Source: an uncultured Flavobacteriaceae bacterium | GTDB taxonomy: Bacteria > Bacteroidota > Bacteroidia > Flavobacteriales > Flavobacteriaceae | Assembly: GCA_947488345.1 (NCBI GenBank) | Contig: CANKZQ010000001.1 | Span: forward strand, 660,518 to 724,517 | Direction of reading: 5' to 3' | DNA: 64,000 nucleotides | Position numbers and translations under genes: made by a program | The notes under the pieces: model-generated | The model's database searches: none | Told to the model about the DNA's origin: nothing | What the model saw: the letters and a program-made list of their open reading frames with translations, nothing else | Shown here: positions 1-64,000 of the stretch, one piece after another | Position numbering within the stretch: position 1 is the first letter of the stretch | How the letters are laid out: every line of letters starts with the position of its first letter

Positions 1-582
1 TTGCATTATGTATCGTTACTTCTTGTTGTATACTTCGGATATCTTCTATATGTAACCAATAAAACGACCGCTGTTTTTGAAATTTTTCAGCGTCCATTAT
101 TTGTTTGGATAGCTGCCTTTTTTATCATTTGCATTTGTACTATCGAAGTTTCTTTACATGGCTTAGTATTAATGACAGAGCCTTTGACTGTTGAGCAAAT
201 TCAATCGCATGATTACTATCTATCTCATCAAGGAGATGTCGAAGCGCTTCGTCCGATCATATCATATGATATGATCAATACTGCTTCCCAAAAAATAATC
301 AAAACAAGTTACCCCGTACTTTGGGGTATCCTGGCCTTTATTTTCCTAATTATTGGTATAAAAAAACAACTAAAAACAATTCGAATAATTGCATTGGTAT
401 TGTTGGGTATTACAATTGTAAAACTCTTTTTATTCGATATTAGTAATGCCTCAGAAACCGGTAAAATTATCGCATTTATCTTATTAGGAGCTTTAATTTT
501 GACCATTTCATTTGTATATCAAAAGATCAAAGTATTAGTTATTGACGATTCAAAAACAGCTCAAGAAAATGAAACAGATTAG
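1..582 (+). CDS. DUF2339-like multi-pass membrane protein, C-terminal part (probably truncated by window edge)
   Basis: Hydrophobic helices; C-terminal 'R..AL.LLGITIVKLFL.DI.......KIIAFILLG.L.L..SF.YQK' pattern typical of DUF2339. Confidence 0.75.
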   Translation: MHYVSLLLVVYFGYLLYVTNKTTAVFEIFQRPLFVWIAAFFIICICTIEVSLHGLVLMTEPLTVEQIQSHDYYLSHQGDVEALRPIISYDMINTASQKIIKTSYPVLWGILAFIFLIIGIKKQLKTIRIIALVLLGITIVKLFLFDISNASETGKIIAFILLGALILTISFVYQKIKVLVIDDSKTAQENETD

Positions 583-1792
583 TTTTTTATTGCTATTCGC
601 TTTTGTTAATATGACAATGGCGCAACACCGAACGCATGCCAAATTAGCTGCTATCGACCAAGATGGATTACACGAAATAAAGATTCCTCACACAATTCGT
701 TCTTTCTCGAATACTGATTTAAGTGATTTCAGAATTTTTGATAGTAAGCAAGAGGAAGTGCCCTATTTTATTCGCAGAAAGCGTAGCTACACGGCAACAA
801 ATGAATTTATAGCTTTCAAAATAAACTCAAAAACAATGGTTAAAGATTCCAGTTCGACCATCATTTTTGAGAATCCTTATGAGCGCATTAACAAATTTGT
901 TATTTCGCTAGCCAATTATGATGGGGCGAAGACATTTAAACTTTCGGGAAGCGATAATTTAAGCGAATGGTTCGGTTTAGACAACCAACAAACCATATCA
1001 AATCTTCAAAATACTTCAAAAACAACTATTGATAAAACGGTGTCATTCCCCTTAAGTTCGTATCGTTATTTAAAAATAGAATTCAATGATCGAAATTCGT
1101 TACCTATAAACGTATTGAAAATAGGGAGCTCATCGAGTGTGATTGAGAGCCAAGAGCTCAATGACATCTCAATACAATCGATGAAAATATCTGAGCTTTC
1201 AGAGCAACAGAAAACTCAGATTCACATTATTTTTAAAAACAAAGAATATCTCGACTTTATCAATTTTAAAATAACCGAACCTCAGCGCTATAAGCGTCAA
1301 GTACATATATATAAAAATGCTCTGAGAACTGTAAAAAAGCAAGAAGAAAGCTATCAACAAACTTTGGCTCGGTTTGAACTGAACTCTACTAATGACAACA
1401 CCTTTGAACTGAACGAATTATTTGAAAATGAACTGTTTATTGAAATAGAAAATGCAGATAATCCTATGCTAGAAGTAAGTGATTTATTCTTTCTTCAAAA
1501 GCCCATATATGTCATTGCTGATCTTAAAAAGAAGGAGCGTTATGAAATAAAAACGGAAGATAAAAACTTAAAAGCTCCTCGATATGACCTTAGTTTCTTT
1601 GAGTCTACTATTGCTGATAACCTTCCGAAAACGGCAATCATTGGTATGACAAGAGATGTCGTTGCTCAAAAAGAAGACACTCCTCTTTCTTTATGGCAAC
1701 AACCTTGGTTTATGTGGGTGTGCATTTCGATTGCTGCTATTGCCATTTTGTACTTTACATCAGGTTTGATCAAAGACCTTAAAAAAAAATAA
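569..1792 (+). CDS. Secreted protein with C-terminal membrane anchor, DUF3999-like partner of DUF2339
   Basis: ATG 569 overlaps upstream stop; signal peptide MKQISFLLLFAFVNMTMAQ; 'SDLRIFD...EVPY' and 'APRYDL' motifs; C-terminal TM helix. Confidence 0.6.
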   Translation: MKQISFLLLFAFVNMTMAQHRTHAKLAAIDQDGLHEIKIPHTIRSFSNTDLSDFRIFDSKQEEVPYFIRRKRSYTATNEFIAFKINSKTMVKDSSSTIIFENPYERINKFVISLANYDGAKTFKLSGSDNLSEWFGLDNQQTISNLQNTSKTTIDKTVSFPLSSYRYLKIEFNDRNSLPINVLKIGSSSSVIESQELNDISIQSMKISELSEQQKTQIHIIFKNKEYLDFINFKITEPQRYKRQVHIYKNALRTVKKQEESYQQTLARFELNSTNDNTFELNELFENELFIEIENADNPMLEVSDLFFLQKPIYVIADLKKKERYEIKTEDKNLKAPRYDLSFFESTIADNLPKTAIIGMTRDVVAQKEDTPLSLWQQPWFMWVCISIAAIAILYFTSGLIKDLKKK

Positions 1793-1796
1793 ACTG

Positions 1797-2231
1797 TTAT
1801 GCCATTTTAGTGATAAAATTATTGTTCACCCCTAAACTAAAACCAAAACGCGTTTCACTTTCACTACCTAATCTATGAATAGCAACTCTGCCTAAAGAAA
1901 TTTTGCTAAACTCTTTGTTTGTAATATTTTTCGAGTTAAAAAATAAGCCTCCTGTGAATTGTTGCTTCGTATTATACTCACTTTTGATCTTGTTATTCTG
2001 ATAAAAATTAACCGATAAGATCTCTTCAGCATTGTTGTAAGCGCATATAATACCTAGTGCATCCCAAAACATATAATTCTTACTTTGTTGCAATTCACGA
2101 CTTGGTTTTCCAAAAGTTTCAACAAGTGTTTGATAATTCGTTGGAAACTTTAATGTACTTCCATCGATTAAAACTTCATCCGTAAGGCAATTGATAACAA
2201 TATACTTTTTCTTTGAAAAAAACTTAAACAT
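1797..2231 (-). CDS. Hypothetical protein
   Basis: ORF; likely start MFKFFSKK at 2231 because the longer ORF-track start lies in the dnaK terminator. Confidence 0.65.
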   Translation of the reverse strand: MFKFFSKKKYIVINCLTDEVLIDGSTLKFPTNYQTLVETFGKPSRELQQSKNYMFWDALGIICAYNNAEEILSVNFYQNNKIKSEYNTKQQFTGGLFFNSKNITNKEFSKISLGRVAIHRLGSESETRFGFSLGVNNNFITKMA

Positions 2232-2295
2232 ACTTTTACTATTTAAAGTAAAATTAGTGCCCATTTCTGAAGTATTTCTAAAGAAATGAATTTCA

Positions 2296-2339
2296 AATAA
2301 AAACCCACTCATCACTAAAAATTTAGTGTTGAGTGGGTT
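2296..2339 (-). terminator. Intrinsic terminator of dnaK
   Basis: Stem AACCCACTCA(2302-2311)/TGAGTGGGTT(2330-2339) with inner CACTAAA/TTTAGTG stem; U-tract on minus strand. Confidence 0.8.
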
Positions 2340-2361
2340 CAAAAAAAGGGAAATCTTTATA

Positions 2362-4272
2362 TTATTCTTCCTTTACTTCTTCGAAGTCTACATCTTGTAC
2401 ATCATCACCTTCTGCAGCACCCTGAGCTCCAGCGTCAGCTCCAGGAGCTGCACCAGCACCTTGTGCTTCTTGTTGTGCTTTATACATTTCTTCAGATGCT
2501 ACTTTCCAAGCTTCATTGATCTTTTCCATTGCGGCATCAATTTGCGCTAGGTCTTTAGATTCATGTGCAGCTTTTAATTCTGTCAATGCAGCTTCAATTG
2601 GCTCTTTTTTATCGGCTGATAACTTATCCCCGAACTCACTTAGTTGTTTTTCTGTTTGGAAAATCATACCGTCAGCTCCATTGATCTTATCAGCAGTTTC
2701 TTTCGCAGCTTTATCCGCTTCAGCGTTTGCTTCTGCGTCAGCTTTCATTTTTTGAATTTCTTCATCTGTTAAACCAGAAGAAGCTTCAATACGAATGTTA
2801 TGCTCTTTTCCAGTACCCTTATCTTTTGCAGATACATTGATAATACCATTAGCATCAATATCAAATGTCACTTCAATTTGAGGTACACCTCTTTGTGCTG
2901 GTGGAATTCCATCTAAATGAAAACGACCAATTGTTTTATTATCGGCAGCCATCGCACGCTCTCCTTGCAATACATGAATTTCTACAGATGGTTGGTTATC
3001 AGCAGCTGTTGAGAATACTTGTGATTTCTTCGTTGGAATCGTCGTATTTGCTTCAATCAATTTTGTCATTACATTACCCATTGTCTCAATACCTAAGGCT
3101 AACGGCGTTACATCTAATAACAATACATCTTTTACATCTCCAGTCAATACTCCACCTTGAATTGCAGCACCAACGGCAACTACTTCATCAGGATTCACTC
3201 CTTTATGCGGATCTTTTCCAAAAAACTTCTTTACTTCTTCTTGAATTCTCGGAATTCTTGTAGAACCACCTACTAAAATAACCTCGTCAATTTCAGCTGT
3301 AGATAAATCGGCATCTTTCAATGCTTTTGCTACAGGTGTCATTGAACGCTTTACTAAATTATCGGCTAATTTTTCGAAAGCAGCTCTTGTCAATGATCTT
3401 ACTAAGTGCTTTGGTCCACTAGCAGTAGCCGTAACATATGGTAAGTTTATCTCTGTTTGCGTAGAAGATGATAATTCAATCTTCGCTTTTTCAGCAGCTT
3501 CTTTTAAACGTTGCAAAGCCATCGGGTCTTTACGCAGGTCCATGTTTTCATCTTTCTCAAACTCTTCTGCTAACCAATCGATAATTACTTGGTCGAAATC
3601 ATCACCACCTAAGTGCGTATCACCATTTGTTGATAATACTTCAAATACACCATCACCAATTTCTAAGATAGAGATATCAAATGTACCACCACCTAAATCA
3701 TACACTGCTATTTTCTTATCAGCTCCCGACTTATCCAAACCATATGCCAATGCAGCAGCAGTAGGTTCATTGATAATACGACTTACTTTTAAACCAGCAA
3801 TTTCACCAGCTTCTTTTGTCGCCTGACGTTGTGCATCATTAAAGTATGCAGGCACTGTCACTACAGCTTCAGTTACAGTTGTACCTAAATAGTCTTCAGC
3901 CGTTTTTTTCATTTTTTGTAACACCATTGCAGAAATTTCTTGCGGTGTATACATTCTTCCATCTATGTCAACTCTTGGTGTGTCGTTATCTCCTTTTACC
4001 ACTTTATAAGGTACACGCTCTGCTTCTTTTTTAGATTCAGAGTATTTATTACCCATAAAACGTTTGATAGAATACACCGTTTTGGTAGGATTAGTTACGG
4101 CCTGACGTTTTGCAGGGTCACCAACTTTACGCTCACCACCTTCAACAAAAGCAACAATAGAAGGGGTTGTTCTTTTACCTTCAGCATTTGGGATTACAAC
4201 AGGCTCGTTTCCTTCCATTACAGAAACACATGAGTTGGTTGTTCCTAAATCTATTCCTATTATTTTACTCAT
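2362..4272 (-). CDS. dnaK: Chaperone DnaK (Hsp70)
   Basis: [47 protein letters not shown] motifs. Confidence 0.99.
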
Positions 4273-4321
4273 AATATATAGTTAATTTAATTTTTGTTTG
4301 TTTTTATTACACTCTCAAATA

Positions 4322-4394
4322 GTCAATCATTATGCCATTGCTATTTTTTTTGTGTTTTGACAGAAAAATTCACTAAATAATGACATAGTGGCAG
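4322..4394 (-). promoter_or_regulatory. Putative sigma54-like -24/-12 promoter (TGGCAT-N5-TTGA) plus upstream TGACA boxes for dnaK
   Basis: Minus strand 4337-4322 reads TGGCATAATGATTGAC; TGACA at 4358 and TGACATAGTGGCAG at 4381. Confidence 0.45.
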
Positions 4395-4531
4395 AAAAAA
4401 CGGATACATCTACATCTATTGAGACAGCATATAGCTATTTTAATCGGCAGAAAAACGGGTTGTTTTACAAAAATTTGATTCTTATTTTAATTTCGGCTAA
4501 CTTCGTAAGAACCAATTTTAAATTCATCATA

Positions 4532-5131
4532 ATGACTTCAAGAGTAAACTACGTTTCTATAATTTTCATAAGTCTGATTTTCATTACAACGCTCTCTTGT
4601 TCTAAAGAAAAAACCTACGATATTGGGCAGATCATCACGCCTAAAGGCGAAATTTTAGTTTGGTTACATGATGAAACACCGAAGCATAAGGCCAGTTTTA
4701 TAGAACTCGCGAATAAGGGTTATTGGGATTCGTTAACTTTTAATAGAGTCATTCCTGATTTTGTAGCACAAGGTGGCTGCCCCGATACTCCAGAAGGTTT
4801 TAACGATCCTGAATATTTGTTAGCACCTGAGTTCAATGACAATTTACTTCATGAATATGGCGCCTTAGGAGCTGGAAGAGATGGTAATAAAGAAAAATTA
4901 TCAGCTAGATGTCAGTTTTATATTGTCCAAAATAAAGAAGGACTACATCGTCTAGATGGTGATTATACCGTGTTTGGAAAAGTTATAATGGGTATGGATA
5001 TTATAGACACCATAGTGAAGGTAGATCGCGATTCTTTGGATGCTCCAATGACTCCAATTTCATTAGACGTGAATATGATTTCAATGACAGCGACAGAACT
5101 ACAAAAATTATATCCTCTACCCCAGGAATAG
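4532..5131 (+). CDS. Cyclophilin-type peptidyl-prolyl cis-trans isomerase, lipoprotein
   Basis: FNRVIPDFVAQGG, QFYIV, LDGDYTVFGKVI motifs; lipobox LSC; ATG 4532 preferred over GTG 4388. Confidence 0.9.
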   Translation: MTSRVNYVSIIFISLIFITTLSCSKEKTYDIGQIITPKGEILVWLHDETPKHKASFIELANKGYWDSLTFNRVIPDFVAQGGCPDTPEGFNDPEYLLAPEFNDNLLHEYGALGAGRDGNKEKLSARCQFYIVQNKEGLHRLDGDYTVFGKVIMGMDIIDTIVKVDRDSLDAPMTPISLDVNMISMTATELQKLYPLPQE

Positions 5132-5217
5132 AATCTAAAAATAGCGCAAAAAAAATTACAATTCAATACATTGACAGGTAGTAAGGATTACTTACATTAG
5201 CCAAAATTTCGTACGTA

Positions 5218-6639
5218 ATGGAAAGCATTAGTATTTTCGACATGTTAAAAATTGGTATTGGCCCATCAAGCTCCCACACACTCGGCCCTTGGCGAGCTGC
5301 AGAAAGATGGATTGCCAAATTAAAAGCTAATAATGAATTTGATGATATTACACATATTGCTGTCGATTTATATGGTTCTTTGTCCTTAACGGGAAAAGGA
5401 CATGCAACCGATCTAGCGGTTATACTAGGCTTGTCTGGAGCCGATCCTGAAACAGTGCCCGTAACATCTATAGATACCACTGTTGCTCACGTTAAAAAAA
5501 CTCAAACGCTACTTCTCAACAACGAAAAAGAATTAACCTTTGATATTGATAAACATATAAAATTTAATAGAGATTTTTTGCCTTTTCATGCCAATGGCAT
5601 GACATTTACCGCAACCATTGGTGCTAAAAAAATAGCAGACACCTACTACTCTATCGGTGGTGGTTTTGTTGTAAAAGAAGAACGAAAAAATGCTAAAAAA
5701 AACATCGCAGTTTTTAATACTTTTCCATACCCAATTCAAAAAAGTGCTGAACTCTTAGATTTTTGTCATCAACTCAATAAGCCTATTTCTGGGGTTGTAT
5801 TAGAAAATGAGAAGTCTTTACGAAAGGAGGACAAAATAGATGCCGAAATTCAACGTGTTTGGGCAACTATGTTAGAATGTATGTATATAGGTTGCCATAC
5901 TGAAGGAAATCTTCCTGGCGGATTGAATGTTCGAAGAAGAGCTTATGACATTCATCAAAAATTAAAAGGAGATTTACCTTATAACTCACCGACTACTTGG
6001 CTACATACGATCCGAAAAACAGAGGTGAAATTTCGCCAGATATTGAAATGGGTGAGTTGCTTTGCTTTAAGTGTTAATGAAGTAAATGCATCTCTGGGGC
6101 GCGTAGTCACTGCTCCTACAAATGGAAGTGCAGGTGTCATTCCTGCCGTATTGATGTATTATATGGTTATTGAAAATCACAATGCCGACTTCAAACATAT
6201 AAAGCAATTTTTATTAGTTGCTGGAGAAATTGGTAGTATCTTCAAAAAAGGAGCGACTATTTCAGCAGCGATGGGAGGATGTCAAGCAGAAATTGGCGTA
6301 TCTTCCGCCATGGCCGCTGCCGCTTTATGTGAACTATTAGGAGGCACACCTGAACAAGTCATGATCGCCGCAGAAATTGCGATGGAACATCATCTCGGAC
6401 TCACATGTGATCCTATTGGTGGATTGGTACAAATACCATGTATCGAACGCAATTCTATGGGAGCTATCAAAGCGATTCATGCTGCTGAACTGGCACTAGA
6501 TACTGATCCGAAAAATGTAAAAGTACCCTTAGATAAAGTTGTAGATACCATGTGGAAAACCGCTAAAGACATGCATGCCAAATATAAAGAAACATCAGAA
6601 GGCGGCTTGGCTGTTACTGTGGGGTTGTCGGATTGTTAA
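5218..6639 (+). CDS. sdaA: L-serine ammonia-lyase (Fe-S, fused alpha/beta)
   Basis: [61 protein letters not shown]. Confidence 0.97.
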
Positions 6640-6653
6640 CGCGTCCATATCGA

Positions 6654-6741
6654 GTGTCACCTTGAGCGGAGTCGAAAGGTCAATTTAAGAAAAATAATTT
6701 TATGCATTAACTCTGGATTCCTGCTTTTGCAGGAATGACAC
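6654..6741. repeat. Composite of two REP-like palindromic units (TGTC-tagged) in opposite orientation
   Basis: TGTCACCTTGAGCGGAGTCGAAAGG (6655-6679) and CTGGATTCCTGCTTTTGCAGGAATGACA (6713-6740, ATTCCTGC/GCAGGAAT stem); bounded by GTGTCA/TGACAC. Confidence 0.6.
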
Positions 6742-6742
6742 A

Positions 6743-7384
6743 TCATTTTATCTCAATCTTCTCACCTAAAAATTTAGGCTGAACGTTGAAAAGGATATCC
6801 ACAAATACTTTTGTTCTCGCCAAATATTCTCGCAATTGAACTTTTAGTCCATACCTTCCTGAAACATTTTTAGCATTGAATCCAACAGCATTGATATCGA
6901 AGTTTTCTGCCAAATAAATAGCTCGTTCATTGTGAAATTCTTGTGAAATAATAGTCACACTGTCTTGTCCGAAAATTTCCTTTACTCTCACTACAGAATC
7001 TAAAGTTCTAAAACCTGCATAATCTAAAAAAATCTTATCCTCAGGAATTCCAGCAGCCACCAAATCATTTTTAAAATCAGTCGGTTCGTCGTAGCTCGAA
7101 GTGCTATTGTCTCCACTCACAATAATATACCTAATTTTTCCTGCTGTATATAAAGAAACTGTCGCTTTTATTCTATATGTATAATATAAATTTATTTGTC
7201 CGTTTTGAAGTCGCTTCACAGTTCCGAGAACCAATCCTACCTTATTTTTAGGTGTAGATTCAACTGTTTCAAACACTTTATTCTTTGCGTTTTTTTCAAT
7301 AGCATAATTAGACAGTACAATAACTAAGAAGAGTATACCGGCTAAAAGGAGTGCAATCTTAATACTTTTCTTTAACCGCCTCAT
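6743..7384 (-). CDS. sanA: SanA/YdcF (DUF218) family protein
   Basis: LVLGT, IIVSGDN...YDEP, DYAGFRTLDS, ISQEFHNERA, REYLAR motifs. Confidence 0.88.
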   Translation of the reverse strand: MRRLKKSIKIALLLAGILFLVIVLSNYAIEKNAKNKVFETVESTPKNKVGLVLGTVKRLQNGQINLYYTYRIKATVSLYTAGKIRYIIVSGDNSTSSYDEPTDFKNDLVAAGIPEDKIFLDYAGFRTLDSVVRVKEIFGQDSVTIISQEFHNERAIYLAENFDINAVGFNAKNVSGRYGLKVQLREYLARTKVFVDILFNVQPKFLGEKIEIK

Positions 7385-8143
7385 CTACCGTGTAAAAACA
7401 AGTTCTGTTTCGGTAGACATATTTGCATCAAAACCGTACCCTTCGGTGTTAAAGCCTTTCAATCCTTCAACTGTTTCAATATCATTATCAATGATATAAC
7501 GTAACATATATCCTCTTGCTAACTTCGCGAAGGTCATAATCGTTTTATATTCACCATTCTTAAAGTCTTTAAAAACAGGTGTGATCATGGGTGTTTTTAA
7601 TAGTTTAGGTTTGATCACTTTGAAATACTCTTTACTGGCTAAATTAATTAAAGGCTCACCATCTACTAACTCATTATTTAGGGCATTCGTAATCGTAGTA
7701 TCCCAAAATTGATACAGATTGTCTTTTCTTCCAATTTTTAACTTCGTCCCCATTTCAAGACGATAGGCTTGCATTAAATCCAAAGGTTTTAATAAGCCAT
7801 ATTGCCCAGAGAGTATGCGTAACTTATCTTGTAATTGATCTAACTTACTTGCCGGGAGTGAATCGACATCAAATCCACGAAACACATCACCTCGAAACGC
7901 ATAAATAGCTTGTTTTGAATTCTCGAGTGTGAACGGCACATTCCAGTCCTGATTTCGTTGAAAATTCAATTGCCCAAGTGCATCCGAAACACTCATTAAT
8001 TTTGAGATTTGTTTCGCACTTTTCTTTTTAAGAACTCCATTCAATTTTTGTGCCTGCTCTAAAAAAACAGGTTGTGTAAACTCAGAGGTTGCGGCTTTCG
8101 TTTCAAATTCTAAAGATTTCGCGGGAGAGAGTATTATTTTCAT
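7385..8143 (-). CDS. yaaA: Peroxide stress protein YaaA
   Basis: ILSPAKSL, ILSGQYGLLKPLDLMQAYRLEMGT, INLASKEY, AKLARG. Confidence 0.95.
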   Translation of the reverse strand: MKIILSPAKSLEFETKAATSEFTQPVFLEQAQKLNGVLKKKSAKQISKLMSVSDALGQLNFQRNQDWNVPFTLENSKQAIYAFRGDVFRGFDVDSLPASKLDQLQDKLRILSGQYGLLKPLDLMQAYRLEMGTKLKIGRKDNLYQFWDTTITNALNNELVDGEPLINLASKEYFKVIKPKLLKTPMITPVFKDFKNGEYKTIMTFAKLARGYMLRYIIDNDIETVEGLKGFNTEGYGFDANMSTETELVFTR

Positions 8144-8281
8144 GTGATCATATTTTTACAGCATAAAAGTACAATTCAAAACAGGAAACATCAAATTTTT
8201 ATTACTTTTAAAATCTATATCGGTATCAATCAAATTGATGTACGAAATTCGTATCAAAAAATTATGTTTTTCTAGATTCTT

Positions 8282-10540
8282 ATGCATGAACTTTTAAAAA
8301 TAGAATTCGGTTTTCATCAATGCGATATCAAAAGAATTGATGGTTATGACAACGCTAATTATATCATTACAAATGAGTCTAGCCAATCTATTTTTAAAAC
8401 CTACCCTCATGACAACGAGTTACTCGCCATTTTAAAAGCCGAAAATGAAGTGCTGCAGTCTCTAAGTTCTGACGACCGAAATAGATTTCCAATGCCCATA
8501 CCTTTTCTTTCTGGTAACTTCATAAAAGTCTTACCCATTGAAGGAAAAACGATGATTTGTCGTATGTTATCTTTCCTTGACGGAAAATTTTTAGGGGACT
8601 GTCAACCCTCAAAGAAGCTCTTTCAGTCATTTGGCACTTTCATCGCCGAACTCAACCTTAAACTCCAACATTTTAATAGCTATACCCTCAAAGCAAGACA
8701 ATGGGAATGGGATCTTCAATACTTTCAGCAAAACAAAAAATATATCGACGATATCTCGTTGCCGCATAACAGAAGTATTGTGCATTATTTTTTCAAGCAG
8801 TATGAACAACATGTACTTCCTGTTTTATCACAATTAAGAAAACAAGTAATTCACAATGATGCGAATGAATGGAATGTTTTAGTTAAGAATGAAAAAGTCT
8901 CAGGTATCATTGACTTTGGTGATTTGGCATACTCTCATTTAATTAATGAAGTTGCCATTGCCATCACTTATGCTTGCTATGACAAAAATGACCCTTTGAA
9001 ATGGGCTGTGACAATCTTAAAATCATATCACAGCAAAATACCTCTCGAGGCCTTAGAAATCAAGGTTTTGTATTACCTCATTGCGGCGAGATTATGTACA
9101 AGTGTTTGTAATTCGGCGCACTCTAAAAAAACAGATCCAACAAATACTTATGCTACTTCAAGTGAAGAAAACGCTTGGCAGATGCTCCATAAATGGCTTC
9201 GCATTAATCCCATTAAATTTGAAAATGTATGCCTAGAAACTCTTGGTTTATCTGCTGCTAAACATGCAACAATTTCTGAAAAAGTAAATGACAGACATGC
9301 ACACATCAGTAAGATTCTTTCACTAAGTTATGCATCACCTATCGCCATGCATAAATCGGCGTTTCAATATATGTATGACAGTTATGGAAACACTTTTTTA
9401 GACGCCTATAATAATATCCCGCATGTGGGGCATTCACATCCTACAGTGGTTACTGCGGCCCAGCAACAAATGAATCAATTAAATACCAATACTCGGTATC
9501 TGTACGATGTTCTACCCACTTATGCCGCAAAGTTACTGTCAAAATTCCCCAGTACACTCAACAAAGTATTCTTTGTGAATTCAGGAAGTGCAGCTAGTGA
9601 TTTAGCCATACGCTTAGCGCGTGCTCATACACAACGTCATCATATTATGACTATGGAACATGGCTATCATGGTAATACTCAACTATCTATAGATATTAGC
9701 GATTATAAATTTAACAATCCGAAAGGCCAAGGACAAAAAGAATGGGTTTTAAAAACTCCGATTCCTGACACCTACAATGGAAAATACAAAGAGCGTAATG
9801 CTGGTGACCTGTATTCGAAAGAGGCCATAACCCAAATAGAAAATTCTCAAGAACCTATCGCAGCTTTTATAGCTGAACCTATTGTTGGTTGTGGTGGCCA
9901 AGTTCCGTTAGCCTCTGGGTATCTGAAAAAGATATATCGGGCAATAAGAAAACAAGGTGGTGTTTGTATCAGTGATGAAGTTCAAACTGGCTTTGGTCGC
10001 TTAGGAGATCACTTTTGGGGTTTTGAAGCGCAAAATGTGACGCCAGATATTGTTATTGTAGGAAAGCCGATGGGCAATGGTCACCCTATGGGAGCTGTGG
10101 TGACCACACAAGAAATAGCTGAATCGTTTAGTAAAGGTGTTGAATTTTTTAGTTCTTTTGGCGGAAATCCTGTTTCTTGTGTTACAGGATTGGCCGTACT
10201 GGAAGTTATAGAAAATGAGAAATTGCAAGAAAATGCCAAAATCGTTGGTGATCATTATAAAGTACTCTTTAAAGCACTTCAAAAAAAGTACAATTGTATA
10301 GGTGATGTGCGTGGAAGTGGGCTCTTTCTAGGTATTGAAATAGTGAATAAAACAACCGGGCAACCTGATCAAGAGTTGGCACATTATATTAAAAATCAAT
10401 TACGACAAAACTATATTTTGATAAGCACCGATGGGCCTTACGACAATGTTCTTAAAACAAAACCTCCACTTTGTTTTACAAAAGAGAATGCAAAGGAAGT
10501 CATCGAGGCCATTGATGATATATTAAGAAATCAGGAATAA
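8282..10540 (+). CDS. Fusion of APH/hydroxylysine-kinase-like phosphotransferase and class-III PLP enzyme (AGXT2L/phospho-lyase-like)
   Basis: N-term [12 protein letters not shown] and IIDFGD kinase motifs; C-term [27 protein letters not shown]. Confidence 0.85.
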
Positions 10541-10541
10541 T

Positions 10542-11570
10542 TTATTCTTTATGATTCACGGTATAAGCACGCCACTTCTCTAAACAGGCCTGCATATCTT
10601 CAGGAATTTCCGAATCGAATTGCATCATTTTTTTTGTTACAGGATGTTCAAACCCCAATGTTTTGGCATGCAACGCTTGCCTAGGTAACACTTTGAAACA
10701 ATTGTCTACAAATTGTTTGTATTTGGTAAAGGTCGTTCCCTTTAAAATTTTCTCTCCGCCGTAACGTTCGTCATTAAACAAGGTATGTCCGATATGCTTA
10801 AAATGAGCTCTTATTTGATGTGTTCGGCCAGTTTCTAATTTACACTGCACTAGTGTCACATAGCTAAAACGTTCAATGACCTTATAATGGGTAACGGCAT
10901 GTTTCCCAAATTCCCCGTCAGGGAAAACATCCATCTGCAACCTATTTTTAAAACTTCGACCGATATGCCCCGTAATGGTTCCTTCATCATTTTCAATATT
11001 TCCCCAAACTAGGGCCAAATAAAGACGTTCAGTAGTACGATCAAAAAATTGATTCGACAAATGTGTCATCGCGGCTTCGGTCTTCGCCACTACTAATAAA
11101 CCACTGGTGTCTTTATCAATTCTATGCACCAATCCTGGTCGCTCATTAGAATTTTTGGGTAAGTTCTCGATATGATGAATCAATCCATTAACCAAAGTAC
11201 CGCTGTAATTTCCATGTCCAGGATGCACCACCATACCTGCAGGTTTATTCACCACCATCACTGCGTCATCTTCATAAACAATATTGATAGGGATATCTTC
11301 AGCAACCAACAAATTCTCATGAGGAGGATGTGCCAAGACCACACGAACCTCATCGAGTGGTTTTACTTTGTAATTTGACTTTACCACAGCATCATTCACC
11401 AAAACATTTCCAGCTTTTATTGCTTGTTGGATCTTGTTGCGCGTAGCGTTTTCTATGAAATTGAGTAAAAATTTATCTACACGTAATGGTACTTGTCCAT
11501 CACTTGCCGTAAACTTATAATGCTCAAAGAGTTCATCTTGCTCTTCTAAATGGGCAGCGTCATCATTCAT
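10542..11570 (-). CDS. rluD: RluA-family pseudouridine synthase with S4 domain (RluD-like)
   Basis: S4 domain; VNKPAGMVVHP; RPGLVHRIDKDTSG; LETGRTHQIR; RQALHA. Confidence 0.93.
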   Translation of the reverse strand: MNDDAAHLEEQDELFEHYKFTASDGQVPLRVDKFLLNFIENATRNKIQQAIKAGNVLVNDAVVKSNYKVKPLDEVRVVLAHPPHENLLVAEDIPINIVYEDDAVMVVNKPAGMVVHPGHGNYSGTLVNGLIHHIENLPKNSNERPGLVHRIDKDTSGLLVVAKTEAAMTHLSNQFFDRTTERLYLALVWGNIENDEGTITGHIGRSFKNRLQMDVFPDGEFGKHAVTHYKVIERFSYVTLVQCKLETGRTHQIRAHFKHIGHTLFNDERYGGEKILKGTTFTKYKQFVDNCFKVLPRQALHAKTLGFEHPVTKKMMQFDSEIPEDMQACLEKWRAYTVNHKE

Positions 11571-12154
11571 TAATTACTCGAATCAGTATTACTACTTTTC
11601 TTTCCATCTCCCAATACTAGATCGATCGTACTATTTTTAGGAATCGCGGTACCCACTTCTAATTCGGCACCATTGTATCTGAGTTTTCGTACAACATCAC
11701 GACCGATATCAGGAATATAGGTAGATTTTCCTATTTTAAAACCCGTTGACGTTAATTGTGTTACCACTTGTCTTTTCGTTTTTCCTAATACATTCGGAAC
11801 CTTAATTTTTCTATAGCTTGCCGGATTCAAAGTGAGGTAAATTTTTCTACCCTCTTTGACAAAGTCTCCAGCTTCAGGGTTTTGACTTAACACCGATTCT
11901 GGTGGAAACTCAGGATTATAGCTCGCATAAGGCATCACCACGGTATCTAAACTCTTTTCATCTAATGTTTTAACGGCATCTACCAGTGACATCTTTGCTA
12001 AATCTGGCACTTCGATTTTTTGACCATGATTGGTTTTAAAACTTAAAAATCGATTCAACAGAAAAATACCTACCACCAATACCAGTAATATAGTAAGTAT
12101 GGTACGTATAAAAAGTTTACTTTTTAAATAATGTAATAGTTGCATTTTGGTCAT
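11570..12154 (-). CDS. PASTA domain-containing membrane protein
   Basis: N-terminal TM helix; VPDL and VPNVLG PASTA repeats; SQNPEAG..VKEGR.I.L. Confidence 0.88.
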   Translation of the reverse strand: MTKMQLLHYLKSKLFIRTILTILLVLVVGIFLLNRFLSFKTNHGQKIEVPDLAKMSLVDAVKTLDEKSLDTVVMPYASYNPEFPPESVLSQNPEAGDFVKEGRKIYLTLNPASYRKIKVPNVLGKTKRQVVTQLTSTGFKIGKSTYIPDIGRDVVRKLRYNGAELEVGTAIPKNSTIDLVLGDGKKSSNTDSSN

Positions 12155-12264
12155 ATTTAACGCACAAACTTAATTAAAAAATATGAGTGCTAGTAAAGAT
12201 ATATGTGCCAGTTTTAAACAAAAAAACAATTTAAAACGTATTTTTATCCTTTAAATATTCAATA

Positions 12265-12272
12265 CATTTGTT
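12265..12272 (+). promoter_or_regulatory. Bacteroidota housekeeping promoter -7 element upstream of ddl
   Basis: TACATTTG matches TAnnTTTG, 17 nt before the ddl ATG. Confidence 0.6.
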
Positions 12273-12289
12273 CATACCGAAGTAAAAAA

Positions 12290-13267
12290 ATGAAAAGAAC
12301 AATTGCCATTATTATGGGAGGGTACTCCTCGGAGGTTGAAATTTCACTGAAGAGTGGAAATGTGGTGTTTCAACACCTATCGGAAGAAATCTATAACGTA
12401 TACAAAGTTCATATTTTAAAAGAGAAATGGGTAGCTGTTATCGGCACAGACGAATACCCTATTAATAAGCATGATTTTTCTTTTACCCATAATGAAAATC
12501 ATATTACGTTTGACTGTGTTTTCAATGCTATACATGGGCACCCCGGTGAAGACGGTACGATCCTAGCCTACTTTGATCTTTTAGGTATAAAACATACTTC
12601 TGCTCCCTTTTATCAAATGGCATTGACTTTTAACAAGCGAGATACCTTAAGTGTTGTGAAAGAATATGGAATTAAGGCAGCCACGTCATTTTATCTTGAC
12701 AAAGGTGACTCTATTGATGCTGATGCAATTCTCGCAAAAGTAGGATTGCCTTGCTTTGTAAAACCGAACAATGCAGGCTCTAGCTTTGGAATTTCGAAGG
12801 TTACTGAAAAAGCAACGTTAACGGAGGCCATTGAGGTTGCTTTTGCCGAAGATCATGAAATTCTAATCGAGTCTTTCTTGGACGGCACTGAAGTATCAGT
12901 CGGTGTGATCGATTATAACGGACAAACAAAAGTACTACCGGCAACTGAAATCGTTTCAGAGAATGATTTCTTTGATTATGAAGCCAAGTATTTGGGGAAA
13001 TCTCAAGAGATTACACCCGCACGAATTTCACAAACACAACTACAAAACTTAAACGCTGTTGCTCAACAAGTATATGAAATTTTAAATTTGAGTGGATTTT
13101 CGAGAGCAGAATACATATTTATCGGTGACGAACCCTATTTCTTAGAAATAAATACAGTACCTGGTCTTACGAATGAAAGTTTGTTACCTCAACAAGCAAA
13201 AGCAGCGGGTATCAGCTTAGAAGATTTATTTAGCAACACCATAGGACAAGCATTAAAAACAAATTGA
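12290..13267 (+). CDS. ddl: D-alanine--D-alanine ligase
   Basis: GGYSSEVEISL, HGHPGEDG, VKPNNAGSSFG, FFDYEAKY, LEINTVPG. Confidence 0.96.
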   Translation: MKRTIAIIMGGYSSEVEISLKSGNVVFQHLSEEIYNVYKVHILKEKWVAVIGTDEYPINKHDFSFTHNENHITFDCVFNAIHGHPGEDGTILAYFDLLGIKHTSAPFYQMALTFNKRDTLSVVKEYGIKAATSFYLDKGDSIDADAILAKVGLPCFVKPNNAGSSFGISKVTEKATLTEAIEVAFAEDHEILIESFLDGTEVSVGVIDYNGQTKVLPATEIVSENDFFDYEAKYLGKSQEITPARISQTQLQNLNAVAQQVYEILNLSGFSRAEYIFIGDEPYFLEINTVPGLTNESLLPQQAKAAGISLEDLFSNTIGQALKTN

Positions 13268-13269
13268 GG

Positions 13270-13722
13270 ATGAGACGAGCAATATTTCCTGGATCCTTCG
13301 ATCCAATAACCTTAGGGCATTTCGATATCATTAAACGTGGTATTGATCTTTTTGATGAGATCATTGTTGCGATTGGTATCAACGCCGAAAAAAAATATAT
13401 GTTCAATTTAGAACAGCGTAAGGCCTTTATTGAAGAAGCTTTTAAAGATGAACCCAAGGTAAAAGTTGTAACTTATAAAGGGATGACTGTTGATTTTTGT
13501 AAAGAAATAGAAGCAAATTTCATTTTAAGAGGATTGCGAAATCCTGCAGATTTCGAATTCGAAAAAGCCATTGCCCATACCAATAGAAAGCTCACTAAAA
13601 TAGAAACGGTGTTTTTGCTAACGGCAGCCAGTACCTCCTTTATTTCTTCATCAATTGTGCGTGATGTGATTCGAAACAACGGTAATTTTAGCATTTTGGT
13701 ACCAGACAGCGTCAAAGTATAA
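13270..13722 (+). CDS. coaD: Phosphopantetheine adenylyltransferase
   Basis: FPGSFDPITLGH, RGLRNPADFEFE, ISSSIVRD. Confidence 0.97.
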   Translation: MRRAIFPGSFDPITLGHFDIIKRGIDLFDEIIVAIGINAEKKYMFNLEQRKAFIEEAFKDEPKVKVVTYKGMTVDFCKEIEANFILRGLRNPADFEFEKAIAHTNRKLTKIETVFLLTAASTSFISSSIVRDVIRNNGNFSILVPDSVKV

Positions 13723-13734
13723 GACGAGAACCTA

Positions 13735-15390
13735 TTACAATTTATATTCTGACAAGGCCTTTGTGAACTTTTCAGGATTTGCGGCTAAATGATACCTTGG
13801 ATCATCGATAGCCTCTACAATTACCTCTCTAAACTTTGGACTCGCTTTATACATCAATACCTTACAATCTTCACTAAGGTGCTTTAGTTTTACCGATTTC
13901 CCTTCGGCTTCATATTTATTAACCAGATTGAAAATAGCTTCTAGTGCAGAATGGTCGCTAATACGTGATTCAACAAAATCAATCTCTACCTGTTGAGGAT
14001 CATTTTTCACATCAAACTTTTCATTAAATGCGATGATTGATCCGAAAAATAAGGGGCCCCATATTTCATATACTTTCGTACCATCTTCGCGCATACGTTT
14101 GCGAGCACGGATACGCTTTGCATTCTCCCAAGAAAATACCAAGGCACTGATAATAACTCCGGCAATTACCGCAATGGCCAAATCAAAAATGACAGTCAAT
14201 GCAGAAACTGCAATTAAGACTATAACATCACTTAAGGGTATTTTATTTAAGATTCTAAAGCTGCTCCATGCGAACGTGCCAATGACCACCATGAACATGA
14301 CTCCAACTAATGCCGCAATCGGTACCTGTTCTATCAATCCTGAAGCAAACAAAATGAAGACGAGTAGTGCTAGTGCTGCAACAATACCTGATAGTCTACC
14401 ACGACCTCCTCCTTTTATGTTGATTAATGATTGTCCGATCATAGCACAACCACCCATCCCACCGAATAATCCGGTTATAATATTGGCACCACCCTGTGCC
14501 ATACATTCTCTATTTGAATTTCCGCGTGTTTCGGTAAGTTCATCAACTAAATTCAAGGTCATTAAAGATTCTATCAATCCAATAGCAGCCAAAATCAAGG
14601 CATACGGACCAATAAACCACAATGTTTTTAAACTAAAAGACACTTTGTTAAAAATATCAAACTGAAAACTCGGCAATCCACCTTTTAAGCCTTCTCCACC
14701 TCCATCACGGATAAAACTACCTACGGTTGAGACATCTAACTTTCCGAAAATTACGATAGCCGACACTACTAAAATAGCAATCAAGGCTTCTGGTAATTTC
14801 TTAGTTAATTTAGGTAAACCGAACATGATACCCATCGTCAAACCAACCAACCCTAACATCTGCCAAAACTTTCCATTGGCAAATAAAGCGCTAAACCAAT
14901 CACCTGTATTACTCCACAAAGAAATACCTTCCGGTGCTATTTGTGGAAACATATTCAATTGTGATAAAAAGATTACAATAGCCAACCCATTCACAAATCC
15001 CATCATCACCGGATGCGGAATCAAGCGCACAAATTTACCGAGCTTTAATACCCCGGCAAGCATCTGTATCACACCCATTAAAATAACTGTTGCGAACAAA
15101 TAATAGAGTCCGAGATTTTCTCCTTCCGCGCCAAGCGCATTCCCTTCAGCCACTAAAGAAACCATCACTACTGCTAAGGCCCCTGTGGCACCAGAGATCA
15201 TCCCTGGTCGACCTCCAAAAACCGAAGTAATTAAACCAATCATAAAGGCGGCATACAAACCAACTAAAGGGTCAACACCTGCCACAAAAGCAAATGCTAC
15301 AGCCTCTGGTACTAAGGCTAAGGCTACAGTCAAGCCTGATAAAATATCATTTTTAGCGTTCTTAGTACGTTTTCTTATAAATTCAGTCAT
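13735..15390 (-). CDS. SulP/SLC26 inorganic anion permease with short STAS domain
   Basis: DILSGLTVALALVPEAVAF, GGRPGMISGATG, GMGGCAMIGQS, GPLFFGS, DHSALEAI. Confidence 0.93.
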   Translation of the reverse strand: MTEFIRKRTKNAKNDILSGLTVALALVPEAVAFAFVAGVDPLVGLYAAFMIGLITSVFGGRPGMISGATGALAVVMVSLVAEGNALGAEGENLGLYYLFATVILMGVIQMLAGVLKLGKFVRLIPHPVMMGFVNGLAIVIFLSQLNMFPQIAPEGISLWSNTGDWFSALFANGKFWQMLGLVGLTMGIMFGLPKLTKKLPEALIAILVVSAIVIFGKLDVSTVGSFIRDGGGEGLKGGLPSFQFDIFNKVSFSLKTLWFIGPYALILAAIGLIESLMTLNLVDELTETRGNSNRECMAQGGANIITGLFGGMGGCAMIGQSLINIKGGGRGRLSGIVAALALLVFILFASGLIEQVPIAALVGVMFMVVIGTFAWSSFRILNKIPLSDVIVLIAVSALTVIFDLAIAVIAGVIISALVFSWENAKRIRARKRMREDGTKVYEIWGPLFFGSIIAFNEKFDVKNDPQQVEIDFVESRISDHSALEAIFNLVNKYEAEGKSVKLKHLSEDCKVLMYKASPKFREVIVEAIDDPRYHLAANPEKFTKALSEYKL

Positions 15391-15413
15391 AATTCCTTCC
15401 GTTTAAAAGGCGG

Positions 15414-15421
15414 CAAAGATA
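15414..15421 (-). promoter_or_regulatory. -7 promoter element for the SulP gene
   Basis: Minus strand TATCTTTG, 23 nt before ATG. Confidence 0.6.
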
Positions 15422-15467
15422 GTGTAATTTAGTAAGTTAGCAAGCTTTACCTATTGAATAGCTTAGA

Positions 15468-16064
15468 TTATTTTTGCACCCTACTGAAGAGCATTCGAAT
15501 ATTACCGTAGGTATCGTTCAACGCCTCGTTCATACTATCACTGCCTATCCATACTACTTTTGTAATCCCTTCTTTCATTTGTGGGGTCAATTCTTGATGC
15601 CTATCAGCGAACATTTTATACCAATGCGTGACCTTTAAAACGGTCTCTTCCTTATATTGATAGATATGATATGTTGACATCAAAAAATCGTTCAATATCA
15701 CTTTAGTAATTCCACATTCCTCCTCGACTTCTCGTATCGCTGCTGTCTCTTTATCTTCATTTTTTTCAATTTTTCCTTTGGGTAGATCCCATCGTCCATT
15801 TCTATAAATCCAAAGCACTTCGTCAGACTCGTTAAAAACTATTCCTCCAGCCGCTTCAATCAGCTCAAAATGACGTTTAAAATCATACCATAAAAATTCA
15901 AGATCAGGATGATACAAATGCACATCTGTAAGAAATCCCTTTTCTATATTTCTTAAAATGTCTGATAACCGATTGCTATCATACCGCATAAAAGATTTTT
16001 CTTTTGTATCCTTAGCATCGTCTGTTAAATAAATAACAGCATCATTTATAAAAATTGTATACAT
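15468..16064 (-). CDS. NUDIX hydrolase
   Basis: Nudix box WDLPKGKIEKNEDKETAAIREVEEECG; likely start MYTIFIND (16064), alternative 16073. Confidence 0.9.
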   Translation of the reverse strand: MYTIFINDAVIYLTDDAKDTKEKSFMRYDSNRLSDILRNIEKGFLTDVHLYHPDLEFLWYDFKRHFELIEAAGGIVFNESDEVLWIYRNGRWDLPKGKIEKNEDKETAAIREVEEECGITKVILNDFLMSTYHIYQYKEETVLKVTHWYKMFADRHQELTPQMKEGITKVVWIGSDSMNEALNDTYGNIRMLFSRVQK

Positions 16065-16067
16065 TTG
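16060..16067 (+). promoter_or_regulatory. -7 promoter element for pyrE overlapping the NUDIX start codon
   Basis: TACATTTG only 4 nt before the pyrE ATG (16072). Confidence 0.55.
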
Positions 16068-16071
16068 CGGC

Positions 16072-16710
16072 ATGATTTTAGACAAAAATACGGCAAAAAA
16101 GACAGCTGAACTATTATTGCAAATCAAAGCCATAAAATTGCAACCTAGCGACCCTTTTACTTGGGCTTCGGGATGGAAATCTCCTATTTATTGTGACAAC
16201 AGAACAACCCTTTCATTTGTAAACATTCGTAATTTTTTACGTGAAAGTTTAGCGAAAGCTGTAGAAGAAAAATATGGGAAGCCAGATGTGATTGCAGGTG
16301 TGGCCACAGGAGCCATTGCAATTGGAGTTTTAGTTGCCCAAGAATTAGGCATACCTTTTGTGTATGTAAGACCAGAACCAAAAAAACATGGCCGTCAAAA
16401 TCAGATTGAAGGACATTTAGAAAAGGGTCAAAATGTAGTGGTAATTGAAGATCTCATCAGTACAGGAAAAAGCAGTTTAAATGCTGTCAAAGCCCTAAAG
16501 GAGGCTGATGCGACGGTGAAAGGCATGGTGGCTATCTTTTCGTATGGATTTGAATTTGCTCAAAACAATTTTGATGCTGCGAATGTAGATCTAACGACCT
16601 TAAGTGATTATACAAATTTGTTAGAGCAAGCCGTAGAAACCAATTATATCAATACCAAAGAATTAGCAACGCTACAAAAATGGAGTGAAAACCCTAGTGA
16701 GTGGCAGTAA
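16072..16710 (+). CDS. pyrE: Orotate phosphoribosyltransferase
   Basis: FTWASGWKSPIYCDNR, VRPEPKKHG, VVIEDLISTGKS PRPP motif. Confidence 0.97.
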   Translation: MILDKNTAKKTAELLLQIKAIKLQPSDPFTWASGWKSPIYCDNRTTLSFVNIRNFLRESLAKAVEEKYGKPDVIAGVATGAIAIGVLVAQELGIPFVYVRPEPKKHGRQNQIEGHLEKGQNVVVIEDLISTGKSSLNAVKALKEADATVKGMVAIFSYGFEFAQNNFDAANVDLTTLSDYTNLLEQAVETNYINTKELATLQKWSENPSEWQ

Positions 16711-16721
16711 TATTTTAAACA

Positions 16722-17114
16722 ATGAATTTAGAAAGCCCAAAAGTCTCAGTACAAAAATCTAGTAACGACATGTTTGAATTTTTAGCAAAAGTTGAAAATT
16801 TCGAACAGATAATGCCCGAAAATATCGATAAGTTTGAGGCAAGAGAAGATTCTTTCCTTTTCGCTTTAAGCGGTATGCCAGAAATCAAATTGAAATTACA
16901 AGAATTAGTACCTTCAAGTAAAGTAGTCTTAGCTTCCGCCAGCGACAAGATTCCTTTTACACTAACTGGGCATATTACCGAAACGAGCGAAACGACTAGT
17001 GATGTTCAATTGGTATTTGATGGTAAATTTAATATGATGATGGCCATGATGGTAAAACCACCTTTAAAAAAATTCATCAATACGCTTGCTGAAAATATCG
17101 AAAGCCTTAAATAA
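16722..17114 (+). CDS. SRPBCC/CoxG-like protein
   Basis: 130-aa ORF co-oriented with pyrE; 'NFEQIMPE...MMMAMMVKPPLKKFINTL' pattern. Confidence 0.7.
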   Translation: MNLESPKVSVQKSSNDMFEFLAKVENFEQIMPENIDKFEAREDSFLFALSGMPEIKLKLQELVPSSKVVLASASDKIPFTLTGHITETSETTSDVQLVFDGKFNMMMAMMVKPPLKKFINTLAENIESLK

Positions 17115-17838
17115 ATTGTATTTCTTTGAGGGCGAAAGTCTCGAGGGATTCATTTTCTAATTCAACCAAAAGTTTTCCCTGATCAGTAATTCCTAAAATC
17201 TTACCTATAAAATTACCAAGCTTATCTGCATGAAACATAGCTGGCTCACCGTTGCGATGTAATACTTTCTCGTAGTTCAATTTTAACAGCTCAAATTGTT
17301 GACTTTCAATAAATGTCATTTGATGTTGTATTTCTATGATCAATGCATTCAACAGCGCCTCCTTTTCATGTTCCTTCTCGGTGAGTATTTTTATAGAAGT
17401 AGCATTTGACAATTCTGACGGAAAATTCTCTTGATTTACATTCAATCCAACACCTACAATCGCACGTTGTATCTTGCCATTACTGACAGTGTTTTCAATT
17501 AAAATTCCACATAATTTCTTATTTAATGACAAAATGTCGTTAGGCCATTTAATTTTTAACTTATTTTTAATAGTTCGATGCAACACGTTATAAATAGCCA
17601 ATGAAACAGCGCAGTTTAGGTAAAAAGAATGACGAACTTCCAAGGCAGAAAAAACACATAACATACTGAATGTTAAATTTTTACCTTTTTCAGAAACCCA
17701 AACATTCTCAAACTGTCCTTTACCATTCGTCTGATGATCGGTAACGACTACAGTGTAATTTTCGACAATAGAACTTCTCACCATATCCTTTAAAAAAGTA
17801 TTGGTGGAATTAATGGCATTAAGTTTGACTATTTTCAT
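17107..17838 (-). CDS. birA: Biotin--[acetyl-CoA-carboxylase] ligase (no N-terminal HTH)
   Basis: INSTN, QTNGKGQ, KWPNDI, KKLCGILIE, GVGLNVNQ. Confidence 0.93.
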   Translation of the reverse strand: MKIVKLNAINSTNTFLKDMVRSSIVENYTVVVTDHQTNGKGQFENVWVSEKGKNLTFSMLCVFSALEVRHSFYLNCAVSLAIYNVLHRTIKNKLKIKWPNDILSLNKKLCGILIENTVSNGKIQRAIVGVGLNVNQENFPSELSNATSIKILTEKEHEKEALLNALIIEIQHQMTFIESQQFELLKLNYEKVLHRNGEPAMFHADKLGNFIGKILGITDQGKLLVELENESLETFALKEIQFI

Positions 17839-17849
17839 ATATATTTATG

Positions 17850-17890
17850 CAAATATAGGGCTTCATTCATCATAAAAAGTAATACATTTG
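17850..17890. promoter_or_regulatory. Divergent -7 promoter elements for birA (17850-17857, minus) and rsfS-ftsH (17883-17890, plus)
   Basis: TATATTTG on minus strand; TACATTTG on plus strand. Confidence 0.6.
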
Positions 17891-17912
17891 CAGGTAATTA
17901 TAAAGATTTTTA

Positions 17913-18284
17913 ATGACAGAAAAAAAGCCAAGCGCTGATCAGCTAATCACTGAGATTATTAAAGGAATAGAGCAGGTTAAAGGTGAAAAAATTAGCATTT
18001 TAGACCTGAGAGAGATTGACAATACAGTTTGCGATTACTTTATAGTTTGTGAAGGAAATTCTAACACGCAGGTAAATGCCATTGCTGGCTCAGTTCAAAA
18101 ACTAGTTAGCAAAGCGTTAAAAGATAAACCTTGGCATGTTGAAGGAGAAGTAAATGCTGAATGGATATTACTAGATTATGTAAATGTAGTCGTACACATT
18201 TTTCAAAAACAAATACGTGAGTTTTATGACATTGAAAGTCTTTGGGGAGATGCCAAGATTACAGTTATAGAAACCGCTCACTAA
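17913..18284 (+). CDS. rsfS: Ribosome silencing factor
   Basis: CDYFIVCEGNSNTQVNAI, WILLDYVNVVVHIF, FYDIESLWGDA. Confidence 0.95.
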   Translation: MTEKKPSADQLITEIIKGIEQVKGEKISILDLREIDNTVCDYFIVCEGNSNTQVNAIAGSVQKLVSKALKDKPWHVEGEVNAEWILLDYVNVVVHIFQKQIREFYDIESLWGDAKITVIETAH

Positions 18285-18306
18285 TCATTAACAACAATAC
18301 ACTCAT

Positions 18307-20325
18307 ATGAGTAACGATAATAAGAAAAACAAACCTTTAAAAGAGTTTAAATTTAAGTTCAATTTCTATTGGGTTTATGGAATTCTATTCGCCTTAATTT
18401 TAGGCTATCAATTTTTTAATAGTGCGAGTACAGCAAGTAATGAGCTCTCAACAAACGAATTTGAAACAATTCTAAAGGATAATGACATCGAGAAAATCAT
18501 TATTGCGAATAAAGATGTTGCCCAAGTTTTTATTACACCCGAAGCACTTCAAAAAGAAAAGCATAAAAAGAATACTCAGAGTCCGTTTTTTAATGACAAA
18601 AATCCAATGTATGTCTATAAAATTGGAGATCTTAAAAACTTCGAGGATAGTTTAGAACAGTACAAAGAAGAAAATTCGTTAACATTCGACACAAAGAATG
18701 ATACACAAGAAAGTATTTGGGATTTTATCTTACCATTATTGCCATTTGTATTTATTATTGCCATTTGGATTTTCATTATGAAACGTATGTCTGGTGGTGG
18801 TGCCGGTGGTGGTGCTGGAGGGCAAATTTTCAACATTGGAAAGTCAAAAGCAAAGCTTTTTGATCAAGATCAGAAAGTACAAACCTCATTTAAAGATGTT
18901 GCAGGTTTAGAAGGGGCCAAAGAGGAAGTTCAAGAGATTGTAGACTTCTTAAAAAATCCAGAAAAATACACTAAACTTGGTGGTAAAATTCCAAAAGGAG
19001 CCTTACTGGTAGGACCTCCAGGAACAGGAAAAACTTTATTGGCAAAAGCTGTTGCCGGAGAAGCGAAAGTACCTTTCTTTTCATTATCGGGATCTGATTT
19101 TGTTGAGATGTTTGTAGGTGTAGGTGCCTCTCGTGTGAGAGATTTATTTAAACAAGCAGCGCAAAAATCTCCATCTATTATTTTCATTGATGAAATTGAT
19201 GCGATCGGTAGAGCACGTGGTAGAAGTAATATCACTGGCGGTAATGATGAAAGAGAAAACACTCTGAATCAATTATTGACGGAAATGGACGGTTTCGGAA
19301 CTGATGTAAACGTTATCGTTATTGCCGCAACAAACCGTGCCGATGTCTTAGATAAAGCGTTAATGCGTGCTGGTAGATTCGATAGACAGATTTATGTAGA
19401 TCTACCCGACATGAATGAGCGAAAAGAAATATTTGAGGTGCATATAAAACCCCTTAAATTGGCCAAAAATGCTGATATTGAATTCTTAGCAAAACAAACA
19501 CCAGGATTCTCTGGTGCTGATATTGCCAATGTTTGTAATGAAGCAGCACTTGTGGCAGCAAGAAATAATAAAAAAGCAGTAGAGCATCAAGATTTCTTAG
19601 ATGCCGTTGATAGAATTGTAGGTGGTTTAGAAAAGAAAAATAAAATCATCACACAAAAAGAAAAAGAAACCATTGCTTATCACGAAGCAGGTCACGCTAC
19701 AGTGAGTTGGATGTTAGAGCATGCTGCACCTTTGGTAAAAGTAACAATTGTACCTAGAGGGCAATCTTTAGGAGCTGCGTGGTATTTGCCAGAAGAGCGT
19801 ATGATTGTGCGAACTGAGCAAATGCTTGATGAAATGTGTGCAACACTTGGAGGAAGAGCTGCTGAGAAGATTATTTTTGATAAGATATCGACGGGCGCCT
19901 TAAGTGATTTAGAAAAAATTACCAAACAAGCACGCGCTATGGTAGCTGTTTATGGTTTAAGTGAAAAACTAGGAAACATTACTTATTACGATTCAAGTGG
20001 TCAAAATGATTATAATTTTTCAAAACCATACAGTGAGGAGACTGCTCAATTAATTGATGAGGAAATTTCTAAATTGATCGAAACACAATATGAGAGGGCG
20101 CAAGCTATCTTGCTCAAGCATAAAAAAGAGCTCACTCAATTGGCCGAATTATTATTAGAAAAAGAAGTTATTTTTAGTGATGATTTAGAAACGATTTTTG
20201 GTAAAAGACCTTTTGTAAAAGAGCCTTTAGCAAAGAAAGTAGTAAAGAAAACGGCTCCTGAAGCTTCTGAAGAACCACAAAAAGATGTGAACAATGAAGG
20301 CGAGATTTCAACAGAATTCGCCTAA
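18307..20325 (+). CDS. ftsH: ATP-dependent zinc metalloprotease FtsH
   Basis: Two TMs; GPPGTGKT; IFIDEID; RAGRFDR; HEAGH. Confidence 0.98.
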
Positions 20326-20369
20326 ACTATCACATATTCCTTAATTTTGAGTAATTCATAAACGCTTGT

Positions 20370-20966
20370 ATGAATCTCTTTAAGAAACTTTTTAACCCCA
20401 AAAAAGAAGCATCTGACGTAGGTTACTTAGAACCAGGTATTAACACCGAAAATCTTACGCTAGATGATATTTTTGTGCACAATTTCATAAAGAAAGGTGG
20501 GCGCTTTTTATATTGTACACAACTAGAAGAGATCAATCAAAATCTTTTACACATTTTTAATGAAAATGATTGGGATGATGCCCTATGTTTCGATAAACAA
20601 CTTCACAACTTTTTAGCAATTATTGATAAAAAAGTGAGTACAGAGGTGTCAAATGAACGTCCGTTCTTAACTACCTGCGAACATTTAATTTCTGATAATG
20701 GTAGTGTATTGTTTTCTTCGAATCAAGTACATCATCATAAAATCTGTAAGCTCCCTAACAGCTTCATCGTTATTGCCAGAACAAGTCAGCTGGTAAAAAC
20801 AACGAGTGAAGGGTTGATGGGTATTCGTAAGAATTATAAAAAGAATTTTCCTACCAACATCAGTTCAGTCAAAGACTATATGCCCAATAGAGTACAAGAT
20901 GATTTTTTAAGCTATGGAAATTCAAATGCTAGGAGTCTTTATCTATTGTTGCTAGAAGATTTATAG
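20370..20966 (+). CDS. LUD (lactate utilization) domain protein
   Basis: FVHNFIKKGGRFLYC and TCEHLISDNGSVLFSS pattern; position between ftsH and cdsA. Confidence 0.65.
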   Translation: MNLFKKLFNPKKEASDVGYLEPGINTENLTLDDIFVHNFIKKGGRFLYCTQLEEINQNLLHIFNENDWDDALCFDKQLHNFLAIIDKKVSTEVSNERPFLTTCEHLISDNGSVLFSSNQVHHHKICKLPNSFIVIARTSQLVKTTSEGLMGIRKNYKKNFPTNISSVKDYMPNRVQDDFLSYGNSNARSLYLLLLEDL

Positions 20967-20967
20967 T

Positions 20968-21762
20968 ATGAAAGAACTACCGATTAGGCTGCTCTCAGGC
21001 ATTGTTTTTATCGCCGTGATCATAGGATCTACGCTGTATTCTTCGGTCTCATTTTATGTTGTTTTTTACATCATTATGATGTTCTGTTTGTATGAATTTA
21101 AAAAACTCATTCATTTAAGATATAATTGGATATATCTTGTGGCGACTTTGATTTATTTTAGATTTGCAGCACTTCCTCTTTTAAGTGCTGACTATTTTCA
21201 TTTCTTTTTGATCATTTCACTCTTTATTCCGTTTATATATCAATTGTTTAAACCTAAGGTGAGTCTTACATCAAGTAAATTAGGTCATTTTTTCTTAGCC
21301 ATTTCCTATATAGTACTTCCTTTTGTTTTTTTAACAAAAATTCCGTTTATAAATGATATCTATCATCCCAATATAATTATTGGTATTTTTGTATTGATTT
21401 GGATGAGTGATTCTTTTGCGTATCTCGTTGGTAGTACCATAGGAAAAACCAAATTATATGAAAAAATATCACCAAATAAAACCGTTGAAGGTGCGCTTGG
21501 CGGATTAGTGGCTGCAGTCGCTGCAGCGTTTTTCTTGTCAAATTATATTGACATTTTAACAACGACTAGCTGGATAATTATTGCAGTAATTGTTGTTGTT
21601 TTTGGATTGTTAGGCGATTTAATTGAATCGAAATTTAAACGAGAGGCAAAGGTAAAAGATAGTAGTAATTTTATACCTGGTCATGGCGGATTTTTAGACC
21701 GTCTCGATAGTATCATATTTGCTGTACCTTTTGTTTATGTGTATTTGCACTTGATCTATTAA
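20968..21762 (+). CDS. cdsA: Phosphatidate cytidylyltransferase
   Basis: DSFAYLVG, ISPNKTVEG, GDLIESKFKR...KDS...PGHGGFLDRLDS. Confidence 0.95.
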   Translation: MKELPIRLLSGIVFIAVIIGSTLYSSVSFYVVFYIIMMFCLYEFKKLIHLRYNWIYLVATLIYFRFAALPLLSADYFHFFLIISLFIPFIYQLFKPKVSLTSSKLGHFFLAISYIVLPFVFLTKIPFINDIYHPNIIIGIFVLIWMSDSFAYLVGSTIGKTKLYEKISPNKTVEGALGGLVAAVAAAFFLSNYIDILTTTSWIIIAVIVVVFGLLGDLIESKFKREAKVKDSSNFIPGHGGFLDRLDSIIFAVPFVYVYLHLIY

Positions 21763-21845
21763 GCTATCTAGACCGCTAGTCTATAAGTTTTAATTTGTAT
21801 TGCATCGTGACGGTAGCAAAATATTAACTAAAAAATAAAACATAC

Positions 21846-22502
21846 ATGTTTCACAAAGAAGGATATAAAATAATCATGCTATCGATGCTTATTTTTGTTG
21901 GTTCACTGTTGGCCGTAGAAAGGCTCATCACCATTGCATGGCTCAACAAAACAATTATGGTTGTCTTGTTAGTATTGTTTGTGCTCATTCTTCAATTTTT
22001 TAGAAATCCGAAACGACATACCGTTCAAAATTTAAATGAAATTATTGCTCCGGTGGACGGCAAGGTAGTCGTTATTGAAGAAGTGGAAGAAAATGAATAC
22101 TTTAAGGATAAACGCAGACAGGTATCTATTTTTATGTCACCGCTGAATGTGCACGTTACGCGATATCCGATAAGTGGAAAAGTAAATTTTAGCAAATATC
22201 ACCCGGGTAAATATTTAGTGGCTTGGCACCCAAAGGCATCAGAAGAAAACGAACGTACAACAATCGTTGTTGAAAACAGAACAGTTGGTAAAATTTTATA
22301 TCGTCAAATAGCGGGAGCCTTGGCACGACGTATTGTAAACTATGCAAAAGAAGGTGAAGAAGTAATTCAAGGAACCGATGCCGGCTTTATTAAATTTGGT
22401 TCTAGAGTAGATATTTTTTTACCTTTAGACATGCAGATCAATGTGGCATTAGATGATAAGGCTAAAGGGGGTGAAACAGTGATCGCGCGAAAATTGAGTT
22501 AG
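21846..22502 (+). CDS. psd: Phosphatidylserine decarboxylase proenzyme
   Basis: FFRNP, APVDGKV, SIFMSPLNVH, IKFGSRVD self-cleavage motif. Confidence 0.95.
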   Translation: MFHKEGYKIIMLSMLIFVGSLLAVERLITIAWLNKTIMVVLLVLFVLILQFFRNPKRHTVQNLNEIIAPVDGKVVVIEEVEENEYFKDKRRQVSIFMSPLNVHVTRYPISGKVNFSKYHPGKYLVAWHPKASEENERTTIVVENRTVGKILYRQIAGALARRIVNYAKEGEEVIQGTDAGFIKFGSRVDIFLPLDMQINVALDDKAKGGETVIARKLS

Positions 22503-22517
22503 TTTTTTTCATTAAAA

Positions 22518-22799
22518 ATGGCATCGAAAGACGTACATACAAAGTTTGAGAAAGCATATGCAATAACCTCTGCGATGACAGAAAAGCTACCCCCAGATGT
22601 GATGTTAAAGCTTTATGCTTATTACAAGCAGGCTACGAAGGGTGTTAATTATGTGCGCTCGGCAGGGCAAAATGAAGTGCGAAATGCCTTTAAGGCAAAT
22701 GCCTTGTTTCAGCTTCAGCTAAATAATATCTCTGAAGAGGAGGCCAAAATAGCTTATATAGCATTGGTAGAAAAAATAATTCAGCAAAAAATAAAATAA
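22518..22799 (+). CDS. Acyl-CoA-binding protein (ACBP)
   Basis: LKLYAYYKQAT and EEAKIAYIALV motifs. Confidence 0.85.
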   Translation: MASKDVHTKFEKAYAITSAMTEKLPPDVMLKLYAYYKQATKGVNYVRSAGQNEVRNAFKANALFQLQLNNISEEEAKIAYIALVEKIIQQKIK

Positions 22800-22806
22800 A
22801 TCTCTT

Positions 22807-23415
22807 ATGAAAAAATTCACTGTATTTACATTAGTATTGGTCATGAGTATCGCTACTATTTCTTGTAAAAAAGAAGCCAAAAAGGTCGAAGGCCCGCAAT
22901 TTTCGGTAGAACCAAAAACAGTCACCGTAAAATGGACAGGGTATAAAACGACGTCTAAAATTCCAGTAAATGGAACGTTTGAACTCCTTGAGGTCTCAAA
23001 TATTAAAGAAGCGCCTACAGCGATTGAAGCATTAAACGGCACCAAGTTTAGTATTCCGGTGAGTAGTTTAGTTTCGGGCGATGCAGATAGAGACAGTAAA
23101 CTAAAACAATTATTCTTTGGCGTTATGGATGCTACCTTATCATTGACTGGAACTGTGAATTTAGGAGAAGATGGTGCTGGGAATATCAACTTATCTATGA
23201 ATGGTGTTTCGAAGGAAATTCCTGTGACGTATACAGTTAAAGATCAAATTGTTGAATTAGAAGGTAAATTAGATATTGTAAATGATTTTAGTGCCCAGGC
23301 CGCATTAGAATCTATCAATACTGCCTGTTTAGAACTTCATAAAGGTCCTGACGGGGTTAGTAAAACATGGAGTGAAGTAGCCATTAGTGCGAGTGCTTAT
23401 TTAAAGAAAGAATAG
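22807..23415 (+). CDS. YceI-family lipid-binding lipoprotein
   Basis: Lipobox ISC; VKWTGYKT...VNGTF; RDSKL; C..LH.G.DGVSKTW. Confidence 0.8.
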   Translation: MKKFTVFTLVLVMSIATISCKKEAKKVEGPQFSVEPKTVTVKWTGYKTTSKIPVNGTFELLEVSNIKEAPTAIEALNGTKFSIPVSSLVSGDADRDSKLKQLFFGVMDATLSLTGTVNLGEDGAGNINLSMNGVSKEIPVTYTVKDQIVELEGKLDIVNDFSAQAALESINTACLELHKGPDGVSKTWSEVAISASAYLKKE

Positions 23416-23441
23416 CATACGCGAACCCTTGAATACATCAT

Positions 23442-23478
23442 AAAACCACTTTGCATGAACAAAGTGGTTTTTCTTTTT
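23442..23478 (+). terminator. Intrinsic terminator ending the rsfS-ftsH-...-yceI run; left boundary of the cassette array
   Basis: AAAACCACTTTG(23442-23453)/CAAAGTGGTTTT(23460-23471) plus T-rich tail. Confidence 0.85.
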
Positions 23479-23520
23479 AAAATAGTATCTTGCTAATATA
23501 TGGACATAGAGTTATTATTA

Positions 23521-23541
23521 ACCATAGCCCGTTCGTTAACC
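23521..23541 (+). repeat. attC-like element E0 (degenerate right-arm remnant)
   Basis: ACCATAGCCCGTTCGTTAACC; GTTCGTTAACC pairs 7/11 with CGATAGCTAAC at 24250-24260. Confidence 0.35.
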
Positions 23542-23563
23542 AAAATTAATTAAAACTAAAAAA

Positions 23564-24244
23564 ATGATTGAATATATAATTGAAAATAATTTGTATTTCA
23601 TATTACTAATCATTGTTGTGATTTTAGTTGTTGGATTTGTCTATATAAAGAATCTAAATAACGAAAAAGACAGAAAACTAGAGTTAGTTATAGGAATCAC
23701 AGCGGGCGTATCGATAATTATGGTGATGTATAATTTGATACTAAATACTCATTCTAACAATCGTATTGAAAAAAATAGAACAACACACAATACTTTAGAA
23801 AATATTCAAAGAAATTGGCTTTCTCCACAAGTTGATTTATCTCAGGCTTATCCTGAAGGGTTTTTTCTCTTTAAATCGTTAACTCCAGACGCCGATCATG
23901 GTGACTTTGAACCAACGTCTTATGACCCTGCCAAAAGAAATCAAATTGAAATAGCAAGTTCGATAAGAATATTCCAAGCGATGGAAGATTTTTTAACTCT
24001 TGGTTCTAATGACATTACTGGAAAAAGTATATGGATTAATAATTTTCTCATGTGGCTACAGTCACCTATTCTTAAAAAAAACTGGAAAGCACTTTCGTTT
24101 AATTATTCTAAAGACACCAGAGAAATGATTGACCGATTAATAAAAGAAAGTGATAAATTAGTTTTAATAAGACAGAAAAAAGGTAACCTAATGAAAAATG
24201 ATTATGACCATGTTTCTGAAAATTTTAAGGTTATTTTTCGCTAA
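23564..24244 (+). CDS. Hypothetical protein with two N-terminal TM helices (cassette 1)
   Basis: 226-aa ORF; no family recognised. Confidence 0.7.
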   Translation: MIEYIIENNLYFILLIIVVILVVGFVYIKNLNNEKDRKLELVIGITAGVSIIMVMYNLILNTHSNNRIEKNRTTHNTLENIQRNWLSPQVDLSQAYPEGFFLFKSLTPDADHGDFEPTSYDPAKRNQIEIASSIRIFQAMEDFLTLGSNDITGKSIWINNFLMWLQSPILKKNWKALSFNYSKDTREMIDRLIKESDKLVLIRQKKGNLMKNDYDHVSENFKVIFR

Positions 24245-24253
24245 TTGAACGAT

Positions 24254-24385
24254 AGCTAACAACATGTATAATTATTTGCTAATAGTGAATAAAGAGTGTC
24301 TCGAAAATTCTAACAGATTTCCTTACTCCTACGCTTTTTGTTATCTTAGTTGCTCATGTCACTAACCATGTACAAACCGTTACCA
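24254..24385 (+). repeat. attC-like element E1 (subfamily alpha)
   Basis: Left arm TAACAACATGTATAAT (24257); right arm CATGTACAAACCGTT (24367-24381); 80/107 identical to E8, ungapped. Confidence 0.8.
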
Positions 24386-24402
24386 CCAATTTGAATTCAA
24401 TA

Positions 24403-25386
24403 ATGAAAATCACAATTTTCGTAGTCGCCCTAATTCTATCACTAATTGTGAAATTATTAGTTGAAAAAAATAAGAAAAAATCGGATTCTATTAAAAAACG
24501 AATGGGAATCAAAGCTTTAGAGGCAAAATACGAAGAGGAGATTGGAGAAATAAAATCAAAAGAACAAATAGAAACCTTTTTTAAGCAATTTAATTTATCA
24601 GAACACTGGGAATCATTTGAGTCAAAAGTAAGGACTGAAATAAAAATAGATCCGTTTCAAAAAAACAATATTTCTTTAGGGAAATCAAAATTTGGCGGAC
24701 AACCAGATTTGCCAAAAAACATAGATTGGTTTAAAGAAAATAATGGAAAATCACTGTCTTTTATTGCTCAACTAAACTTGAGTGAAATCCAAATTCATGA
24801 TATTTCTCAAAGCTTACCTAAAACCGGTATTTTATATTTTTTTTATTCTTCAGAACAAGAAGCCTGGGGCTTTGATTATAAAGACAAAGATAAATTCAAA
24901 GTTTTTTACACTGAAGATGTAAATAATATTGAGCGAAAACCAATTCCTCAAGATTTAGTAGCATACAACATATATAAATCTTGCGAATTAAATTTTTCAA
25001 AATCATATAGTTTACCTAATTGGGAAAACGACTTTGTACTAGAACAATTAAGTAATTTTGAACAAGACATCTATGCCCTTTTAACTTACTCCGATATAAA
25101 CCATAAAATTCTTGGTTACTCAAACAATATACAAGGTGAAATGGAATTAGAATGTCAATTGGTGACAAATGGACTTTATTGTGGGGATCCTAGCGGATAC
25201 AATGACCCCAAAAGAAAAGAATTAGAGAAAGAAAAAACTGAATGGAAACTTCTATTGCAAGTCGACTCGGATGAAAGAGCAGAGATGATGTGGGGAGATT
25301 CTGGAACTCTATATTTCTGGATAAAACGAAAAGATTTAGAAAATTTAAATTTTGACAATGCTTGGTTTGCCTTGCAGTGTTATTAA
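24403..25386 (+). CDS. YwqG/DUF1963 family protein with N-terminal anchor (cassette 2)
   Basis: SKFGGQPDLP...W, LSFIAQLNLSE, GILYFFY, LLLQVDSD, MWGDSGTLYFWI...DL...NF...WF..QC. Confidence 0.9.
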   Translation: MKITIFVVALILSLIVKLLVEKNKKKSDSIKKRMGIKALEAKYEEEIGEIKSKEQIETFFKQFNLSEHWESFESKVRTEIKIDPFQKNNISLGKSKFGGQPDLPKNIDWFKENNGKSLSFIAQLNLSEIQIHDISQSLPKTGILYFFYSSEQEAWGFDYKDKDKFKVFYTEDVNNIERKPIPQDLVAYNIYKSCELNFSKSYSLPNWENDFVLEQLSNFEQDIYALLTYSDINHKILGYSNNIQGEMELECQLVTNGLYCGDPSGYNDPKRKELEKEKTEWKLLLQVDSDERAEMMWGDSGTLYFWIKRKDLENLNFDNAWFALQCY

Positions 25387-25395
25387 TAGAAAAAC

Positions 25396-25524
25396 TGGTG
25401 GTAACAACAGCTATAATTGCTTCGCTAGTTCGCATTGCTCGTGTCACTTGAATTAATTAACTTAGCTCAACGTCGGAAAATCTCATCTGATTTTCCGTAA
25501 ATGACCATTCACAAACCGTTAGCC
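25396..25524 (+). repeat. attC-like element E2 (subfamily beta)
   Basis: TGGTGGTAACAACAGCTATAAT ... CATTCACAAACCGTTAGCC; internal GGAAAAT/ATTTTCC stem; 33/37 identical to E6 core. Confidence 0.85.
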
Positions 25525-25549
25525 TTCATTATGACAAGACAACAAATTA

Positions 25550-26275
25550 ATGATTAAATTCTTTCGAAACATACGTCAAAACCTTCTCAATGAAGGAAAA
25601 ACAACCAAATACTTTAAATACGCCATAGGTGAAATTGTACTGGTAGTCATTGGTATTTTGATTGCATTGAGTATTAATAATTGGAATGAATCGCATAAAC
25701 AAAAGAAGGTTTTAAGTAACATTTATGGAATTGTAGCTGAAGACCTAAAGAAAGATTCTTTGGAAGTAGACATGGTGTTGAATTTCATGCTCGATAGAAA
25801 AAAGATATTTGAAAAAATTTTAAATGACTCGTTAAATTTAAAAGACGTCAAGGAAAATGGGATGATCCTCTCAATATTAACCGATGTCAGAGTATTAAAC
25901 ATTGAAAAGAGAGGTTATAATTTGCTACGTAATTTTGAAGATAACATGGTCAGTAAAAATGACTCTTTAGCCTTTAGAATTATCAATTTTTATGCAAGTT
26001 CTATTTTCTTTACTGAAAAAGTGGAAACAATAATTATCGATGATTTAATAAAAACCAATGATCTTTGGAAGAATCAGAAATGGTATACCAATATTATGCA
26101 AAATAAAAATGACGAAAGGTTTATTGACTATATGTTGACAAATCAAGAATTCAAAAATTTATGTGCTTTTCGGTATAGCATGTTTCATGAAAATTACGCA
26201 CCAACGATCGAGCAATATAAGCAAGGAAGCAAACGAATTTTGGAGGCGATAAAAACCAGACTCGACAAAAAATAA
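25550..26275 (+). CDS. DUF6090-family protein (cassette 3)
   Basis: MIKFFRNIRQNLL.EGK..KY.KYAIGEIVLVVIGILIALSINNWNE N-terminus. Confidence 0.85.
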   Translation: MIKFFRNIRQNLLNEGKTTKYFKYAIGEIVLVVIGILIALSINNWNESHKQKKVLSNIYGIVAEDLKKDSLEVDMVLNFMLDRKKIFEKILNDSLNLKDVKENGMILSILTDVRVLNIEKRGYNLLRNFEDNMVSKNDSLAFRIINFYASSIFFTEKVETIIIDDLIKTNDLWKNQKWYTNIMQNKNDERFIDYMLTNQEFKNLCAFRYSMFHENYAPTIEQYKQGSKRILEAIKTRLDKK

Positions 26276-26281
26276 TAAAAT

Positions 26282-26307
26282 AACGAAAGCCTAACAACGT
26301 GCATAAT
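26282..26307 (+). repeat. attC-like element E3 (left arm only)
   Basis: GCCTAACAACGTGCATAAT; next ATG only 19 nt later, right arm absent. Confidence 0.65.
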
Positions 26308-26326
26308 TAATTCTAAAAAATATAAT

Positions 26327-26761
26327 ATGGCAACAATCAATACTTATTTAAGCTTTATGGGTAACACTGAAGAAGCATTTGAATTTTATAAATCAGTATT
26401 TGGTGTTGAATTCGTTGGTGGCATAAGACGCTTTGGAGATATGCCAAATAATGAATTAATGTCGGACGCGGACAAGAGAAAAGTAATGCATGTCGGTTTA
26501 CCAATAGGACCTGGGAATTTCCTTATGGGAACAGATGCACTTGAATCTATGGGGCAATCGCTAACATTTGGAAATAATTTTCATATATCTATTAGTCCAG
26601 AGAGTAAAGAAGAAGCCATTAAACTATTCGATGGACTTTCATCAGGAGGAACGGTAACATCGCCACTAGAAGAGACTTTTTGGGGTGCGTACTTTGGGGC
26701 ATTTACAGATAAATTCGGAGTACAATGGATGGTAAATTATCTTCAACCAGTCAATAATTAA
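26327..26761 (+). CDS. VOC/PhnB-like glyoxalase-superfamily protein (cassette 4)
   Basis: YLSFMGNTEEAFEFYKSVFG, KVMHVGL, FWGAYFGAFTDKFGVQWMVN. Confidence 0.92.
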   Translation: MATINTYLSFMGNTEEAFEFYKSVFGVEFVGGIRRFGDMPNNELMSDADKRKVMHVGLPIGPGNFLMGTDALESMGQSLTFGNNFHISISPESKEEAIKLFDGLSSGGTVTSPLEETFWGAYFGAFTDKFGVQWMVNYLQPVNN

Positions 26762-26769
26762 AAAACGAA

Positions 26770-26934
26770 ACACAACAACGACTATAATCTTTTCACCAGT
26801 TCGCTGCGCTCGTGCTATTATTAAGGCCCCAAAGGGTTGGTGCACCAATGAACTATAAAAGTAAGAGAATATTTTACTCGTATTTTTTTGAAATACCATT
26901 GTAAAATACGAACTTGAGATATTAATAGCTGTAC
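26770..26934 (+). repeat. attC-like element E4 (beta-like start, degenerate right arm)
   Basis: ACACAACAACGACTATAAT; ACCAGTTCG...GCTCGT shared with E2/E6; ends GCTGTACGTAATTT. Confidence 0.6.
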
Positions 26935-26966
26935 GTAATTTAAAACTCTTAAAAAATGACTATTAA

Positions 26967-27443
26967 ATGAGGCGTTTAACTTTTATTTCATTATTTCTAA
27001 CCTTATCTATTTCTAACCTTTATTCTCAAGAGATTCAATTAAAAAAAACCTTTTTTGGTTACAAGTTTGTTCAAAATAATGAGACAATCAAAATGAATCA
27101 AGTATACAAAAGCATGAAACCAAATAATCAAGCTTATAAATTGATGAAAAAAGCTAAATCTAACAATACAATAAGCGGAATTATTGGTTTTGTAGGTGGA
27201 GGAATGATGGGATGGCCAATCGGACGAAGTTTCGCTGGCGAAAAATTTAATTGGACTTTATTCGGAATTGGAGCTGGGATCGCTGCTATCAGTATTCCTA
27301 TTTCTGGAAAATCAATAAAAGACACCAAAAAGGCTATTGATATTTATAATTCTTCATTAAACAAAACAACTCAAATTAATCATAATTTGCAATTGAAAAT
27401 CATTGCGAATAAAAATGGTATCGGACTATCTGTTAACTTTTAA
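26967..27443 (+). CDS. Hypothetical secreted/membrane protein (cassette 5)
   Basis: Signal peptide; glycine-rich hairpin GFVGGGMMGW...FGIGAGIAAI; C-terminal GLSVNF. Confidence 0.75.
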   Translation: MRRLTFISLFLTLSISNLYSQEIQLKKTFFGYKFVQNNETIKMNQVYKSMKPNNQAYKLMKKAKSNNTISGIIGFVGGGMMGWPIGRSFAGEKFNWTLFGIGAGIAAISIPISGKSIKDTKKAIDIYNSSLNKTTQINHNLQLKIIANKNGIGLSVNF

Positions 27444-27503
27444 AAACTACGTATAAAAACGACTATAATCGCTAAGAAGTAAACCATAACTCAGCCGCTG
27501 GTG
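27444..27503 (+). repeat. attC-like element E5 (internally shortened, both arms)
   Basis: TAAAAACGACTATAAT (27454) and CATAACTCAGCCGCT (27485-27499) only 15 nt apart. Confidence 0.6.
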
Positions 27504-27524
27504 GCAATTACAAAAAATAGAATT

Positions 27525-27965
27525 ATGATTCATCGTTTAAAATTCACCATTGACATCGATGCCGAAAAATCTAAGATCTGGAAAGCACTTTGGGACGAGA
27601 ACTCATATCGTTCATGGGCGAGTGTTTTTTTTGATGGGTCTTATGCAATATCTGATAATTGGAGAGAAGGCAGTAAAGTACATTTTCTTGGACCTGATCA
27701 GAGCGGAATCTATAGTTTAATCGAAAAGCACATTCCCAATGAATTTATTGAATTTAAACACATTGGAAACGTATTAGAAGGAAAGGAAAAACCGCTAGAC
27801 GAAGAAACGAAAAAATGGTCTGGAGCTACTGAAATATACAAGATTGTAAAAGGGGATGTTATGAATACGCTAAAGGTTGAAATTGATGTTATGAATGAAC
27901 ACCTGGAATTTATGACAAATAAATTTCCCAAGGCTCTTGAAAAAGTCAAAAACAACTGCCGCTAA
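27525..27965 (+). CDS. SRPBCC/AHSA1-like protein (cassette 6)
   Basis: IDAEKSKIWKALWD...Y..W...F..GS...SDNWREGSKVHFL; FPKALEKVK; stop codon lies inside left arm of E6. Confidence 0.8.
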   Translation: MIHRLKFTIDIDAEKSKIWKALWDENSYRSWASVFFDGSYAISDNWREGSKVHFLGPDQSGIYSLIEKHIPNEFIEFKHIGNVLEGKEKPLDEETKKWSGATEIYKIVKGDVMNTLKVEIDVMNEHLEFMTNKFPKALEKVKNNCR

Positions 27966-28115
27966 GAATCTTTATCATTAATTGCTACTGAATTCCCTCA
28001 CAGATCTTTCTAGCACCAGTTCGTATTGCTCGTTTCACTTATATTAATTAACTTCGTCGTACGCCCTAAAATCCCTAAGAATTTTCCGAAATTAACCATA
28101 TACAAACCGTTGACA
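27954..28115 (+). repeat. attC-like element E6 (subfamily beta)
   Basis: TAAGAATCTTTATCAT (27963) ... CATATACAAACCGTT (28097-28111); core matches E2. Confidence 0.8.
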
Positions 28116-28144
28116 ATAATTAAACCAGATAGATAAACTCAAAA

Positions 28145-28996
28145 ATGAATCGTGAAATAATCGACATACATGATTATACCATTTTATTGGAAGAAGCTTC
28201 TACTGATAACAAATTAATTGATTCATGTTTTTTTGACGAACCAGTCATAGCTATTGCCTTTTATGGTGCCGGTGATGTTGGTCTAAAAGTAAAGTTTGAC
28301 GAAAAAACGAAAGAATTCTATCATACCAAAGGCATGGTTTTATCTTTCTACGCTGATGATAAAGTCGAATTTGAGCATCAAGTCTCAAATTTAAAGCCTC
28401 TTCAATGTTTGGTGATTGCAACTACCGTTAAAAATATAGACAATTTACCAAGTGGTGAAAGCCAGTTTTTAGAAAAGTTTTTGCATCAATTAGTACACCC
28501 CAAAGATCATTATGTTGAAGGTCCGGTTTTTAATATGAGCCCAGAAATGTTTCTATTAGTTGAACAATTCTTTAACAATACGTTCGAAGGTGAACTTAAA
28601 ATGATGTTCTACAAAAGCCATATCACAGCGTTGCTTTCTCATTATTTTGGGCAATTGGCAACACAACAAAACACAAAACTTAATACTTCACAACTAGAAA
28701 AAATTAATCTAGCCCAAGAAATTTTAGTATCCGATTTAGAAAATCCACCTTCCCTAACAGAATTGGCCCACAGAATTGGTACCAACACCAATAAACTTAA
28801 AATAGAATTCAAAGCGCAGTTTGGTGTTCCTGTTTTCAAATACCTACAAAATGAACGTTTAAAAAAAGCTTACAATTTAATAAAGAACGAAGGAAAGACT
28901 ATTCAAGAAGCCGCTTGGACTGTGGGTTATGATAGTTTAGGTTCTTTCTCTAACGCTTTTGAAAAAAAGTTTGGTTATCGACCTAGCCAAGCATAA
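28145..28996 (+). CDS. AraC-family transcriptional regulator (cassette 7, gene 1)
   Basis: PPSLTELAHRIGTNTNKLKIEFKAQFG and AAWTVGYDSLGSFSNAFEKKFG double HTH. Confidence 0.93.
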   Translation: MNREIIDIHDYTILLEEASTDNKLIDSCFFDEPVIAIAFYGAGDVGLKVKFDEKTKEFYHTKGMVLSFYADDKVEFEHQVSNLKPLQCLVIATTVKNIDNLPSGESQFLEKFLHQLVHPKDHYVEGPVFNMSPEMFLLVEQFFNNTFEGELKMMFYKSHITALLSHYFGQLATQQNTKLNTSQLEKINLAQEILVSDLENPPSLTELAHRIGTNTNKLKIEFKAQFGVPVFKYLQNERLKKAYNLIKNEGKTIQEAAWTVGYDSLGSFSNAFEKKFGYRPSQA

Positions 28997-29062
28997 AATT
29001 CTTTTCGAATAAATCATAATTCTTTTTAAATAAGTCACTGGTTTAGAACCACAATAGATTTG
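28997..29062 (+). promoter_or_regulatory. Tandem 20-bp direct repeat with 21-bp period (putative AraC operator) and -7 element
   Basis: AATTCTTTTCGAATAAATCA (28997) / AATTCTTTTTAAATAAGTCA (29018), 17/20; TAGATTTG downstream. Confidence 0.65.
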
Positions 29063-29086
29063 TGTCATAATTAAAAAACAAAAATT

Positions 29087-29479
29087 ATGATTAGTAAAAA
29101 TTTATTTAGCATTCTATGCGCCATTTTAGTTTGGATTTTAGGAGTTGCCTTTTACCTCTTATCATTTTATATATCCATTTTAGAAAATCCTGATCTACAA
29201 TCTAATATTACACTCGCTTTGGGCATTATACCTAGCGCAGGTTTAGGAACTTATTTGTTTTATAGAAATAGCTATATAAAACCATCTTCATTGGCTCTTA
29301 CATTCGTAATAGTAGCTACTGTATTGGATATATTGATAACGGTTCCCGTATTTATAATTCCAAATGGTGGTAGTTATTCAAATTTTTTTGGTGATCCCAT
29401 GTTCTACACCATCATAGTTGAATTCTATTTTATTGTATTCTATTTTGGAAATCATTTAACCAAAAAAATGAAAGCATGA
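29087..29479 (+). CDS. DUF5367-like small membrane protein
   Basis: Four TM helices; LD..ITVP.FIIP.GGSY..FF motif. Confidence 0.7.
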   Translation: MISKNLFSILCAILVWILGVAFYLLSFYISILENPDLQSNITLALGIIPSAGLGTYLFYRNSYIKPSSLALTFVIVATVLDILITVPVFIIPNGGSYSNFFGDPMFYTIIVEFYFIVFYFGNHLTKKMKA

Positions 29480-29955
29480 AAACCTTCACTCTTTTTATCA
29501 CGGTTTTATTGAATGCACTTTCTACAGGCTTTTTTTTCGCCTGGTCAGTTTCGGTCATCTTAGGAACAAAAAGAATCAGTGATTTAACTTATCTAGAAAC
29601 GATGCAACATATCAATAAAGAAATCTTGAACCCTGCATTCTTCATCGTATTCTTTGGAAGCCTGATAACATTGATTATAACGACGTGTCTACAATTTAAC
29701 AACAAAGTTATGTTTTGGTTGGTCTTGGCATCCGCGATCATTTATCTCATTGGAACTTTTGGTATTACTGCCTTTAAGAATGTTCCTTTAAACAATGAGC
29801 TGGATATATTGAAAATTACAAAACTTAGTTTATCAGAGTTAAAGAATTTTAGAACCTATTATGAAAGTACTTGGAATCATTATCACAATATTAGAACTAT
29901 TTCAAGTATGATTTCATTCATCTTATTACTTATATCAATATTTATTAAAAAATAA
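29476..29955 (+). CDS. DUF1772 / anthrone-oxygenase-like membrane protein
   Basis: GFFFAWS, MQ.IN..ILNPAF, NVPLNNEL, WN..H..RT motifs. Confidence 0.85.
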   Translation: MKTFTLFITVLLNALSTGFFFAWSVSVILGTKRISDLTYLETMQHINKEILNPAFFIVFFGSLITLIITTCLQFNNKVMFWLVLASAIIYLIGTFGITAFKNVPLNNELDILKITKLSLSELKNFRTYYESTWNHYHNIRTISSMISFILLLISIFIKK

Positions 29956-29972
29956 TTTTAACACAATTCATT

Positions 29973-30809
29973 ATGAAAACGAACATTTTAGTTATCGGGG
30001 GAACCGGAAAAACCGGTCGTCGAGTAATAACACAATTACAAAATAAAGGAATCGAACCTAGAGTTGGTTCAAGACAAGGAACACCAAATTTCGATTGGAA
30101 CAACAAAGATACTTGGGTAAAAACGCTTCAGGGTATAGAAAAAATGTATGTTACCTATTATCCTGACTTGGCCGTTCCAGGTGCTAAGGAAGCCATACAG
30201 AGTTTAACTTATCTCGCCAAAGAATTAGGAGTTAAAAAAATGGTTTTGCTTTCAGGAAAAGGTGAAACCGAAGCAGAAGCTTGTGAAAAAATTGTGATGG
30301 ATTCTGGTATGAACTATACCATCGTTAGAGCTTCATGGTTTAACCAAAATTGGAGTGAAAGCTTCTTTTTAGAACCTATTCTATCTGGAGAAGTAGCACT
30401 ACCAATGTCTAATGTTTTAATCCCATTTGTGGATGCAAATGATATTGCTGAAGTTGCAGCGACTGTTTTACTAGACGATCGTTTCAATGGTGAAATTATT
30501 GAGGTAACCGGACCAGAACTAATCACTTTTAAAGATATTGTAAATATCATTTCAAAGACCAGTAAGAGAAATTTGAATTTTTACGATATTACACTAGAGC
30601 AGTATATCGATGGTATGAAAAAAATGCAAGTTCCTAATGACGTTGTTTGGTTAATTGAATATTTATTCAGTCATGTTTTAACAAATCCGAAAAATCAATT
30701 AGTCGCTCATGATATTGAACGAGTTTTGGGAAGAAAAGCAAAAACATTTTTAGAATATGCGCAAGAAACAGCCAAAACTAGTATTTGGAATCAGGTAAGC
30801 GTTACATAA
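29973..30809 (+). CDS. NmrA-family NAD(P)-binding protein
   Basis: ILVIGGTGKTGRRV, FDW, RASWFNQNWSE, FVDANDIA. Confidence 0.9.
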   Translation: MKTNILVIGGTGKTGRRVITQLQNKGIEPRVGSRQGTPNFDWNNKDTWVKTLQGIEKMYVTYYPDLAVPGAKEAIQSLTYLAKELGVKKMVLLSGKGETEAEACEKIVMDSGMNYTIVRASWFNQNWSESFFLEPILSGEVALPMSNVLIPFVDANDIAEVAATVLLDDRFNGEIIEVTGPELITFKDIVNIISKTSKRNLNFYDITLEQYIDGMKKMQVPNDVVWLIEYLFSHVLTNPKNQLVAHDIERVLGRKAKTFLEYAQETAKTSIWNQVSVT

Positions 30810-30941
30810 TTATTGCGAGCAGCGTACATAAGTAATAGCGATTTGAGTCTTGACTCAAGTCGCTATACTTTTATTTTGTAATTTACTTTCCGAAAAGTAG
30901 CCTATAAATACTCATTACTAATCATACACAACCCGTGAGCA
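30808..30941 (+). repeat. attC-like element E7 with strong internal hairpin
   Basis: GAGCAGCGTACATAAG (30817) ... CATACACAACCCGTG (30923-30937); 15-bp stem 30835-30866 with T-rich tail could also terminate the NmrA operon. Confidence 0.75.
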
Positions 30942-31051
30942 ACAAGCTAAAAATAAACCATCATTACATGAAAAACATGATCAATGTATCTTTCAAAAAA
31001 ATAGTTCCAATTATAGTCGGCATTTAAATTAATTAGTATATCAATATTTGG

Positions 31052-32185
31052 ATGAAAGAAGAAATAATAAAACTAAGGAGAGAACTTCATGCAAACCCTG
31101 AATTATCTTGTTTTGAACATGAAACAGCAAAAAGAATTCAAAGGTTTATAAAGAAACATAACCCGACTCACATCGTTGAAAATTTAGGAGGTACCGGGTT
31201 AGCCGCTATCTATAGGCTTCCAAATAAAGGCAAGTCTATAACAATCAGATGTGAATTAGATGCATTACCAATTCAAGAAGAAAATCAATTCGACCACAAA
31301 TCAAAAAAAAAGGGCATCTCACATAAATGCGGTCATGACGGTCATATGGCCATCGTTTCGGGGTTGATCTTTTGGCTGAAAAATCAATCGTTTAATGCCG
31401 GAGAAATTATATTATTATTTCAGCCAGCAGAAGAGAATGGAAAAGGCGCAAATCTTGTAATAAAAGACGAAAGGTTTAAAAATCTTAAAACCGATTTTGT
31501 ATTTGCCTTGCACAACATACCAAAAGAACCATTACATAATATTATTATAATGAAAAATGGGTTTTCGGCTGAAGTTCAGAGTTTTATAATAAGAGTAAAA
31601 GGAAAAAAATCACATGCCGCAGAACCTGAAAATGGGATAAATCCAGCACTCGCAATTTCTAAGATCATTTCAACCCTTTCAACATTAGAAGTAATCAAAC
31701 CCGAGGATAAAAATTTTACGTTAATAACACCTGTACATATCAATATGGGACAAATAGCCTATGGTATTTCTCCAGAAAATGCTGCTTTACACTATACGAT
31801 GAGAACATGGAATAGAGAAAGAGCTACGACCTTAAAAGCTCAAATAGAACTACTCGTTCAGAAGATATGTCAATTGCACAAACTAACATTCGAAATAGAG
31901 TGGCTTGAATATTTTCCTGCTGCTACTAATAATATTGAAAGCAATAATTATGTTTTAAAAGCTGCTAAAGAAAACAATTTCAAAATTACTGAAAGACCTT
32001 ACCCCTTTAAATTTGGTGAAGATTTTGGATGGTTTTCAAGAGAATATAAAACAGCCATGTTTGGATTAGGTGCAGGCATAAAAACTCCAGCTTTGCACAA
32101 TTCTGATTATGATTTTCCCGATGAAATAATTAAAACTGGAATTACAATGTTTACATCCATAATCTCAACTATCATGAATGAATAA
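31052..32185 (+). CDS. M20D-family amidohydrolase
   Basis: RRELHANPELS, RCELDALPI, HKCGHDGH, FQPAEE, GEDF, LHN. Confidence 0.92.
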   Translation: MKEEIIKLRRELHANPELSCFEHETAKRIQRFIKKHNPTHIVENLGGTGLAAIYRLPNKGKSITIRCELDALPIQEENQFDHKSKKKGISHKCGHDGHMAIVSGLIFWLKNQSFNAGEIILLFQPAEENGKGANLVIKDERFKNLKTDFVFALHNIPKEPLHNIIIMKNGFSAEVQSFIIRVKGKKSHAAEPENGINPALAISKIISTLSTLEVIKPEDKNFTLITPVHINMGQIAYGISPENAALHYTMRTWNRERATTLKAQIELLVQKICQLHKLTFEIEWLEYFPAATNNIESNNYVLKAAKENNFKITERPYPFKFGEDFGWFSREYKTAMFGLGAGIKTPALHNSDYDFPDEIIKTGITMFTSIISTIMNE

Positions 32186-32191
32186 TCAACA

Positions 32192-32325
32192 GAATAGCAT
32201 AGGGATTACAATTCATTGCTAAAAGCTTATAAAGAGTACTTCGCAAATCCTAACGAATTTTATAACTCCTGCCTTTTTTGTTATCTTAGATGCTTACTTA
32301 ACGAATCATAGACAAACTGTTAAGA
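32192..32325 (+). repeat. attC-like element E8 (subfamily alpha, left arm degenerate)
   Basis: 32216-32322 is 80/107 identical to E1 24276-24382; right arm CATAGACAAACTGTT. Confidence 0.8.
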
Positions 32326-32388
32326 TTCATTTTGGCAAATTGTCATTGAAATTAAGACTATACGTTTATACATACTGAAACTGGAATT

Positions 32389-32739
32389 ATGCTAGTCAAT
32401 ATCAATCCCAAATTACCCATGCGTGATAAAAATGTTACACGTGATTTTTATGTAGATAAGTTAGGGTTTAAAGAAATAGGAGATTACGAAGGTTACTTAA
32501 TGGTTCAAAAAGATAAAATAGAAATTCACTTCTTTGAATTTAAAGAACTTGATCCTAAAGAGAATTACGGACAAGTTTATATTCGTACTGACAATATTGA
32601 TGATTTTTACCAAGCATTATTAGTGAATAAAATTAGAATCCATCCTAACGGAAAATTAGAATCCAAACCTTGGGGGCAAAAAGAATTCTCGATACTTGAT
32701 CCTGATACAAATCTATTGACATTTGGTCAAAGTAATTAA
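32389..32739 (+). CDS. VOC/bleomycin-resistance-like protein
   Basis: PKLPMRD...DFY...LGF, IHFF, VYIRTDNID, KPWGQKEFSILDPDTNLLTFGQ. Confidence 0.9.
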   Translation: MLVNINPKLPMRDKNVTRDFYVDKLGFKEIGDYEGYLMVQKDKIEIHFFEFKELDPKENYGQVYIRTDNIDDFYQALLVNKIRIHPNGKLESKPWGQKEFSILDPDTNLLTFGQSN

Positions 32740-32740
32740 A

Positions 32741-32861
32741 AAACGACAACTAACAATTACCATGATTGATTCGTTCGCCATAATTGCAAACGCGAATGGT
32801 CCCCAACTAAATTTTTGTTAACTTAGTTATTTACGAATCTATCATATAACCACTCTTATAA
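32741..32861 (+). repeat. attC-like element E9 (degenerate)
   Basis: TAACAATTACCATGAT (32751); TTTTTGTTAACTTAGTT shared with alpha type; right arm CATATAACCACTCTT. Confidence 0.6.
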
Positions 32862-32874
32862 AATTATAATTCCT

Positions 32875-33381
32875 ATGAAAAACCTACTCCTTATCGCTTT
32901 TTTAAGTGCTTTTTGTCTTAGCTTAAACGCTCAAGAATTTGAAATTCCTGATACTATTGCGCTTAATAATGAGGCCGACTATAAAAAACATGAAACTAAT
33001 GTATTAAATGCTATCAACTGGGTACAGGCAACACCCATAGGTGAGCAAAAAAATAAACGAAAAGAAGTAAACGCCTTTCTCTTTAAATGGATGTCGGGAA
33101 GCCCAAACGTAACCATTGAATTATCGCAAGACCTAGTGCCATTTATGGACTGCTCTGATTGCCTGGTATCTTTTATGAATGGTTGGACTAAATTTAGTTT
33201 GGAAAATAATTACTCTAAAAATAAACTCGATTGTGCTCTTGCAGCAACAAATCATACTATAGAGTTTTACACAAAAAACAAAAATGAATTAGGAAAGATA
33301 GATTCCATTGAAAAACTATCTAAACGAAAAAGTAAGGGAAAATTAAAAGCCTACATCAAATCGAAATTACCTACAAAATGA
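32875..33381 (+). CDS. Hypothetical secreted protein
   Basis: Signal peptide (SLNAQ); helical 'RKEVNAFLFKWMSGSPNV' motif. Confidence 0.75.
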   Translation: MKNLLLIAFLSAFCLSLNAQEFEIPDTIALNNEADYKKHETNVLNAINWVQATPIGEQKNKRKEVNAFLFKWMSGSPNVTIELSQDLVPFMDCSDCLVSFMNGWTKFSLENNYSKNKLDCALAATNHTIEFYTKNKNELGKIDSIEKLSKRKSKGKLKAYIKSKLPTK

Positions 33382-33654
33382 CAATGCGCCAATCTCTATA
33401 ACTAGGGTTGATGAATTATTAAAAGATAGAATGTAACAAACGGAAAACCTTTTGCAATCTATTAATTGCTAACTATACCTAAGAAAAAATCGATAGTACT
33501 TAGTATAGGGTAAATTCCATACTAGTTCCGTTGAAGAAAGAAAGATTAATTGGACGGAACTGATTTGTATGAACATGTTCGAGTGTGATTTATAACTTAC
33601 AAAATCGTCTTAATTATACGTAGGCGATTACCTAGAAAAACCTTTAACGCTAAC
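33379..33654 (+). repeat. Degenerate intergenic element(s) with three hairpins ending in an attC-like right arm (E10)
   Basis: Stems at 33473/33499, 33518/33554, 33603/33621; CCTAGAAAAACCTTT (33631-33645) matches the right-arm consensus 12/15. Confidence 0.4.
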
Positions 33655-34278
33655 ATGACTTGTACACTTTGCAACTCCGAACTCATTCGTAAAAAGGATA
33701 CCTTATATTATGACTGTACTACCTGCAAAGCACTTATTAAAGACGCTGCGTATTACTTAACGGCCGAGAAAGAAAAAGCTAGATATGAAGCGCATAACAA
33801 CGATGTTAATGATCTTCGGTATCAAAATTTTGTCATGCCAATTACTGATTATGTCTTTGCGCACTTCTTACCTACTCACAAAGGATTAGATTTTGGAAGC
33901 GGCACCGGCCCAGTTGTTTCGAGTGTACTATCGAAAAAAAAATATGATATTCAGCAATATGATCCGTTCTTTGCTCCAGATAAACGTGTCTTGAACAACA
34001 GGTTTGATTATATTGTTAGTTGTGAAGTATTTGAGCATTTTCACAACCCCAATCAAGAAATTAATAGACTCGCATCTATACTAAAACCAAATGGAGCATT
34101 ACTGCTCATGACAATGCTTTATAACGACAAGATTGATTTCGACACTTGGCACTATCGTAAAGATCCGACACATGTCTTTATTTATAGAAAGGAAACCATC
34201 AATTTTATCGCAAAGACGAAGAACTTTGACGTAGAAATCTTAACAGATAGATTCATCACATTTAGAAAAAGAACGTAA
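33655..34278 (+). CDS. Class I SAM-dependent methyltransferase with N-terminal Zn-ribbon
   Basis: CxxC...CxxC; EKARYEAHNND; GLDFGSGTGP; YDPFF; CEVFEHF; WHYRKDPTH. Confidence 0.9.
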   Translation: MTCTLCNSELIRKKDTLYYDCTTCKALIKDAAYYLTAEKEKARYEAHNNDVNDLRYQNFVMPITDYVFAHFLPTHKGLDFGSGTGPVVSSVLSKKKYDIQQYDPFFAPDKRVLNNRFDYIVSCEVFEHFHNPNQEINRLASILKPNGALLLMTMLYNDKIDFDTWHYRKDPTHVFIYRKETINFIAKTKNFDVEILTDRFITFRKRT

Positions 34279-34364
34279 GGTAAATCTGGTATTGTACTAT
34301 TTTTATAGTACACGCTAAAATGAATTATAACGTAAAAAGACTCGCTACTTTTATAAGCTCCTAG

Positions 34365-34547
34365 AGAATACGAACTTTAAGTGCCGCTGATTTAGAACAG
34401 ATACGAATTGAAAGAACAGAAGTCAGGCAAAGTAAAAAATTAGGCAACTACCTCAATAGAATTGCTTATCATATATCTGTTCATACGGGTCAGATGCTTA
34501 GCTATTTTAGAATAGTGAATATCGAACGCCCACAAATTTCGGAGTAA
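34365..34547 (+). pseudogene. DinB-family remnant (C-terminal ~60 codons)
   Basis: Frame reads RIRTLSAADLEQIRIERTEVRQSKKLGNYLNRIAYHISVHTGQMLSYFRIVNIERPQISE*; in-frame TAG at 34362, no start codon. Confidence 0.65.
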
Positions 34548-34690
34548 ATAAACGTAAACAAACATAAGATCGAAGAAATAGAAAATCCATTTTATTTTTG
34601 ATATGGCGATGAAACTATGCACATGAAAAGCACTCATTCAGTAATAAATGATATCTTTAGACATCTTTCACTAGAAAGTGAATTATTTTT

Positions 34691-35977
34691 ATGTCAAAAA
34701 TAACCCCACAAATTTCATCTAAAAAAAATCGTGCCATATCGATGTTTGCACTCATCATCGCTGGAGAGGCTATTTTTTTGCTGCCTTTCATTTTAATGCG
34801 GGTGTTCAAACCCGTAATTAGAGAAGCGTTGGTGCTTTCTGATGCTCAAATCGGTGATGCACAAGCTTTATACGGTATTACTGCGGTTATCTCCTATTTT
34901 TTTGGTGGTTTTATTGCCGATAAATGGGAAGCAAGAAAGTTACTATCCGTCTCTCTAGTGTTAACTGCCCTTGGCGGATTTTGGATGACTTTGATTCCTT
35001 CGCTAGTCGGATTAAAAATTTTATACGCTTTTTGGGGTGTTTCTACCATCTTCCTTTTTTGGGCAGCCCTAATAAAAGCAACAAGACAATGGGGCAATGA
35101 ACACAATCAAGGTTTATCTTTTGGTCTATTAGATGGCGGACGCGGTTTTTTTGCCGCCTCTATTGCCCTCTTCGGTGCCACGATTTTAAGTCTATTATTT
35201 CCCGAGAAGGGCGATACAATTTCTTTCGATGCCAAAGTAACCACACTCCAATATATTATAGGTGCCGTAACTACGATTGTTTTTCTTGTGGCACTACTTG
35301 TATGGATCGTATTACCCAAAAGTGGGCCTATTCAAACAGATTCAGATGAATTTCGCTTTGATATGAAGAAAGCACTTTCTCTACTTACTAAGCCTATTGT
35401 TTTATATCATTCGTTGATTATTTTTTGCGCCTATTGCGCCTATAAATTAACAGGAACTTACGGTACCTACGCAAAAGATGTTTGGGGCTATTCTTTAGAA
35501 GAAGCTACCTACTTTGCTGTATTAATCCAATTTTTAAGGCCATTAGCCGCCATATCTGTAGGATGGATCGCCGATAAGTTCATTCCTTCAAGATTGATCG
35601 TACCATGTTTTACCGTTTTGATTTTAACTTCGGCAGTTTTAGGATTGGGTATATTTAAAGACCAACCCATTTTTTTATCCTTTACTTTTTTCATTTTTAT
35701 GGCGCTGGGGACGTACGCATTAAGAGGCTTGTACTTCGCCATTATTGAAGAAACAAAAACACCCATTCAGCTCACAGGTACCTTAGTAGGTATTATATCG
35801 GTTGTTGGTTTTGCACCCGATATTTTTATGCCCTTGTTTGTTGGTTATATGTTAGGAAGCAATCCAACTATTGCTGAATATCAGAACTTATTTACGTGGT
35901 TCACTATCATTCCGATAGTAGGTTTATTGGCCACTATCGCATTTCGAAAAAGTATCCAAGATAAAAGCATCCGATAA
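34691..35977 (+). CDS. MFS transporter
   Basis: About 12 TMs; GGFIADKWEARKLL motif A; GLLDGGRG; repeat motif GWIADKF. Confidence 0.9.
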   Translation: MSKITPQISSKKNRAISMFALIIAGEAIFLLPFILMRVFKPVIREALVLSDAQIGDAQALYGITAVISYFFGGFIADKWEARKLLSVSLVLTALGGFWMTLIPSLVGLKILYAFWGVSTIFLFWAALIKATRQWGNEHNQGLSFGLLDGGRGFFAASIALFGATILSLLFPEKGDTISFDAKVTTLQYIIGAVTTIVFLVALLVWIVLPKSGPIQTDSDEFRFDMKKALSLLTKPIVLYHSLIIFCAYCAYKLTGTYGTYAKDVWGYSLEEATYFAVLIQFLRPLAAISVGWIADKFIPSRLIVPCFTVLILTSAVLGLGIFKDQPIFLSFTFFIFMALGTYALRGLYFAIIEETKTPIQLTGTLVGIISVVGFAPDIFMPLFVGYMLGSNPTIAEYQNLFTWFTIIPIVGLLATIAFRKSIQDKSIR

Positions 35978-36011
35978 GGGATGCTTTCATATATTTATTT
36001 CGAAATTTTCT

Positions 36012-38642
36012 TTATTGCAAACTCGCTAAACTTGCTTTCAACGTTTCTATTTTAGCCAAAGCATCTGCTTCTTTATTCTTTTCACTAGCAACCACTTGCT
36101 CTGGCGCATTGTTCACGAAGCGCTCGTTGGCTAGTTTCTTTTGCACTGAATTCAAGAACCCTTGTGTGTAATTGAGCTCTTCGGTTAATTTTTTAACCTC
36201 GTCTTCAACATTAATAGTGCCAGCCACAGGGATGAAATATTCATTCGATTTCACTCGAAACGTCAAGGCACTAGCTACCTTTTCTGTGATATAAGTTAGC
36301 GATGAAATATTACCAAGCTTGCTAATAACAGTATCTAAATCGCTTGTCATTTGCTCATTATTCAAAACGAAAAACTCGATACTATCTTTAAAAGAAATGT
36401 TTTTTTCTTTACGGATGGTACGGATACCAGCCACAACATTTGTAGCAAAATCGAAATCAGCAATTAATTGTTCATTCACCTGTTTCTTCGAAGGATAATT
36501 GGCAACAATCAATGCCGCTTCAGGTGTACGCTCCTCTATATATTGCCAAATCTCTTCAGTCAAAAACGGCATAAAAGGATGTAATACCTTTAAGTTGTTC
36601 TCAAAAGCACCAATAATTGCTGTATACGTAATCGCATCGACAGGTTGCTCATAACCTGGCTTCAAAATCTCTAGCAACCACGAAGCAAAGTCATCCCAAA
36701 TTAGTTTATAAATAACCATTAAAGCATCTGACAATCTGTATTTACTAAAATGATCTTCAATTTCGGCTAAGGCCTTTTGAAACTTACTCTCATACCAATC
36801 GATTGCTATTTTCGAAGCTTCAGGCTGCTCAATTTCAGAACTTACCTCCCATCCTTTTACCAGTCGAAAAGCGTTCCAAATTTTGTTGGCGAACTGTTTT
36901 CCTTGTTGACATAAATCTTCATCGAACATCAAGTCATTTCCCGCTGGTGAGCTCAATAGCATACCCACGCGAATACCGTCAGCACCATAGGTCTCTATTA
37001 AATCTAAGGGATTCGGAGAATTTCCTAAAGACTTAGACATTTTTCTTCGTTGTTTATCTCGAACTATTCCGGTGAGATACACATTACTAAACGGTTTATC
37101 ACCCTTATATTCATAGCCGGCAATAATCATACGTGCCACCCAAAAAAATAGGATTTCTGGTGCAGTCACCAAATCATTTGTTGGATAATAATAATTAATT
37201 TCTTCATTTTCGGGATTTCGAATACCATCAAAAACACTCATCGGCCAGAGCCATGAAGAAAACCATGTATCGAGTACATCACCATCTTGTCTTAAATCGG
37301 TCATGGCTAGAGATGCATTCTTCGTCTTCTCCTGCGCTAATTTTAAGGCCTCTTCTGGTGTTTCTGCTACTACAAAATCTTCTTTCCCATCTCCATAAAA
37401 ATAGGCAGGAATTTGCTGCCCCCACCACAACTGACGAGAGATGTTCCAATCACGAACGTTTTCCATCCAATGACGGTAGGTATTGATAAATTTATCTGGA
37501 AACAATTGCACCTCCTTGTTCAAAACAGCATCTAAGGCAGGTTTTGCCAAATCTTTCATATTTAAGAACCACTGATCGGATAATCTTGGTTCTATAACAG
37601 CTTTTGTTCTTTCTGACGTTCCAACTTTATTGAGGTGTTGCTCAATTTTCACCAAGTATCCCTTTTCCTCTAATTCTTTTGATATTTCCTTACGTACAAC
37701 AAAACGATCTTTTCCCTCATAATGCAATCCAAAACTATTCAATGTTGCATCTTCATGAAAAATATCGATAACTTCTAATTGATGTTTATCTCCTAAGTTC
37801 TTATCATTCTCATCGTGCGCTGGTGTTACTTTTAAACAACCAGTACCAAATTCTATATCCACATAATCATCTTCAATAATAGGAATCACGCGATTGCATA
37901 AAGGTACAATGGCCTTCTTTCCGCGTAAGTGCGCAAAACGTTCATCATTCGGATTGATACAAATAGCTGTGTCTCCTAAGATTGTTTCAGGGCGCGTTGT
38001 AGCAATCGTTACCTTTTCGGTACTCCCTTCAATATCATACTGCAGATAGTATAAATTACCTTGACGCTCTTCATGAATAACCTCTTCATCTGAAAGGGTA
38101 GTTTTCGCTTCAGGATCCCAATTTACCATGCGATACCCTCTATAGATCAATCCTTTCCTATATAAATCAACAAATACTTTGATAACAGAAGCGCTCATGT
38201 GATCATCCATCGTGAATTTGGTTCTATCCCAATCACAAGAGGCGCCTAACTTTTTTAATTGCTCTAAGATTACACCTCCATACTCATGTGTCCAATCCCA
38301 AGCATGCTTTAAAAACTCTTCTCTTGATAATTCATTTTTATCAATTCCTTGTTCTTTGAGTTTAGCAACCACTTTCGCCTCTGTGGCAATTGAGGCATGA
38401 TCTGTACCAGGTACCCAACAAGCATTTTTACCTTGCATTCGGGCACGACGAATCAATACATCTTGAATTGTATTATTCAACATATGTCCCATGTGCAAGA
38501 CTCCTGTAACATTTGGTGGAGGAATTACAATCGTATAAGGTTCTCTATCATCAGGAGTCGAGTGAAAATACTTATGCTCCATCCAATAGCTATACCATTT
38601 ATCCTCTACTGTACTGGCATTATATGTTGCTGGAATATTCAT
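36012..38642 (-). CDS. valS: Valine--tRNA ligase
   Basis: [33 protein letters not shown]-terminal coiled coil. Confidence 0.98.
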
Positions 38643-38671
38643 TTGGCTTAATTCTTGATAAAAAATGACTG

Positions 38672-38679
38672 CAAAGTTA
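38672..38679 (-). promoter_or_regulatory. -7 promoter element for valS
   Basis: Minus strand TAACTTTG, 29 nt before ATG. Confidence 0.6.
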
Positions 38680-38765
38680 CGATTATCAATACTAAGTAAA
38701 AACTTTGTCCGTTATAATTTTATAGAAAAATGAGTATCTTTACAAGATCAAAATAATTTAAAGAA

Positions 38766-39272
38766 ATGAAAAAAATAGCAATTATACTATTTATTGGAAT
38801 CTTTGGTGTTTCAATGAGTGCACAAGAAAAAATTACAGTTGTTGAAGATGTAAAAAAACCTGCCAATGCTGTAGCGCAAAAAAAAGCAGATCCTAATGCT
38901 CCTGTTTTCGAATTTGAACGAAAAATTGTAGACTATGGAGCAATTGAAAAGGGGTCAGCAGGAACTTACAATTTTAAATTCAAAAATATTGGTAAGTCGC
39001 CACTTATTATTTCTAATGTAAAAGGTAGTTGTGGCTGTACGGTTCCTTCGGCTCCAAAAGAACCAATTATGCCAGGAGCAACTGGTGTTATCCAGGTGAA
39101 ATATGATACCAATAGAGTGGGACCAATTTCTAAAACAATTACAATTACATCGAATGCCTCAGAGCCAAAAAAGGTGATTCGAGTAAAAGGATTGGTGAAA
39201 AAGGAAAGCGCTTTATCTATCTTAGAGAAGAAAGAAAAGAGTATGGTTTCTAATGACAAGAATGGTAATTAG
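38766..39272 (+). CDS. DUF1573 Ig-like domain protein
   Basis: Signal peptide; FKFKNIGKSPLIISNVKGSCGCTVP. Confidence 0.88.
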   Translation: MKKIAIILFIGIFGVSMSAQEKITVVEDVKKPANAVAQKKADPNAPVFEFERKIVDYGAIEKGSAGTYNFKFKNIGKSPLIISNVKGSCGCTVPSAPKEPIMPGATGVIQVKYDTNRVGPISKTITITSNASEPKKVIRVKGLVKKESALSILEKKEKSMVSNDKNGN

Positions 39273-39291
39273 AACCTTATCACGATATGAT

Positions 39292-39320
39292 AAAAAGCGA
39301 CTCCTTGAGTCGCTTTTTTT
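39292..39320. terminator. Bidirectional intrinsic terminator
   Basis: AAAAAGCGACTC-CTT-GAGTCGCTTTTT between convergent genes. Confidence 0.88.
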
Positions 39321-40647
39321 ATATGATTTTTTCTAGCCTGAAGCTAAAAATTAAACTTTTTCCGTCGCGCATGATGTCGAGTTTGATTTTTTTACCTTCT
39401 TTGGTTGAGAACATATGTATGATTTCTTCTAATTTAAAATTATAGGTGGGTCTACCATTAATTTTCATGACCACGTCTTTCGGTTTTAAACCAGCTCTAT
39501 CGGCAGGAGAATCTTTGCGCACTTCCGAAATAATATAGGAGGTTTTAAGAGCGTATACATAACTATAGAGTATTTGAACTGTAGAGGAGCCTCGTTCGTC
39601 TTGTTTTAGTAAATTCGATTTTCTTTCGGGCACAATCATACTACCATTATAGGCCATTTCGAGACCGCTCATGTTATAGACAAAAGGATCATTAAAATAA
39701 CTCGATGGGTTTTTAAACACTATTTTTTCTCCTCGATAATCAATAATTAATCGAAATCTTTTCAATATCTCCGATCCTAATGTACCATTTCGTTCTTTGT
39801 GTAAATATACATTCTCAATGGAGGTAGAGTCAGGATAGGCCACATTCGCACTGGTAAAAATATAATTGCCTAATGATATTTTATCAATCTTACTCCTTTT
39901 TCCATAAATATCACCGCTTAGGCCCTTTCCTAAATAATCTTCAAAATATTTCTCCGGTATATTTATTTTATCACTTGATTTATCAAATAACCATAATGCA
40001 TCACTCCCTCCTAAATCGATCAGTAATTTTGCATCAATGCTTTCTTTTTCGGAGATGTCAACTTCTAAAAATAGATAGGGTTTATTCTTATAAAAATGCA
40101 AGTCGAACAATTGACATCGCTTACAATCCTTATAACTGTATTTTTTGGGGTCGTAAAACTTAATTCTTTTTGAAGAATAATTGATATCGACTACAAAATC
40201 CCGAAACAGATCTCCACCAATAATTCCGTTAATGGTAATACCCATTTTCGAAGAAAAGTCAAAATCTTTACTGGGAATCAAATAAATGAGGTGATCTCCA
40301 TTAATTATTTTACCTATTTTAAATAGATTTTTACGAGATTTTATAGCGTCAATATAATCGCCTCCCCCCAAACCTCGCAATTTAATTTTCTCAGTGTCTT
40401 TCAATTTCAAGGAATCTTCTACGCTTAGATTGAACATAATTGAGTTATCAACGCCCGTATCCAACAAAAAATTTAATTTACTCCCATTAACTTCAATCGG
40501 TATAATAATGAGATTATTAATCAATTTAAAGGAGAGTGTCTGATGTTTACTTTTTCCTGAAATTTGAAATCTATCTTGCGCATACAGATTCAATAAGCAA
40601 CAAAAACACGCAAAAAGAACAGCTAATATTTTTAACCGATTTCTCAT
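39319..40647 (-). CDS. Retropepsin-like aspartyl protease with C-terminal PDZ domain
   Basis: FLLDTG, GIIGGDLF, LIDLGG, NGTLGSEIL; PDZ SPADRAGLKPKDVV. Confidence 0.88.
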   Translation of the reverse strand: MRNRLKILAVLFACFCCLLNLYAQDRFQISGKSKHQTLSFKLINNLIIIPIEVNGSKLNFLLDTGVDNSIMFNLSVEDSLKLKDTEKIKLRGLGGGDYIDAIKSRKNLFKIGKIINGDHLIYLIPSKDFDFSSKMGITINGIIGGDLFRDFVVDINYSSKRIKFYDPKKYSYKDCKRCQLFDLHFYKNKPYLFLEVDISEKESIDAKLLIDLGGSDALWLFDKSSDKINIPEKYFEDYLGKGLSGDIYGKRSKIDKISLGNYIFTSANVAYPDSTSIENVYLHKERNGTLGSEILKRFRLIIDYRGEKIVFKNPSSYFNDPFVYNMSGLEMAYNGSMIVPERKSNLLKQDERGSSTVQILYSYVYALKTSYIISEVRKDSPADRAGLKPKDVVMKINGRPTYNFKLEEIIHMFSTKEGKKIKLDIMRDGKSLIFSFRLEKII

Positions 40648-40794
40648 AAATTTAGTTGGTTACTTAAACTTACGAAAATTTATAAGGCTCCTTAATTTTT
40701 TTAGCAATAATTAACATTCTATAAATCTGTACAATGTTTTAATTTGATTGAAATAATTTTCGCAAATTTGTGATCTAATAGAACTGTAACTAAC

Positions 40795-41985
40795 ATGCCA
40801 AAAATTTCTCTTAAGGGTATTGCAATGCCAGAGTCACCAATTCGAAAGTTGGTGCCTTTTGCCGAAGACGCTAAGAAACGTGGTACCAAAGTATATCATT
40901 TAAATATTGGACAACCGGATATTAAAACGCCTAAAGTAGCACTCGACGCGATAAAAAATAATGAGCTAGAGGTATTAGCATATGCCAGAAGTGAAGGCTC
41001 AGAAGTGTATCGTACAAAACTAGCTTCTTATTATGCGAAAAATAATATTCATGTAACTTCGAGCGATATCATTGCCACTACAGGAGGCAGCGAAGCCTTG
41101 CTTTTTACTTTTGGGAGCATCATGGATGCTGGTGATGAAGTTATCATCCCAGAACCTTTTTATGCGAATTACAATGGTTTTTCAACGGCCTCAGGTGTTA
41201 AAGTTGTACCGGTAGTATCGAAAATAGAAGATAACTTTGCCTTACCTCCTATTGAAGATTTTGAAAAATTAATTACACCTAAAACAAAAGCAATTCTCAT
41301 TTGTAATCCAGGAAACCCAACAGGTTATCTTTATTCTAAAGAAGAAATTCGCAAGCTCGCATCTTTAGTCAAAAAACATGATCTTTTTTTAATTGCCGAT
41401 GAAGTATATCGAGAGTTTGCTTATGAAGGACTCACTCATTATTCTATTTTACAAGAAACATCAATTGAAGAAAATGCTATTGTTATTGATTCTGTGTCAA
41501 AGCGCTACAGTATGTGCGGAGCACGTATCGGCTGTATCGTTTCGAAAAACAAAGAAGTTGTGAATACAGCTTTAAAATTTGCACAAGCTCGATTAAGTCC
41601 CCCTACCTATGCACTAATCGCAAGTGAAGCAGCTCTTGATACACCTCAAAGTTATTTTGATGATGTTATTGAAGAATATGTTGAAAGAAGAGATACACTC
41701 ATTTCAGAGCTGCAAAAAATTGATGGTGTAAAAGTAGCCTCTCCAAAAGGTGCCTTTTACTGCATCGCCGAATTACCAGTAGAAAACACCGATCATTTCG
41801 CACAATGGCTCCTAGAAAAATACAATTACCAAAATGAAACAATTATGGTCGCGCCAGCTGCTGGATTTTACTCTACCGAGGGCCTCGGACTGAATCAAGT
41901 GCGTATTGCTTATGTGCTGAATAAGGAAGACTTGATACGTTCTGTTGCAATTTTAAAAGAAGCTTTAAAAGTGTATAACGCTTAA
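40795..41985 (+). CDS. PLP-dependent aminotransferase class I/II (AspC-like)
   Basis: LNIGQPD, CNPGNPTG, IADEVY, DSVSKRYSMCGARIG. Confidence 0.93.
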   Translation: MPKISLKGIAMPESPIRKLVPFAEDAKKRGTKVYHLNIGQPDIKTPKVALDAIKNNELEVLAYARSEGSEVYRTKLASYYAKNNIHVTSSDIIATTGGSEALLFTFGSIMDAGDEVIIPEPFYANYNGFSTASGVKVVPVVSKIEDNFALPPIEDFEKLITPKTKAILICNPGNPTGYLYSKEEIRKLASLVKKHDLFLIADEVYREFAYEGLTHYSILQETSIEENAIVIDSVSKRYSMCGARIGCIVSKNKEVVNTALKFAQARLSPPTYALIASEAALDTPQSYFDDVIEEYVERRDTLISELQKIDGVKVASPKGAFYCIAELPVENTDHFAQWLLEKYNYQNETIMVAPAAGFYSTEGLGLNQVRIAYVLNKEDLIRSVAILKEALKVYNA

Positions 41986-42992
41986 TGCAAGTTCATAAAA
42001 ACATATCTCTAAAAAAGTACAATACCTTTGGTATTGACGTGAAAGCGGCCACCTTTGTTGAAATCAATTCAATTGGCGATTTAAAAAACATCATAAGTAC
42101 CCATACCGATTTTTTCATTTTAAGTGGTGGTAGTAATTTACTGCTCACTAAGGACGTAGAAAAGCTTGTGATTCACTTAAATATTAAAGGAATTGATATT
42201 ACAAAGCAAGATGAAAATCATGTTTATATAAAAGTAAACGCAGGTGAAAATTGGCATGAATTTGTGCTTTGGTGCATTGATCACGATTTTGGAGGTATTG
42301 AAAACATGTCGTTGATTCCAGGAAATGTTGGTACCTCGCCTATTCAAAATATAGGCGCTTACGGAGTGGAGTTGAAAGATACCATGTATGAATTAGAGGC
42401 TTTAGAAATTGCCACTGGGAATTTAGTAAGTTTCTCTAATGCTTCTTGTTCTTTTGGCTATCGAAATTCTGTTTTTAAAAATGAATTGAAAGGTAAATAC
42501 ATTATCACAAATGTCACCTTCAAATTGACCAAGAAAAAACATACTTTAAATAGTTCTTATGGCGCTATTCAATCAGAATTAGAAAAATACAACATTGAAA
42601 ACCCTACATTAAAAGATATTTCTAACGTCGTGATTGCCATTCGTCAAAGTAAACTACCCGATCCGAATAAAATTGGAAACAGTGGTAGCTTCTTTAAAAA
42701 TCCAGTGATTTTAAAGCATCAATTTAGGCAGCTACAACATAAATTTCCAGAAGTACCACATTATATAGTTTCTGATACCGAGGTTAAAGTACCCGCAGGT
42801 TGGTTAGTTGAACAATGCGGTTTTAAAGGCAAGCGCTTTGGCGATGCTGGGGTACATAAACAACAGGCATTGGTACTCGTAAACTATGATAATGCAACGG
42901 GTACAGAAATACTCTCACTTTCGAAAAAGATACAAGAAGCTGTGTTAGAAAAATTTCATATTCAGCTTGAAGCTGAAGTGAATATATTGTAA
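41985..42992 (+). CDS. murB: UDP-N-acetylmuramate dehydrogenase
   Basis: LSGGSNLL, IPGNVGTSPIQNIGAYG, FGYRNS, GSFFKNP, HKQQALVLVN, LEAEV. Confidence 0.96.
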   Translation: MQVHKNISLKKYNTFGIDVKAATFVEINSIGDLKNIISTHTDFFILSGGSNLLLTKDVEKLVIHLNIKGIDITKQDENHVYIKVNAGENWHEFVLWCIDHDFGGIENMSLIPGNVGTSPIQNIGAYGVELKDTMYELEALEIATGNLVSFSNASCSFGYRNSVFKNELKGKYIITNVTFKLTKKKHTLNSSYGAIQSELEKYNIENPTLKDISNVVIAIRQSKLPDPNKIGNSGSFFKNPVILKHQFRQLQHKFPEVPHYIVSDTEVKVPAGWLVEQCGFKGKRFGDAGVHKQQALVLVNYDNATGTEILSLSKKIQEAVLEKFHIQLEAEVNIL

Positions 42993-42994
42993 TA

Positions 42995-44341
42995 TTAATT
43001 ACATCCTAAATCATTTCTTGATTGCTCATCATTATTTGGGAAACAAAACCCAGACAATACCTCAGCAGGAACATAGCGCAATAAATTAGGATCATATAAT
43101 GACTTTTCAATAAAAGCTGTTAAATCATCTATTTCTGCTGGAGTTAAATTTAACCCTCCAAAGCCTTCCGCTAATTGCGAATCTGGAACGTCACCATTTT
43201 GTTTTACCCCGGCGTTGATATATTCGATTACCTCACGAACAGTCGTAAAAGTACCACCATGACCATAAAAAGGGTTGTCGGTTAAATTATATAGATTAGG
43301 AACTTTAAATTTAAAATTATCTTCTGGTCTATTAGTAAAAGCTGCACGTCCAATGAGTACATCTTTCTTAAAGCTTTTACTATTCGTACTATTAATTCCA
43401 ACCAAGTCTCCCATACCTAGTGCATAAAAATCATTAGATTTCAAGGAAGGTCCTGTATGACAGTCGGTACATCTACCCTTGGTCATAAACGTAATCGCAC
43501 CTCTCTTTTCTTGATCACTGATGGCATTGAGATTTCCTTTTAACCATTCTTGCCAAGGAGCTTGATTCGCAAGTACAGTTCTATTGAATGAAGCGATCGC
43601 TAAGGCTCCCGTCAAACGAGAATATCGTTCATCTTCAGGCACATTAGGAAACGCAGCATCGAACATGGCTTTATATCCAAATTCTTCAGCAAACTCTTCA
43701 TCAATTTTGAGTCTATGAGCCGTTTGACCAGCCATACCTTGCACTTCCAAGCCTTCAAAACCTAATAAATTATCGGGTTGATCTGTAGCATTTGTACCTG
43801 TATTTACAAAAGGTTCATTAATTCCGGCTCCTCCAAGAGAACCATTCCATAGCATTACATCTTGATAGGCTACGTTTAATAACGACGGTACTTTAATAGA
43901 AAGAATATCCACTGAATCACTAGGCATTGCAGGATTCATTATTCTATTCTCTCCGGCCACACCGAATCCTATACCACCTTCGCCAATTCCTTGTAATGCC
44001 CCTGAATAAAAACCTGAAGCAACAGGATGACAACTTGCACAAGCATAAGTAAATTTACTTCCATCCATTTTAGGAACACCGCCTGTAGCAGTTTCATGCA
44101 CCAACAGCTTACCTAAAGCTACTTTTTCTGGTGTTAAAGGGTTTAATGGATCTTGAGGAATACTTGAGAGATCATCTTCACTTGGTAAAATAAAGAAGTC
44201 ATTACCCTGTCCGTCAGAGACAGTAATAATCTGATCTATCAATTTCTGATCTAAGGGTGAAATTTTAACTGGAGTATACGCATCGTCCTTGTTACATGAA
44301 CATAACAATATAAACGATAAAACTATCCCGAACTTTTTCAT
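42995..44341 (-). CDS. Di-heme cytochrome c peroxidase / MauG-family lipoprotein
   Basis: Two CxxCH motifs (CASCH, CTDCH); LWNG; FKVPNL.N...PFYGHGG; lipobox CSC-NKDD. Confidence 0.9.
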   Translation of the reverse strand: MKKFGIVLSFILLCSCNKDDAYTPVKISPLDQKLIDQIITVSDGQGNDFFILPSEDDLSSIPQDPLNPLTPEKVALGKLLVHETATGGVPKMDGSKFTYACASCHPVASGFYSGALQGIGEGGIGFGVAGENRIMNPAMPSDSVDILSIKVPSLLNVAYQDVMLWNGSLGGAGINEPFVNTGTNATDQPDNLLGFEGLEVQGMAGQTAHRLKIDEEFAEEFGYKAMFDAAFPNVPEDERYSRLTGALAIASFNRTVLANQAPWQEWLKGNLNAISDQEKRGAITFMTKGRCTDCHTGPSLKSNDFYALGMGDLVGINSTNSKSFKKDVLIGRAAFTNRPEDNFKFKVPNLYNLTDNPFYGHGGTFTTVREVIEYINAGVKQNGDVPDSQLAEGFGGLNLTPAEIDDLTAFIEKSLYDPNLLRYVPAEVLSGFCFPNNDEQSRNDLGCN

Positions 44342-44551
44342 AGCAAATAAAATTTTACGGATTTATCTGTGACAAATATATGATTTATTTTGTAAGTAAT
44401 AGGAAAATTCACGTCTATAAACGTTTGTCCCTCTTAATTTTAACATATTTAACATCATTATTTTCGGAAGAATCTTCACATTACAGCAGAAACTGACATC
44501 ACTTTTTTTAGTCTAATCAACATTCTATTGATGCAGATCTAGCTCATTGTC

Positions 44552-45187
44552 TTATTCCTTTTTAAGAATATCAATGTGTCTCTTCAAGCGTTCTAAATCG
44601 AACTTTAAGGTACCATTATACACGCCTCGTATAAAACCTTCCTTATCAACGAGGATAAAATTTTCGGTATGAATAAACTCACTCTCGTCTTGCGTTTTCT
44701 TAAAATCTTCATCTGCGAAATATCCTTTTCGCGCTATTTCATATAATTCTTTTTTGTCTCCAGTTACTAAATTCCATTTTTTAGCGTCTATCTGATTATT
44801 TTGTTCGTATTCCTTTAACTTATCAACCGTATCCACCCACGGCATTACCGAATGAGATAGTAATAGAATTGCAGAATCATTCTTATAATACTCTTGAAGT
44901 ACATTCATATTCTTTGTTAACTTTGGACAAATACCAGGACAGGTAGTGAAGAAAAAATCTGCAACATAAATATGACCTTCATAATTTTTATTTGAAATTG
45001 TTTTTCCGTTTTGATTCACAAATGAAAATTCAGGTATCCGATGCGTTCCTTTCGTCCATTGCGGGGTAAAATCAGCAGAATTAAAATATGGTAAAGAAGT
45101 AACTTCTCTTTCTTTAGTAAGCACCTCATTTTCTTTTTTACAAGAAAAAACCAGCAGTAATAAAAAAACGTACATCAAGCTTTTCAT
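44552..45187 (-). CDS. SCO1/SenC copper-chaperone family lipoprotein
   Basis: FFTTCPGICP (CxxxC) and FIHTENF His; lipobox FSC. Confidence 0.93.
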   Translation of the reverse strand: MKSLMYVFLLLLVFSCKKENEVLTKEREVTSLPYFNSADFTPQWTKGTHRIPEFSFVNQNGKTISNKNYEGHIYVADFFFTTCPGICPKLTKNMNVLQEYYKNDSAILLLSHSVMPWVDTVDKLKEYEQNNQIDAKKWNLVTGDKKELYEIARKGYFADEDFKKTQDESEFIHTENFILVDKEGFIRGVYNGTLKFDLERLKRHIDILKKE

Positions 45188-45756
45188 TTTAAAAGTTTTA
45201 AGGTGTTTTTATTTTCGGTAACTGTATAGCATTTTTTTAACCCTATTAATCCATATCGCTCACCATCATCTGCAACATAATTGGTGGCAATTTTACCATT
45301 TTGTTTCCATATTTTCTGACTTCCCTGTTCCTTTCCATCTTTGTAGTTAAAGCTCTTTAGAAGTTTACCATTGACATACCACTCTTTTAGACTTCCATGG
45401 TAAAATCCTTTTTCGTTAAAATAAAATTCAAATTTTTTATTTCCATTTGGCCACCATCCTTTATGAATTCCTACTTTAACTCCTCTATTGTACATTCTTA
45501 ATTCAGCCAAAGAATCATTGAAATATTTCTTAACTTCTTTGCCATGTTTACGTCCGTTTATGTACGAAGTTCTTTTTTTCATTTGACTGAATCGATTACT
45601 ATCTAATACGATTCCACTAAATGTGTTTTCTTGGTAAAATAATTTGCCGTTTTTTAAAACAAGATTAGAATCTTCTTTGGGCACAACGAGTACTGTACTT
45701 TTCTCACATGAAGATAGCATACAAAATCCGATAAGTAAAAGGAATACGTTTTTCAA
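45184..45756 (-). CDS. MORN-variant repeat (YwqK-like) lipoprotein
   Basis: GRKHG, GVKVG.HKGWWPNG, YHGSLKEWYVNG, GKEQG repeats; lipobox SSC. Confidence 0.82.
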   Translation of the reverse strand: MKNVFLLLIGFCMLSSCEKSTVLVVPKEDSNLVLKNGKLFYQENTFSGIVLDSNRFSQMKKRTSYINGRKHGKEVKKYFNDSLAELRMYNRGVKVGIHKGWWPNGNKKFEFYFNEKGFYHGSLKEWYVNGKLLKSFNYKDGKEQGSQKIWKQNGKIATNYVADDGERYGLIGLKKCYTVTENKNTLKLLK

Positions 45757-45758
45757 AA

Positions 45759-46514
45759 TTATCTAGATATATTTCCTGGTGTCCCAAAAAAACCATTACC
45801 ATTAATATAAGGGTCCTGATCGGTTATATGATAATGGTAAATCCCTTCAGGGAAATCGGCCGTAACCGAAGTATGGCCGTGAAATTCATCTAAATCTGAG
45901 TTAGAAAGTCTTGTTCCGTTTTCTACGGGACCATAGACTGGAAATCCATCTGCTAATAAGCCAAGAAAAGCATCATCACCAAATTCTTGAGTTAAAAAGG
46001 TTGGTTCTATATGATAATGATATTGAGTTCCTGCAGGATGTCCAAACCATTGATCGAATGAATCAATTTCATTTGTTAATGCCGCACCTCCTGCCGCATA
46101 CTGATTGTAAAAAATAACGCCATTTCTTGAGATGCCAATAGGGCCCATGGGTGTTGCTTCTTTGTTTACAGCTTCGGCGGGATTTAAGGAAATTGTAAAT
46201 GTTATATTCTGTTCTCCAATTGAGTTTGGATTTTGTCTCCAATTTGTATTTGTACCATTATAATCTTCATACAAAGGGTTATTTATTGGCCAATAAGGAC
46301 TTGTATGATTGGGTAGATCTGTAGTATTAATGGTTACTGTATTGCCATTTACCTCATATGAAACCGCTTCTATACCATCAAACTTCGACAAAATAGTAGT
46401 AATATCATAACTTGTTACAGAATCAAATTCTTCGTCATCTGCGCCAGAATCATTAGAGCTACATGCTATAAATATCCCGAGAGAAACTACTAATATTGTT
46501 TTTTTAATATTCAT
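45759..46514 (-). CDS. YHYH-domain lipoprotein
   Basis: GHP...QYHYH and GH...IYHYH motifs; GISRNGV..YN; DGFPVYGP; lipobox IAC; start MNIKK at 46514. Confidence 0.9.
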   Translation of the reverse strand: MNIKKTILVVSLGIFIACSSNDSGADDEEFDSVTSYDITTILSKFDGIEAVSYEVNGNTVTINTTDLPNHTSPYWPINNPLYEDYNGTNTNWRQNPNSIGEQNITFTISLNPAEAVNKEATPMGPIGISRNGVIFYNQYAAGGAALTNEIDSFDQWFGHPAGTQYHYHIEPTFLTQEFGDDAFLGLLADGFPVYGPVENGTRLSNSDLDEFHGHTSVTADFPEGIYHYHITDQDPYINGNGFFGTPGNISR

Positions 46515-46584
46515 TTTATATTTTTCCATTACTATTTTTTTAATTACTTCAACACTCTAATTTCGAAGCCCATAATTAAATAAG

Positions 46585-47904
46585 CTATTGTCTGATATTT
46601 GTTATTTCGGTCGTTAGTTCGTCTTTAATCGCACTATCGGCATCACTCAATGGCAATTGATTTTGATTCAGAAGATTTGGGTTTTCTAACGCATTATTAC
46701 TCAAATTGTAAAATGCTTCGTTGCCGTTTTCAAATCGAATATATTTATGAGTGCTATTCCTTATTGTATAATCAAAACCCCCATTATCCTTACCTATTTC
46801 TGTATATATATAATCTCTAAAGTTAACGTTTGGAATGGTAAATAATTCTTTGAAGCTCTTACTATCATTTATTTCAACAGTACCCGTTTCTGCAATATCA
46901 GCAATTGTTGCAAAAATATCGGTTGTATTTAGCAATGCATCTTCTATTTGATTCACCCTTGTCACGTTTTTGCCTGAAATGATCATTGGAACATTTACCC
47001 CACCTTGATATACACTGCCTTTTGCACGTTGTCCTGCGTATTCTTGAGCTACTTGATTGGGAGTCCCATTATCTCCAATAAAAATAATTACTGTATTATC
47101 TTTCTCCTCTGTTGACAATGAATTTAATAATCTTCCTATTTCGGAATCCATGGCTTCTAACATTGCCAAATAATAGGGAAGCGGATTCGCATCTATACTC
47201 CCATCATCTGTTGGTAGCGAACCTTGCGAATGCAAGTTAGAAGGTGGCAGATGAAAAGGTGTATGAGGCGCATTATACGCCAACCATAAAAACCAAGGTT
47301 GAGTTTGTGTATCAATCCAATCAATCGCTAAATCTGTAAACTTTGTTGTTGTATACTCAGATGAGTTGTTGGTTTGACCATTCTCCGTAAAATTCCAATT
47401 TGTGTATGATTGAACACCTCCACTTAATAATCCTGCATAATATCCCACTCCCATATGTAAAGGATGTTGAGTATCTCTAGACAAATGCCATTTACCAATG
47501 ACGGCATGACTATATCCAGCATTACTATTATCTAAATACTTTTGAATTGAAGTTTCTGATGTTGATAATACATCATCAACTTTCATAACATTCGTTCTAA
47601 ATCCATATTTACCTGTCAATATACTTGATCTCGTTGGTGTACAGGTCGGATAAGACCAGAGATTATTAAATCTAACACCACTATTGATCATTTCTTGAAG
47701 ATTAGGCATATTAGGTTTCTGGGTTCCTATACTATACCCTGGTGTTGCGTCTAAACCCATGTCATCTGCAATAATTAGTAAAATATTCGTCTTAGATTCT
47801 GAAGAGTTATCTCCATCTTGAATATCTGAAACTAGAGATCCATTATCACTACAAGAAAGAAATATGATCATTACTAAAAAGAGTCTTGATAATTTTGAGT
47901 GCAT
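46585..47904 (-). CDS. Cys-type sulfatase lipoprotein
   Basis: NILLIIADDMG, CTPTRSSILTG (CxPxR), GKWHL, YNAPHTPFH, GDNG; lipobox LSC. Confidence 0.92.
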   Translation of the reverse strand: MHSKLSRLFLVMIIFLSCSDNGSLVSDIQDGDNSSESKTNILLIIADDMGLDATPGYSIGTQKPNMPNLQEMINSGVRFNNLWSYPTCTPTRSSILTGKYGFRTNVMKVDDVLSTSETSIQKYLDNSNAGYSHAVIGKWHLSRDTQHPLHMGVGYYAGLLSGGVQSYTNWNFTENGQTNNSSEYTTTKFTDLAIDWIDTQTQPWFLWLAYNAPHTPFHLPPSNLHSQGSLPTDDGSIDANPLPYYLAMLEAMDSEIGRLLNSLSTEEKDNTVIIFIGDNGTPNQVAQEYAGQRAKGSVYQGGVNVPMIISGKNVTRVNQIEDALLNTTDIFATIADIAETGTVEINDSKSFKELFTIPNVNFRDYIYTEIGKDNGGFDYTIRNSTHKYIRFENGNEAFYNLSNNALENPNLLNQNQLPLSDADSAIKDELTTEITNIRQ

Positions 47905-47920
47905 ATGTTTTGGTTTCCTG

Positions 47921-47948
47921 TTAGACTACTACAATGCCTCAAGGTTTA
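47921..47948 (-). promoter_or_regulatory. Putative ECF-sigma promoter for the sulfatase-YHYH cluster
   Basis: Minus strand TAAACC-N16-GTCTAA ending 16 nt upstream of the ATG. Confidence 0.45.
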
Positions 47949-47960
47949 AAATACCATTAA

Positions 47961-47992
47961 AAAAATAAAGCCTCCCTTTAAAGGGAGGCTTT
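47961..47992 (-). terminator. aqpZ terminator (perfect 26-bp palindrome)
   Basis: AAAGCCTCCCTTTAAAGGGAGGCTTT at 47967-47992; U-tract on minus strand. Confidence 0.8.
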
Positions 47993-48018
47993 AAAACATA
48001 AAAACATTAGTTCGTCAA

Positions 48019-48705
48019 TTACTCCTTATCGAAAAATACTTTATGAAGTAAACCCGCAACTATAGCTCCAGCAATTGGAGCCACCCAAAACAACCATGAT
48101 TGTGTAAGATATTCTCCTCCAGCAAATAATGCCTGACTCATAGAGCGCGCAGGATTCACCGATGTATTCGTGATTGGTATACTAATTAGGTGAATTAACG
48201 TTAGGCCTAGACCAATTGCGATAGGCGCAAATCCTTTAGGCGCTCTCTCATTCGTGCTCCCTAAAATGATCAATAAAAAGAACATAGTCAATAAAAATTC
48301 AGCTACAAATGCAGCCGTCATTGAATAACCTCCAGGTGACAAATCACCATATCCGTTTGACGCAAATCCTCCAATATCAGTAAAGTCACTTTTACCAGAA
48401 ATAATGAAGTACAATGCAGCAGCGGCCAACACTGCTCCGATGAGCTGAGAAATAATGTAGGGTATTAATTCTTTAGCCGAGAATTTACCCCCTGCCCATA
48501 ACCCAAAAGAAACAGCAGGATTAAAATGACCTCCAGAAATATGACCAACGGCATACGCCATTGTCAATACGGTAAGTCCAAAAGCTAAGGAAACACCTAC
48601 AAAGCCAATTCCTAATTCAGGATAACCAGCTGCAAAAATTGCACTTCCACACCCTCCAAATACTAACCAAAAAGTTCCGAAAAGTTCGGCAACAAGTTTT
48701 TTCAT
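48019..48705 (-). CDS. aqpZ: Aquaporin Z
   Basis: [36 protein letters not shown]. Confidence 0.97.
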
Positions 48706-48840
48706 AATATTATAGTTTTAAATTAATTGATATTGTTATGACACCTCTAAAAGAGTAAAGTCACATATTTTACAAGATACAAATTACTTATAGCACGCAT
48801 AACGTTTACTTTTTATATCTTTGCATCAAAGAATTTTCTT

Positions 48841-49044
48841 ATGAAATTACTTCTCATAACATTGGCTTTATTAGGTTTGGCTTTCGCAGGGATCGCCATT
48901 AAAATTTGGGCAAAAAAAGATGGTGAGTTTGCTGGTACCTGTGCCAGTCAAAATCCGATGCTGAACAAAGATGGAGACTCATGTGGATTTTGTGGCAAAA
49001 CTCCAGATCAGTTTGACACCTGTAAAGAACCTCAACATAATTAG
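48841..49044 (+). CDS. Small single-TM protein with four Cys (NqrM-like architecture)
   Basis: TM helix then GTCAS...CGFCG...C; TATCTTTG promoter upstream. Confidence 0.65.
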   Translation: MKLLLITLALLGLAFAGIAIKIWAKKDGEFAGTCASQNPMLNKDGDSCGFCGKTPDQFDTCKEPQHN

Positions 49045-49059
49045 TTAAGTTTGTAGCCA

Positions 49060-50166
49060 ATGCTACTGACGATCCTTTTTTATACATTCATTTTTGCAGT
49101 TGCCGTACAACTGTGTTTTTATGTTTTTCTCTTTAGAAGATTTTCAAGTTCCAAACAAGCACATTCCAATTATTCTGATGTTCCAATTTCCGTGCTTATT
49201 GCGGCAAAAAATGAAGCTCACAATTTAAAGAAAAGATTAACTCTTATACTACAACAGGAGTATCCAACCTTTGAAGTCATTTTAATTGATGATGCCTCTA
49301 CCGATGACACCTTAGTCATTGTCGAGACACTGCAAAAAGAATACAAGCATTTAAAACTTGTATCTCTGGCGCATACAAATACCTATACTGGTAATAAAAA
49401 GAATGCGCTTTCTAAAGGAATTGAAGCCGCTTCATATGACCGCTTACTTTTCACAGATGCTGATTGCCAGCCGAAAAGTGTGCATTGGATTTCGGAAATG
49501 ACAAGTCAATTGAATGAAACAAAAAATATCATATTAGGATACGGTGCCTACGAAAAAATAGAAAATTCGTTTTTAAACAAACTAATTCGATATGAAACTT
49601 TACTAACTGCGATACAGTATTTTTCATACGCCAAAATGGGGATTCCGTATATGGGGGTTGGCAGAAATTTAGCTTACCAAAAAAAGCTATTTACACAAAA
49701 TAATGGTTTCAAGAACCATCAACATATAAAATCTGGTGATGATGATCTACTCATATCAGAAATAGCAACTTCTAAAAATGTAGGCATTTGTTTTAGCAGG
49801 TCGAGCCATACTGTTTCTCTAGCCAAAAAATCGTTTCAACATTGGTTTTCCCAAAAAAGAAGACATATTTCTACCGCTTCTAGTTATAAATCGATTCATA
49901 AGTTCTTATTAGGGCTCTTTTTTAGTTCTCAATTTCTATTTTGGACACTTGCAATAATCTTAGTCTCTTTGGCGTTTAATTGGCAAATTGTAACTATTTT
50001 AGTACTTACACGACTGACAGCATACTATGCGCTGATTCAAAATTCAGCAAAAAAGTTAGACGAACGAGATATTGTAGTAGTTGCTCCAGTATTAGAGTTG
50101 ATATTAGTATGCACTCAGCTTGGTTTATTTTTGACAAATCTCTTTTCTAAACCTAAGCACTGGTAG
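49060..50166 (+). CDS. GT2 glycosyltransferase
   Basis: IAAKNE, IDDASTD, GNKKNAL, TDADC, SGDDDL, QKRRH. Confidence 0.92.
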   Translation: MLLTILFYTFIFAVAVQLCFYVFLFRRFSSSKQAHSNYSDVPISVLIAAKNEAHNLKKRLTLILQQEYPTFEVILIDDASTDDTLVIVETLQKEYKHLKLVSLAHTNTYTGNKKNALSKGIEAASYDRLLFTDADCQPKSVHWISEMTSQLNETKNIILGYGAYEKIENSFLNKLIRYETLLTAIQYFSYAKMGIPYMGVGRNLAYQKKLFTQNNGFKNHQHIKSGDDDLLISEIATSKNVGICFSRSSHTVSLAKKSFQHWFSQKRRHISTASSYKSIHKFLLGLFFSSQFLFWTLAIILVSLAFNWQIVTILVLTRLTAYYALIQNSAKKLDERDIVVVAPVLELILVCTQLGLFLTNLFSKPKHW

Positions 50167-50174
50167 CCTGTTAT

Positions 50175-50732
50175 ATGAAAGAAACAATAGAAATTACAAC
50201 CGCCATCATGAACGCTAAAAAAGGCGAGGAAGGTGCCTATACCCTATTGTTAAATACATACTGGAAAGATGTCTATCGCTTTCAATACAGCAAAACAGAT
50301 GACGAAGAAGAGGCAGAAGACATTACGATTAAAACCTTTGCTAAAGCGTTTGATAAAATTTCAACGTTCAAAGAAGATTATAAATTCAAAACGTGGCTTA
50401 TCTCTATTTCTAAAAATATTTATATTGACCATCTGCGCAAGCAAAAAACTGAGACAGTTTCCTTAAGCAAAGAAAATGATGCCTATAAGGTTAAAGATGA
50501 CGAACCTACTCCAGTAGATAAACTCATTATAGAACAAAATTTGGCACAATTATTAAGCTACATCAAACAGCTAAAGCCGCACTATCAAGAGATCATCCAT
50601 TTGCGTTTTTTTAAAGAAATGAGCTATAAAGAAATTGCATCTAATTTAGATGAGCCTATGAATAATGTCAAGGTAAAATTGCTCCGCGCCAAGAAACTAC
50701 TCGCAGAAATTATTAAAAAATCAGATTCTTAA
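50175..50732 (+). CDS. ECF RNA polymerase sigma factor
   Basis: Region 2 (AEDITIKTFAKAF...FKTWL...N..ID.LRK) and region 4 (SYKEIA...VKVKLLRAK). Confidence 0.92.
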   Translation: MKETIEITTAIMNAKKGEEGAYTLLLNTYWKDVYRFQYSKTDDEEEAEDITIKTFAKAFDKISTFKEDYKFKTWLISISKNIYIDHLRKQKTETVSLSKENDAYKVKDDEPTPVDKLIIEQNLAQLLSYIKQLKPHYQEIIHLRFFKEMSYKEIASNLDEPMNNVKVKLLRAKKLLAEIIKKSDS

Positions 50733-50765
50733 AAATTTAGTACTTTCACCTCTTTATATGTTTAT

Positions 50766-51983
50766 ATGAAGAAATTACTACAATCTTTAGGCCCCGGACT
50801 TTTATTCGCTGGCGCCGCAATTGGGGTCTCTCATTTAGTGCAGTCAACCAGAGCAGGAGCTGACTTTGGCTTTGGTTTACTTTGGGCACTTTTACTGGTA
50901 AATCTCTTTAAATATCCATTTTTTCAATATGGGCCTAGGTATGCAGCCGCGACGGGTGAAAGTTTAATTGATGGCTATAAAAAATTAGGTAAAGGTATAC
51001 TTATTGCCTATTATGTCTTAACCTTTGCTACCATGTTTACAATTCAGGCCGCTGTGACGATCGTAACTGCCGGTTTAGCTGCAAACCTTTTTGGTATTGC
51101 GCTTAGTCCTACGGTATGGACTATTATTATTACCATTATTTGCCTCTCTATACTAATGATTGGTAAATATAAATTCTTAGATAATTTTATTAAAATCATC
51201 ATCATTACCTTAACATTGAGTACTATTATTGCTGTAGTAATTGCCGTTTTTAATATCGGCACACCTCAGAGTTTTGCACAAACTTTTCCTCAAGGCAGCC
51301 TCGAAATTGCTTTTTTAATTGCTTTTTTAGGATGGATGCCCGCACCACTCGACATTTCAGCTTGGCATTCTCTCTGGGCCTTAGAAAAACAGAAAAATAC
51401 GAAAGATGACTTCAATATGAAAAAAACCATGTTCGATTTTAACTTGGGTTATATTGGCACTGTTTTTTTAGGGGTCTGTTTTATTAGTTTAGGAGCTTTA
51501 GTTATGTTCGGATCTGGAGAACAATTTAGCAGCGCTGCCGGTAAATTTGCTCAGCAGCTCATTCATTTATATACAGAAAACCTGGGTGAGGCTACTTCCA
51601 TATTTGTCGCTATCGCTGCTTTTACAACCATGTTCAGCACAACTTTAACCACTTTAGATGCCTCACCAAGAGCCATGGCACGATCTACCGAACTAATCTT
51701 CGATAAAACATATAAATACAATTATTTAAGTTGGATATTATTATTAGCTGCAGGTACTATTATCATTTTATCTTTTTTCATCTCTAATATGATCACCATG
51801 GTGAAAATTGCGACTATTTTATCATTCTTAACCGCTCCTTTTTATGCTATTGCCAATTTTATGTTGATTTCAAGTAAGCATACTCCTCAACAATGGCGAC
51901 CATCGAAAGCAATGAAAATATTAAGTTATTTGGGGATTATTTTCTTGATCGGATTTAGTATTTGGTATTTAATGAATTTGTAA
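50766..51983 (+). CDS. NRAMP/APC-superfamily transporter
   Basis: LGPGLLFAGAAIGVSHLVQSTRAGA, GWMPAP, FTTMFSTT. Confidence 0.8.
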   Translation: MKKLLQSLGPGLLFAGAAIGVSHLVQSTRAGADFGFGLLWALLLVNLFKYPFFQYGPRYAAATGESLIDGYKKLGKGILIAYYVLTFATMFTIQAAVTIVTAGLAANLFGIALSPTVWTIIITIICLSILMIGKYKFLDNFIKIIIITLTLSTIIAVVIAVFNIGTPQSFAQTFPQGSLEIAFLIAFLGWMPAPLDISAWHSLWALEKQKNTKDDFNMKKTMFDFNLGYIGTVFLGVCFISLGALVMFGSGEQFSSAAGKFAQQLIHLYTENLGEATSIFVAIAAFTTMFSTTLTTLDASPRAMARSTELIFDKTYKYNYLSWILLLAAGTIIILSFFISNMITMVKIATILSFLTAPFYAIANFMLISSKHTPQQWRPSKAMKILSYLGIIFLIGFSIWYLMNL

Positions 51984-52004
51984 CTTTGTATTCTAATTTT
52001 AGTT

Positions 52005-52871
52005 ATGGCAGTAACACCCGAAATAGCACCAGTCAAAAAACCAAAATGGTTACGAGTTAAGCTACCTGTTGGTAAAAAGTATACTGAACTTCGCGGTTTA
52101 GTTGATAAATACAATCTTCATACTATTTGTACAAGCGGAAGTTGCCCGAATATGGGAGAATGCTGGGGAGAAGGTACGGCTACATTTATGATTTTAGGAA
52201 ATATCTGTACACGCTCTTGCGGATTTTGTGGAGTTAAAACCGGTAGACCTGATACTGTAGATTGGGAAGAACCAGAAAAAGTGGCGCGTTCTATTAAAAT
52301 CATGCAGATAAAACATGCCGTGATTACCTCTGTTGATCGGGATGATTTAAAAGATGGAGGCTCTATCATTTGGGCCGAAACCATCAATGCGATTCGAAGA
52401 GCAAATCCAACAACTACCCTCGAAACATTGATTCCAGATTTTCAATTAATTCATAAAAACATAGATAGAATTGTAGCTGTGGCACCTGAGGTTGTTTCTC
52501 ATAATGTTGAAACTGTGCGTCGCTTAACCCGTGAAGTACGTATTCAGGCGAAATATGATCGAAGTTTAGCTGTGTTGAAATATCTAAAAGACAGTGGAAT
52601 CAATCGAACCAAGTCTGGAATTATGCTTGGCTTAGGTGAATTAGAAGAAGAGGTCATTCAAACTATGAAAGACCTAAGAACTGCAAAAGTAGATGTGGTG
52701 ACGATTGGTCAATACTTACAGCCGAGTAAAAAACACCTTCCTGTAAAAGAATTTATTACTCCAGAACAGTTTAAAAAATATGAGACCATTGGACTCGAAA
52801 TGGGCTTCAGACATGTTGAAAGTGGAGCCTTGGTAAGGTCGTCATATAAAGCTCAAAAACACATCCTCTAA
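52005..52871 (+). CDS. lipA: Lipoyl synthase
   Basis: [33 protein letters not shown]. Confidence 0.98.
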
Positions 52872-52953
52872 AGTATTAACACTATTATAACAACTGTTTA
52901 ACCTTTTGTTAACTAGAGGCGTACAATATTACGTCGATATTTGCGTTGTAGTA

Positions 52954-53040
52954 ATGAAACAAGATGACAATTTTGTTTACATTGTATAAATTATTTGAGT
53001 TAGTTAAAAGAAAACGCCTTAGTTGTTAAGGCGTTTTTTT
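52954..53040 (+). ncRNA. Candidate sRNA copy 1 (5' hairpin, AU-rich core, terminator)
   Basis: 30-nt core 29/30 identical to copy 2; own terminator AAAACGCCTTA/TAAGGCGTTTT; GATATTTG -7-like element at 52936. Confidence 0.55.
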
Positions 53041-53068
53041 AGTTTAAAATATACCGTTTTTAAAAGTT

Positions 53069-53084
53069 TGGCACGAGAGTTGCA
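53069..53084 (+). promoter_or_regulatory. sigma54 (RpoN) -24/-12 promoter
   Basis: TGGCAC-GAGAG-TTGCA, perfect TGGCAC-N5-TTGCW. Confidence 0.75.
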
Positions 53085-53093
53085 TTAAATAAA

Positions 53094-53176
53094 TTGAAAC
53101 AAAGTAAAATTTGTTTTCATTGTATGAATTATTTGAGTTAGTTAAAAAAAAGGTCTTCACTTGAAGGCCTTTTTTA
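53094..53176 (+). ncRNA. Candidate sRNA copy 2
   Basis: Begins at the expected sigma54 TSS; shared core 53118-53147; terminator AAAAAGGTCTTC/GAAGGCCTTTTT. Confidence 0.6.
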
Positions 53177-53241
53177 TTTGTAAAACAAAGCTCTTAGAAT
53201 TAAATTAATATCTTTAACTTTCGAAGATTACAATTCAATTC

Positions 53242-54288
53242 ATGTATATGGAGCTCAATCGAGAACTTTTATTTTTCTTTAGTGCGTTAGGAGCTTTTAA
53301 CGGTTTGGTTTTAAGCCTATATTTTCTTTTCTATGTGAAACCGAAACATATTTCGACTAAATTTTTAGGCATGTTTCTTCTTATGCTTAGCATCAGAATT
53401 GGCAAGTCAGTTTTTTTTCATTTTAATCGCGAACTCTCCTTTCATTACTTACAATTAGGACTCACCGCTTGTTTTTTTATCGGACCTTTTTTATTTTTTT
53501 ATATAAAATCGGTGATTCAACCAGATAGTAACATCAAAACTTCTTGGAAATATCATATTGCCCTGTTATTACCCATTGCTTTAGTTGTTGGGTATTTATA
53601 TCCTTTTAAAACCAATATTGAGCTCTGGCGACCCTTTATAATTAAAACAATATACATTCAGTGGTTTATATATATTTTAGCTTCAATCTATGTTGTAGCT
53701 CCTCGCCTAAAAATGGTATTCAAAGGGCATCTAAAAATTACACAACTTGATGTTTGGCTGCTTAGCCTTCTCATAGGGAATCTTATTTTATTATCATCTT
53801 ATTACTTTACCAGTTTTATAAATTATATCTCTGGAGCCCTTGCATTTTCTTTTTTACTATACCTATTAATTGTTTTTTTACTATTTGGAAAAAACAGAAA
53901 TACCATCTTGTTTCATAAAAAAAATAAATACTTCGATAAGAAAATGGACGACGATGAAGCTTCCAATTTAATCGAACAATTAGACGCCATAATGACAAAG
54001 CAAGAATTGTATAAAAACTCTAATTTAAAATCTTCTGATGTTGCTAAAAAGCTACAACTATCTACACATCAATTTTCGCAGTTATTAAATGATAATTTAG
54101 GAAAGAGCTTTCCAAACTTTATTAATGAATATCGCATTAAAGAGGCAAAAAAAATAGTTTTGTCAAACGAACAACTCACCTTAGAGGCTATCGGTTATGA
54201 ATGCGGGTTTAATTCTAAATCCACCTTTTATACAGTCTTTAAAAAAATTGTGGGAACTACACCTGCCAAATTCAAAGAACAATTTTAA
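53242..54288 (+). CDS. AraC-family regulator with N-terminal multi-TM sensor
   Basis: About six hydrophobic helices; LYKNSNLK...VAKKL, FPNFINEYRI.EAKK, IGYECGFNSKSTFY..FKK. Confidence 0.92.
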   Translation: MYMELNRELLFFFSALGAFNGLVLSLYFLFYVKPKHISTKFLGMFLLMLSIRIGKSVFFHFNRELSFHYLQLGLTACFFIGPFLFFYIKSVIQPDSNIKTSWKYHIALLLPIALVVGYLYPFKTNIELWRPFIIKTIYIQWFIYILASIYVVAPRLKMVFKGHLKITQLDVWLLSLLIGNLILLSSYYFTSFINYISGALAFSFLLYLLIVFLLFGKNRNTILFHKKNKYFDKKMDDDEASNLIEQLDAIMTKQELYKNSNLKSSDVAKKLQLSTHQFSQLLNDNLGKSFPNFINEYRIKEAKKIVLSNEQLTLEAIGYECGFNSKSTFYTVFKKIVGTTPAKFKEQF

Positions 54289-54289
54289 G

Positions 54290-54323
54290 TTCTAATTTAT
54301 AAATCAGTACTTCTAATTTATAA
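54290..54323 (+). promoter_or_regulatory. Tandem 13-bp direct repeat with 21-bp period (putative AraC operator)
   Basis: TTCTAATTTATAA at 54290 and 54311. Confidence 0.65.
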
Positions 54324-54377
54324 GATAAAAACTTATTTCGCCTAAGATATTTCATCTTGCTTTAAAATTAAACAAGC

Positions 54378-55166
54378 ATGAAAACTAATCTTCTGTACAT
54401 ATTCTTATTCTTTCTATTTATTAGTTGTGATCTAAAGACATCTGGTAAGAGCGATTCAACCTTGGTAAAAGAGCAACCAACCAACATTCTCTTTATTGTT
54501 TCAAATCAACATACATATGGAACTACAGATATGAATACTTCAAATCATTTTGCAGAAATCGTATTAGCCTATGATGTATTGATTAACGCAGGTTTTAACG
54601 TTGATTTTGTGAGTCCTGAAGGTGGTGCAATACCTATCGGTTATTTGAACACATCTGATTCTATACAGAAAAAATACATTTATGATTCAGATTTCATGAA
54701 TAAGCTCAAAAACACCTTTAAACCAGCCGACATAACACCTGTAAACTATAAAGCCGTGTATTATGGTGGTGGTGGCGCTGCGATGTTCGGTGTTCCGGAA
54801 AACAAAACAATCCAACACATTTCAACTTCTATCTATGAGAATAACGGAGTTGTTTCGGCTATTTGTCATGGAACAGCGGGTATTGTCAACCTCAAAGATA
54901 AAAACGGCAAGTATTTATACGAAGGAAAACTAGTGAATGGTTTCCCTGATCGCTTTGAAAATAAAGAAGCCAAGTATTATAAAACATTCCCTTTTTCGAT
55001 TGAAGAGGCGATCAAAGAGCGCGGTGGAAATTTCCAGTATTCAGAAAAAGGGTGGGATGGATTCTACCAAGTAGATGGACGCCTTATCACTGGTCAAGAT
55101 CCAACAGCTTCTGCAGCAGTGGCTACAGAAATAATTAAGAAACTAAATGACACTTTTAAGAATTAA
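54378..55166 (+). CDS. DJ-1/PfpI (Hsp31-like) lipoprotein
   Basis: FAEI, VSPEGGAIP, YYGGGG, SAICHG, ITGQDPTA; lipobox ISC. Confidence 0.88.
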   Translation: MKTNLLYIFLFFLFISCDLKTSGKSDSTLVKEQPTNILFIVSNQHTYGTTDMNTSNHFAEIVLAYDVLINAGFNVDFVSPEGGAIPIGYLNTSDSIQKKYIYDSDFMNKLKNTFKPADITPVNYKAVYYGGGGAAMFGVPENKTIQHISTSIYENNGVVSAICHGTAGIVNLKDKNGKYLYEGKLVNGFPDRFENKEAKYYKTFPFSIEEAIKERGGNFQYSEKGWDGFYQVDGRLITGQDPTASAAVATEIIKKLNDTFKN

Positions 55167-55179
55167 TAACACAAAGAAT

Positions 55180-55638
55180 ATGACAAAAAAATACTGTACA
55201 CTAATTACCTTATTATACACTGCGTTTCTCTTTGCTCAAACATATAGTGGTCCTAAAGAAGATATCAATAGCATTCTTGACAATGCAAAAAAATTCTCGT
55301 CTTATGTGATGGCTTCAGATTATGAAAAAATCGCAGATTCATATACAAAAACCGCAAAAATATTTCCAAACGGATTAGACATTTTAGATAGTAGAAAAGA
55401 AATTGTTGAATATTGGACGCTCCCTGAAGGATTAGAAACTTCTCATCACAAAATTTTCCCTAAAGAGGTTGTCATTAAAGGAGATACTGCATACGATTAT
55501 GGATATTATGAAGGAAAAACAAAAAAAGCAGATGGGTCGGAAGTTGAATGGCGTGGTAAATATGTCATTGTATGGAAAAAGAATAATAATGAATGGAAAA
55601 TGTACTTAGATATTTGGAACGGAATTAGAAAAAAATAA
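55180..55638 (+). CDS. DUF4440 / NTF2-like secreted protein
   Basis: GDTAYDYGYY, GKYVIVWKK...WKMYLDIWN. Confidence 0.85.
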   Translation: MTKKYCTLITLLYTAFLFAQTYSGPKEDINSILDNAKKFSSYVMASDYEKIADSYTKTAKIFPNGLDILDSRKEIVEYWTLPEGLETSHHKIFPKEVVIKGDTAYDYGYYEGKTKKADGSEVEWRGKYVIVWKKNNNEWKMYLDIWNGIRKK

Positions 55639-55642
55639 CACT

Positions 55643-57343
55643 ATGAAAAATTTACTTACACTACTTTTTTGCATCGCACTATCCTTTTCTTTTGCACAAA
55701 AAGTCACTAAAAGATCTATCACAGCTTCCCAGATAGATGCTGTTTTTTCTCAATGGGATACCAAAAACACACCTGGAATTGCCGTAGGCATTCTAAATGA
55801 TGGTAAGATCGTTCATGCCAGAGGATACGGTTTAGCAAATTTGGAGCATCAAATTTCGATTACCCCGAAAACTAAATTTCACATTGGAGATATCGCAAAA
55901 GAGTTCACTGTGTACGCATTATTGTTACTAGAACAACGAGGACAACTTTCGCTGCAAGACGATATTCGGAAATACATGCCTAAAAAATTGTTCTTAGATA
56001 ATGCCATAAGCATACAACAACTCATACATCATACTGGCGGATTAAATAATCATGAAGTTGTCAAAGCCCTCTCAGGATGGAGGCAAGAAGACATTTTCAC
56101 CAAAGAACAGGCATATGAAATGATTAGAAATCAGTCGAGATCAACACTTAATGATCAAAGGCATTCTGACCTTGGATTTATGATACTCGAGGATCTGATT
56201 GCTCAAATTAGTGCCATGTCATATGTCGATTTTGTGAGCAAAGAGATTTTTGAACCTCTAGGAATGACACACTCAATATTTGACACTAAAGGAGATATTA
56301 TTACGAACAAAGCACACGGTTATTTTTCCAATCAAGATGGCTTTGTTAATACTACTATGAACCATAAACAAACGCTCCTTTCCGACGTTTACACTACTGT
56401 AGAGGATATGTGCCTTTGGGCAAAGGAACTCGAGAATCCTAAAATCGGTACGAAAGCGCTGGTGACAAAATTTGATGACCTTTCAATTGTAAATGGAGAA
56501 AAAGTAAAAGAAGCCAATACGGCATTGTACACTGGTGGACATCGGTATTGGAATTATAGAGGAGCTAAAAAACTAACTCATATTGAGGTTGCTGGGGGCT
56601 ATGCTAGTAAATTGATTCGTTATCCAGAATACAACCTTGCTATTATTGTTTTAGGAAACGATGGAGCCTATAACGGCTATGCGGCCACGGGAGCCAGCGC
56701 ATTGTATTTAGAGGATTTTTTAGATGCTAGATCTAATGCAACAGCAACACCAGAAATTACTTCTAAGAAAATGTCAAAGAAGCAACTTGCTCGATTTGAA
56801 GGTACTTATTGGGATAGCAATAACCATGCATCTCGTAAAATTCATGTAGCCAATGATACCCTAAGATATTTCAGAGGCCCAGGAAATGAAAGCGCTCTTG
56901 TACCAATTACTAAAAATTCTTTCAAAATGATCACGGGTGCGGAAGTAGTCGTGCGTTTTGACGCCAAAATCTCACCTAAAACCATGTCTGTAAAAGTTGG
57001 GGACGATATGTTTTATTCAATAGCATATGATGTAGATGCAAGTTGGACGAACGATCTCAGTTTATTTACTGGAAATTATTATGCTCCGGCGTTAAACACG
57101 TCATATGATCTTCGTGTTACTAATGGTAAACTCATACTCACCCATCAACGGCTACAACCCGTTCAATTAGAGCCAAGAATACCCGATGTATTCTCGGGCA
57201 ATCGCAGCCATTTCTCATCTTTGTTTTTCAAAAGAGATGCAAACGGTGTTATCAAAGGTTTTCAGCTCTCCACTCGTGGAGTTCAAGACATATGGTTTCA
57301 AAAAGAACCAACACAAGATAAAAATATTCAAAAAACTCAATAA
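55643..57343 (+). CDS. Beta-lactamase/serine-hydrolase fold protein with degenerate catalytic motifs
   Basis: PGIAVGIL.DG....RGYGLANLE, LIHHTGGL, EIFEPLGM fold motifs; SxxK reads DIAK, YxN reads HSD. Confidence 0.85.
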   Translation: MKNLLTLLFCIALSFSFAQKVTKRSITASQIDAVFSQWDTKNTPGIAVGILNDGKIVHARGYGLANLEHQISITPKTKFHIGDIAKEFTVYALLLLEQRGQLSLQDDIRKYMPKKLFLDNAISIQQLIHHTGGLNNHEVVKALSGWRQEDIFTKEQAYEMIRNQSRSTLNDQRHSDLGFMILEDLIAQISAMSYVDFVSKEIFEPLGMTHSIFDTKGDIITNKAHGYFSNQDGFVNTTMNHKQTLLSDVYTTVEDMCLWAKELENPKIGTKALVTKFDDLSIVNGEKVKEANTALYTGGHRYWNYRGAKKLTHIEVAGGYASKLIRYPEYNLAIIVLGNDGAYNGYAATGASALYLEDFLDARSNATATPEITSKKMSKKQLARFEGTYWDSNNHASRKIHVANDTLRYFRGPGNESALVPITKNSFKMITGAEVVVRFDAKISPKTMSVKVGDDMFYSIAYDVDASWTNDLSLFTGNYYAPALNTSYDLRVTNGKLILTHQRLQPVQLEPRIPDVFSGNRSHFSSLFFKRDANGVIKGFQLSTRGVQDIWFQKEPTQDKNIQKTQ

Positions 57344-57381
57344 AATAATTAAACAAATAGAAACCCAAAAAATTGAAAAAC

Positions 57382-57801
57382 ATGAAAAAAATAATCGTCG
57401 TTATATTTTTAATATTCGGACTGACGAATGCCAAAGCTCAATCAGAAATGGAAAAAATAAACAAGGTATTATATGATTATATTGAAGGAACGGCTAATGG
57501 AGAGCCTGATCGATTAAAAACGGCCTTTCATAAAGATTTTAACCTATATTTTGTTGCCAATGATACGGTAAGAGTCTGGTCAGGTAAGAGATACATAGAA
57601 AATGTAAAGCCAGGAGCGAAAAGTAATCGTATTGGAAAAGTCATATCAATCGATTATGAAAATGATGCTGCTATCGCTAGAATAGAGATTTTAATGCCTT
57701 CCAGAAAACGCATATATACCGATTATTTAATGCTGTTAAAAGTTGGCAATCATTGGAAAATTATACACAAATCATTCACATTTAAAAAATATCCAGAGTA
57801 A
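57382..57801 (+). CDS. NTF2/SnoaL-like (lumazine-binding-like) secreted protein
   Basis: YIEG..NG....LK.AFH, YTDYLMLLK....WKIIHKSF. Confidence 0.85.
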   Translation: MKKIIVVIFLIFGLTNAKAQSEMEKINKVLYDYIEGTANGEPDRLKTAFHKDFNLYFVANDTVRVWSGKRYIENVKPGAKSNRIGKVISIDYENDAAIARIEILMPSRKRIYTDYLMLLKVGNHWKIIHKSFTFKKYPE

Positions 57802-57840
57802 GCGAATAAAAACAGCTCGAATAACGAAATAGATACAATT

Positions 57841-57872
57841 AAAAAATGTGCCTCGAGAGGTACATTTTTTTT
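57841..57872 (+). terminator. Intrinsic terminator
   Basis: AAAAAATGTGCCTC-GA-GAGGTACATTTTTT. Confidence 0.75.
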
Positions 57873-57918
57873 GTGTTTATTATAATTTATATCTTTAACT
57901 AGATATAATTTATTTAGC

Positions 57919-58257
57919 ATGAAACTCAAATATATATATTTACTCCTAGCGATATTGGGCATTTGCTACACTTGGTATTTTAATATTCAATTTTACCTGA
58001 CAGAAGATAATACATCCATTCTGAATTTTATAGCGCAAACAAAGACAACGTTCCCTGCAAAATCTTTTAGTGCTGATTTGGCGGTTGTTGTGCTTACTTT
58101 CTTTGTATGGTACATACCAGAATCCCTAAAACTAAAGATTAAGTATTGGTGGATCCTTATTCCGTTAACCTTTTTAATCGCTATTGCGTTTACCTTTCCG
58201 ATGTTTTTATATATGAGAGAACTTCGACTAGAGAAATTAAATACAGCAACCAACTAA
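57919..58257 (+). CDS. DUF2834-like membrane protein
   Basis: YLLLAILG, DL.VV...FFVW...E..., IAIAF.FP.FLY.RE. Confidence 0.75.
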   Translation: MKLKYIYLLLAILGICYTWYFNIQFYLTEDNTSILNFIAQTKTTFPAKSFSADLAVVVLTFFVWYIPESLKLKIKYWWILIPLTFLIAIAFTFPMFLYMRELRLEKLNTATN

Positions 58258-58269
58258 AATAATACAGGT

Positions 58270-58608
58270 ATGTGGGAAGAAAAGCTAAAAATATATGATG
58301 CGTTAGTGGCAAAATGCCCTAGACTTGAACGCTTGGGCAAAACAATGCCATATACGGCTGCCAATGGCTATATGTTCTCATTATTCAATAAGGCCGGTGA
58401 GATAGGAATTCGTTTTTCTAAAGAACGCCAGAAATATTATTTTGAAGAACTTAACACGACTCACTATACGTCTTACGGTGCGGTAATGAATGGTTATGTT
58501 TTAATTCCAGAAGCAATGCTGAACGATTTAGATAAGGTTGCCGATCTTTTAAATGAGAGCTACGACTATATCATGTCATTAGAACCCAACAAACACAAAA
58601 AAAAGTGA
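58270..58608 (+). CDS. Hypothetical protein (TfoX-N/YjbR-like)
   Basis: GKTMPY...NG.MF, YGAVMNGYV.IP, ESYDY..SL.P. Confidence 0.6.
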   Translation: MWEEKLKIYDALVAKCPRLERLGKTMPYTAANGYMFSLFNKAGEIGIRFSKERQKYYFEELNTTHYTSYGAVMNGYVLIPEAMLNDLDKVADLLNESYDYIMSLEPNKHKKK

Positions 58609-58612
58609 CATT

Positions 58613-59653
58613 TTAATTCTTTTGGAAATGTTGCTCAACATATTTTTTAACGAGCCCATCGAAATCATTTTGATGCTCTACAAAAGCCGTTTCGATAGGT
58701 AAATAATATATATGTTCGTTGCCGATATCAAAAGCCCTCACATAATCTTTCTCTGTAGTTAATATGAGTTTTTTATCATTCCTCATGCCTTCAAACTCGG
58801 TCTGTATCTTTGATAATTCTTTAGCTGTAAACTGATGGTGATCGGGATACTTTAAATGTGTATACTTCACATTTTTTTGCTTTAAAAACTCACAAAGAGG
58901 TGTTGTTCTTGCAATTCCTGTCACTAGTAATACCTCATAATTCTGTAAATCGTGTACCTGTATATTATTTACACCAACGATGGCTTCCGCGTAAGCGATT
59001 TTAGAAAAGAAAACCGTCTGATGCATTTCAGGCTGAAGTTTATCTGCTATTTCGAATTGCTCTGATTCAGACAGCGTTTCGGGGCATTTCGTAACAATAA
59101 TTACTTGCGCCCTACTCGCTCCGCTTACTTTTTCACGCAAATCTCCTGTTGGCAACATGGCGTCCTCTACATATAAATTGGCATACGGTGTCAGTAATAT
59201 GTTAAATCCTGCTGCCACTTTTCGATGTTGAAAGGCGTCGTCTAATAAAATAACGTCAGGAGGGTTCTCGAGTGATTCGAGTTGACGAATTCCATTTACA
59301 CGATCGGCATCTACTGCAATCAAGCAATTTTTAAACTTCTTATAAAATTGCATAGGTTCGTCACCAATCGTTTTGGCCGTAGCGCTAGCATCTGCCAATA
59401 CAAAACCTTTAGATTGTCTTTTATAACCTCTACTTAACACAGCAATCTTATAAGTATCTTGTAGAAGTCGAATAAGGTATTCTATCTGAGGTGATTTTCC
59501 TGTTCCTCCAACGCTTAAGTTACCAACGACAATTGTAGGCATATCAAAGCGTGTTGATTTTAATACCTTAGCATCGTACATTTTATTACGAGCTGCGGTG
59601 ATTTCTCCGTACAACAATGAAAATGGGTATAATATTTTTCGCAAGATTTTCAC
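58613..59653 (-). CDS. lpxK: Tetraacyldisaccharide 4'-kinase
   Basis: VGNLSVGGTGKSP, LSRGYKR, GDEP, LLDDAFQHR, PTGDLRE, TTEKD. Confidence 0.96.
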   Translation of the reverse strand: MKILRKILYPFSLLYGEITAARNKMYDAKVLKSTRFDMPTIVVGNLSVGGTGKSPQIEYLIRLLQDTYKIAVLSRGYKRQSKGFVLADASATAKTIGDEPMQFYKKFKNCLIAVDADRVNGIRQLESLENPPDVILLDDAFQHRKVAAGFNILLTPYANLYVEDAMLPTGDLREKVSGASRAQVIIVTKCPETLSESEQFEIADKLQPEMHQTVFFSKIAYAEAIVGVNNIQVHDLQNYEVLLVTGIARTTPLCEFLKQKNVKYTHLKYPDHHQFTAKELSKIQTEFEGMRNDKKLILTTEKDYVRAFDIGNEHIYYLPIETAFVEHQNDFDGLVKKYVEQHFQKN

Positions 59654-59676
59654 TTCAGCGAAAGTACAAAAATAGC

Positions 59677-60822
59677 TTAATATGCTACGTTTTCTACGAT
59701 TTCTAGTCCGTAACCAATAATTCCAACACGTTTTTTGATGTACTTACCATTTGAAATCAATCGCAGTTTACTGATATTTAAATCGTGAAGAATCTGCGCA
59801 CCAATACCAAAATCTTTCTCATCGAGTTTCATCTTTGGTACTTGTCCGTCATTATCGTCTTGCAGTTCTTTAATCAATGCCAACCTATTGACCAGATTAA
59901 AAGATTGATTTTCTTGATTGATAAAAACCACGGCACCTTTACCTTCATCATTTATCAATTTAAACATTCTGCTAAAACTATCATCAGGTTTGTTTGTTAG
60001 CAATCGAATTATATCGTTATTTATTAAGGTCGAATTCACACGAACCATCACGCTCTCATCATCTTCCCACTCACCTTTTGTCAATGCTATATGTACCTGA
60101 TTATTGGTTGTTTGTTGATAGGCTCTCAAACGAAATTCACCAAAGCGAGTTTGTAAATTAAAGTCTTCTACTTTCTGAATAAGCGAATCATGCTGCATTC
60201 TATAGGCCACCAAATCTTCTATAGAGATAATCTTAAGATCAAACTTTTCAGCCACCTTCATCAGTTCTGGCAAACGCGCCATGGAGCCATCTTCGTTTAA
60301 TATCTCTACAAGAATTCCGGCTGGTTTGAAACCTGCCAATCTCGCCAAATCAATGGCCGCTTCTGTATGTCCTGTACGTCTTAAAACACCTCCATTTTTT
60401 GCCTGAAGTGGGAAAATATGACCAGGTCTACCCAGATCATGAGGTTTCGTGTCCTCATCTACCAATGATTTAATAGTTTTTGCTCGATCATGAACTGAAA
60501 TTCCTGTAGTACAACCGTTTCCTATTAAATCTACAGAAACAGTGAACTGTGTATGGTGCAAAACGGTATTGTTTTTTACCATCATATCGAGATTTAACTC
60601 TTCACACCTATCTTCAGTCAATGGAGCACATATCAGGCCGCGACCGTGCGTCGACATAAAGTTGATCATTTCTGGTGTTACCGATTCGGCCGCAGCAATA
60701 AAATCTCCTTCATTCTCGCGATCCTCATCATCTACAACAATGATCAGTTTTCCTTTTTTTATGTCGGCAATTGCCTCCTTAATTGTATGTAATTTCAACA
60801 CGTCTTTGTCAGTTGATATCAT
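59677..60822 (-). CDS. ribB: DHBP synthase fused to degenerate GTP-cyclohydrolase-II domain (RibBX-type)
   Basis: DDEDRENEGD, GLIC, RTGHTEA; C-terminal domain VRVNSTLINND lacks Zn-binding cysteines. Confidence 0.9.
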   Translation of the reverse strand: MISTDKDVLKLHTIKEAIADIKKGKLIIVVDDEDRENEGDFIAAAESVTPEMINFMSTHGRGLICAPLTEDRCEELNLDMMVKNNTVLHHTQFTVSVDLIGNGCTTGISVHDRAKTIKSLVDEDTKPHDLGRPGHIFPLQAKNGGVLRRTGHTEAAIDLARLAGFKPAGILVEILNEDGSMARLPELMKVAEKFDLKIISIEDLVAYRMQHDSLIQKVEDFNLQTRFGEFRLRAYQQTTNNQVHIALTKGEWEDDESVMVRVNSTLINNDIIRLLTNKPDDSFSRMFKLINDEGKGAVVFINQENQSFNLVNRLALIKELQDDNDGQVPKMKLDEKDFGIGAQILHDLNISKLRLISNGKYIKKRVGIIGYGLEIVENVAY

Positions 60823-60827
60823 GATAA

Positions 60828-62270
60828 TTATTCTTTAATGCGCTTCGTTTTGAATATTCCTTTAAAAAAGTCAGTAATCGGACGTAAAAATAGGTCTATA
60901 TCAAAAATACCTTTATCTCTAGTCGCTCTTCTCATTAAAAGCAGGCCAAATGGTAAGGTAATGATGGTAGCCATCCAACCTCCAACAACCGCTGTAATTG
61001 CACTAGCTTCTGCCATTTTTTTTCCTAAAGTGGAAATGAAAAAATAGATGACAAAAATAATAATCGCTAGTATCATAGGCAACCCAAAACCTCCTTTTCT
61101 TATAATCGATCCTAGTGGAGCCCCAATAAAGAATAATACAAGACACGCAAAAGAAAATGCCAAGCGCTTATGATATTCTGTATCGTATACATTCAAGAAT
61201 TTTTGTTTGTCTTTAAATGTCTTTTTATACCCTTTGATCTCGGTAAGAATTCTATCAATAGCACCTAAAGAATTATCGACGACTGCGAGTTTGCCAATAC
61301 TATCGAAATTTTGCAGCACATCAGGGTTAAACTCAGCCTTAAAAAGGGAGTCATTGTACATATTTGCCAAGCCATGCCTTTTATAAAAATTGTTAGCCTT
61401 AGAAACTATAAATTCGTCATAGGGAATTTTTAGGGAGTCTCTATAATAATCCAGCTGCTTCAGACTTAGCATCTCACGATCACTTTTATAATCAGCTACA
61501 CCCATTTGGCCAAGCTCAGAAATGTCAATATTTACTGTATACTCTTCAAAAGAGGCATTCGTAAAAGGCATGTTTTTCGATTTATTAAAAGAGCGATTTC
61601 TATTATTAATTAAATCTTCATAGTGATATCCATTTTCTAAGACTAAGGTCATGTACTTACTTCCATCTTCAGTCGTAATTCTTCCTTTCTCCGCTTTAAT
61701 GACCTTGACATTTGCATTTCCTTTATTCAAATCGTAATAAATATGTACATCTTTGAGCTTGTTCTTTTCTTCGCCATACTTTTCGGCAAACTTGATACTA
61801 TAGCCCGGAATTTCGGTATTGAAAGTTCCTGGAATCAAGGCCAGGGCAGGCTTGGTTTTTTGCATGTCAACGAGCAAGTTTTTAAACTTAAAAGCCGCCC
61901 TGGGAAAGGCATAGTTCAACACCAAAAAATTAAGACCACTTAATACAACCATCAATACAATTAACGGCCTAATAAATCGATGTAAAGAAACGCCCGCTGA
62001 TTTTACAGCAGCAAATTCATAGTTTTCTGACAAGGAACCTAAAGCCATAATTGATGAAAGTAAAATGGCAATGGGTAATGCTGTAGATATCATCATTTGA
62101 GCGATATATCCCAAAAATTTTAAAATGATAACAATACTAATTCCTTTACCAGCAATCTTATCGAATTGCAACCATAAAGTTTGCATTACTAAAACAAAAA
62201 GAACCACAAAAAAAGTGGCTAGAAATGGTTTTAAAAAGCTTTTAAGTATGTACTTGTTTAAGATTTTCAC
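60828..62270 (-). CDS. LptF/LptG-family LPS export permease
   Basis: ILNKYILKSF, LPIAILLSSIM.LG.LSEN.E..A.KSAG, GAPLGSIIRKGG. Confidence 0.92.
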   Translation of the reverse strand: MKILNKYILKSFLKPFLATFFVVLFVLVMQTLWLQFDKIAGKGISIVIILKFLGYIAQMMISTALPIAILLSSIMALGSLSENYEFAAVKSAGVSLHRFIRPLIVLMVVLSGLNFLVLNYAFPRAAFKFKNLLVDMQKTKPALALIPGTFNTEIPGYSIKFAEKYGEEKNKLKDVHIYYDLNKGNANVKVIKAEKGRITTEDGSKYMTLVLENGYHYEDLINNRNRSFNKSKNMPFTNASFEEYTVNIDISELGQMGVADYKSDREMLSLKQLDYYRDSLKIPYDEFIVSKANNFYKRHGLANMYNDSLFKAEFNPDVLQNFDSIGKLAVVDNSLGAIDRILTEIKGYKKTFKDKQKFLNVYDTEYHKRLAFSFACLVLFFIGAPLGSIIRKGGFGLPMILAIIIFVIYFFISTLGKKMAEASAITAVVGGWMATIITLPFGLLLMRRATRDKGIFDIDLFLRPITDFFKGIFKTKRIKE

Positions 62271-62298
62271 CGATCAATTTTACGCTTCAAAATTACGC

Positions 62299-62331
62299 AA
62301 AAAAAAAGTATCCCGTTATCACGGAATACTT
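62299..62331 (-). terminator. Terminator after lolA
   Basis: Minus strand AAGTATTCCGT-GATA-ACGGGATACTT followed by U-tract. Confidence 0.75.
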
Positions 62332-62357
62332 AATTATTTTATAATATTTAGTATTGA

Positions 62358-63005
62358 TTATAGCTTGTTAATCAAATACCCTTCTTTTTTATACTTCGCC
62401 TCATCGAATGTAAATAATTTACTCGATAACGGTTGATTTGTCTTGAACTTAGAAATAGTCAATGTTGTAACTGTTGAATTTTTTCCTTTTTCAATTAGAT
62501 TGTAAATATGTTTTGTTTTTACATCAATCCCTAGTAATACATTTTTGATTTCAGAATTACTATCGATAGGCATCAACTTTACAAATTGTATTTTTCTTCC
62601 ATTCATATTTTTAACCTCGTCCCAAGAGTAGGTAAACCCTTTCTTGTAAAAAGAAAAGAATTTAGAAGGAGTCAAGGTATTATCGTCATCTGCATCGGCA
62701 TCAGAAATATTTACCTCTTCATCTTCTGGAATGATTGTAAATACTTTTTTACCATCATATAGTTGATTCGTTCCTAAAAAATTCACATTGTACAAATCGC
62801 CTTTTAATGTGGCATTACCTCTTGTTTCTTGATGCACTTTTTCTTTTACATTGTCGAGTACATAGTTGAACTCAACATAAATATTTTGATAGGTATTCAT
62901 TTTTGCCGATACCTCATCAAGCAATTTCTTCGATTTGCTATCACTTTGAGCAGTCATACTAAAACCACTCAATATTACTGCTAATAAGAGTACTACTTTT
63001 TTCAT
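62358..63005 (-). CDS. lolA: Outer-membrane lipoprotein carrier protein LolA
   Basis: Signal peptide; YDGKKVFTI.PE..EV, TPSKFFSFY, FTFD; downstream of ftsK. Confidence 0.85.
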   Translation of the reverse strand: MKKVVLLLAVILSGFSMTAQSDSKSKKLLDEVSAKMNTYQNIYVEFNYVLDNVKEKVHQETRGNATLKGDLYNVNFLGTNQLYDGKKVFTIIPEDEEVNISDADADDDNTLTPSKFFSFYKKGFTYSWDEVKNMNGRKIQFVKLMPIDSNSEIKNVLLGIDVKTKHIYNLIEKGKNSTVTTLTISKFKTNQPLSSKLFTFDEAKYKKEGYLINKL

Positions 63006-63006
63006 C

Positions 63007-64000
63007 TTAACTATTTTTTTCGTTTTTCAAATGTTCTTCCAGTGCTAAAATATCAGTCACAAGTACTTGTCTCGCCTTGCTACCTTCAAACGGTCCTACA
63101 ATTCCTGATGCTTCTAATTGATCAATAATTCGTCCAGCTCTGTTATATCCTAATTTTAATTTTCGTTGTAATAAAGAAGCAGATCCCTGCTGTGCATTTA
63201 CAATTACATGAGCAGCTTCTTCAAACAATTTATCCCTGTCGTCAATGTCTATATCAAGACTTGTGCCACTTTCTTCACCAACGTATTCTGGTAGTTGATG
63301 TGCACTGGCATATGCCTTTTGCGATCCTATAAAGTCAGTTATTTTATCAACTTCAGGTGTGTCAACAAATGCACATTGTAAACGTGTTAGCTCGCTCCCA
63401 GTAGAAATTAACATATCACCTTTACCAATGAGTTGATCAGCTCCTTGTGCATCTAAAATTGTTCTAGAATCTATTTTAGAGGTTACTCTAAAAGCGACCC
63501 TTGTCGGGAAGTTCGCCTTGATCAAACCAGTAATCACATTAACCGACGGACGTTGTGTAGCTACAATCAAATGAATTCCAATCGCTCTGGCCAATTGAGC
63601 TAATCGTGCAATTGGAGCTTCGACTTCCTTTCCTGCAGTCATAATCAAATCCGCAAACTCATCAATAACCAATACAATATAGGGCAAAAATTTATGCCCA
63701 TTTTCTGGATTCAGTTTTCTTGCTTTGAATTTTTCATTGTACTCTTTAATATTTCGCACGTAGGCATCTTTGAGTAAATTATAACGATCATCCATTTCAA
63801 TACACAACGAATTCAATGTATTGACAACCTTGGTCGTATCGGTAATAATAGCGTCTTCAGAATCTGGCAGTTTTGCCAAATAGTGACGTTCAATTTTATT
63901 AAACAGAGTCAACTCTACTTTTTTAGGATCAACCAACACAAATTTCACTTCAGCGGGATGTTTCTTATAAAGCAACGAGGTAAGAACTGCATTTAAACCA
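63007..64000 (-). CDS. ftsK: DNA translocase FtsK, C-terminal part (continues past window end)
   Basis: VLVIDEFADL, RAIGIHLIVATQRPS, GSASLLQRKLKLGYNRAGRI gamma domain; frame open to 64000. Confidence 0.97.
   Translation of the reverse strand, partial: GLNAVLTSLLYKKHPAEVKFVLVDPKKVELTLFNKIERHYLAKLPDSEDAIITDTTKVVNTLNSLCIEMDDRYNLLKDAYVRNIKEYNEKFKARKLNPENGHKFLPYIVLVIDEFADLIMTAGKEVEAPIARLAQLARAIGIHLIVATQRPSVNVITGLIKANFPTRVAFRVTSKIDSRTILDAQGADQLIGKGDMLISTGSELTRLQCAFVDTPEVDKITDFIGSQKAYASAHQLPEYVGEESGTSLDIDIDDRDKLFEEAAHVIVNAQQGSASLLQRKLKLGYNRAGRIIDQLEASGIVGPFEGSKARQVLVTDILALEEHLKNEKNS

Follow-up and report, generated by a model that had tools for sequence, protein, structure and literature searches.

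The closest described counterparts of the array considered here are the sedentary chromosomal integrons, such as the Vibrio superintegron with its attC sites (VCR) of about 120-130 nt. They consist of co-oriented, mostly promoterless ORFs, each followed by a long hairpin. The sites are homogeneous within a lineage, have the box order R''-L''...L'-R' with AAC and GTT cores, are hybrids of two cassettes when they stand in an array, and fold better on the bottom strand. The cargo is diverse, including immunity proteins and a restriction-modification system, and the content varies between strains. All these features recur in the flavobacterial arrays described below. A hairpin of one DNA strand is also used in the integration of CTX-phi by XerCD, that is, by a Xer recombinase without the IntI domain. 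However, there a single phage attachment site recombines with dif, and there are neither cassette arrays nor hybrid sites.

Groups of at least two same-strand attC sites with no integrase nearby are known as CALIN and may originate by insertion in trans or by loss of the integrase (2016, PMC4889954). In archaeal and 'inverted integrase' integrons, attI lies directly downstream of the integrase gene and the array follows in line (Ghaly et al. 2022, PMC9668308); their integrases are reported to retain the IntI-specific additional domain (PMC9668308). This domain, situated near patch III, is the integrase criterion that PMC9668308 takes from Messier & Roy (2001), and integron integrases are recognized by the intI_Cterm criterion in PMC4889954.

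We consider about 10 kb of a marine Flavobacteriaceae chromosome with approximately ten gene cassettes, at 23.5-33.4 kb of the window (the whole 64-kb stretch that was analysed). It is quite probable that these cassettes form an orphan array, devoid of a recombinase, and that they belong to an integron-like system widespread in marine Flavobacteriaceae; this assessment covers also the catalyst and the history proposed below. No description of such a flavobacterial system was found in the searchable literature. Every long ORF between the intrinsic terminator of yceI (23442-23471, + strand), which marks the left edge of the variable region, and the MFS gene is on the + strand, as a first-pass annotation of this DNA had stated. 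The DNA homology to relatives ends at 23414 on the left and restarts at 33650 on the right (right edge 33650-34278, + strand). The methyltransferase gene (33655-34278), listed in the first-pass annotation as cargo, shares this homology and is a conserved flank, not a cassette. Thus the array ends near 33.4 kb, about 1 kb before the previously assigned end at 34547. The nearest relatives, with flanking proteins 81-98% identical, have none of the cassettes of the window, and what they carry between yceI and the methyltransferase/MFS genes is wholly different. In the more distant relatives L071 and L007, yceI adjoins valS. This comparison, suggested in the first-pass annotation, supports the locus being a hot spot of gain and loss.

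The site family was described by a covariance model, R1, trained on 60 metagenome sites with the window sequence excluded. It has 258 matches in 100 metagenome contigs (465 kb), forming same-strand arrays, the longest with 15 (L141), 10 (L150) and 8 (L116) sites. Other Flavobacteriaceae DNA (1.4 Mb) yields a single match, at the same locus of a relative, L001. The sites are 107-136 nt long, typically about 123-125 nt, and all have a single orientation. The TAAC, AAC and GTT columns are invariant across the 60 sites. The layout is of the attC type, R''-spacer-L''...L'-spacer-R'. R'' (...NNNNNN-T-AAC), a 3-nt spacer and L'' (GTGTAT) lead to a variable tip, which contains one small hairpin or two; L' (ATACAC), a 5-nt spacer and R' (GTT-R-NNNNNN...) follow. 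This is the classical order, and not a different arrangement of arms as had been suggested. The L box with its extension is 92% paired, exceeding each of 500 shuffles and every slid control, and three stem pairs have compensatory changes (GC 40, AU 15, CG 3; AU 29, UA 14; CG 43, GC 8, UA 3). The L helix has no conserved bulge in this family, whereas integron sites have extrahelical bases in the L box that set the choice of strand. No Rfam family matches the sites at the gathering score.

Folding predictions favor the bottom strand over the top one: it is the more stable of the two in 166 of the 182 array-form sites and in 83 of the 84 reconstituted ones. Strand asymmetry here has two sources: the conserved top-strand mismatches are all A.C and become G.T wobbles on the bottom strand, and the unequal spacers of 3 and 5 nt leave two bases bulged out between the R and L boxes of the bottom-strand fold, a possible counterpart of the extrahelical bases of integrons. 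The bottom strand, folded in single-stranded form, is the likely substrate. One alternative is that these are Xer/dif-type (pdif) modules, where a housekeeping-like Xer acts on short double-stranded dif-like sites and the hairpin is incidental. Indeed, the recombinase linked to such arrays elsewhere (see below) is at the same distance from XerA/XerD as from IntI. On the other hand, the sites are 107-136 nt long and co-oriented, with compensatory stem changes and strong folding asymmetry between strands, and they have neither the 11-6-11 dif-like architecture (28 bp) nor alternating orientation. Flanks that are complementary across a cassette, described next, are a prediction of recombination between folded sites, and pdif modules are a very unlikely explanation.

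Neighboring sites are complementary across the enclosed genes: the bases that follow GTT in one site pair with those preceding AAC in the next. At least six of seven bases pair in 69 of 85 neighboring site pairs, and all seven in 43, compared to means of 2.3/7 within a site and 2.5/7 in random pairs. The pairing is 96-100% at positions 1-6, with a conserved A opposite C at position 8 and renewed pairing at positions 9-11. The cassette-specific stem has 3+6-7 bp, a conserved mismatch and 2-3 bp, whereas the R stem of integrons has about 4 bp. This cross-cassette pairing is the trace that units excised and inserted as circles leave behind, and it supports the outer stem of a site being a hybrid of neighboring cassettes. 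The first-pass annotation had proposed such attC-like hybrids from the window alone, and the complementarity proves to be far above the controls. Moreover, in two pairs of strains the recombinase genes are 100% identical at the DNA level. L186 and L187 diverge immediately after ...CCTACGTTG|, and L192 and L193 immediately after ...ACACACGTTGTA|, that is, cassettes have been replaced at GTT at the strain level. The data contain neither a recombination event nor a circle nor a clean joint of excision; the metagenome contigs matching the locus are too fragmentary.

In the window itself, R1 finds five sites, all on the + strand and within 24.2-32.3 kb; the rest of the 64 kb contains no further site and nothing else at E<4. 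Four further partial sites were recognized from the arm motif alone. The left arm TAACAACRNNYATAAT is exact at 24257, 25402 and 26292 and has one mismatch at 26773 and 27454, all on the + strand, with no other match at one mismatch or fewer in the 64 kb. The right arm CATNNACAAACCGTT is exact at 24367, 25506 and 28097, with one mismatch at 32307 and two at 30923. These positions agree with the first-pass annotation; a left arm at 32751 and weaker right arms at 26916, 32843 and 33631, also listed there, are not detected by R1. Whole intergenic elements are repeated as well: 24267/32207 (116 nt, 74% identity) and 25427/28018 (105 nt, 73%).

All sites and ORFs of the array listed here are on the + strand, and pairing of cassette ends was counted over the seven bases beyond the GTT/AAC triplet. 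The first site, S0 (23503-23537), is a short hairpin remnant with the right arm AACCATAGCC-CGTTC-GTT, its GTT occupying 23535-23537. This site is the orthologue of the entry site in the relative L001 (GGATATAG...CTATATCC-CTCC-GTT) and is presumed to be the attI-like entry point of the array. Cassette 1 encodes a 226-aa membrane protein of no firm family (23564-24244), and its ends (23538/24251) are unpaired, with 3/7 matches, the chance level. Site A (24249-24389; R1 65.9 bits, E 8e-11) is a full attC-like site with TAAC at 24257, GTT at 24379-24381 and a weakened L box (ATGTAT/ATGTAC). Cassette 2 (24391-25386), encoding a DUF1963 (YwqG-like) protein, is the best preserved one of the window: its ends, GTTACCACCA and TGGTGGTAAC, pair 7/7 beyond the core (24382/25396, P=0.005 against random site pairs). 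Site B (25394-25528; 51.7 bits, E 5e-8) is also full, with TAAC at 25402 and GTT at 25518-25520, but its L boxes (AGCTAT/ATTCAC) no longer pair. Cassette 3 (25550-26275) encodes DUF6090, the commonest recurring cargo family in arrays elsewhere, and its ends pair 5/7 (25521/26286, P=0.09).

The following three sites are incomplete. Site C (26292-26315), missed by R1, is truncated to the left arm, TAAC AAC GTGCAT AATTAATT. Site D (26773-26830), missed too, has the left arm with one mismatch and an internal block common to sites B and F, but no right arm. Site E (27454-27499) is short and degenerate, TAAAAAC...CCATAACTCAGCCGCT. Between them lie cassette 4 with a VOC/glyoxalase-fold protein (26327-26761) and cassette 5 with a 158-aa protein of no family (26967-27443). 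Cassette 6 encodes a 154-aa protein (27501-27965) with a weak AHSA1/SRPBCC hint (E 0.04), and its stop codon falls within R'' of site F. The downstream flank of site E and the left flank of site F (27500/27957) pair 5/7 (P=0.09), or 7/7 with G.T counted. Site F (27955-28116; 37.6 bits, E 3e-5) has full length, a degenerate left arm (TAAG) and GTT at 28109-28111.

The next cassette (28145-30809) contains four genes, encoding an AraC-type regulator, DUF5367, an anthrone-oxygenase-like membrane protein and an NmrA-like reductase, with no sites between them and 5/7 pairing of the ends (28112/30811, P=0.09). Site G (30809-30942; 28.8 bits, E 1.5e-3) is degenerate (R'' AGC, R' GTG) and encloses a terminator-like hairpin at 30835-30866. 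It is followed by a gene for an M20 peptidase/amidohydrolase (31052-32185) and by site H (32187-32329; 26.2 bits, E 5e-3; GTT at 32319-32321), which belongs to the subtype of site A (74% identity over 116 nt) and has a degenerate left arm. A second VOC/glyoxalase-fold protein (32389-32739), site I (32751-32857) and a 168-aa protein of no family (32875-33381) complete the variable region. Site I, with TAAC and the TTGTTAACTTAG block, has no valid right arm, is missed by R1 and is a doubtful remnant. Pairing is at the chance level in both 30938/32189 (1/7) and 32322/32745 (3/7), although the latter pair had been reported as complementary in the first-pass annotation. For the seven pairs of cassette ends together, 29 of 49 positions match versus about 17 expected, whereas both ends of one site match at approximately 2/7, the chance level. 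Cargo assignments made in the first-pass annotation hold for the two VOC, the YwqG-like and the DUF6090 proteins; no match to DinB was found.

The sites of the window score 26-66 bits, compared to 80-120 bits for the best sites of the family, and about 27% of the modelled pairs are broken in them, versus 8% across the family. The array is partly decayed, several sites having been stripped of arms or stem pairing after insertion, and it may be inactive. Folded singly, these sites form weak structures (-5 to -17 kcal/mol). This, together with the terminator-like hairpin in site G, could be taken to mean that they are immobile intergenic repeats (REP/MITE-like, terminators or RNA motifs) in an island assembled otherwise. 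However, such repeats leave unexplained the pairing of flanks across genes but not within sites, the divergence of strain pairs from GTT onward, and the constant position of arrays downstream of one recombinase. This possibility is hardly credible.

No tyrosine recombinase was found in the 64-kb window by Pfam (40 ORFs) or by phmmer with IntI1 (all ORFs of at least 80 aa), in agreement with the first-pass annotation, which postulated a recombinase encoded elsewhere. A likely candidate exists. In all eight other flavobacterial loci examined, picked for lying on long contigs, a conserved 376-aa Xer/IntI-like tyrosine recombinase is encoded directly upstream of an array of the same family. One of them, L156:1501-2631, alone resembles IntI1 among the 3472 ORFs of an initial set of loci; its homologues are 66-88% identical and occur in at least ten named genera. 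In L186, L187, L188, L191, L192, L193 and L194, same-strand sites begin downstream of the homologue, past the first ORF, and none lies upstream of the gene. The gene is co-oriented with the array. Its stop codon is followed by a short hairpin, the entry site, and a conserved gene encoding a zinc-ribbon protein of about 127 aa lies upstream in the divergent orientation.

The 376-aa protein lacks about 42 residues opposite IntI1 residues ~199-258, where IntI1 has its specific insertion. Its TIGR02249 score is 197 bits, below the cutoff of 265, with the match split into two stretches; the match to VchIntIA (2a3v) is likewise split in two. A structure model has no extra helix at the position of the insertion. 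There is also an additional N-terminal alpha/beta domain of about 110 aa. The protein is not IntI by the intI_Cterm criterion of PMC4889954.

These data bear on another alternative, that the array is a remnant of a canonical integron, a strict CALIN with ordinary attC sites, the true IntI, with its additional domain, being encoded elsewhere in the genome and the 376-aa recombinase being a mere neighbor. The sites do have the integron core (TAAC...GTTR), box order and cassette logic. The best R1 match on plasmid R100, although non-significant, is the real aadA1 attC, aligned through CTAACAA...GTTA. CALINs occur commonly, and there are reports of integrons from Bacteroidota (PMC8618304, PMC9024848). 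On the other hand, IntegronFinder 2.0 records for Bacteroidetes nothing but In0 elements and a single complete integron, that of Salinibacter (PMC9024848). In all loci collected, no IntI-like ORF occurs other than the 376-aa protein, which is linked to the array in each of the eight loci, with the entry site at its stop codon, and which has the gap and the low TIGR02249 score described above. A canonical remnant is unlikely.

The preferred reading, an orphan array of a flavobacterial integron-like system, is close to CALIN, as at least five same-strand sites occur with no tyrosine recombinase within 64 kb, and the CALIN rule covers the array provided that its sites count as attC. The options for its origin are the same. 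However, CALINs are defined via the IntegronFinder attC model and IntI (PMC4889954), whereas the likely cognate recombinase here is not IntI by the criterion of that paper. As with archaeal and 'inverted integrase' integrons, the system was found outside Proteobacteria by genome and metagenome mining, and the entry site is placed similarly; the recombinase gene, absent from the window, adjoins the array and is co-oriented with it in other genomes. Unlike theirs, the flavobacterial recombinase has no additional domain. The same distinguishes it from the recombinases of sedentary integrons, together with the N-terminal domain, the co-orientation with cassettes, the short hairpin entry site and the zinc-ribbon partner gene. 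The distinction from classical integrons suggested in the first-pass annotation is supported by the longer cassette-specific stem and by the recombinase.

We suggest the following mechanism. Each cassette ends in a site of about 123 nt folding as an imperfect hairpin. Recombination would occur at the invariant GTT/AAC core, so that each array site combines a left flank belonging to its own cassette with a right flank belonging to the following one. After excision as a circle, these two flanks of a cassette would meet in a stem of about 13 bp. The 376-aa Xer/XerA/IntI-like recombinase is the likely catalyst. The cassettes of the window were probably inserted in trans at the hairpin site downstream of yceI. 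As an additional function, the hairpins may have a role as RNA.

The intergenic regions of the array consist of repeated sequence, and all long ORFs from the yceI terminator (23442-23471) to the MFS gene are on the plus strand. The left arm TAACAACRNNYATAAT has five copies and the right arm CATNNACAAACCGTT four, with at most one mismatch, all on the plus strand within 24.2-32.4 kb; at this threshold neither arm occurs in the rest of the 64-kb window. Whole intergenic elements of 116 and 105 nt repeat at 73-74% identity. No Rfam family matched the window at the gathering score, and exact-sequence queries with its YceI and MFS proteins found no record. The array is framed by core genes: ftsH, cdsA, psd, the gene of an acyl-CoA-binding protein and yceI on the left, and a methyltransferase gene, the MFS transporter gene and valS on the right.

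A YceI scan of one genome per species produced 77 loci. In the two closest relatives (loci L001 and L002) the flanking proteins are 81-98% identical to those of the window, but neither locus has any of the ten variable ORFs found there. In the more distant L071 (Aureibaculum) and L007, yceI immediately adjoins valS. Thus the same genes in a fixed order, which would have spoken against the mobility proposed in the first-pass annotation, were not found; the variable content differs between yceI and the methyltransferase gene. The latter had been counted as cargo, with the array drawn to 34547. However, DNA homology to the relatives ends at 23414 and starts again at 33650, so that the methyltransferase gene belongs to the flank and the array ends at about 33.4 kb. 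In L001 the orthologous short hairpin site still follows yceI, and behind it come a single cassette, different from those of the window, and one full site. In L002 the hot spot is occupied by a single 1248-aa ORF on the minus strand (10725-14471) and no sites, and the methyltransferase gene has shrunk to a remnant of about 95 nt (14703-14797).

Metagenome contigs were scanned with an exact pattern using both arms. This yielded 105 stretches, about seven of them expected by chance, as estimated from the number of specified bases. These matches preserve the consensus far better than the window copies. Its 5' part is NNNNNN-TAAC-AAC-GTGTAT-AATTAATTGC, followed by one or two small internal hairpins, and its 3' part is GCAACTAACC-ATACAC-AAACC-GTT-R-NNNNNN-AATT. 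This is the layout of an attC site: R'', spacer, L'', tip, L', spacer, R'. Aligning 60 distinct sites shows 92% pairing in the L box plus extension, with clear compensatory changes: GTGTAT/ATACAC is replaced by GTATAT/ATATAC or GGCTAT/ATAGCC, and TTGC/GCAA by AGGC/GCCT. The site structure outscores 500 of 500 shuffles and all slid controls.

A covariance model, R1, was built from the 60 sites with the window sequence left out. In the window it finds five sites (E from 8e-11 to 5e-3), all on the plus strand and inside the array. In 100 metagenome contigs it finds 258 sites, forming same-strand arrays of up to 15, and in 1.4 Mb of other Flavobacteriaceae loci the L001 site alone. About 27% of the modelled pairs are broken in the five detectable window sites, compared to 8% in the family, and four sites (26292, 26773, 27454, 32751) are arm-only or short remnants. 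The weak, non-terminal folds of individual window sites had at first suggested that these are not hairpin sites; the family alignment overturned this, and the window copies appear to be decayed forms of well-paired sites. Part of their low R1 scores could come from divergence of their subtype from the model. No tyrosine recombinase is encoded in the window, in line with the first-pass annotation, which had seen no integrase near the array. We read the array as an orphan that is by now decaying and whose cassettes were probably inserted in trans at the hairpin site 3' of yceI. The stop codon of the window ORF ending at 27965 lies within R'' of site F. Inspection of the sites by eye for Bacteroidetes-type and sigma-70 promoters revealed no convincing -33/-7 pair, and a sigma-70 scan gave 55 candidates, not above the 59.8 expected from shuffles.

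The conserved mismatches of the top strand are all A.C and thus become G.T wobbles on the bottom strand. Folding with DNA parameters makes the bottom strand the more stable one in 166 of 182 array-form sites and in 83 of 84 reconstituted sites. The predicted folding parallels the bottom-strand rule of integrons. However, the asymmetry is provided here by wobbles and unequal spacers, whereas in integrons it is provided by bulged L-box bases.

The seven bases following GTT of each site were compared with the seven bases preceding AAC of the next one. Among 85 adjacent pairs, 43 match at 7/7 and 26 at 6/7; the low-scoring pairs probably contain an undetected site in between. The mean is 2.3/7 for the two flanks of a single site and 2.5/7 for random pairs. 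Thus the complementarity across genes, noticed initially in the window, exceeds the controls in the family, with 69 of 85 pairs at 6/7 or better. Pairing amounts to 96-100% at positions 1-6 and resumes at positions 9-11; at position 8 there is a conserved A opposite C. Because of this per-position pairing, a stem of about 13 bp is predicted for the circular form, 6-7 bp of it cassette-specific, in agreement with the stem length originally estimated. In the window itself the claim holds in part: the ends of the DUF1963 cassette, the second in the array, match at 7/7 (P=0.005) and three others at 5/7, but the remaining ones only at 3/7, 1/7 and 3/7. The flanks of single window sites match at about 2/7. 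Such a pattern would be expected to arise only by site-specific recombination at the GTT/AAC core via a circular or hybrid intermediate. The predicted junction of an excised circular DUF1963 cassette would join ...CAAACCG to TTACCACCA. A search for excision joints at the locus in four metagenome runs yielded only fragmentary contigs of low depth and joints that looked chimeric.

When 918 ORFs of the metagenome loci were clustered all against all, no recurrent integrase emerged; the top families were cargo, e.g. DUF6090. A phmmer search with IntI1 of plasmid R100 against a set of 3472 ORFs from the loci compared gave a single match, L156:1501-2631. The stop codon of this recombinase overlaps TAAC of a 67-nt entry site (L156:2629-2695), the TAA of TAACAAC being the stop. 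The first cassette follows directly, with matching ends (GTTAGCTAC / GTAGCTAAC); a full site separates it from an HTH-Dcm-restriction-enzyme cassette, behind which lie a site, a SUKH-family cassette and another site. The recombinase family (376 aa, 66-88% identity) occurs in at least ten named genera and bears the generic NCBI label "site-specific tyrosine recombinase/integron integrase". Same-strand sites also follow the recombinase gene in all of the seven further loci that include downstream sequence; their sources are two Aestuariivivens marinum strains, Aestuariibaculum sp. YM273, Sabulilitoribacter, two Xanthomarina strains and a Winogradskyella MAG.

The entry sites (L156:2629-2695; L186/L187:11132-11198; L192/L193:11132-11182) are short hairpins whose stem differs among genera with complementarity kept, followed by ...AC(A/G)(C/T)GTT. 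In two strain pairs with 100% identical recombinase DNA, the sequences become unrelated directly after ...ACGTTG and ...ACGTTGTA of the entry site. In each of the seven further loci a divergent gene upstream of the recombinase encodes a protein of about 127 aa with a CxxC...CxxxC motif. The motif is invariant and the gene always divergently adjacent, e.g. L156:1023-1415(-), L186:9524-9913(-) and L188:9537-9911(-). This protein has no Pfam family, shows 77% mean column identity over seven genera and is likely an accessory or regulatory partner of the recombinase.

Integrons are defined by IntI including its additional domain, regarded as a requirement for recombining folded attC sites. The recombinase is 29% identical to IntI1 and lacks about 42 residues exactly at the IntI-specific insertion. 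It scores 197 bits, in two stretches, against the integron integrase model TIGR02249 (cutoff 265) and passes the generic XerA/integron integrase model NF040815 (238 bits, cutoff 220). Archaeal XerA and VchIntIA are equally close to it in sequence and fold, and both are nearer than XerD. The structural model predicts an extra N-terminal alpha/beta domain of about 75 residues. Under the criterion set by Cury et al. (PMC4889954), and under the definition that PMC9668308 repeats, the recombinase is not an IntI.

Reviews name Bacteroidota among integron-bearing phyla (PMC8618304), and IntegronFinder 2.0 reported only In0 elements and one complete integron (Salinibacter) in Bacteroidetes (PMC9024848). 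Searches of open-access full text found no description of a cassette system in Flavobacteriaceae or of the 376-aa recombinase family; being limited to such text, they do not prove absence. It is possible, with the odds in our view slightly against, that these loci form a second lineage of integron-type gene-capture platforms, one not recognised so far and spread across marine Flavobacteriaceae genera and some of their phages. Such platforms would rely on a Xer/XerA-like tyrosine recombinase that lacks the IntI domain, together with a zinc-ribbon partner and a hairpin entry site, and strand choice at their sites of about 123 nt would be encoded by G.T wobbles. Either the integron principle would have been invented independently here, or the lineage would be a near-ancestral form of it; the window would hold one orphan array. 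If so, the IntI additional domain is not the sole route to hairpin-site recombination, and the platforms provide a comparison point for the origin of integrons from Xer-like ancestors. A large marine Bacteroidota cassette pool, part of it on phages, would escape IntI-keyed tools, with its restriction-modification systems, immunity proteins and detoxification enzymes. R1 and the 376-aa recombinase are ready annotation markers for such arrays.

One cassette contains the complete HTH-Dcm-restriction-enzyme unit, and immunity proteins of the CdiI, WapI, SUKH/SMI1 and DMP19 types are also encoded in the recombinase-linked arrays; this conflict and defence cargo lies at L156:3609-5954, L187:14878-15339, L188:14600-15064, and L156:2711-3337 and 6142-6771. 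Such cargo has been reported in chromosomal integrons as well. The most recurrent cargo is DUF6090, found in the window (25550-26275), L133, L165, L167, L175, L178 (three copies) and L186 (two copies). Metagenome depth over 25206-25656, covering site B and the start of the DUF6090 gene, is 113-196, compared to about 3-10 elsewhere, and reflects many related copies elsewhere. Between sites F and G the window has one unit (28145-30809) of four co-directional genes, encoding an AraC regulator, DUF5367, an anthrone-oxygenase-like membrane protein and an NmrA-like reductase; two gene starts overlap or abut. This is either a multi-gene cassette or several cassettes fused upon loss of the intervening sites.

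Phage-like contigs from metagenomes (L122, L144, L172) and IMG/VR (L189, L190) have one to three sites each of an AT-rich subtype, TAACAACGTATATAATTTATAGGC...GCCTACAAAATCATATACAAACCGTT, together with genes for Erf, exonuclease VIII and endolysin. Such cassettes or sites seem to be present on phages of these hosts. The platform, in turn, may be located within or next to integrative islands. A tRNA-like 3' fragment upstream of the L156 platform (approximately 900-975) was recognized only by eye and ARAGORN calls no tRNA there, so a tRNA at this position was rejected. A tRNA-Met gene lies upstream of the platform in L186 (9189-9263), and 1.4 kb upstream of the platform of the Winogradskyella MAG there is a gene for another tyrosine recombinase, not of the same type (L194:7299-8585; 428 aa, Phage_int_SAM_5).

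Follow-up and report, generated by a model that had tools for sequence, protein, structure and literature searches.

The block at 28109-30937 of the 64-kb stretch of DNA analysed here (the window), which encodes an AraC-family regulator, a DUF5367 protein, a DUF1772 protein and an NmrA-like protein, very probably belongs to a family of multi-gene mobile cassettes carried in integron-like arrays of marine Flavobacteriaceae; it appears to have been captured whole, and its copy in the window to have become fixed. The original prediction had read the block as one operon packaged as a single cassette, and the comparison with related loci largely bears this interpretation out.

Results

All elements of the four-gene block were found where the original prediction had placed them (Table 1), and the genes of the window copy are intact. 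The AraC gene product scores 59 bits against HTH_18 (cut-off 33.6), identifying a C-terminal dual helix-turn-helix, and its N-terminal ~200 residues have no Pfam match; it has 1,226 homologues, the best 120 of which are 83-91% identical to it and come from many genera. The DUF1772 protein reaches 147 bits with an NCBIfam ChrI-like model, under the 275-bit cut-off, and the NmrA-like protein 123 bits with an EasG-like subfamily, under that subfamily's cut-off. The redox or detoxification role first suggested for the operon is plausible, and we regard an inducible redox or electrophile-detoxification module as its probable function. In its longer versions the cassette also contains genes for cytochrome c, a CMD/AhpD-like protein, FMN reductase and DoxX.

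Table 1. Features of the four-gene block and its two bounding sites (window coordinates).
Feature	Position	Strand	Details
Preceding cassette's closing site, attC-like beta type	27966-28108	+	ends ...AACCATATACAAACC right before G at 28109
5' boundary GTT, putative crossover between G and TT	28109-28111	+	similarity to ~30 related loci starts there
Conserved cassette leader	28110-28144	+	first ~12 bases, TTGACAATAATT, form the cassette's contribution to the R' box
AraC/XylS-family transcription factor	28145-28996	+	283 aa; Pfam HTH_18, E = 5e-16
Putative AraC operator, two 18-nt direct repeats (DR1, DR2)	28997-29014, 29018-29035	+	AATTCTTTTCGAATAAAT and AATTCTTTTTAAATAAGT; starts 21 nt apart
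Bacteroidota-type -7 promoter box (TAnnTTTG)	29056-29063	+	TAGATTTG; 24 nt upstream of DUF5367 start codon
DUF5367 small membrane protein	29087-29479	+	130 aa; PF17329, E = 3.6e-6
DUF1772 / anthrone-oxygenase-like membrane protein	29476-29955	+	159 aa; PF08592 (Anthrone_oxy), E = 2e-13
NmrA-like NAD(P)-binding reductase	29973-30809	+	278 aa; Pfam NmrA and NAD_binding_10
Cassette's own site, alpha type, decayed here	30808-30937	+	aligned to positions 1-130 of 131-nt consensus, score 83
Alpha site, R''	30808-30820	+	AATTATTGCGAGC
Alpha site, L''	30824-30840	+	
Alpha site, L'	30910-30929	+	
Alpha site, spacer	30930-30934	+	
Alpha site, end	30935-30937	+	GTG
Terminator-like hairpin (14 pairs), then T-run	30835-30866	+	inside recombination site

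The genes are closely packed: 90 nt, holding the operator and promoter, separate the AraC and DUF5367 genes, the DUF5367 and DUF1772 genes overlap by 4 nt, and 17 nt lie between the DUF1772 and NmrA genes. These spaces are too small for a recombination site, and, as predicted, no attC-like arm was seen inside the block.

We compared the block with 80 related loci, 30 of which are cassette-type. The DUF5367 gene is kept in most of them, and the internal -7 promoter and operator-like repeats that had been proposed are present and conserved with fixed spacing. DR1 is found at 80/80 loci and DR2 at 78/80, exactly 21 nt apart in all 78; the -7 box is found at all 80 and lies 19 nt 3' of DR2 in 77 of 78. 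Searching the window for the 18-nt repeat gave 3 matches against 0.29 expected. TAnnTTTG is the Bacteroidota sigma-A promoter consensus, and the regulator would activate this downstream promoter from the two direct repeats, which abut its -33 region. Of the self-regulation originally proposed, the loci bear out a regulator with a conserved operator and promoter for the three downstream genes; no Bacteroidota-type promoter for the AraC gene itself was seen inside the cassette. The hairpin at 30835-30866, also kept in the alpha-type sites of relatives, is probably the transcription terminator of the operon.

The original prediction proposed checking the boundaries in other genomes, and there the same GTT ends recur in differing neighbourhoods. 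The same G/TT start, 36 nt upstream of the AraC start codon, is found in ~30 genomes from at least 15 Flavobacteriaceae genera, and ~20 of these also end at a G/TT, at the close of a conserved hairpin site of ~130 nt that follows the NmrA stop codon; homology between genomes begins and ends at GTT on both sides. Upstream of the triplet at 28109 the sequence is unrelated between genomes; from the triplet onward, 31 sequences (the window and 30 loci) have the conserved leader, whose consensus GTTGGCAATAATTAAACTCGATTGAGATAATTCATAAGA is common to the cassette-type loci. The 1.5-kb flanks of the 30 cassette-type loci form 28 unrelated clusters on each side, with upstream neighbours that include an M49 peptidase, a SulP transporter, a helicase and a nitrilase. 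The same cassette therefore occurs in different contexts, and between genera it can be nearly identical: over 2,835 nt the copy of Wocania (locus L016) has 99.3% identity to that of a Tenacibaculum isolate (L024), with the similarity breaking off at each GTT. In this pair, identity at the 5' junction rises from 19/60 outside to 37/40 inside, and at the 3' junction drops from 57/60 inside to 12/40 outside.

In ~20 genomes the four-gene form measures 2,823-2,844 nt from GTT to GTT. Strains with intact ends include Wocania arenilitoris HMF6543, Winogradskyella sediminis DSM 28134 and Flavobacteriales bacterium ALC-1, and Seonamhaeicola sp. MEBiC1930 (NZ_CP104270) also has an intact copy. Versions with two, three, five or six genes (1.95-3.93 kb) have the same ends, among them the two-gene form of 1,946-1,949 nt, a five-gene form of 3,436 nt (L022) and a six-gene form of 3,931-3,934 nt (L042 and L043). 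Locus L025, at first sight a 6-kb cassette, proved to hold a tandem pair of cassettes, with a frameshift in the NmrA gene of the first. Searches for exact matches to the proteins of the two window genes that adjoin the block gave none.

The two ends of the unit are related to each other. The cassette starts with GTTGACAATAATT at 28109, and its first leader bases complement the R'' box, which overlaps the NmrA stop codon TAA (30807-30809). This own-end complementarity amounts to 10/13 (8 contiguous) versus 7/13 for the in-situ right end GTGAGCAACAAGC (30935), as originally counted; by a binomial estimate from base composition, a match of at least 10/13 has a chance of ~3e-4 at a fixed offset and of ~0.01 over the 36 offsets scanned. 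Complementarity at the same offset is seen in ~20 other genomes. In most loci the start pairs with its own R'' at 9-12/13 at this offset, whereas its match to the in-situ R' is 4-8/13, except in L024, where it is 10. Start and R'' also covary, pairing ATTAGTAAT with ATTACTAAC in L030 and GTTAACAAT with ATTGTTAAT in L028. Complementarity between a cassette's start and its own R'' box is a signature of a circular intermediate.

This relationship bears on whether the ~130-nt element might be an autonomous, MITE-like insertion that is bounded by terminal inverted repeats and lands next to genes, the apparent cassette ends being simply those of the MITE. The element does have imperfect terminal inverted repeats (R''/R' and L''/L'), its two families, alpha and beta, adjoin different genes, and one and the same gene block can be accompanied by either. 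A MITE, however, would take both its ends with it, and here the outer repeat of each element complements the opposite end of its gene block, at a distance of 2.8 kb, instead of the bases that follow it in situ; moreover, no MITE copy travels with the genes at the 5' break in homology. We give this explanation hardly any credence.

The site that closes the cassette has the hairpin-forming R''-L''...L'-R' layout across the family. The bottom strand of the consensus is predicted to fold into an R stem, an asymmetric spacer and an L stem (z = -6.75). Its 27 stem pairs are complementary in 79.9% of cells, compared with 24-46% when the partners are slid; compensatory changes occur in 19 cells, and the observed covariation score was reached by 0 of 500 shuffles. 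In the predicted fold, the internal loop is asymmetric, 5 nt versus 2 nt, and the L stem has no single extrahelical bases or single-base bulges; two conserved positions that are A.C on the top strand are G.T on the bottom strand.

What did not hold up was an intact right-hand site in the window. Relatives have the cores GCCAAC and GTT and the window GCGAGC and GTG, so that AAC has become AGC and the 3' end is a mutated GTG, although the 5' end is still GTT; both stems and both cores are lost, and with them the hairpin fold. With its 3' site decayed, the window copy is probably immobile and fixed in place.

At the preceding beta-type site, a repeat family (D2) connects 28018-28122 with 25427-25531, and the beta-type core (GTTCGC..GCTCGTGTCA and the CGGAAAATC..GATTTTCCG hairpin) is also found in L015, L017 and L046. 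A weight matrix without gaps for the L'-spacer-R' end performed no better on the real than on shuffled sequence because spacer length varies. A covariance model built from a shortened site gave its best window site an E-value of at least 0.88 and did not recover the window's other sites, which we attribute to sites that are too decayed or have central parts that are too long. Rfam gave no match in 23000-36000. Elsewhere in the window, a truncated left half-site at 26276-26326, between DUF6090 and glyoxalase genes, likely marks a fused cassette.

No tyrosine recombinase or IntI was found in the 64-kb window by profile, box-II regular-expression or tblastn searches, and none lies within 8 kb at 78/80 related loci. 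CTn-type integrases occur near L044 and L040 only; we rejected them as the cassette recombinase, as they are absent at the other 78 loci. Since no integrase was found, we use 'integron' as a statement about the way the system works and not about family membership. The window block and the Wocania copy occur in public runs from metagenomes or isolates; these were searched as assembler contigs (Logan), and in their short fragments no informative joint of a circle or an empty site was seen.

With no recombinase adjoining any array examined, one might suppose an ordinary chromosomal operon that lies between repeated intergenic elements and is spread by homologous recombination or by larger elements such as ICEs, the more so as the two-gene version adjoins the CTn-type integrases in L040 and L044 and as many of the homologues are simply chromosomal operons. 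Homologous recombination depends on flanks in common, however, and homology between genera stops at one base triplet on each side, with 28 flank clusters among 30 loci. The unit also takes its 3' site with it and not the 5' site, which is the asymmetric signature of integron cassettes, and such an operon would leave the complementarity of the ends and the covariation of the stems without a role. We therefore consider this account very unlikely.

For the cassette reading, we infer the following route of transfer. The mobile unit would comprise a 36-nt leader, the AraC-family gene, the operator and promoter driving DUF5367, DUF1772 and NmrA, and one ~130-nt 3' hairpin site, which would also hold the operon's terminator. 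As single-stranded DNA, this site would fold into the R stem, asymmetric spacer and L stem in the manner of integron cassettes, and a tyrosine-type recombinase encoded elsewhere would cut between G and TT. Excision would give a circle whose site is completed by the first bases of the unit itself (predicted junction ...CATACACGAACACG/TTGGCAATAATT), and the unit would be re-inserted at another G/TT. Given the 99.3% identity between genera, attC-type recombination has evidently operated recently in the phylum of these ~30 genomes. These data bear out the proposal that the system mobilises whole regulatory modules, in that the regulator, operator repeats and target promoter travel together.

In a tree of the operon, the cassette-type copies form one clade with 98% support in which many genera are mixed, and the basal lineages (Flammeovirga, Tenacibaculum and others) are all non-cassette; the tree was rooted with Flammeovirga, and the order 'operon first, cassette later' depends on that root. 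Within genera, the non-cassette copies are syntenic downstream. Since in these basal relatives the operon, complete with the same operator and promoter, is an ordinary chromosomal one in syntenic position, it is most likely that the operon is older than the cassette and was captured whole, and was not built from single-gene cassettes.

The contrary origin, in which single-gene cassettes that were once separate fused and lost their internal sites, has precedents in clinical integrons, as fused cassettes that arose by attC loss are documented (PMC8876359). The half-site at 26276-26326 is a likely example in the window, and gene content within the block differs between genomes. Such a fusion would nonetheless have to explain why the same gene order and 90-nt operator/promoter region stand in syntenic non-cassette operons of Flammeovirga, Tenacibaculum and Kordia, and why the gaps between the genes hold no remnant of a site at 80/80 loci; a regulator and its target promoter are also unlikely to have been united by chance. 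We judge a fused origin very improbable. Building on capture of the whole operon, we suggest only tentatively that these loci record the birth of a gene cassette, in which a resident operon would have gained a folded site around its own terminator and become a cassette of 2.8-3.9 kb found across at least 15 genera, carried by an integron-like Flavobacteriaceae system that works without an IntI next to it and can carry more than small, promoterless cassettes of one gene.

Discussion

In textbooks, integron cassettes are small and mostly consist of a single gene without a promoter. The unit described here departs from the single promoterless ORF, with four genes (two to six in relatives) and an internal operator, promoter and terminator, and it points to a little-known cassette system that moves whole regulated operons and not only single genes. 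Packaging a sensory or regulatory circuit with its effector genes as one cassette would widen the range of what such systems can carry across in a single step. Reviews describe a cassette as usually one ORF and sometimes two (PMC8618304), and the largest known cassettes have been put at ~2 kb (PMC4889954). The mechanism by which cassettes arise has been called unknown (PMC4889954), and an operon that exists in cassette and non-cassette states offers a before-and-after pair for how a recombination site joins a gene block. With IntegronFinder 2.0, integrons were reported to be almost absent from Bacteroidetes (PMC9024848); our comparison adds ~30 genomes with attC-type recombination from this phylum held to be nearly integron-free, and because that recombination is evidently recent, the missing recombinase is worth finding.

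Integron cassettes and their attC sites, including those of sedentary chromosomal integrons and CALIN (Cury et al. 2016, PMC4889954), share with the present system co-oriented arrays with one imperfect-palindrome site 3' of each unit. The sites are alike in their R''-L''...L'-R' layout, AAC/GTT cores, asymmetric unpaired spacer and G/TT boundary, and the cassettes are alike in that the start completes the unit's own site and the same cassette is found in unrelated neighbourhoods; arrays without an adjacent integrase occur both here and in CALIN. Unlike in classical attC, the L stem here is long and without single extrahelical bases, and unlike classical integrons, the system has a Flavobacteriaceae host and no IntI was seen. 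Compared with classical cassettes, the larger units here, of 2.8-3.9 kb, hold four to six genes with their own transcription factor, operator, promoter and terminator.

Own-promoter and fused cassettes (cmlA, toxin-antitoxin, blaOXA-10/aadA1; PMC8876359) resemble the present unit in being expressed independently of array position and in having more than one gene per attC, and are one- or two-gene units or accidental fusions without an internal attC. Here, by contrast, a regulated operon that already existed appears to have been taken up intact, and it is still found outside cassettes. Within the cassette, the regulatory circuit follows that of AraC/XylS activator operons, with a C-terminal double helix-turn-helix and a pair of direct-repeat half-sites, spaced at 21 nt or two helical turns, that abut the upstream element of the promoter; it differs from them in an N-terminal sensor domain that matches no family, in its TAnnTTTG promoter and in that the whole circuit is mobile.

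A four-gene block within a cassette array

The window is chromosomal DNA of a marine flavobacterium (~33% GC; top protein matches Winogradskyella and Psychroserpens), and small, co-oriented accessory genes fill the stretch between the YceI-side housekeeping genes and valS. The intergenic elements of this array are alike at the left end (...TAACAAC..CTATAAT) and at the right end (...AACCAT.TACAAACC|GTT...), and successive units showed cassette-specific complementarity, GTTACCACC with GGTGGTAAC and GTTAGCCTTCATTATG with AATAACGAAAGCCTAAC. We found no recombinase gene in the whole 64-kb window.

Features of the window and of loci carrying related AraC operons in other genomes (L handles)
Feature	Position	Remark
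rsfS, ftsH, cdsA, psd, ACBP gene, YceI gene	window, up to 23415	housekeeping
GTTACCACC	window 24382	
GGTGGTAAC	window ~25398	
GTTAGCCTTCATTATG	window 25522	
DUF6090 gene	window 25550-26275	found again in other arrays
Half-site	window 26276-26326	
AATAACGAAAGCCTAAC	window ~26280	
Glyoxalase gene	window 26327-26761	
Cassette start GTTGACAATAATT	window 28109	four-gene block
R' box of cassette start, with sigma-70-type match	window 28110-28139	
18-nt direct repeats	window 28997 and 29018	
Promoter box TAGATTTG	window 29056	
Right-hand site	window 30808-30937	begins with AATTATTGCGAGC
Cassette gene	window 32389-32739	found again in other arrays
valS	window 36012-38642	minus strand
Two tandem cassettes	L025:9806-13941	
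ATGCTCAATTATAAAACCAA repeats	L032:7940-8000 and 10360-10400	
Tyrosine integrases	L044:6589-7812 and L040:3239-3850	

The block encodes AraC (HTH_18), DUF5367, DUF1772 (Anthrone_oxy), and NmrA in that order, and the elements named in the original prediction (ends, ORFs, TAGATTTG, and direct repeats) were all found where it had placed them. Because the ORFs are spaced by 90 nt, a 4-nt overlap, and 17 nt, there is no space for a recombination site inside the block, in agreement with the claim that it holds no attC-like arm. Also as predicted, AATTATTGCGAGC is complementary to the cassette start at 10/13 positions (8 contiguous) and to the in-situ right end at 7/13. The proposed right-hand end stood in part: AATTATTGCGAGC is present, but the site is a decayed copy with GCGAGC for its relatives' GCCAAC, a terminal GTG for their GTT, L boxes pairing at 10/17 positions (hand count), and its long hairpin fold lost. 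Judged from these changes, the window's own cassette copy is probably fossilised.

The R' box at the cassette start reads TTGACA with TAAACT 18 nt on, a 10/12 sigma-70-type match; the total of such matches across the region was not above chance and Bacteroidota promoters differ, hence we regard it as a mere curiosity. Elsewhere in the array, the DUF6090 and glyoxalase genes are separated by no more than a left half-site (…GCCTAACAACGTGCATAATTAATTC), whose R'' can pair with the cassette start at 25522, and the two look like a two-gene cassette derived from a truncated internal site. Cassette genes of the window (25550-26275 and 32389-32739) were also found in arrays elsewhere (DUF6090 protein, 89% identical in L032; glyoxalase, 74% in L013 and 68% in L057), and the cassette pool appears common to the genera.

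Probable movement of the block's family as one unit

We found 1,226 homologues of the AraC protein; identity among the top 120 is 83-91% even though they come from many genera. A scan with one genome per species yielded 80 loci, most with the four genes ordered as in the window. At 30 of the 80, the sequence 5' of the AraC start reads ...|GTTGGCAATAATTAAACTCGATTGAGATAATTCATAAGA-ATG, a leader conserved right of the GTT and unrelated left of it, and ~20 of these 30 have a conserved ~130-nt element 3' of the NmrA stop codon (TAA-CTATTGCCAAC-AAC-GTGTATAAGTAATAGCG-[terminator hairpin]-...-CGCTACTACTCATACAC-GAACAC|GTT). The flanks of the 30 cassette-type loci (1.5 kb each side) formed 28 unrelated clusters, with upstream neighbours including an M49 peptidase, a SulP transporter, and a nitrilase; the window's housekeeping flanks were found at none of the compared loci. 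The proposed check for the same GTT boundaries in differing neighbourhoods was thus borne out.

Copies in Wocania arenilitoris and a Tenacibaculum isolate are 99.3% identical over 2,835 nt, and the Winogradskyella sediminis copy is 96% identical to both. At the 5' junction, identity was 37/40 inside and 19/60 outside; at the 3' junction, it was 57/60 inside and 12/40 outside, and both drops fell at GTT. The mobile unit takes in the 3' site and leaves out the 5' site, an asymmetry that is typical of integron cassettes but not expected of composite transposons or MITE pairs. As the original prediction held, a whole regulatory module (regulator, operator, promoter, and effector genes) moved between G|TT ends as one cassette, and these data support the block's membership in a family of multi-gene, regulator-carrying cassettes in an integron-like system.

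Gene content sets the GTT-to-GTT length: two genes (AraC and NmrA), 1,946-1,949 nt; three (L032), about 2,400 nt; four (content as in the window), 2,823-2,844 nt; five (plus FMN reductase; L022), 3,436 nt; and six (L042 and L043, which gain cytochrome c plus a CMD/AhpD-like gene), 3,931-3,934 nt. We rejected L025 as a single 6-kb cassette, as it consists of two related tandem cassettes. In the first, the NmrA gene at the end is a frameshifted pseudogene followed by its alpha site; the second has the same start (TTGGCAATAATTA) and TAGATTTG promoter region, a Crp-like regulator, an uncharacterised 212-aa protein, DoxX, FMN reductase, and an intact NmrA gene. At L032, which has beta-type sites on both flanks, an identical 20 nt (ATGCTCAATTATAAAACCAA) follows both boundaries (5' GCT, 3' GTT) where the leader would normally stand, a duplication that standard G|TT exchange would not predict. 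At L044 and L040, a two-gene AraC-NmrA version retains the 5' GTT boundary, has no 3' site, and has a Bacteroidota tyrosine integrase of the CTn/ICE type (box HSARHTFAT) upstream; an integrative element may have carried this module along.

The recombination site

Reverse-complemented, the R'' box (TATTGCCAAC) corresponds to the start of its own cassette (GTTGGCAATA), matching it at 9-12 of 13 positions with constant offset at most loci, against 4-8 of 13 (10 in one locus) for the bases following the site in situ. Covarying ends were seen in L030 and L028. Joined to its own start, the consensus bottom strand has a predicted fold in which an asymmetric internal loop separates an R stem of 10 bp from an L stem of ~19 bp (z = -6.75). 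Among 14 sites of three sequence types, namely alpha, beta (L'' = GTGTATAGCTCATTGCGG, L' = CCGCAACGAGCCATACAC), and a third (L002), the proposed 27 pairs were 79.9% paired versus 24-46% for slid partners, with 19 compensatory cells and 0/500 shuffles reaching the observed covariation score. Columns 23/58 and 28/53 of the L stem (site alignment A1) carry a top-strand A.C mismatch in 12-13/14 sites, alpha and beta, which becomes G.T on the bottom strand. These two positions would favour bottom-strand folding and may be a strand-choice feature replacing extrahelical bases, none of which were seen in the predicted fold, unlike in integron sites.

At the centre of the alpha site lies a terminator-like hairpin of 14 bp followed by a T-run. 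Only the left half of alpha (R'', L'', and terminator hairpin) is kept 3' of NmrA at L005, L008, L027, L031, L037, L045, and L067, where L' and R' are absent; the site may have grown around the operon's terminator, or these may be truncated sites. A non-cassette copy, L073, has a similar terminator (AGCGATTTGG...CCAAATCGCT).

Regulation, origin, and predicted function of the operon

The 90 nt that separate AraC from the gene after it are conserved in 80/80 loci, including Flammeovirga (order Cytophagales). The first direct repeat (DR1) is present in 80/80 and the second (DR2) in 78/80, their starts spaced exactly 21 nt in 78/78, with a TAnnTTTG box 19 nt 3' of DR2 in 77/78. The layout is that of an activator site of the AraC/XylS type set against a Bacteroidota promoter, and from the established behaviour of the family these elements would work as activator site and promoter. 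No Bacteroidota-type promoter for AraC was seen within the 36-nt leader; AraC transcription may be driven from upstream, so the description of the operon as self-regulated is not established.

In a tree of AraC and NmrA rooted on Flammeovirga, the deep branches (Tenacibaculum, Kordia, Flagellimonas, Hyunsoonleella, and several MAGs) all lack cassette ends. Nearly all cassette-ended copies fall in one clade (98% support) whose very short branches mix at least 15 genera, and several copies within it have one or both ends decayed, as in the window. Non-cassette copies share downstream synteny within genera (e.g., six Tenacibaculum loci). The simplest reading, which hinges on the Flammeovirga rooting, is that the operon is older than the cassette and that a single capture of a resident operon was followed by its spread. 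One non-cassette operon (L052; AraC identity 83%) is on a contig labelled uncultured Alteromonas MAG and sits among Bacteroidia contigs in the tree, probably a binning error and not transfer to a gammaproteobacterium.

The block proteins are an AraC transcription factor whose sensor domain has no family assignment, a pair of small membrane proteins that includes the DUF1772/anthrone-oxygenase-like one (its ChrI-like match falls below the family cut-off), and an NmrA/EasG-like NAD(P) reductase. Together with the cytochrome c, CMD/AhpD-like protein, and NADPH-dependent FMN reductase inserted in longer versions and the DoxX gene of the second L025 cassette, they point to a putative inducible module handling redox, quinones, or electrophiles.

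Comparison with integrons

The system resembles integron cassettes (PMC4889954, PMC8618304) in site architecture, in the G|TT boundary, in the complementarity of the ends, and in mobility. Unlike on an integron platform, no IntI was seen within the 64-kb window; a recombinase and a circular intermediate would, by analogy, be parts of the system. The hosts also differ: these cassettes reside in Flavobacteriaceae, whereas IntegronFinder 2.0 found in Bacteroidetes only In0 elements and one complete integron, in Salinibacter (PMC9024848). Integron cassettes usually carry one ORF and sometimes two (PMC8618304), the largest then known were ~2 kb (PMC4889954), and promoters within cassettes, like fused cassettes, have been described for units of one or two genes (PMC8876359), whereas the cassettes of the present family carry 2-6 genes and reach 3,934 nt.

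Follow-up and report, generated by a model that had tools for sequence, protein, structure and literature searches.

A conserved YHYH-MORN-SCO lipoprotein trio of Bacteroidota as a candidate ECF-controlled envelope module

Introduction

In a 64,000-nucleotide stretch of DNA from an uncultured Flavobacteriaceae bacterium (hereafter the window), five lipoprotein genes, all co-oriented on the minus strand, span positions 42995-47904 and encode a sulfatase, a YHYH-domain protein, a MORN-like protein, an SCO protein and a di-heme protein. Do these genes constitute one system, and what would it do outside the cytoplasm? The original prediction took all five together as a candidate extracytoplasmic copper-dependent or oxidative maturation system. 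Here, we analyzed the five products and compared the locus with more than 170 related loci. A literature search found no paper on the function of YHYH proteins or on a module of YHYH, MORN-like and SCO genes, and a search for RNA runs returned none.

Results

The sulfatase gene comes first (46585..47904; 439 aa; PF00884, E 1.9e-44), followed by the genes for the YHYH-domain lipoprotein (45759..46529; 256 aa; PF14240, E 1.6e-19), the MORN-like lipoprotein with YwqK-type repeats (45184..45756; 190 aa; sub-threshold MORN_2) and the SCO1/SenC-family lipoprotein (44552..45187; 211 aa; PF02630, E 7e-26). After an intergenic gap of 210 nt (44342..44551) lies the gene for the MauG-type di-heme c lipoprotein (42995..44341; 448 aa; PF03150); all features given here are on the minus strand. 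As predicted, each of the five products, codons checked, carries a signal peptide with a lipobox Cys at its end (C18 in the sulfatase, C23 in YHYH, C17 in the MORN-like protein, and C16 in both the SCO and the di-heme protein). The MORN-like gene begins with a TTG start 2 nt past the YHYH stop, and the stop of the MORN-like gene shares 4 nt with the start of SCO. Upstream, a strong predicted intrinsic terminator of aqpZ (47966..47993; a G+C-rich 12-bp stem, then a T run) parts the operon from aqpZ and marks its putative 5' boundary. In the reading favored below, the locus consists of a four-gene operon (sulfatase, YHYH, MORN-like, SCO) read from an ECF-sigma-dependent promoter and a separately promoted di-heme gene after the gap.

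The ECF-type promoter claimed ahead of the first gene was also recovered. The motif AAACCTT-N14-GTCTAA, i.e. AAC-N17-GTC (type 1; 47921..47947), is the sole match within 64 kb (0.01 expected by chance), reaches 23 bits with a matrix derived from related loci, by which nothing else in the 64 kb attains 12 bits, and is conserved ahead of orthologous operons. Of the loci with a type-1 motif, 28 have it ahead of the sulfatase, 16 ahead of YHYH and 37 ahead of a nearby ECF sigma operon, which presumably encodes the promoter's own sigma factor; 41 of 80 loci have the promoter ahead of sulfatase or YHYH, and 145 of the 160 instances have a 14-nt spacer. A second type, AAGTTT-N13-CATCTAA, lies ahead of YHYH (34 loci), a CnrHYX-like sigma operon, and EF-hand, CotH and VTC genes, as well as in gaps orthologous to 44342..44551, ahead of di-heme orthologs (L082, L171 and L172). 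These two conserved ECF promoter types together serve the YHYH, MORN-like and SCO genes (the trio), the sulfatase and the di-heme orthologs. The gap in the window itself contains neither type and no site of 12 bits or more; a TATATTTG box at 44373-44380 resembles what we take to be the Bacteroidota housekeeping -7 element.

The trio is usually found downstream of genes for an ECF sigma factor, a small anti-sigma and a CnrX-like (PF13801) sensor. In this CnrHYX-like system, the anti-sigma is a single-pass protein of ~105 aa and the sensor is membrane-anchored, with His65 and His118 invariant and Cys126 mostly conserved; no such sigma operon lies within the window. A sigma gene and genes for a ~106-aa protein and a ~165-aa PF13801/LTXXQ protein precede the trio in Spirosomataceae, Chitinophagaceae and two further lineages, among which gene order inside the trio varies. 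The sigma factor matching the promoter type of the window has a different periplasmic partner, c9, which resembles Spy/CpxP-type proteins. Since neither His nor Cys nor Met is conserved in c9, this branch need not sense metal, which counts against a copper-module reading.

YHYH, MORN-like and SCO genes were all present in each of the 76 loci with room for the trio, and because nine loci carry a second complete trio, the three genes appear to duplicate as one unit. The trio extends beyond Flavobacteriia to Cytophagia and Chitinophagia. Judged from these neighborhoods, the evolutionary unit is the YHYH-MORN-SCO trio, with the sulfatase and the di-heme enzyme as probable optional add-ons. The anticipated co-occurrence was therefore found for YHYH and SCO, inseparable together with the MORN-like gene, but the sulfatase and the di-heme gene proved facultative. 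The idea of all five genes as one system did not hold: 28 of 77 loci have the sulfatase immediately ahead of YHYH, and a di-heme gene of the window type occurs in 0 of 80 YHYH-centered loci.

The individual assignments fared better, with the Cys-type sulfatase, the double-YHYH His-rich protein, the SCO protein with CxxxC plus His, and the CcP/MauG-family protein all upheld. In SCO, the CPGIC motif (44927-44941; C83 and C87) and His173 (44669-44671) make up the Cys-Cys-His copper triad, which all 88 sequences retain, those from paralogous trios among them. The role of this His as a copper ligand is established for Sco1 and BsSco, and the best PDB relative is the copper-binding Sco of B. subtilis (7e-22). 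The protein has a thioredoxin fold, with weak AhpC/Redoxin matches.

Two YHYH motifs (46011-46022 and 45828-45839) and an HGH (45873-45881) were located in the YHYH gene. Among 92 representatives with less than 50% mutual identity, the family-wide conserved residues are H75, D159, H164, Y170, H171, Y172, H173, D194, D214, H219, H232, Y233 and H234, that is, seven His and three Asp besides the Tyr; no Trp and no Met of the Cu(I)-chaperone kind is conserved. The family is rare (1826 clusters among 1.84 billion representatives). Searching PDB with the confident AlphaFold2 model (pLDDT 89) by Foldseek gave no structural neighbor, and neither sequence nor fold resembles FGE, MbnP or any PDB copper protein. 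In BFVD, the model hit viral YHYH proteins only, among them cyanophage proteins at E 6e-11.

The MORN label was only partly confirmed, because MORN_2 scores 19.5 bits against a cut-off of 29.6 and the family profile matches the SET7/9 MORN domain weakly (E 0.004). Repeat Trp and Gly residues and Cys176 (45229-45231) are conserved across classes, the Cys being invariant.

The di-heme protein contains CASCH (44027-44041), CTDCH (43457-43471), Trp165 (43847-43849) and Tyr374 (43220-43222). Among 120 homologs, Y374 is invariant, W165 is 98% conserved and no Met is conserved; the Y374 alignment column adjoins that of the CcpA Met ligand and the BthA Tyr. The MauG-like, MbnH and MauG models of NCBIfam all match below threshold. 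By these residues, with Tyr374 favoring the MauG side, the protein is probably MauG-like and not a canonical peroxidase. Orthologs of at least 67% identity are always part of the same ECF locus. Those of lower identity are solitary, and solitary genes of the window type were found in Aquimarina, Dokdonia and Cochleicola. In L172, the di-heme gene is present and the trio absent.

In the sulfatase, the S1, Cys-type motif is CTPTR (47629-47643), and lipobox and CxPxR are kept in 31 of 31 orthologs. These orthologs are mostly at other sites, often with the same promoter. YHYH adjoins 4 of the 19 close orthologs with sequence on both sides, and 14 of 79 relatives analyzed, with YHYH within the locus in 16. 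Pairings of sulfatase with YHYH genes, and of di-heme with sulfatase genes, recur in several unrelated subfamilies.

Discussion

These data are best read as an envelope module under ECF control, with YHYH as a metalloprotein that obtains its copper from SCO; we give this reading a probability of about 45%. All five lipoproteins would act outside the cytoplasm, with the trio as the functional unit. SCO would bind copper via Cys83, Cys87 and His173 and either hand it to the His/Asp-rich YHYH protein or keep it redox-competent; YHYH would be a metalloprotein whose fold lacks a solved relative, and the MORN-like lipoprotein, with its one invariant Cys, may serve as scaffold or relay. Envelope or metal stress would turn the module on through two ECF systems, one resembling CnrH-CnrY-CnrX with a PF13801 sensor carrying the invariant His, the other reading the type-1 promoter of the window. 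The sulfatase and the di-heme enzyme would then be facultative regulon members and not obligate partners. Gene content, motifs, operon structure, the conservation of the trio and the two promoter types with their downstream genes come directly from the analysis; that the metal is copper, that SCO serves YHYH and that stress induces the module are the steps that we infer. Besides the metal-ligand-free c9, the absence of SCO beside YHYH domains of phages and of other bacterial subfamilies counts against the copper module.

In an alternative that we consider rather unlikely, YHYH is an SCO-loaded copper enzyme that acts, together with the sulfatase, on an extracellular or envelope substrate, most plausibly a sulfated glycan but possibly sulfated phenolics. 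The MauG-type protein would handle peroxide or be a redox partner, a BNR beta-propeller lipoprotein would be a glycan binder or glycosidase, and the ECF systems would induce the set upon substrate or substrate toxicity. The nearest solved structures of the sulfatase are carrageenan sulfatases of S1_16 and S1_19, sulfatases of this clade adjoin YHYH proteins of at least three subfamilies, and one such pair sits amid sugar transporters and a T9SS-secreted glycoside hydrolase (PF11790). Of 80 loci, 31 have a gene for a BNR/Sortilin-type lipoprotein after SCO, and L171 and L172 have one after the di-heme gene; in phages, YHYH domains occur as fusions with tail proteins and lectin domains (PMC7824862). 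That sulfatases and glycoside hydrolases recur as neighbors suggests a glycan substrate and not metal homeostasis, which counts against the copper module. However, no sulfatase gene lies within 8 kb of 48 of the 80 trios, YHYH is missing beside most close sulfatase orthologs, neither a SusC/SusD pair nor another polysaccharide-utilization hallmark was found near the trio in the loci examined, and by fold YHYH does not match any known carbohydrate-active enzyme, not even LPMOs.

It is unlikely that YHYH is instead a zinc or other non-copper metallohydrolase, with the SCO-like protein as a thiol-disulfide oxidoreductase or peroxide scavenger and the regulon, triggered by oxidative or general envelope stress, repairing or protecting envelope proteins together with the di-heme protein. 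Three His and an Asp are a typical zinc-hydrolase set, and viral YHYH domains have been predicted to be zinc hydrolases, which also weighs against the copper module (PMC7824862). A minimal YHYH subfamily retains the first His cluster only, the thioredoxin fold and weak AhpC/Redoxin matches of SCO and the Spy/CpxP-like c9 without metal ligands would fit, and the invariant MORN-like Cys could form a mixed disulfide. On the other side, a pure thiol reductase has no need of the invariant His173, YHYH should not be a disulfide substrate because it has no Cys besides that of the lipobox, and the di-heme protein carries the MauG-type Tyr, not the Met of peroxide-detoxifying CcPs.

We regard as quite improbable that the trio is a Bacteroidota CuA assembly line for heme-copper oxidases, in which SCO acts on subunit II while YHYH and the MORN-like protein stand in for a missing PCuAC-type periplasmic copper chaperone. 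SCO is a genuine member of the Sco family, YHYH is extracytoplasmic, His-rich and always paired with it, and the named relatives listed are all from aerobic classes (Flavobacteriia, Cytophagia and Chitinophagia). Yet no cox genes lie near the trio in the loci examined, the trio is duplicated in some genomes and under stress-type ECF sigmas, and YHYH lacks the conserved Met of a Cu(I) chaperone.

Highly improbable is the maturation role of the original prediction, in which copper-loaded YHYH, served by SCO and perhaps helped or modified by the MauG-type protein, converts Cys88 of the sulfatase to formylglycine outside the cytoplasm. If true, this would be a third, extracytoplasmic route of sulfatase maturation. 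The claim that the cluster lacks maturases was correct: a motif search of all window ORFs found neither an FGE motif nor an anSME-type radical-SAM motif, the sole CxxxCxxC being that of lipA. In addition, the sulfatase is a lipoprotein of the Cys type that is exported before it folds, its adjacency to YHYH recurs across subfamilies, L120, L124 and L160 have two-gene di-heme-sulfatase units, one behind the same ECF promoter, and L059 carries di-heme, sulfatase, YHYH, MORN and SCO genes in that order. Against this stand the sulfatase-free trios mentioned above, the 15 of 19 close sulfatase orthologs without adjacent YHYH, stress sigma control, which would be unexpected for a maturase of the whole sulfatase complement, and YHYH itself, which has neither an FGE-like copper-binding Cys pair nor similarity to the FGE fold.

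Chance juxtaposition of unrelated lipoprotein genes, to which the frequent placement of the sulfatase and di-heme genes at other sites and the 210-nt gap might be ascribed, is extremely improbable given the invariant trio, the operon promoter shared by the sulfatase in 28 loci, the constant ECF locus of the closer di-heme orthologs and the recurrence of so rare a family beside sulfatase relatives; for the core of the cluster it is already contradicted.

Comparison with known systems

Viral YHYH proteins, none of which has been characterized, share the PF14240 domain with the YHYH protein of the window; those of phages and giant viruses differ in their tail and lectin fusions, the lack of an SCO or MORN partner and the predicted zinc hydrolase activity (PMC7824862).

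With regard to sulfatase maturation, FGE is copper- and O2-dependent and anSME is a radical SAM enzyme, and the known maturases work in the cytoplasm or endoplasmic reticulum, before or during export. The CxPxR Cys-type sulfatase likewise needs formylglycine and SCO brings copper chemistry to the cluster, whereas neither maturase motif is found in the window, no FGE or anSME fold in the cluster, and the sulfatase-YHYH linkage is facultative.

In MbnH/MbnP, a MauG-like di-heme enzyme oxidizes a Trp of its copper-binding partner (PMC11892367). The di-heme protein described here shares with MbnH/MbnP and MauG/preMADH the two CxxCH motifs, the inter-heme Trp and a Tyr replacing the Met ligand, as well as a putative extracytoplasmic metal-binding neighbor, copper-related neighbors and ECF control (PMC11892367). 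Unlike MbnP, YHYH has no NCBIfam MbnP match, PDB fold match or family-wide Trp, and the di-heme gene is usually unlinked from YHYH, as L172 illustrates.

Sco proteins deliver copper to CuA (Sco1, SenC and BsSco) and, in Streptomyces, to GlxA. Common to these systems and the trio are a membrane-tethered thioredoxin-fold protein, CxxxC plus His, and a gene beside the presumed client; here, the presumed client is YHYH, with an obligatory MORN-like third partner, ECF sigma control, no cox genes nearby and whole-module paralogs.

The related loci, though not the window, also hold an operon like CnrYXH, the nickel/cobalt-sensing ECF system of Cupriavidus metallidurans (PMC6851896). Both have an ECF sigma factor, a small single-pass anti-sigma and a membrane-anchored PF13801 (Metal_resist)/LTXXQ sensor with invariant His, in an autoregulated operon with envelope effector genes adjacent. 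In the related loci, the sigma gene comes first, and the CnrX ligands His42, His46, Glu63, His119 and Met123 are not reproduced in the CnrX-like proteins. The effector of CnrYXH is an RND efflux pump, whereas here the effectors are the YHYH-MORN-SCO lipoproteins.

Gene content and layout of the cluster

The five-gene lipoprotein cluster of the original prediction was recovered with all its genes, motifs and lipoboxes. The genes are arranged head to tail on the minus strand, reading from 47904 to 42995, and each of the five products has a signal peptide ending in a lipobox cysteine. The first gene (46585-47904) encodes a Cys-type S1 sulfatase (PF00884, E = 1.9e-44) with CTPTR at residues 88-92, and is followed after 55 nt by the gene of a YHYH protein (45759-46529; PF14240), which contains the YHYH motif twice. 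A gap of 2 nt leads to the gene of a MORN-like protein (45184-45756), which starts with TTG and overlaps by 4 nt with a SCO1/SenC gene (44552-45187; PF02630, CPGIC plus His173). The last gene (42995-44341), separated from the SCO gene by 210 nt and convergent with murB, encodes a di-heme protein of the CCP_MauG family (PF03150, E = 6e-16) with two CxxCH motifs, CASCH and CTDCH. The predicted MORN assignment stood only in part: the repeat pattern is there, but Pfam support stays below threshold, MORN_2 scoring 19.5 bits for the window protein and 24 bits for its counterpart in the related locus L087 (cut-off 29.6). The window is A+T-rich (about 35% G+C), and its closest relatives are marine Flavobacteriaceae.

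Beyond the cluster, a conserved ORF of 67 aa (48841-49044, plus strand) lies between aqpZ and a glycosyltransferase gene and is also found in two related loci (L011 and L030). Its product has a transmembrane helix at the N-terminus, a tail rich in Cys (C..C..C..C) and no match in Pfam.

A conserved unit of three genes

We compared the window with 80 genome loci containing close YHYH relatives (the best 80 of 362 matches, all from Flavobacteriaceae), whose ORFs were called stop-to-stop, clustered by BLAST and compared with the window proteins. The YHYH, MORN-like and SCO genes (hereafter the trio) occur together and in the same order in all 76 of these loci that are long enough to contain them. 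Of 77 loci, 28 have the sulfatase gene immediately 5' of the trio; counting any position within 8 kb, it is present in 32 of 80. A di-heme gene of the window type was found in none of the 80; in L001, the closest relative among these best matches (84% YHYH identity), the SCO gene is directly followed by murB. Thus, the expected co-occurrence held for YHYH and SCO, together with the MORN-like protein, but not for the sulfatase and the di-heme protein, and an obligate five-gene system is rejected by these neighbourhood counts.

Moreover, 9-10 of the best 80 loci contain a second complete trio (L018, L022, L026, L033, L034, L040, L041, L045, L067 and L075). First and second copies have diverged at all three genes (30-38% identity for YHYH, 26-30% for the MORN-like protein and 45-49% for SCO), so that the three genes appear to duplicate as one block. 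Trios are also clustered outside the Flavobacteriaceae, in one genome each of Spirosomataceae and Chitinophagaceae, in Microscilla and in two further metagenome-derived genomes, with a variable internal gene order. Tenacibaculum, Polaribacter and Algibacter are examples of culturable relatives with the trio.

In 31 of the best 80 loci (L002 and 30 further loci; for example, 10024-11130 in L003), the gene directly after SCO encodes a lipoprotein of about 350 aa with a BNR/Sortilin/Ycf48-like beta-propeller. The window lacks this gene; in L171 and L172 it stands after the di-heme gene.

Two ECF promoter types and their sigma operons

Alignment of the regions 5' of sulfatase orthologs revealed the motif TTAAAC(C/T)TTT-N14-GTC(T/A)(A/T)A (type 1). 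Its two elements are 14 nt apart in 145 of the 160 instances, a spacing that matches what we take to be the classic ECF layout, AAC-N17-GTC. The motif is present ahead of the sulfatase gene in 28 loci, ahead of the YHYH gene in 16 loci lacking the sulfatase, and 5' of the trio operon in 41 of the best 80 of 362 loci. In the window, the promoter-like site of this type (47921-47947) comes after the aqpZ terminator (47966-47993, 12-bp stem) and scores 23 bits; it is the sole copy in 64 kb (chance expectation 0.01), and nothing else in the window reaches 12 bits. Phylogenetic footprinting across related loci therefore lends strong support to the putative ECF-type promoter of the original prediction. 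A scan for the sigma-70 consensus gave matches no more frequent than in shuffled sequence and was set aside. The sequencing runs found to contain the region are all of DNA.

In 37 loci, type 1 also precedes an operon that lies downstream in convergent orientation, and in 33 it recurs before the second gene of that operon. The encoded products are an ECF sigma factor, a membrane protein (about 160 aa) and a periplasmic protein (about 150 aa). Autoregulation is usual for ECF sigma genes, and the simplest reading is therefore that this sigma factor would drive the sulfatase/YHYH operon.

The second motif, AAGTTT-N13-CATCTAA (type 2), has a fixed spacing in 110 of 118 assigned instances and lies ahead of another ECF operon; in 39 of the best 80 of 362 loci this operon is found 5' of the trio and co-oriented with it. 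The motif also stands ahead of YHYH (34 loci), of EF-hand, CotH and VTC genes, and of the di-heme orthologs in L082, L171 and L172. This second operon (hereafter CnrHYX-like) encodes, in addition to a sigma factor, a single-pass protein (about 105 aa) and a membrane-anchored protein (about 165 aa). The latter matches PF13801 (Metal_resist) and LTXXQ, and across classes two of its His are invariant and one Cys is mostly conserved. The operon lies beside the effector genes in L082, L086, L087, L169, L170 and L171, and accompanies the trio in every non-flavobacterial locus examined except that of Microscilla (L088), which has no sigma operon upstream of the trio.

Both motifs recur within their own sigma operons, directly 5' of the anti-sigma gene: type 1 at 12194 (minus strand) in L003 and at equivalent positions (33 loci), and type 2 in 36 loci. 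The anti-sigma gene and the sensor gene downstream of it may hence be transcribed separately from the sigma gene.

Neither type of trio-linked ECF operon was found in the window, hence no CnrYXH-like system there. The only ECF sigma gene of the window (50175-50732, plus strand) was rejected as the regulator: its product is about 25% identical to both trio-linked sigma factors, and no promoter copy lies 5' of it. It has no adjacent anti-sigma gene and is followed by a gene for an NRAMP-family metal transporter (50766-51983) and then by lipA (whole block 50175-52868, plus strand), an arrangement kept in many related loci.

A co-oriented block of EF-hand, VTC-domain (PF09359), DUF4956, DUF2490 and CotH-kinase (PF08757) genes often lies between the CnrHYX-like operon and the trio (in L003, L022, L026, L029 and others), the order in L029 being sigma, anti-sigma, LTXXQ, EF-hand, VTC, DUF4956, DUF2490, CotH and YHYH. 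Type-2 promoters precede several genes of this block, which suggests a link of the regulon to polyphosphate or calcium.

The sulfatase and the di-heme protein as optional neighbours

The sulfatase has the family-defining C/S-x-P-x-R nucleophile motif, and both its lipobox and CxPxR are kept in 31 of 31 orthologs; conversion of the cysteine to formylglycine and hydrolysis of sulfate esters are accordingly activities predicted from family membership. In a sulfatase-centred scan of metagenome contigs, YHYH adjoins 4 of the 19 orthologs with at least 55% identity and both flanks present, and the type-1 promoter is kept by 11 of 33 orthologs at this identity. Since YHYH adjacency is rare and yet the promoter is kept, the sulfatase looks like a free-standing member of the trio regulon that is sometimes joined to the trio operon.

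Sulfatases with 45-52% identity to that of the window often have a YHYH protein of another subfamily as their neighbour (9 of 34 loci). These YHYH proteins (320-350 aa, 24-36% identical) have no MORN or SCO partner. In addition, a different di-heme subfamily adjoins sulfatases in L120, L124 and L160, and the type-1 promoter of L120 scores 25 bits. Considering these pairing counts and the rarity of the YHYH family (1826 clusters among 1.84 billion representatives), the sulfatase-YHYH link is real but facultative.

Other YHYH subfamilies were observed next to sulfatases related to that of the window in L121, L123, L127-L130, L137, L138, L156, L157 and L160. They are lipoproteins, some with a His-rich insert and some without the second YHYH motif, and those in L129 and L130 have sugar transporters and a glycoside hydrolase (PF11790, T9SS-secreted) as neighbours.

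For the di-heme protein, searches of the PDB matched CcpA and BthA, and the NCBIfam models of MauG and MbnH score it far below their cut-offs. In a set of 120 homologs, Tyr374 does not vary, Trp165, a candidate inter-heme residue, is conserved at 98%, and the C-terminal heme domain contains no conserved Met. Alignment with the solved structures places Tyr374 one column before the residues that we take to be the heme ligands of these proteins, Met in CcpA and Tyr in BthA. The pattern agrees with a His/Tyr heme of the MauG type rather than with a CcP that detoxifies peroxide, two kinds of enzyme whose distinction has been described (PMC11892367). Formation of bis-Fe(IV) and oxidation of a partner protein would be the activities predicted for a member of the family of MauG, MbnH and BthA.

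Orthologs of the di-heme protein with at least 67% identity are all located in an ECF locus, following SCO in L081, L082 and L171 and standing directly after the CnrHYX-like operon in L172 (Spongiimicrobium sp.), where the trio is absent; orthologs with at most 63% identity stand alone among unrelated genes. In L172 (3414-7518), the di-heme gene and a BNR lipoprotein gene come directly after that operon, the trio being in effect swapped out of this slot. Neither ECF promoter type was found upstream of the window di-heme gene; 5' of it is a TATATTTG box, which we take to resemble the housekeeping consensus. A common transcript with the trio is unlikely, considering the 210-nt gap and the type-2 promoter that orthologs have of their own.

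Candidate metal sites of the trio proteins

The SCO protein (PF02630, E = 7e-26) has C83, C87 and H173 invariant in 88 of 88 sequences, and its closest solved relative is Sco of B. subtilis (1xzo and 1on4; 7e-22). It thus has the thioredoxin fold, CxxxC and distal His of a copper site, and is a putative copper-binding and copper-transfer protein. The MORN-like protein shows a conserved G/W repeat pattern and one invariant Cys (C176), and its family profile matches the MORN domain of SET7/9 with an E value of 0.004.

The YHYH protein scores 71 bits against PF14240 (cut-off 25), and its close relatives from the sampled flavobacterial genera show 64-84% identity. Conserved residues among 92 representatives (<50% identity) are H75, D159, H164, Y170-H171-Y172-H173, D194, D214, H219 and H232-Y233-H234. 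The HxH pairs fall on predicted beta-strands, so their His side chains probably face the same side. One divergent subfamily lacks the second His group, which suggests one universal site and one additional site. A first AlphaFold2 model, based on 45 sequences at 64-84% identity, was unusable (pLDDT 62); a 90-sequence alignment including relatives from Cytophagia and Chitinophagia raised the pLDDT to 89. Foldseek searches with this model gave a best E value of 0.42 and TM scores below 0.2 against the PDB, and only uncharacterised viral YHYH proteins in BFVD. Sequence searches found nothing in the PDB at E values up to 1 and no family match of any kind in NCBIfam. On the basis of these PDB sequence and fold searches and of NCBIfam, similarity to MbnP, FGE, LPMO, cupredoxin, PCuAC and CopC was rejected.

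Possible roles of the module

In the reading that we prefer, with a probability of roughly 0.45, the trio belongs to an ECF-controlled envelope module in which SCO would metallate YHYH with copper or maintain its redox state. The sulfatase, the MauG-type enzyme, the BNR lipoprotein and the EF-hand/VTC/CotH block would be optional cargo of the same regulons. What is well supported here is the regulation and the architecture; we infer copper, the relation of SCO to YHYH and the physiological role.

A bolder proposal, which we regard as doubtful, is that YHYH is the founding member of a new class of copper enzymes outside the cytoplasm, with a previously unseen fold and two His clusters made of HxH motifs on beta-strands, metallated by a dedicated SCO chaperone and the MORN-like partner. 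Sulfatase-linked versions, possibly with the MauG-type protein, would then oxidatively mature the Cys-type sulfatase or work with it outside the cytoplasm; the formylglycine sub-case alone deserves very little credence. The chance that YHYH represents a metalloenzyme of a new kind is substantial.

Among the rivals of the preferred reading, and clearly less probable than it, is that YHYH acts as a copper enzyme alongside the sulfatase on sulfated glycans. The nearest solved relatives of the sulfatase in the PDB are carrageenan sulfatases (S1_16 and S1_19). Less likely again, YHYH could be a zinc hydrolase and SCO a redox protein: the sole functional statement that we found on the domain, a single paragraph, predicts a zinc hydrolase in phage tails (PMC7824862), and our literature search on YHYH/PF14240 otherwise returned passing mentions alone. 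That the trio serves CuA assembly seems improbable. The least probable of these alternatives is the extracytoplasmic route to formylglycine originally put forward, for which pairings of the sulfatase with YHYH and with di-heme proteins do recur and a motif search of all window ORFs found no FGE or anSME (the sole CxxxCxxC belongs to lipA), bearing out their reported absence from the cluster, but the sulfatase-YHYH linkage is loose and YHYH has no similarity at all to FGE.

Significance and comparison with known systems

Bacteroidota dominate the breakdown of marine algal polysaccharides, yet to our knowledge little is known about their handling of either copper or envelope stress. The trio represents a phylum-wide module; on its combination with two recognisable types of ECF promoter and a sensor resembling CnrX, our literature search found nothing. 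The orphan YHYH family (PF14240), also present in diatoms, cyanophages and giant viruses, thereby gains its first concrete and testable partners, and the promoter motifs permit regulon prediction in any complete genome. Were YHYH a client of SCO, its copper centre would be of a new type, housed in a new fold. In addition, the recurring links of Cys-type sulfatases with YHYH and MauG-like proteins bear on formylglycine formation in bacteria without a known maturase.

Among known systems, MbnP/MbnH places an MbnP-family partner beside the di-heme enzyme, a partner that is absent from the window cluster, which has no other candidate gene for it. The second ECF operon of the related loci shares the CnrH-CnrY-CnrX architecture (PMC6851896); the ligands of CnrX are three His, Glu and Met, whereas the conserved His and Cys of the PF13801 proteins are not at the CnrX positions. 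Except for YHYH, the families involved are known, as are, as kinds of system, ECF-controlled metal determinants and Sco-dependent metallation.

What the first reader, a model, noticed from the sequence alone, without database searches (positions are those of the whole stretch)
52936..53176. Tandem paralogous sRNA candidates, one sigma54-driven, complementary to Bacteroidota-type translation-initiation regions
Seen: two ~85-nt units between lipA and the AraC gene. Each has a 5' TGAAACAA/TTGTTT hairpin with a different loop, a shared core CATTGTAT(A/G)AATTATTTGAGTTAGTTAAAA (29/30; 52980 and 53118) and its own intrinsic terminator with an unrelated stem. Copy 2 starts where the perfect TGGCAC-N5-TTGCA promoter (53069) predicts; copy 1 follows a -7-like GATATTTG. 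No peptide is conserved on either strand. The core's reverse complement, TTTTAACTAACTCAAATAATT(T/C)ATACAATG, resembles an A-rich leader ending in ATG. Established: Bacteroidota initiate translation from A-rich leaders without SD and lack Hfq. Inference: sibling trans-acting sRNAs that mask start regions and integrate two sigma-factor inputs. The aminotransferase leader TAACTAAC-ATG (40787) is an in-window 8-mer match, though that could be chance.
Basis: partly seen in the sequence, partly recalled or inferred. Interest (0 to 1): 0.72.

Follow-up and report, generated by a model that had tools for sequence, protein, structure and literature searches.

The report
Tandem small-RNA genes downstream of lipA
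Two adjacent ~80-nt genes after the lipoyl synthase gene belong to an undescribed, conserved small-RNA family of marine Flavobacteriaceae, whose ancestral double promoter (sigma-54 plus a second sigma-factor type) appears to have been split between the two copies after duplication; no transcript has yet been detected.

Summary
Two ~80-nt units (about 52956-53040 and 53095-53175, + strand) each have a 5' hairpin, a shared 30-nt core (29/30 identical) and their own terminator. An exact TGGCAC-N5-TTGCA lies upstream of unit 2.

Homologues lie 115-293 nt downstream of lipA, on the same strand, in 47 distinct loci from Aureibaculum species and uncultured Flavobacteriaceae. Diverged copies occur in Lutibacter and Urechidicola. 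Both helices covary, no ORF is conserved, and the downstream gene varies. This fits an independent non-coding RNA gene, not a leader.

The new result concerns the promoters. Thirty-one of 33 single-copy loci carry sigma-54 (TGGCAY-N5-TTG) superimposed on an ECF-like ACAAT-N16-CGTT motif. In all 13 two-copy loci the upstream unit has lost the sigma-54 GG. Twelve of those upstream units keep ACAAT..CGTT. All 13 downstream units keep only sigma-54.

No Rfam family reaches its gathering score. The best sub-threshold match is Bacteroides FopS (21-26 bits against 56), which is not enough for membership. Masking of translation start regions is inferred by analogy only. No conserved target and no RNA-seq evidence could be found. 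Verdict: a new member of a known kind.

The parts
52005..52871 (+). lipA (lipoyl synthase). This is the conserved upstream neighbour of the RNA in every locus. No terminator-like hairpin separates it from unit 1, so lipA transcripts probably end at the unit 1 terminator.
   Evidence: Pfam Radical_SAM and LIAS_N. lipA ends 115-293 nt upstream on the same strand in all genome loci and in all 28 metagenome loci with at least 250 nt of upstream sequence.
52897..52913 (+). Direct repeat TTTAAC-N6-TTAAC upstream of the unit 1 promoter. It is a candidate regulator-binding site; its function is unknown.
   Evidence: Present in 29/33 single-copy units and 13/13 upstream units, and in 0/13 downstream units.
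52923..52947 (+). Unit 1 promoter region, ACAAT-N16-CGTT (ECF/'SM6'-like -35/-10). It overlaps GATATTTG (52936-52943, a sigma-A -7-like box). The homologous sigma-54 -24 GG has been lost (TACGTC in place of TGGCAY).
   Evidence: F. psychrophilum SM6 promoters have TSS mapped 9 nt after CGTT (PMC9723704).
52956..53040 (+). Unit 1 small RNA (predicted, about 85 nt). It comprises the 5' hairpin (52956-52978), the single-stranded core (52980-53009, A at core position 9) and the intrinsic terminator (53015-53040).
   Evidence: Fold z-score -5.5. Covariance model 93 bits. Covariation of both helices. The 5' end is predicted from promoter spacing only.
53069..53084 (+). Sigma-54 promoter of unit 2, TGGCAC-N5-TTGCA (-24 GG at 53070-53071, -12 GC at 53082-53083). 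It predicts a start at about 53094-53096.
   Evidence: Exact match. TGGCAY-N5-TTG is kept in 13/13 downstream units and 31/33 single-copy units, with a variable spacer.
53095..53175 (+). Unit 2 small RNA (predicted, about 80 nt). It comprises the 5' hairpin (53096-53117), the core (53118-53147, G at core position 9) and the terminator (53152-53175).
   Evidence: Fold z-score -3.7. Covariance model 92 bits. The A/G difference between the units is kept in six genomes.
50175..51983 (+). ECF sigma factor gene (50175-50732) and Nramp-family transporter gene (50766-51983). Together with lipA they form the conserved cluster that precedes the RNA.
   Evidence: Pfam. Synteny by tblastn in the family loci.
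53242..54288 (+). AraC-family regulator with a membrane N-terminus. It is the downstream neighbour here but not a constant partner of the RNA.
   Evidence: Pfam HTH_18 and HTH_AraC. Downstream genes differ and are often convergent in other loci.

Best explanation
These are two tandem paralogues of a conserved, non-coding, roughly 80-nt small RNA gene that sits directly downstream of lipA in a clade of marine Flavobacteriaceae.

Each RNA has a 5' hairpin, a long single-stranded U-rich core and a Rho-independent terminator.

In single-copy genomes the gene is driven by a composite promoter. A sigma-54 -24/-12 element (TGGCAY-N5-TTGC) is embedded in an ECF-type ACAAT-N16-CGTT element, and both predict about the same start site.

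After tandem duplication the two promoter types were partitioned. The upstream copy (unit 1) lost the sigma-54 GG and kept the second promoter. The downstream copy (unit 2) kept only sigma-54.

The RNA, its structure, the promoter motifs and their partition are shown by comparative sequence analysis.

The following steps are inferred:
- The single-stranded core, especially UUUGUUUUCAU and GAGUUAGUUAA, pairs with A-rich, SD-less translation-initiation regions and blocks initiation. This is the mechanism shown for Bacteroides FopS/GibS.
- An RRM-type RNA-binding protein probably takes part.
- The RNA connects envelope-stress, protein-quality (sigma-54) and nutrient or envelope (ECF) signals to its targets.
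For: - Core duplication: 2 matches against 0 expected.
- Protein-anchored syntenic loci, found without using the RNA sequence, keep both units with identical cores at 84, 78 and 68% AraC identity.
- Forty-seven distinct loci were found, all next to lipA.
- Covariance-model scores are 76-98 bits for members. The Lutibacter copy scores 51 bits (E 3e-6) and the Urechidicola copy 29 bits (E 0.03).
- Terminator: 8/8 pairs show compensatory changes and 98% of cells are paired. 5' hairpin: 3/8 pairs show compensatory changes and 93% are paired. None of 500 shuffles reaches the observed covariation.
- No ORF is conserved.
- Downstream genes vary and are often convergent.
- Promoter partition: 31/33 single-copy loci carry both motifs, 13/13 downstream units carry sigma-54 only, and 12/13 upstream units carry ACAAT..CGTT only.
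- F. psychrophilum has TSS-mapped sigma-54 (SM4) and ECF-type (SM6) promoters with the same motifs, some of them driving sRNAs (PMC9723704).
- FopS precedent: a long conserved single-stranded region blocks susC translation and is bound by RbpB (PMC11697453).
Against: - There is no transcript evidence. Public RNA runs gave nothing usable.
- No conserved target was found. TIRs in the window pair only slightly better than intragenic sequence. The best candidate, an RluD-like gene at -18.7 kcal/mol, is not conserved in relatives.
- UUUGUUUU is sequestered in the 3' arm of the 5' hairpin.
- CAU is replaced by UAA in one upstream unit (L077).
- The exact-core members were found using the core itself as the search pattern, so their invariance is partly due to ascertainment.
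- The two-copy loci may all descend from one duplication, so the partition could be a single event.
- The -12 element is TTGA or TTGT rather than TTGC in several downstream units.
- No rpoN, enhancer-binding protein or RRM gene lies within the 64-kb window.
Confidence: 0.6

Rival explanations
1. The units are distant Flavobacteriia homologues of the Bacteroides FopS/GibS sRNA family. They would share its R1-type seed and act on susC-like or TonB-dependent transporter mRNAs.
For: RF04319 FopS is the highest-scoring Rfam match for both window units and for L014, matched over the full model. The shared string is UUUUCAU-GUAU...GUUA-U-AAA plus a terminator. FopS also has a long (41-nt) conserved single-stranded motif.
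Against: Scores are 21-26 bits against a gathering score of 56, similar to unrelated terminator-containing families, and FopS is not the top match in L047. A local-alignment shuffle test gives p = 0.02-0.12. The architecture differs (extra 5' hairpin), as do the promoter type and the copy number (1-2 tandem copies at one locus, against 12-14 dispersed).
Confidence: 0.15
2. The element is only the 3' UTR and terminator of lipA, or a cis-acting stability or processing element for lipA mRNA. It would have no trans-acting role.
For: It is always 115-293 nt downstream of lipA on the same strand. There is no separate lipA terminator.
Against: Conserved promoter motifs lie between lipA and the RNA. 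A second copy with its own sigma-54 promoter follows the first terminator. The conservation is too long for a terminator alone. A more divergent sibling lies 5 kb from lipA in L067.
Confidence: 0.1
3. Unit 2 is a transcription-attenuating leader (riboswitch-like or protein-controlled) of the downstream AraC gene.
For: A promoter, structured RNA and terminator lie 66 nt upstream of the AraC start on the same strand.
Against: Most family loci have no AraC gene downstream. Downstream genes differ and are often on the opposite strand. Five two-copy loci lack AraC. No alternative antiterminator fold is evident.
Confidence: 0.05
4. The RNA works mainly as a protein-binding or decoy RNA, for example titrating an RRM-type RNA-binding protein, and not by base-pairing.
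For: About 30 nt of single-stranded sequence is conserved, which is longer than a usual seed. No conserved target was found. RbpB binds the long conserved FopS motif.
Against: No protein partner could be examined here. The hairpin, single-stranded region and terminator layout is typical of base-pairing sRNAs.
Confidence: 0.1

Closest known systems
FopS / GibS sRNAs of Bacteroides thetaiotaomicron (Rfam RF04319; PMC11697453)
   Same: Same phylum, which lacks both Hfq and SD-dependent initiation. About 65-85 nt long. [quoted passage not shown] Paralogous copies exist. FopS is the best, though sub-threshold, Rfam match.
   Different: The score is far below the gathering threshold. This RNA has an extra 5' hairpin. 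Its promoters are sigma-54 or ECF-like instead of canonical sigma-ABfr. It occurs as 1-2 tandem copies at a fixed locus after lipA, not 12-14 dispersed copies. Targets and RbpB binding are unknown here.
Rfp11 of Flavobacterium psychrophilum (PMC9723704)
   Same: A Flavobacteriaceae sRNA transcribed from a TSS-mapped ECF-type SM6 promoter (ACAAT-N17-CGTTATA). Its 5' end is UGAGUUAGUUAAG, identical to the GAGUUAGUUAA module of the core. It also contains UUUGUUUUGCAU.
   Different: Only a local 17/19 match (shuffle p about 0.03). The modules are in a different order. It lies between gpsA and an alcohol dehydrogenase gene, not after lipA. It has no sigma-54 element. Homology is not established.
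GlmY / GlmZ of Enterobacteriaceae (PMC3045617)
   Same: Two homologous sRNAs whose promoters are sigma-54, overlapping sigma-54 plus a second sigma factor starting at the same site, or the second sigma factor only, depending on species and copy.
   Different: Unrelated sequence and phylum. The second sigma factor there is sigma-70. GlmY acts as a decoy for RapZ. The two genes are not tandem.
Qrr1-5 of Vibrio
   Same: Sigma-54-dependent sibling sRNAs with a near-invariant stretch of about 30 nt that pairs at translation-initiation regions (from my own knowledge, not checked here).
   Different: Hfq-dependent, dispersed loci, activated by LuxO, unrelated sequence.
ECF sigma-E-dependent sRNAs MicA, RybB and MicL of E. 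coli
   Same: Small RNAs driven by an alternative (ECF) sigma factor. MicL is a precedent for a promoter inside or behind a coding gene that shares the gene's terminator (from my own knowledge).
   Different: Different phylum and sequence, Hfq-dependent, with outer-membrane protein targets demonstrated.

Membership tests
Rfam RF04319 BTncRNA_FopS | Covariance-model score at or above the curated gathering score (56 bits) | tested here: not met
   24.5 and 23.6 bits for the window units, 25.7 for L014 and 21.3 for L047. The gathering-threshold scan of the whole window gave no hit.
Rfam RF04319 BTncRNA_FopS | Single-stranded seed at the very 5' end, followed directly by the terminator, with no other helix | tested here: not met
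   A covarying 5' hairpin precedes the core.
Rfam RF04319 BTncRNA_FopS | Multicopy family dispersed in the genome (12-14 copies) with canonical sigma-ABfr promoters | tested here: not met
   One locus per genome with 1-2 tandem copies in the species-representative genome scan. The promoters are sigma-54 or ECF-like. Caveat: the scan needed an exact 19-nt core, and one diverged sibling exists in L067.
Rfam RF04319 BTncRNA_FopS | Pairs with the start-codon region of susC-like mRNAs and is bound by RbpB | not testable with these tools
   Only 64 kb of this genome is held, and no RNA or protein interaction data exist.
Sigma-54-dependent promoter | -24 GG and -12 GC elements at fixed spacing (TGGCAC-N5-TTGCW), placed about 12 nt upstream of the transcript start | tested here: met
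   TGGCACGAGAGTTGCA at 53069-53084. The predicted start at 53094-53096 coincides with the first base of the 5' hairpin.
Sigma-54-dependent promoter | -24 and -12 elements conserved in orthologues while the spacer varies | tested here: met
   31/33 single-copy units and 13/13 downstream units keep TGGCAY-N5-TTG with differing spacers. The -12 element is TTGC, TTGA or TTGT.
Sigma-54-dependent promoter | Genome encodes RpoN and an enhancer-binding activator with an upstream binding site | not testable with these tools
   No GAFTGA or RpoN-box protein in the 64-kb window. F. psychrophilum has one sigma-54 and three activators (PMC9723704). No upstream activating sequence was identified.
ECF-type ('SM6'-like) promoter of Flavobacteriaceae | -35 element (G/A)(T/C)AA(C/T), a 16-17 nt spacer, and a -10 CGT box about 9 nt upstream of the start | tested here: met
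   ACAAT-N16-CGTT at 52923-52947. Kept in 31/33 single-copy and 12/13 upstream units, and absent from 13/13 downstream units. Motif and TSS distance are taken from PMC9723704. Activity was not tested.
Intrinsic (Rho-independent) terminator | G+C-rich hairpin directly followed by a U-tract, with the stem kept by compensatory changes | tested here: met
   8/8 pairs have changes on both sides and 98% of cells are paired. Runs of T6-T8 follow.
Rfp11 (F. psychrophilum sRNA) | Sequence homology over the RNA, and shared synteny | tested here: inconclusive
   Local 17/19 match AATTA--TGAGTTAGTTAA with shuffle p 0.03-0.04. Different neighbours, gpsA and an alcohol dehydrogenase gene.
Small protein-coding gene | An ORF conserved in frame across members | tested here: not met
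   Several members have no ORF of 8 or more codons on either strand, and no peptide is shared by all.

The most novel reading that the evidence does not exclude
An ancestral small-RNA gene with two superimposed promoters for different alternative sigma factors (sigma-54 and an ECF-type factor, possibly the one encoded two genes upstream) was tandemly duplicated. The overlapping promoters were then resolved by complementary degeneration, so each sibling now reports one signal. A fixed A-to-G change in the seed begins target divergence. The family would be the Flavobacteriia counterpart of the FopS/GibS-type anti-start-region RNAs, working with an RRM protein instead of Hfq.
Probability: 0.35. 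Interest if true: 0.75.

Novelty: new member of a known kind. Interest (0 to 1): 0.55.

Why it matters
Riboregulation in Flavobacteriia, major degraders of marine algal polysaccharides, is almost unexplored. Only one transcriptome map (F. psychrophilum) lists candidate sRNAs, and no target mechanism has been shown.

This family gives a well-defined, easily testable sRNA. It has a fixed genomic address after lipA, cultured carriers (Aureibaculum species) and two predicted alternative-sigma inputs.

The single-copy composite promoter and the two-copy partitioned promoters form a natural experiment. They show how overlapping promoters can be resolved by gene duplication (subfunctionalisation of regulatory input), in parallel with GlmY/GlmZ in enterobacteria.

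If the core masks SD-less initiation regions, it would extend the FopS/GibS principle from gut Bacteroides to another class of the phylum.

Tried and rejected
- **Rfam.** No family reaches its gathering score in the window. The FopS resemblance is too weak for membership.
- **Sigma-54-driven sRNAs of F. psychrophilum.** Rfp1, Rfp36 and Rfp45 are unrelated in sequence. Rfp11 shares only an 11-nt module and the promoter type.
- **In-window target search.**
  - The best TIR, of an RluD-like gene at 11563-11588 (- strand, -18.7 kcal/mol), is not conserved in four relatives (-12.5, -14.1, -7.9 and -10.1 kcal/mol). I rejected it as chance.
  - The aminotransferase 8-mer at 40787 is at chance level.
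  - The TIRs of the ECF sigma, Nramp and lipA genes show no consistent complementarity. Nramp pairs well only in some Aureibaculum species.
  - Complement-of-core 9-mers are not concentrated at start codons in 434 kb of family loci.
- **RNA evidence.** Three run searches and one read-laying gave only metagenomic DNA contigs and one 151-nt low-depth contig. That contig spans the inter-unit promoter and is uninformative.
- **Second sigma-54-like site.** The site at 63253 (- strand) lies inside an FtsK-like coding region and is chance.
- **Number of duplication events.** A neighbour-joining tree of lipA DNA is too poorly resolved to count them.
- **Trans factors.** No rpoN, enhancer-binding protein or RRM gene lies in the window.
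- **Leader-of-AraC and small-protein readings.** Both rejected.

Full report
**1. Observation**

Reading 52600-53500 confirms two units between a radical-SAM/LIAS_N gene (lipA, 52005-52871) and an HTH_18/AraC gene (53242-54288), both identified by Pfam.

- The 30-mer CATTGTAT(A/G)AATTATTTGAGTTAGTTAAAA occurs at 52980 and 53118, with none expected by chance.
- Each unit folds as a 5' hairpin, an unpaired core and a terminator hairpin with a U-tract. The z-scores are -5.5 and -3.7.
- TGGCACGAGAGTTGCA at 53069-53084 is the only exact sigma-54 consensus in the window. Its -12 GC lies 12-13 nt before the G that opens the unit 2 hairpin.
- A pairwise alignment shows that homology between the units extends upstream into the promoter region: CGATATTTGCGTT against CGAGAGTTGCATT.

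**2. Conservation found without using the RNA as bait**

Homologues of the AraC protein are from Flavobacteriaceae: Psychroserpens, Winogradskyella, Lacinutrix, Tenacibaculum and Flagellimonas.

Three contigs, with AraC identity of 84, 78 and 68%, keep the order ECF sigma, Nramp, lipA, [two units], AraC. In all three, both cores are identical to the window, including the A (unit 1) against G (unit 2) difference. The hairpin loops, the terminator stems and the flanks have diverged, with compensatory changes.

**3. Family and address**

- A scan of one genome per species for CATTGTATNAATTATTTGAG gave 40 loci. About 21 are true members: Aureibaculum marinum, A. flavum, A. luteum and Aureibaculum sp., Flavobacteriaceae bacterium F08102, and several MAGs. 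The rest are chance matches inside coding regions of unrelated taxa.
- Each genome has one locus with one or two tandem copies, always just downstream of lipA on the same strand, in the ECF sigma, Nramp, lipA cluster.
- A metagenome scan with a 25-specified-base pattern added 33 loci. All 28 with at least 250 nt of upstream sequence have lipA ending 115-293 nt upstream.
- Loci anchored on the lipA protein from more distant genera show diverged versions in Lutibacter (L047) and Urechidicola (L048). Both have the same layout and a sigma-54 motif. Muriicola (L049) and L050 have none.
- A covariance model built from 27 members scores members at 76-98 bits. It scores L047 at 51 bits (E 3e-6) and L048 at 29 bits (E 0.03). 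It finds no further copy in the window.
- Caveat: the exact-core members were retrieved with the core as the pattern, so their invariance is partly due to ascertainment. Two upstream units found only by the model have variant cores (L059, L077).

**4. An RNA, not a protein and not a leader**

- On the model-based alignment the terminator has compensatory changes in 8/8 pairs, with 98% of cells paired. The 5' hairpin has them in 3/8 pairs, with 93% paired. None of 500 shuffles reaches the observed covariation, and sliding the partners halves the pairing. The alignment is fitted to the structure, which favours it. Even so, the unrelated yet perfectly paired stems are plain in the raw sequences.
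- No ORF is shared by all members on either strand.
- The downstream gene differs between loci: an M16-like peptidase, dnaK, a hydrolase, a UbiA-like protein, purine nucleoside phosphorylase, AhpC or AraC. It is often convergent. This excludes a 5' leader.
- No terminator separates lipA from unit 1. lipA transcripts therefore probably end at the unit 1 terminator, and the RNA resembles a 3'-UTR-type sRNA with its own promoter.

**5. Promoters: the main new result**

Among 47 distinct loci (details):

| Class | Loci or units | Motifs present |
|---|---|---|
| Single-copy | 31 of 33 | TGGCAY-N5-TTG(C/T) and (A/G)CAAT-N16-CGTT, superimposed as ACAATTTTGGCAT-N5-TTGCCGTTATA |
| Two-copy, downstream unit | 13 of 13 | Sigma-54 motif only |
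| Two-copy, upstream unit | 12 of 13 | ACAAT..CGTT only, with the -24 GG lost |
| Two-copy, upstream unit | 1 of 13 | Neither motif |

- The two single-copy exceptions are a truncated contig (L003) and L080. L080 has an upstream-type unit directly followed by AraC, which is a secondary loss of unit 2.
- The former -24 position in upstream units carries at least eight different sequences.
- In F. psychrophilum, TSS mapping defined a sigma-54 motif (SM4) and an ECF-type motif (SM6). SM4 drives chaperone, envelope and gliding genes and three sRNAs. SM6 has -35 GTAAC/ACAAC/ACAAT and a -10 CGT box, responds to low nutrients and drives the sRNA Rfp11. Its TSS lies 9 nt after CGTT (PMC9723704).
- Applying that spacing puts the unit 1 start at about 52956, the position homologous to the sigma-54-predicted unit 2 start.
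All 13 upstream units read nAnnTTTG at the old -12 site and 2/13 read TAnnTTTG. Only 10/32 single-copy loci have TTTG there.
- A direct repeat TTTAAC-N6-TTAAC accompanies the ACAAT-type promoters only.
- The two-copy loci may descend from one duplication. The lipA tree is unresolved, so the counts are not independent events.
- Precedent: GlmY and GlmZ have sigma-54, overlapping sigma-54/sigma-70, or sigma-70-only promoters depending on copy and species (PMC3045617).

**6. Comparison with known RNAs**

- No Rfam family reaches its gathering score. In permissive mode the top match for both units and for L014 is RF04319 FopS, over the full model, at 23.6-25.7 bits against a gathering score of 56. 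In L047 it scores 21.3 bits and is not the top match. A shuffle test on the non-terminator part gives p = 0.02-0.12. Membership is not met.
- FopS and GibS are the only mechanistically studied base-pairing sRNAs of the phylum. A conserved single-stranded 5' region pairs next to the start codon of susC mRNAs and blocks initiation. The RRM protein RbpB binds a 41-nt conserved motif and counteracts this (PMC11697453). This is the basis for the inferred mechanism here.
- Rfp11 shares GAGUUAGUUAA at its mapped 5' end, and the promoter type. Otherwise the similarity is only local (p about 0.03).
- Across all members, including the diverged ones, the most conserved strings are UUUG.UU.CAU and UUAGUU. 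A diverged sibling in L067 keeps only AGUUAGUUAAAAG. This points to that module as the likeliest seed.

**7. Function tests that failed or were inconclusive**

- TIRs in the window pair slightly better with the core than intragenic windows do (Mann-Whitney p = 0.004). That is expected for A-rich leaders.
- The best candidate, an RluD-like gene at -18.7 kcal/mol, is not conserved in four relatives.
- Neighbour-gene TIRs give no consistent signal.
- Complement-of-core 9-mers are not concentrated at start codons in 434 kb of family loci.
- Public RNA runs gave no usable transcript evidence.
- The window has no rpoN, enhancer-binding protein or RRM gene.
- Literature searches found no description of this RNA.

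**8. Verdict**

- Genuine sibling sRNA genes with two different sigma inputs is well supported comparatively. The second input is more likely ECF-type than sigma-A.
- The RNA is linked to lipA, not to AraC.
- The proposed masking of start regions is a reasonable but untested analogy.

This is a new family of a known kind. Its notable feature is the duplication-associated partition of an overlapping promoter.

Noticed in passing
L067:1296-1391 (- strand): A more diverged sibling lies 5 kb from the lipA-linked copy (46 bits with model R1). It has a sigma-A-like TACTTTTG box, then ACAAUUUAUGAUUUAUUUAAGUUAGUUAAAAGAAAA and a terminator. Only the 3' module of the core is kept, which suggests that dispersed relatives exist and would be missed by the exact-core scans.
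   Followed up: partly
L077:11433-11531 (+ strand): A weak third match (36 bits, E 9e-4) lies after an aquaporin-like coding region, as GTATAAATTTTTTGAGTTTATTAAAG plus a terminator. It may be a decayed copy or chance.
   Followed up: no
window 52897-52913, and homologous positions in family loci: A direct repeat TTTAAC-N6-TTAAC lies about 10 nt upstream of ACAAT. It is present in 29/33 single-copy and 13/13 upstream units and in 0/13 downstream units. It is a candidate regulator-binding site of unknown function.
   Followed up: partly
window 50175-52871; L001, L002, L004, L014, L036, L047, L048 and others: The gene order glycosyltransferase, ECF sigma, Nramp-family transporter, lipA is conserved across genera. 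No anti-sigma gene is evident next to the ECF sigma. This sigma factor is an obvious candidate driver of the ACAAT..CGTT promoter.
   Followed up: no
L080:1-420: An upstream-type unit (sigma-54 GG lost, ACAAT..CGTT kept) is followed directly by the AraC gene with no second unit. This appears to be secondary loss of the sigma-54-driven copy.
   Followed up: partly
L036 (Nramp start region); compare window 50740-50790: In some Aureibaculum species the Nramp start region reads UUUUAUACAAUGAAAAG. This is complementary to the UUUUCAUUGUAUAAA of the RNA (-18.8 kcal/mol). In the window's clade the complementarity is weak (-10.8 kcal/mol).
   Followed up: partly
window 53185-53235: The block TCTTAGAATTAAATTAATATCTTTAACTTTC between unit 2 and the AraC start is conserved in relatives. 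It is also seen, as TTGATATCTTTAAC, in L080. It is probably the AraC gene's own promoter or operator.
   Followed up: no
window 63253-63268 (- strand): The only other near-match to the sigma-54 consensus (TGGCACAAGTCTTGAT) lies inside an FtsK-like coding region and is a chance match.
   Followed up: yes
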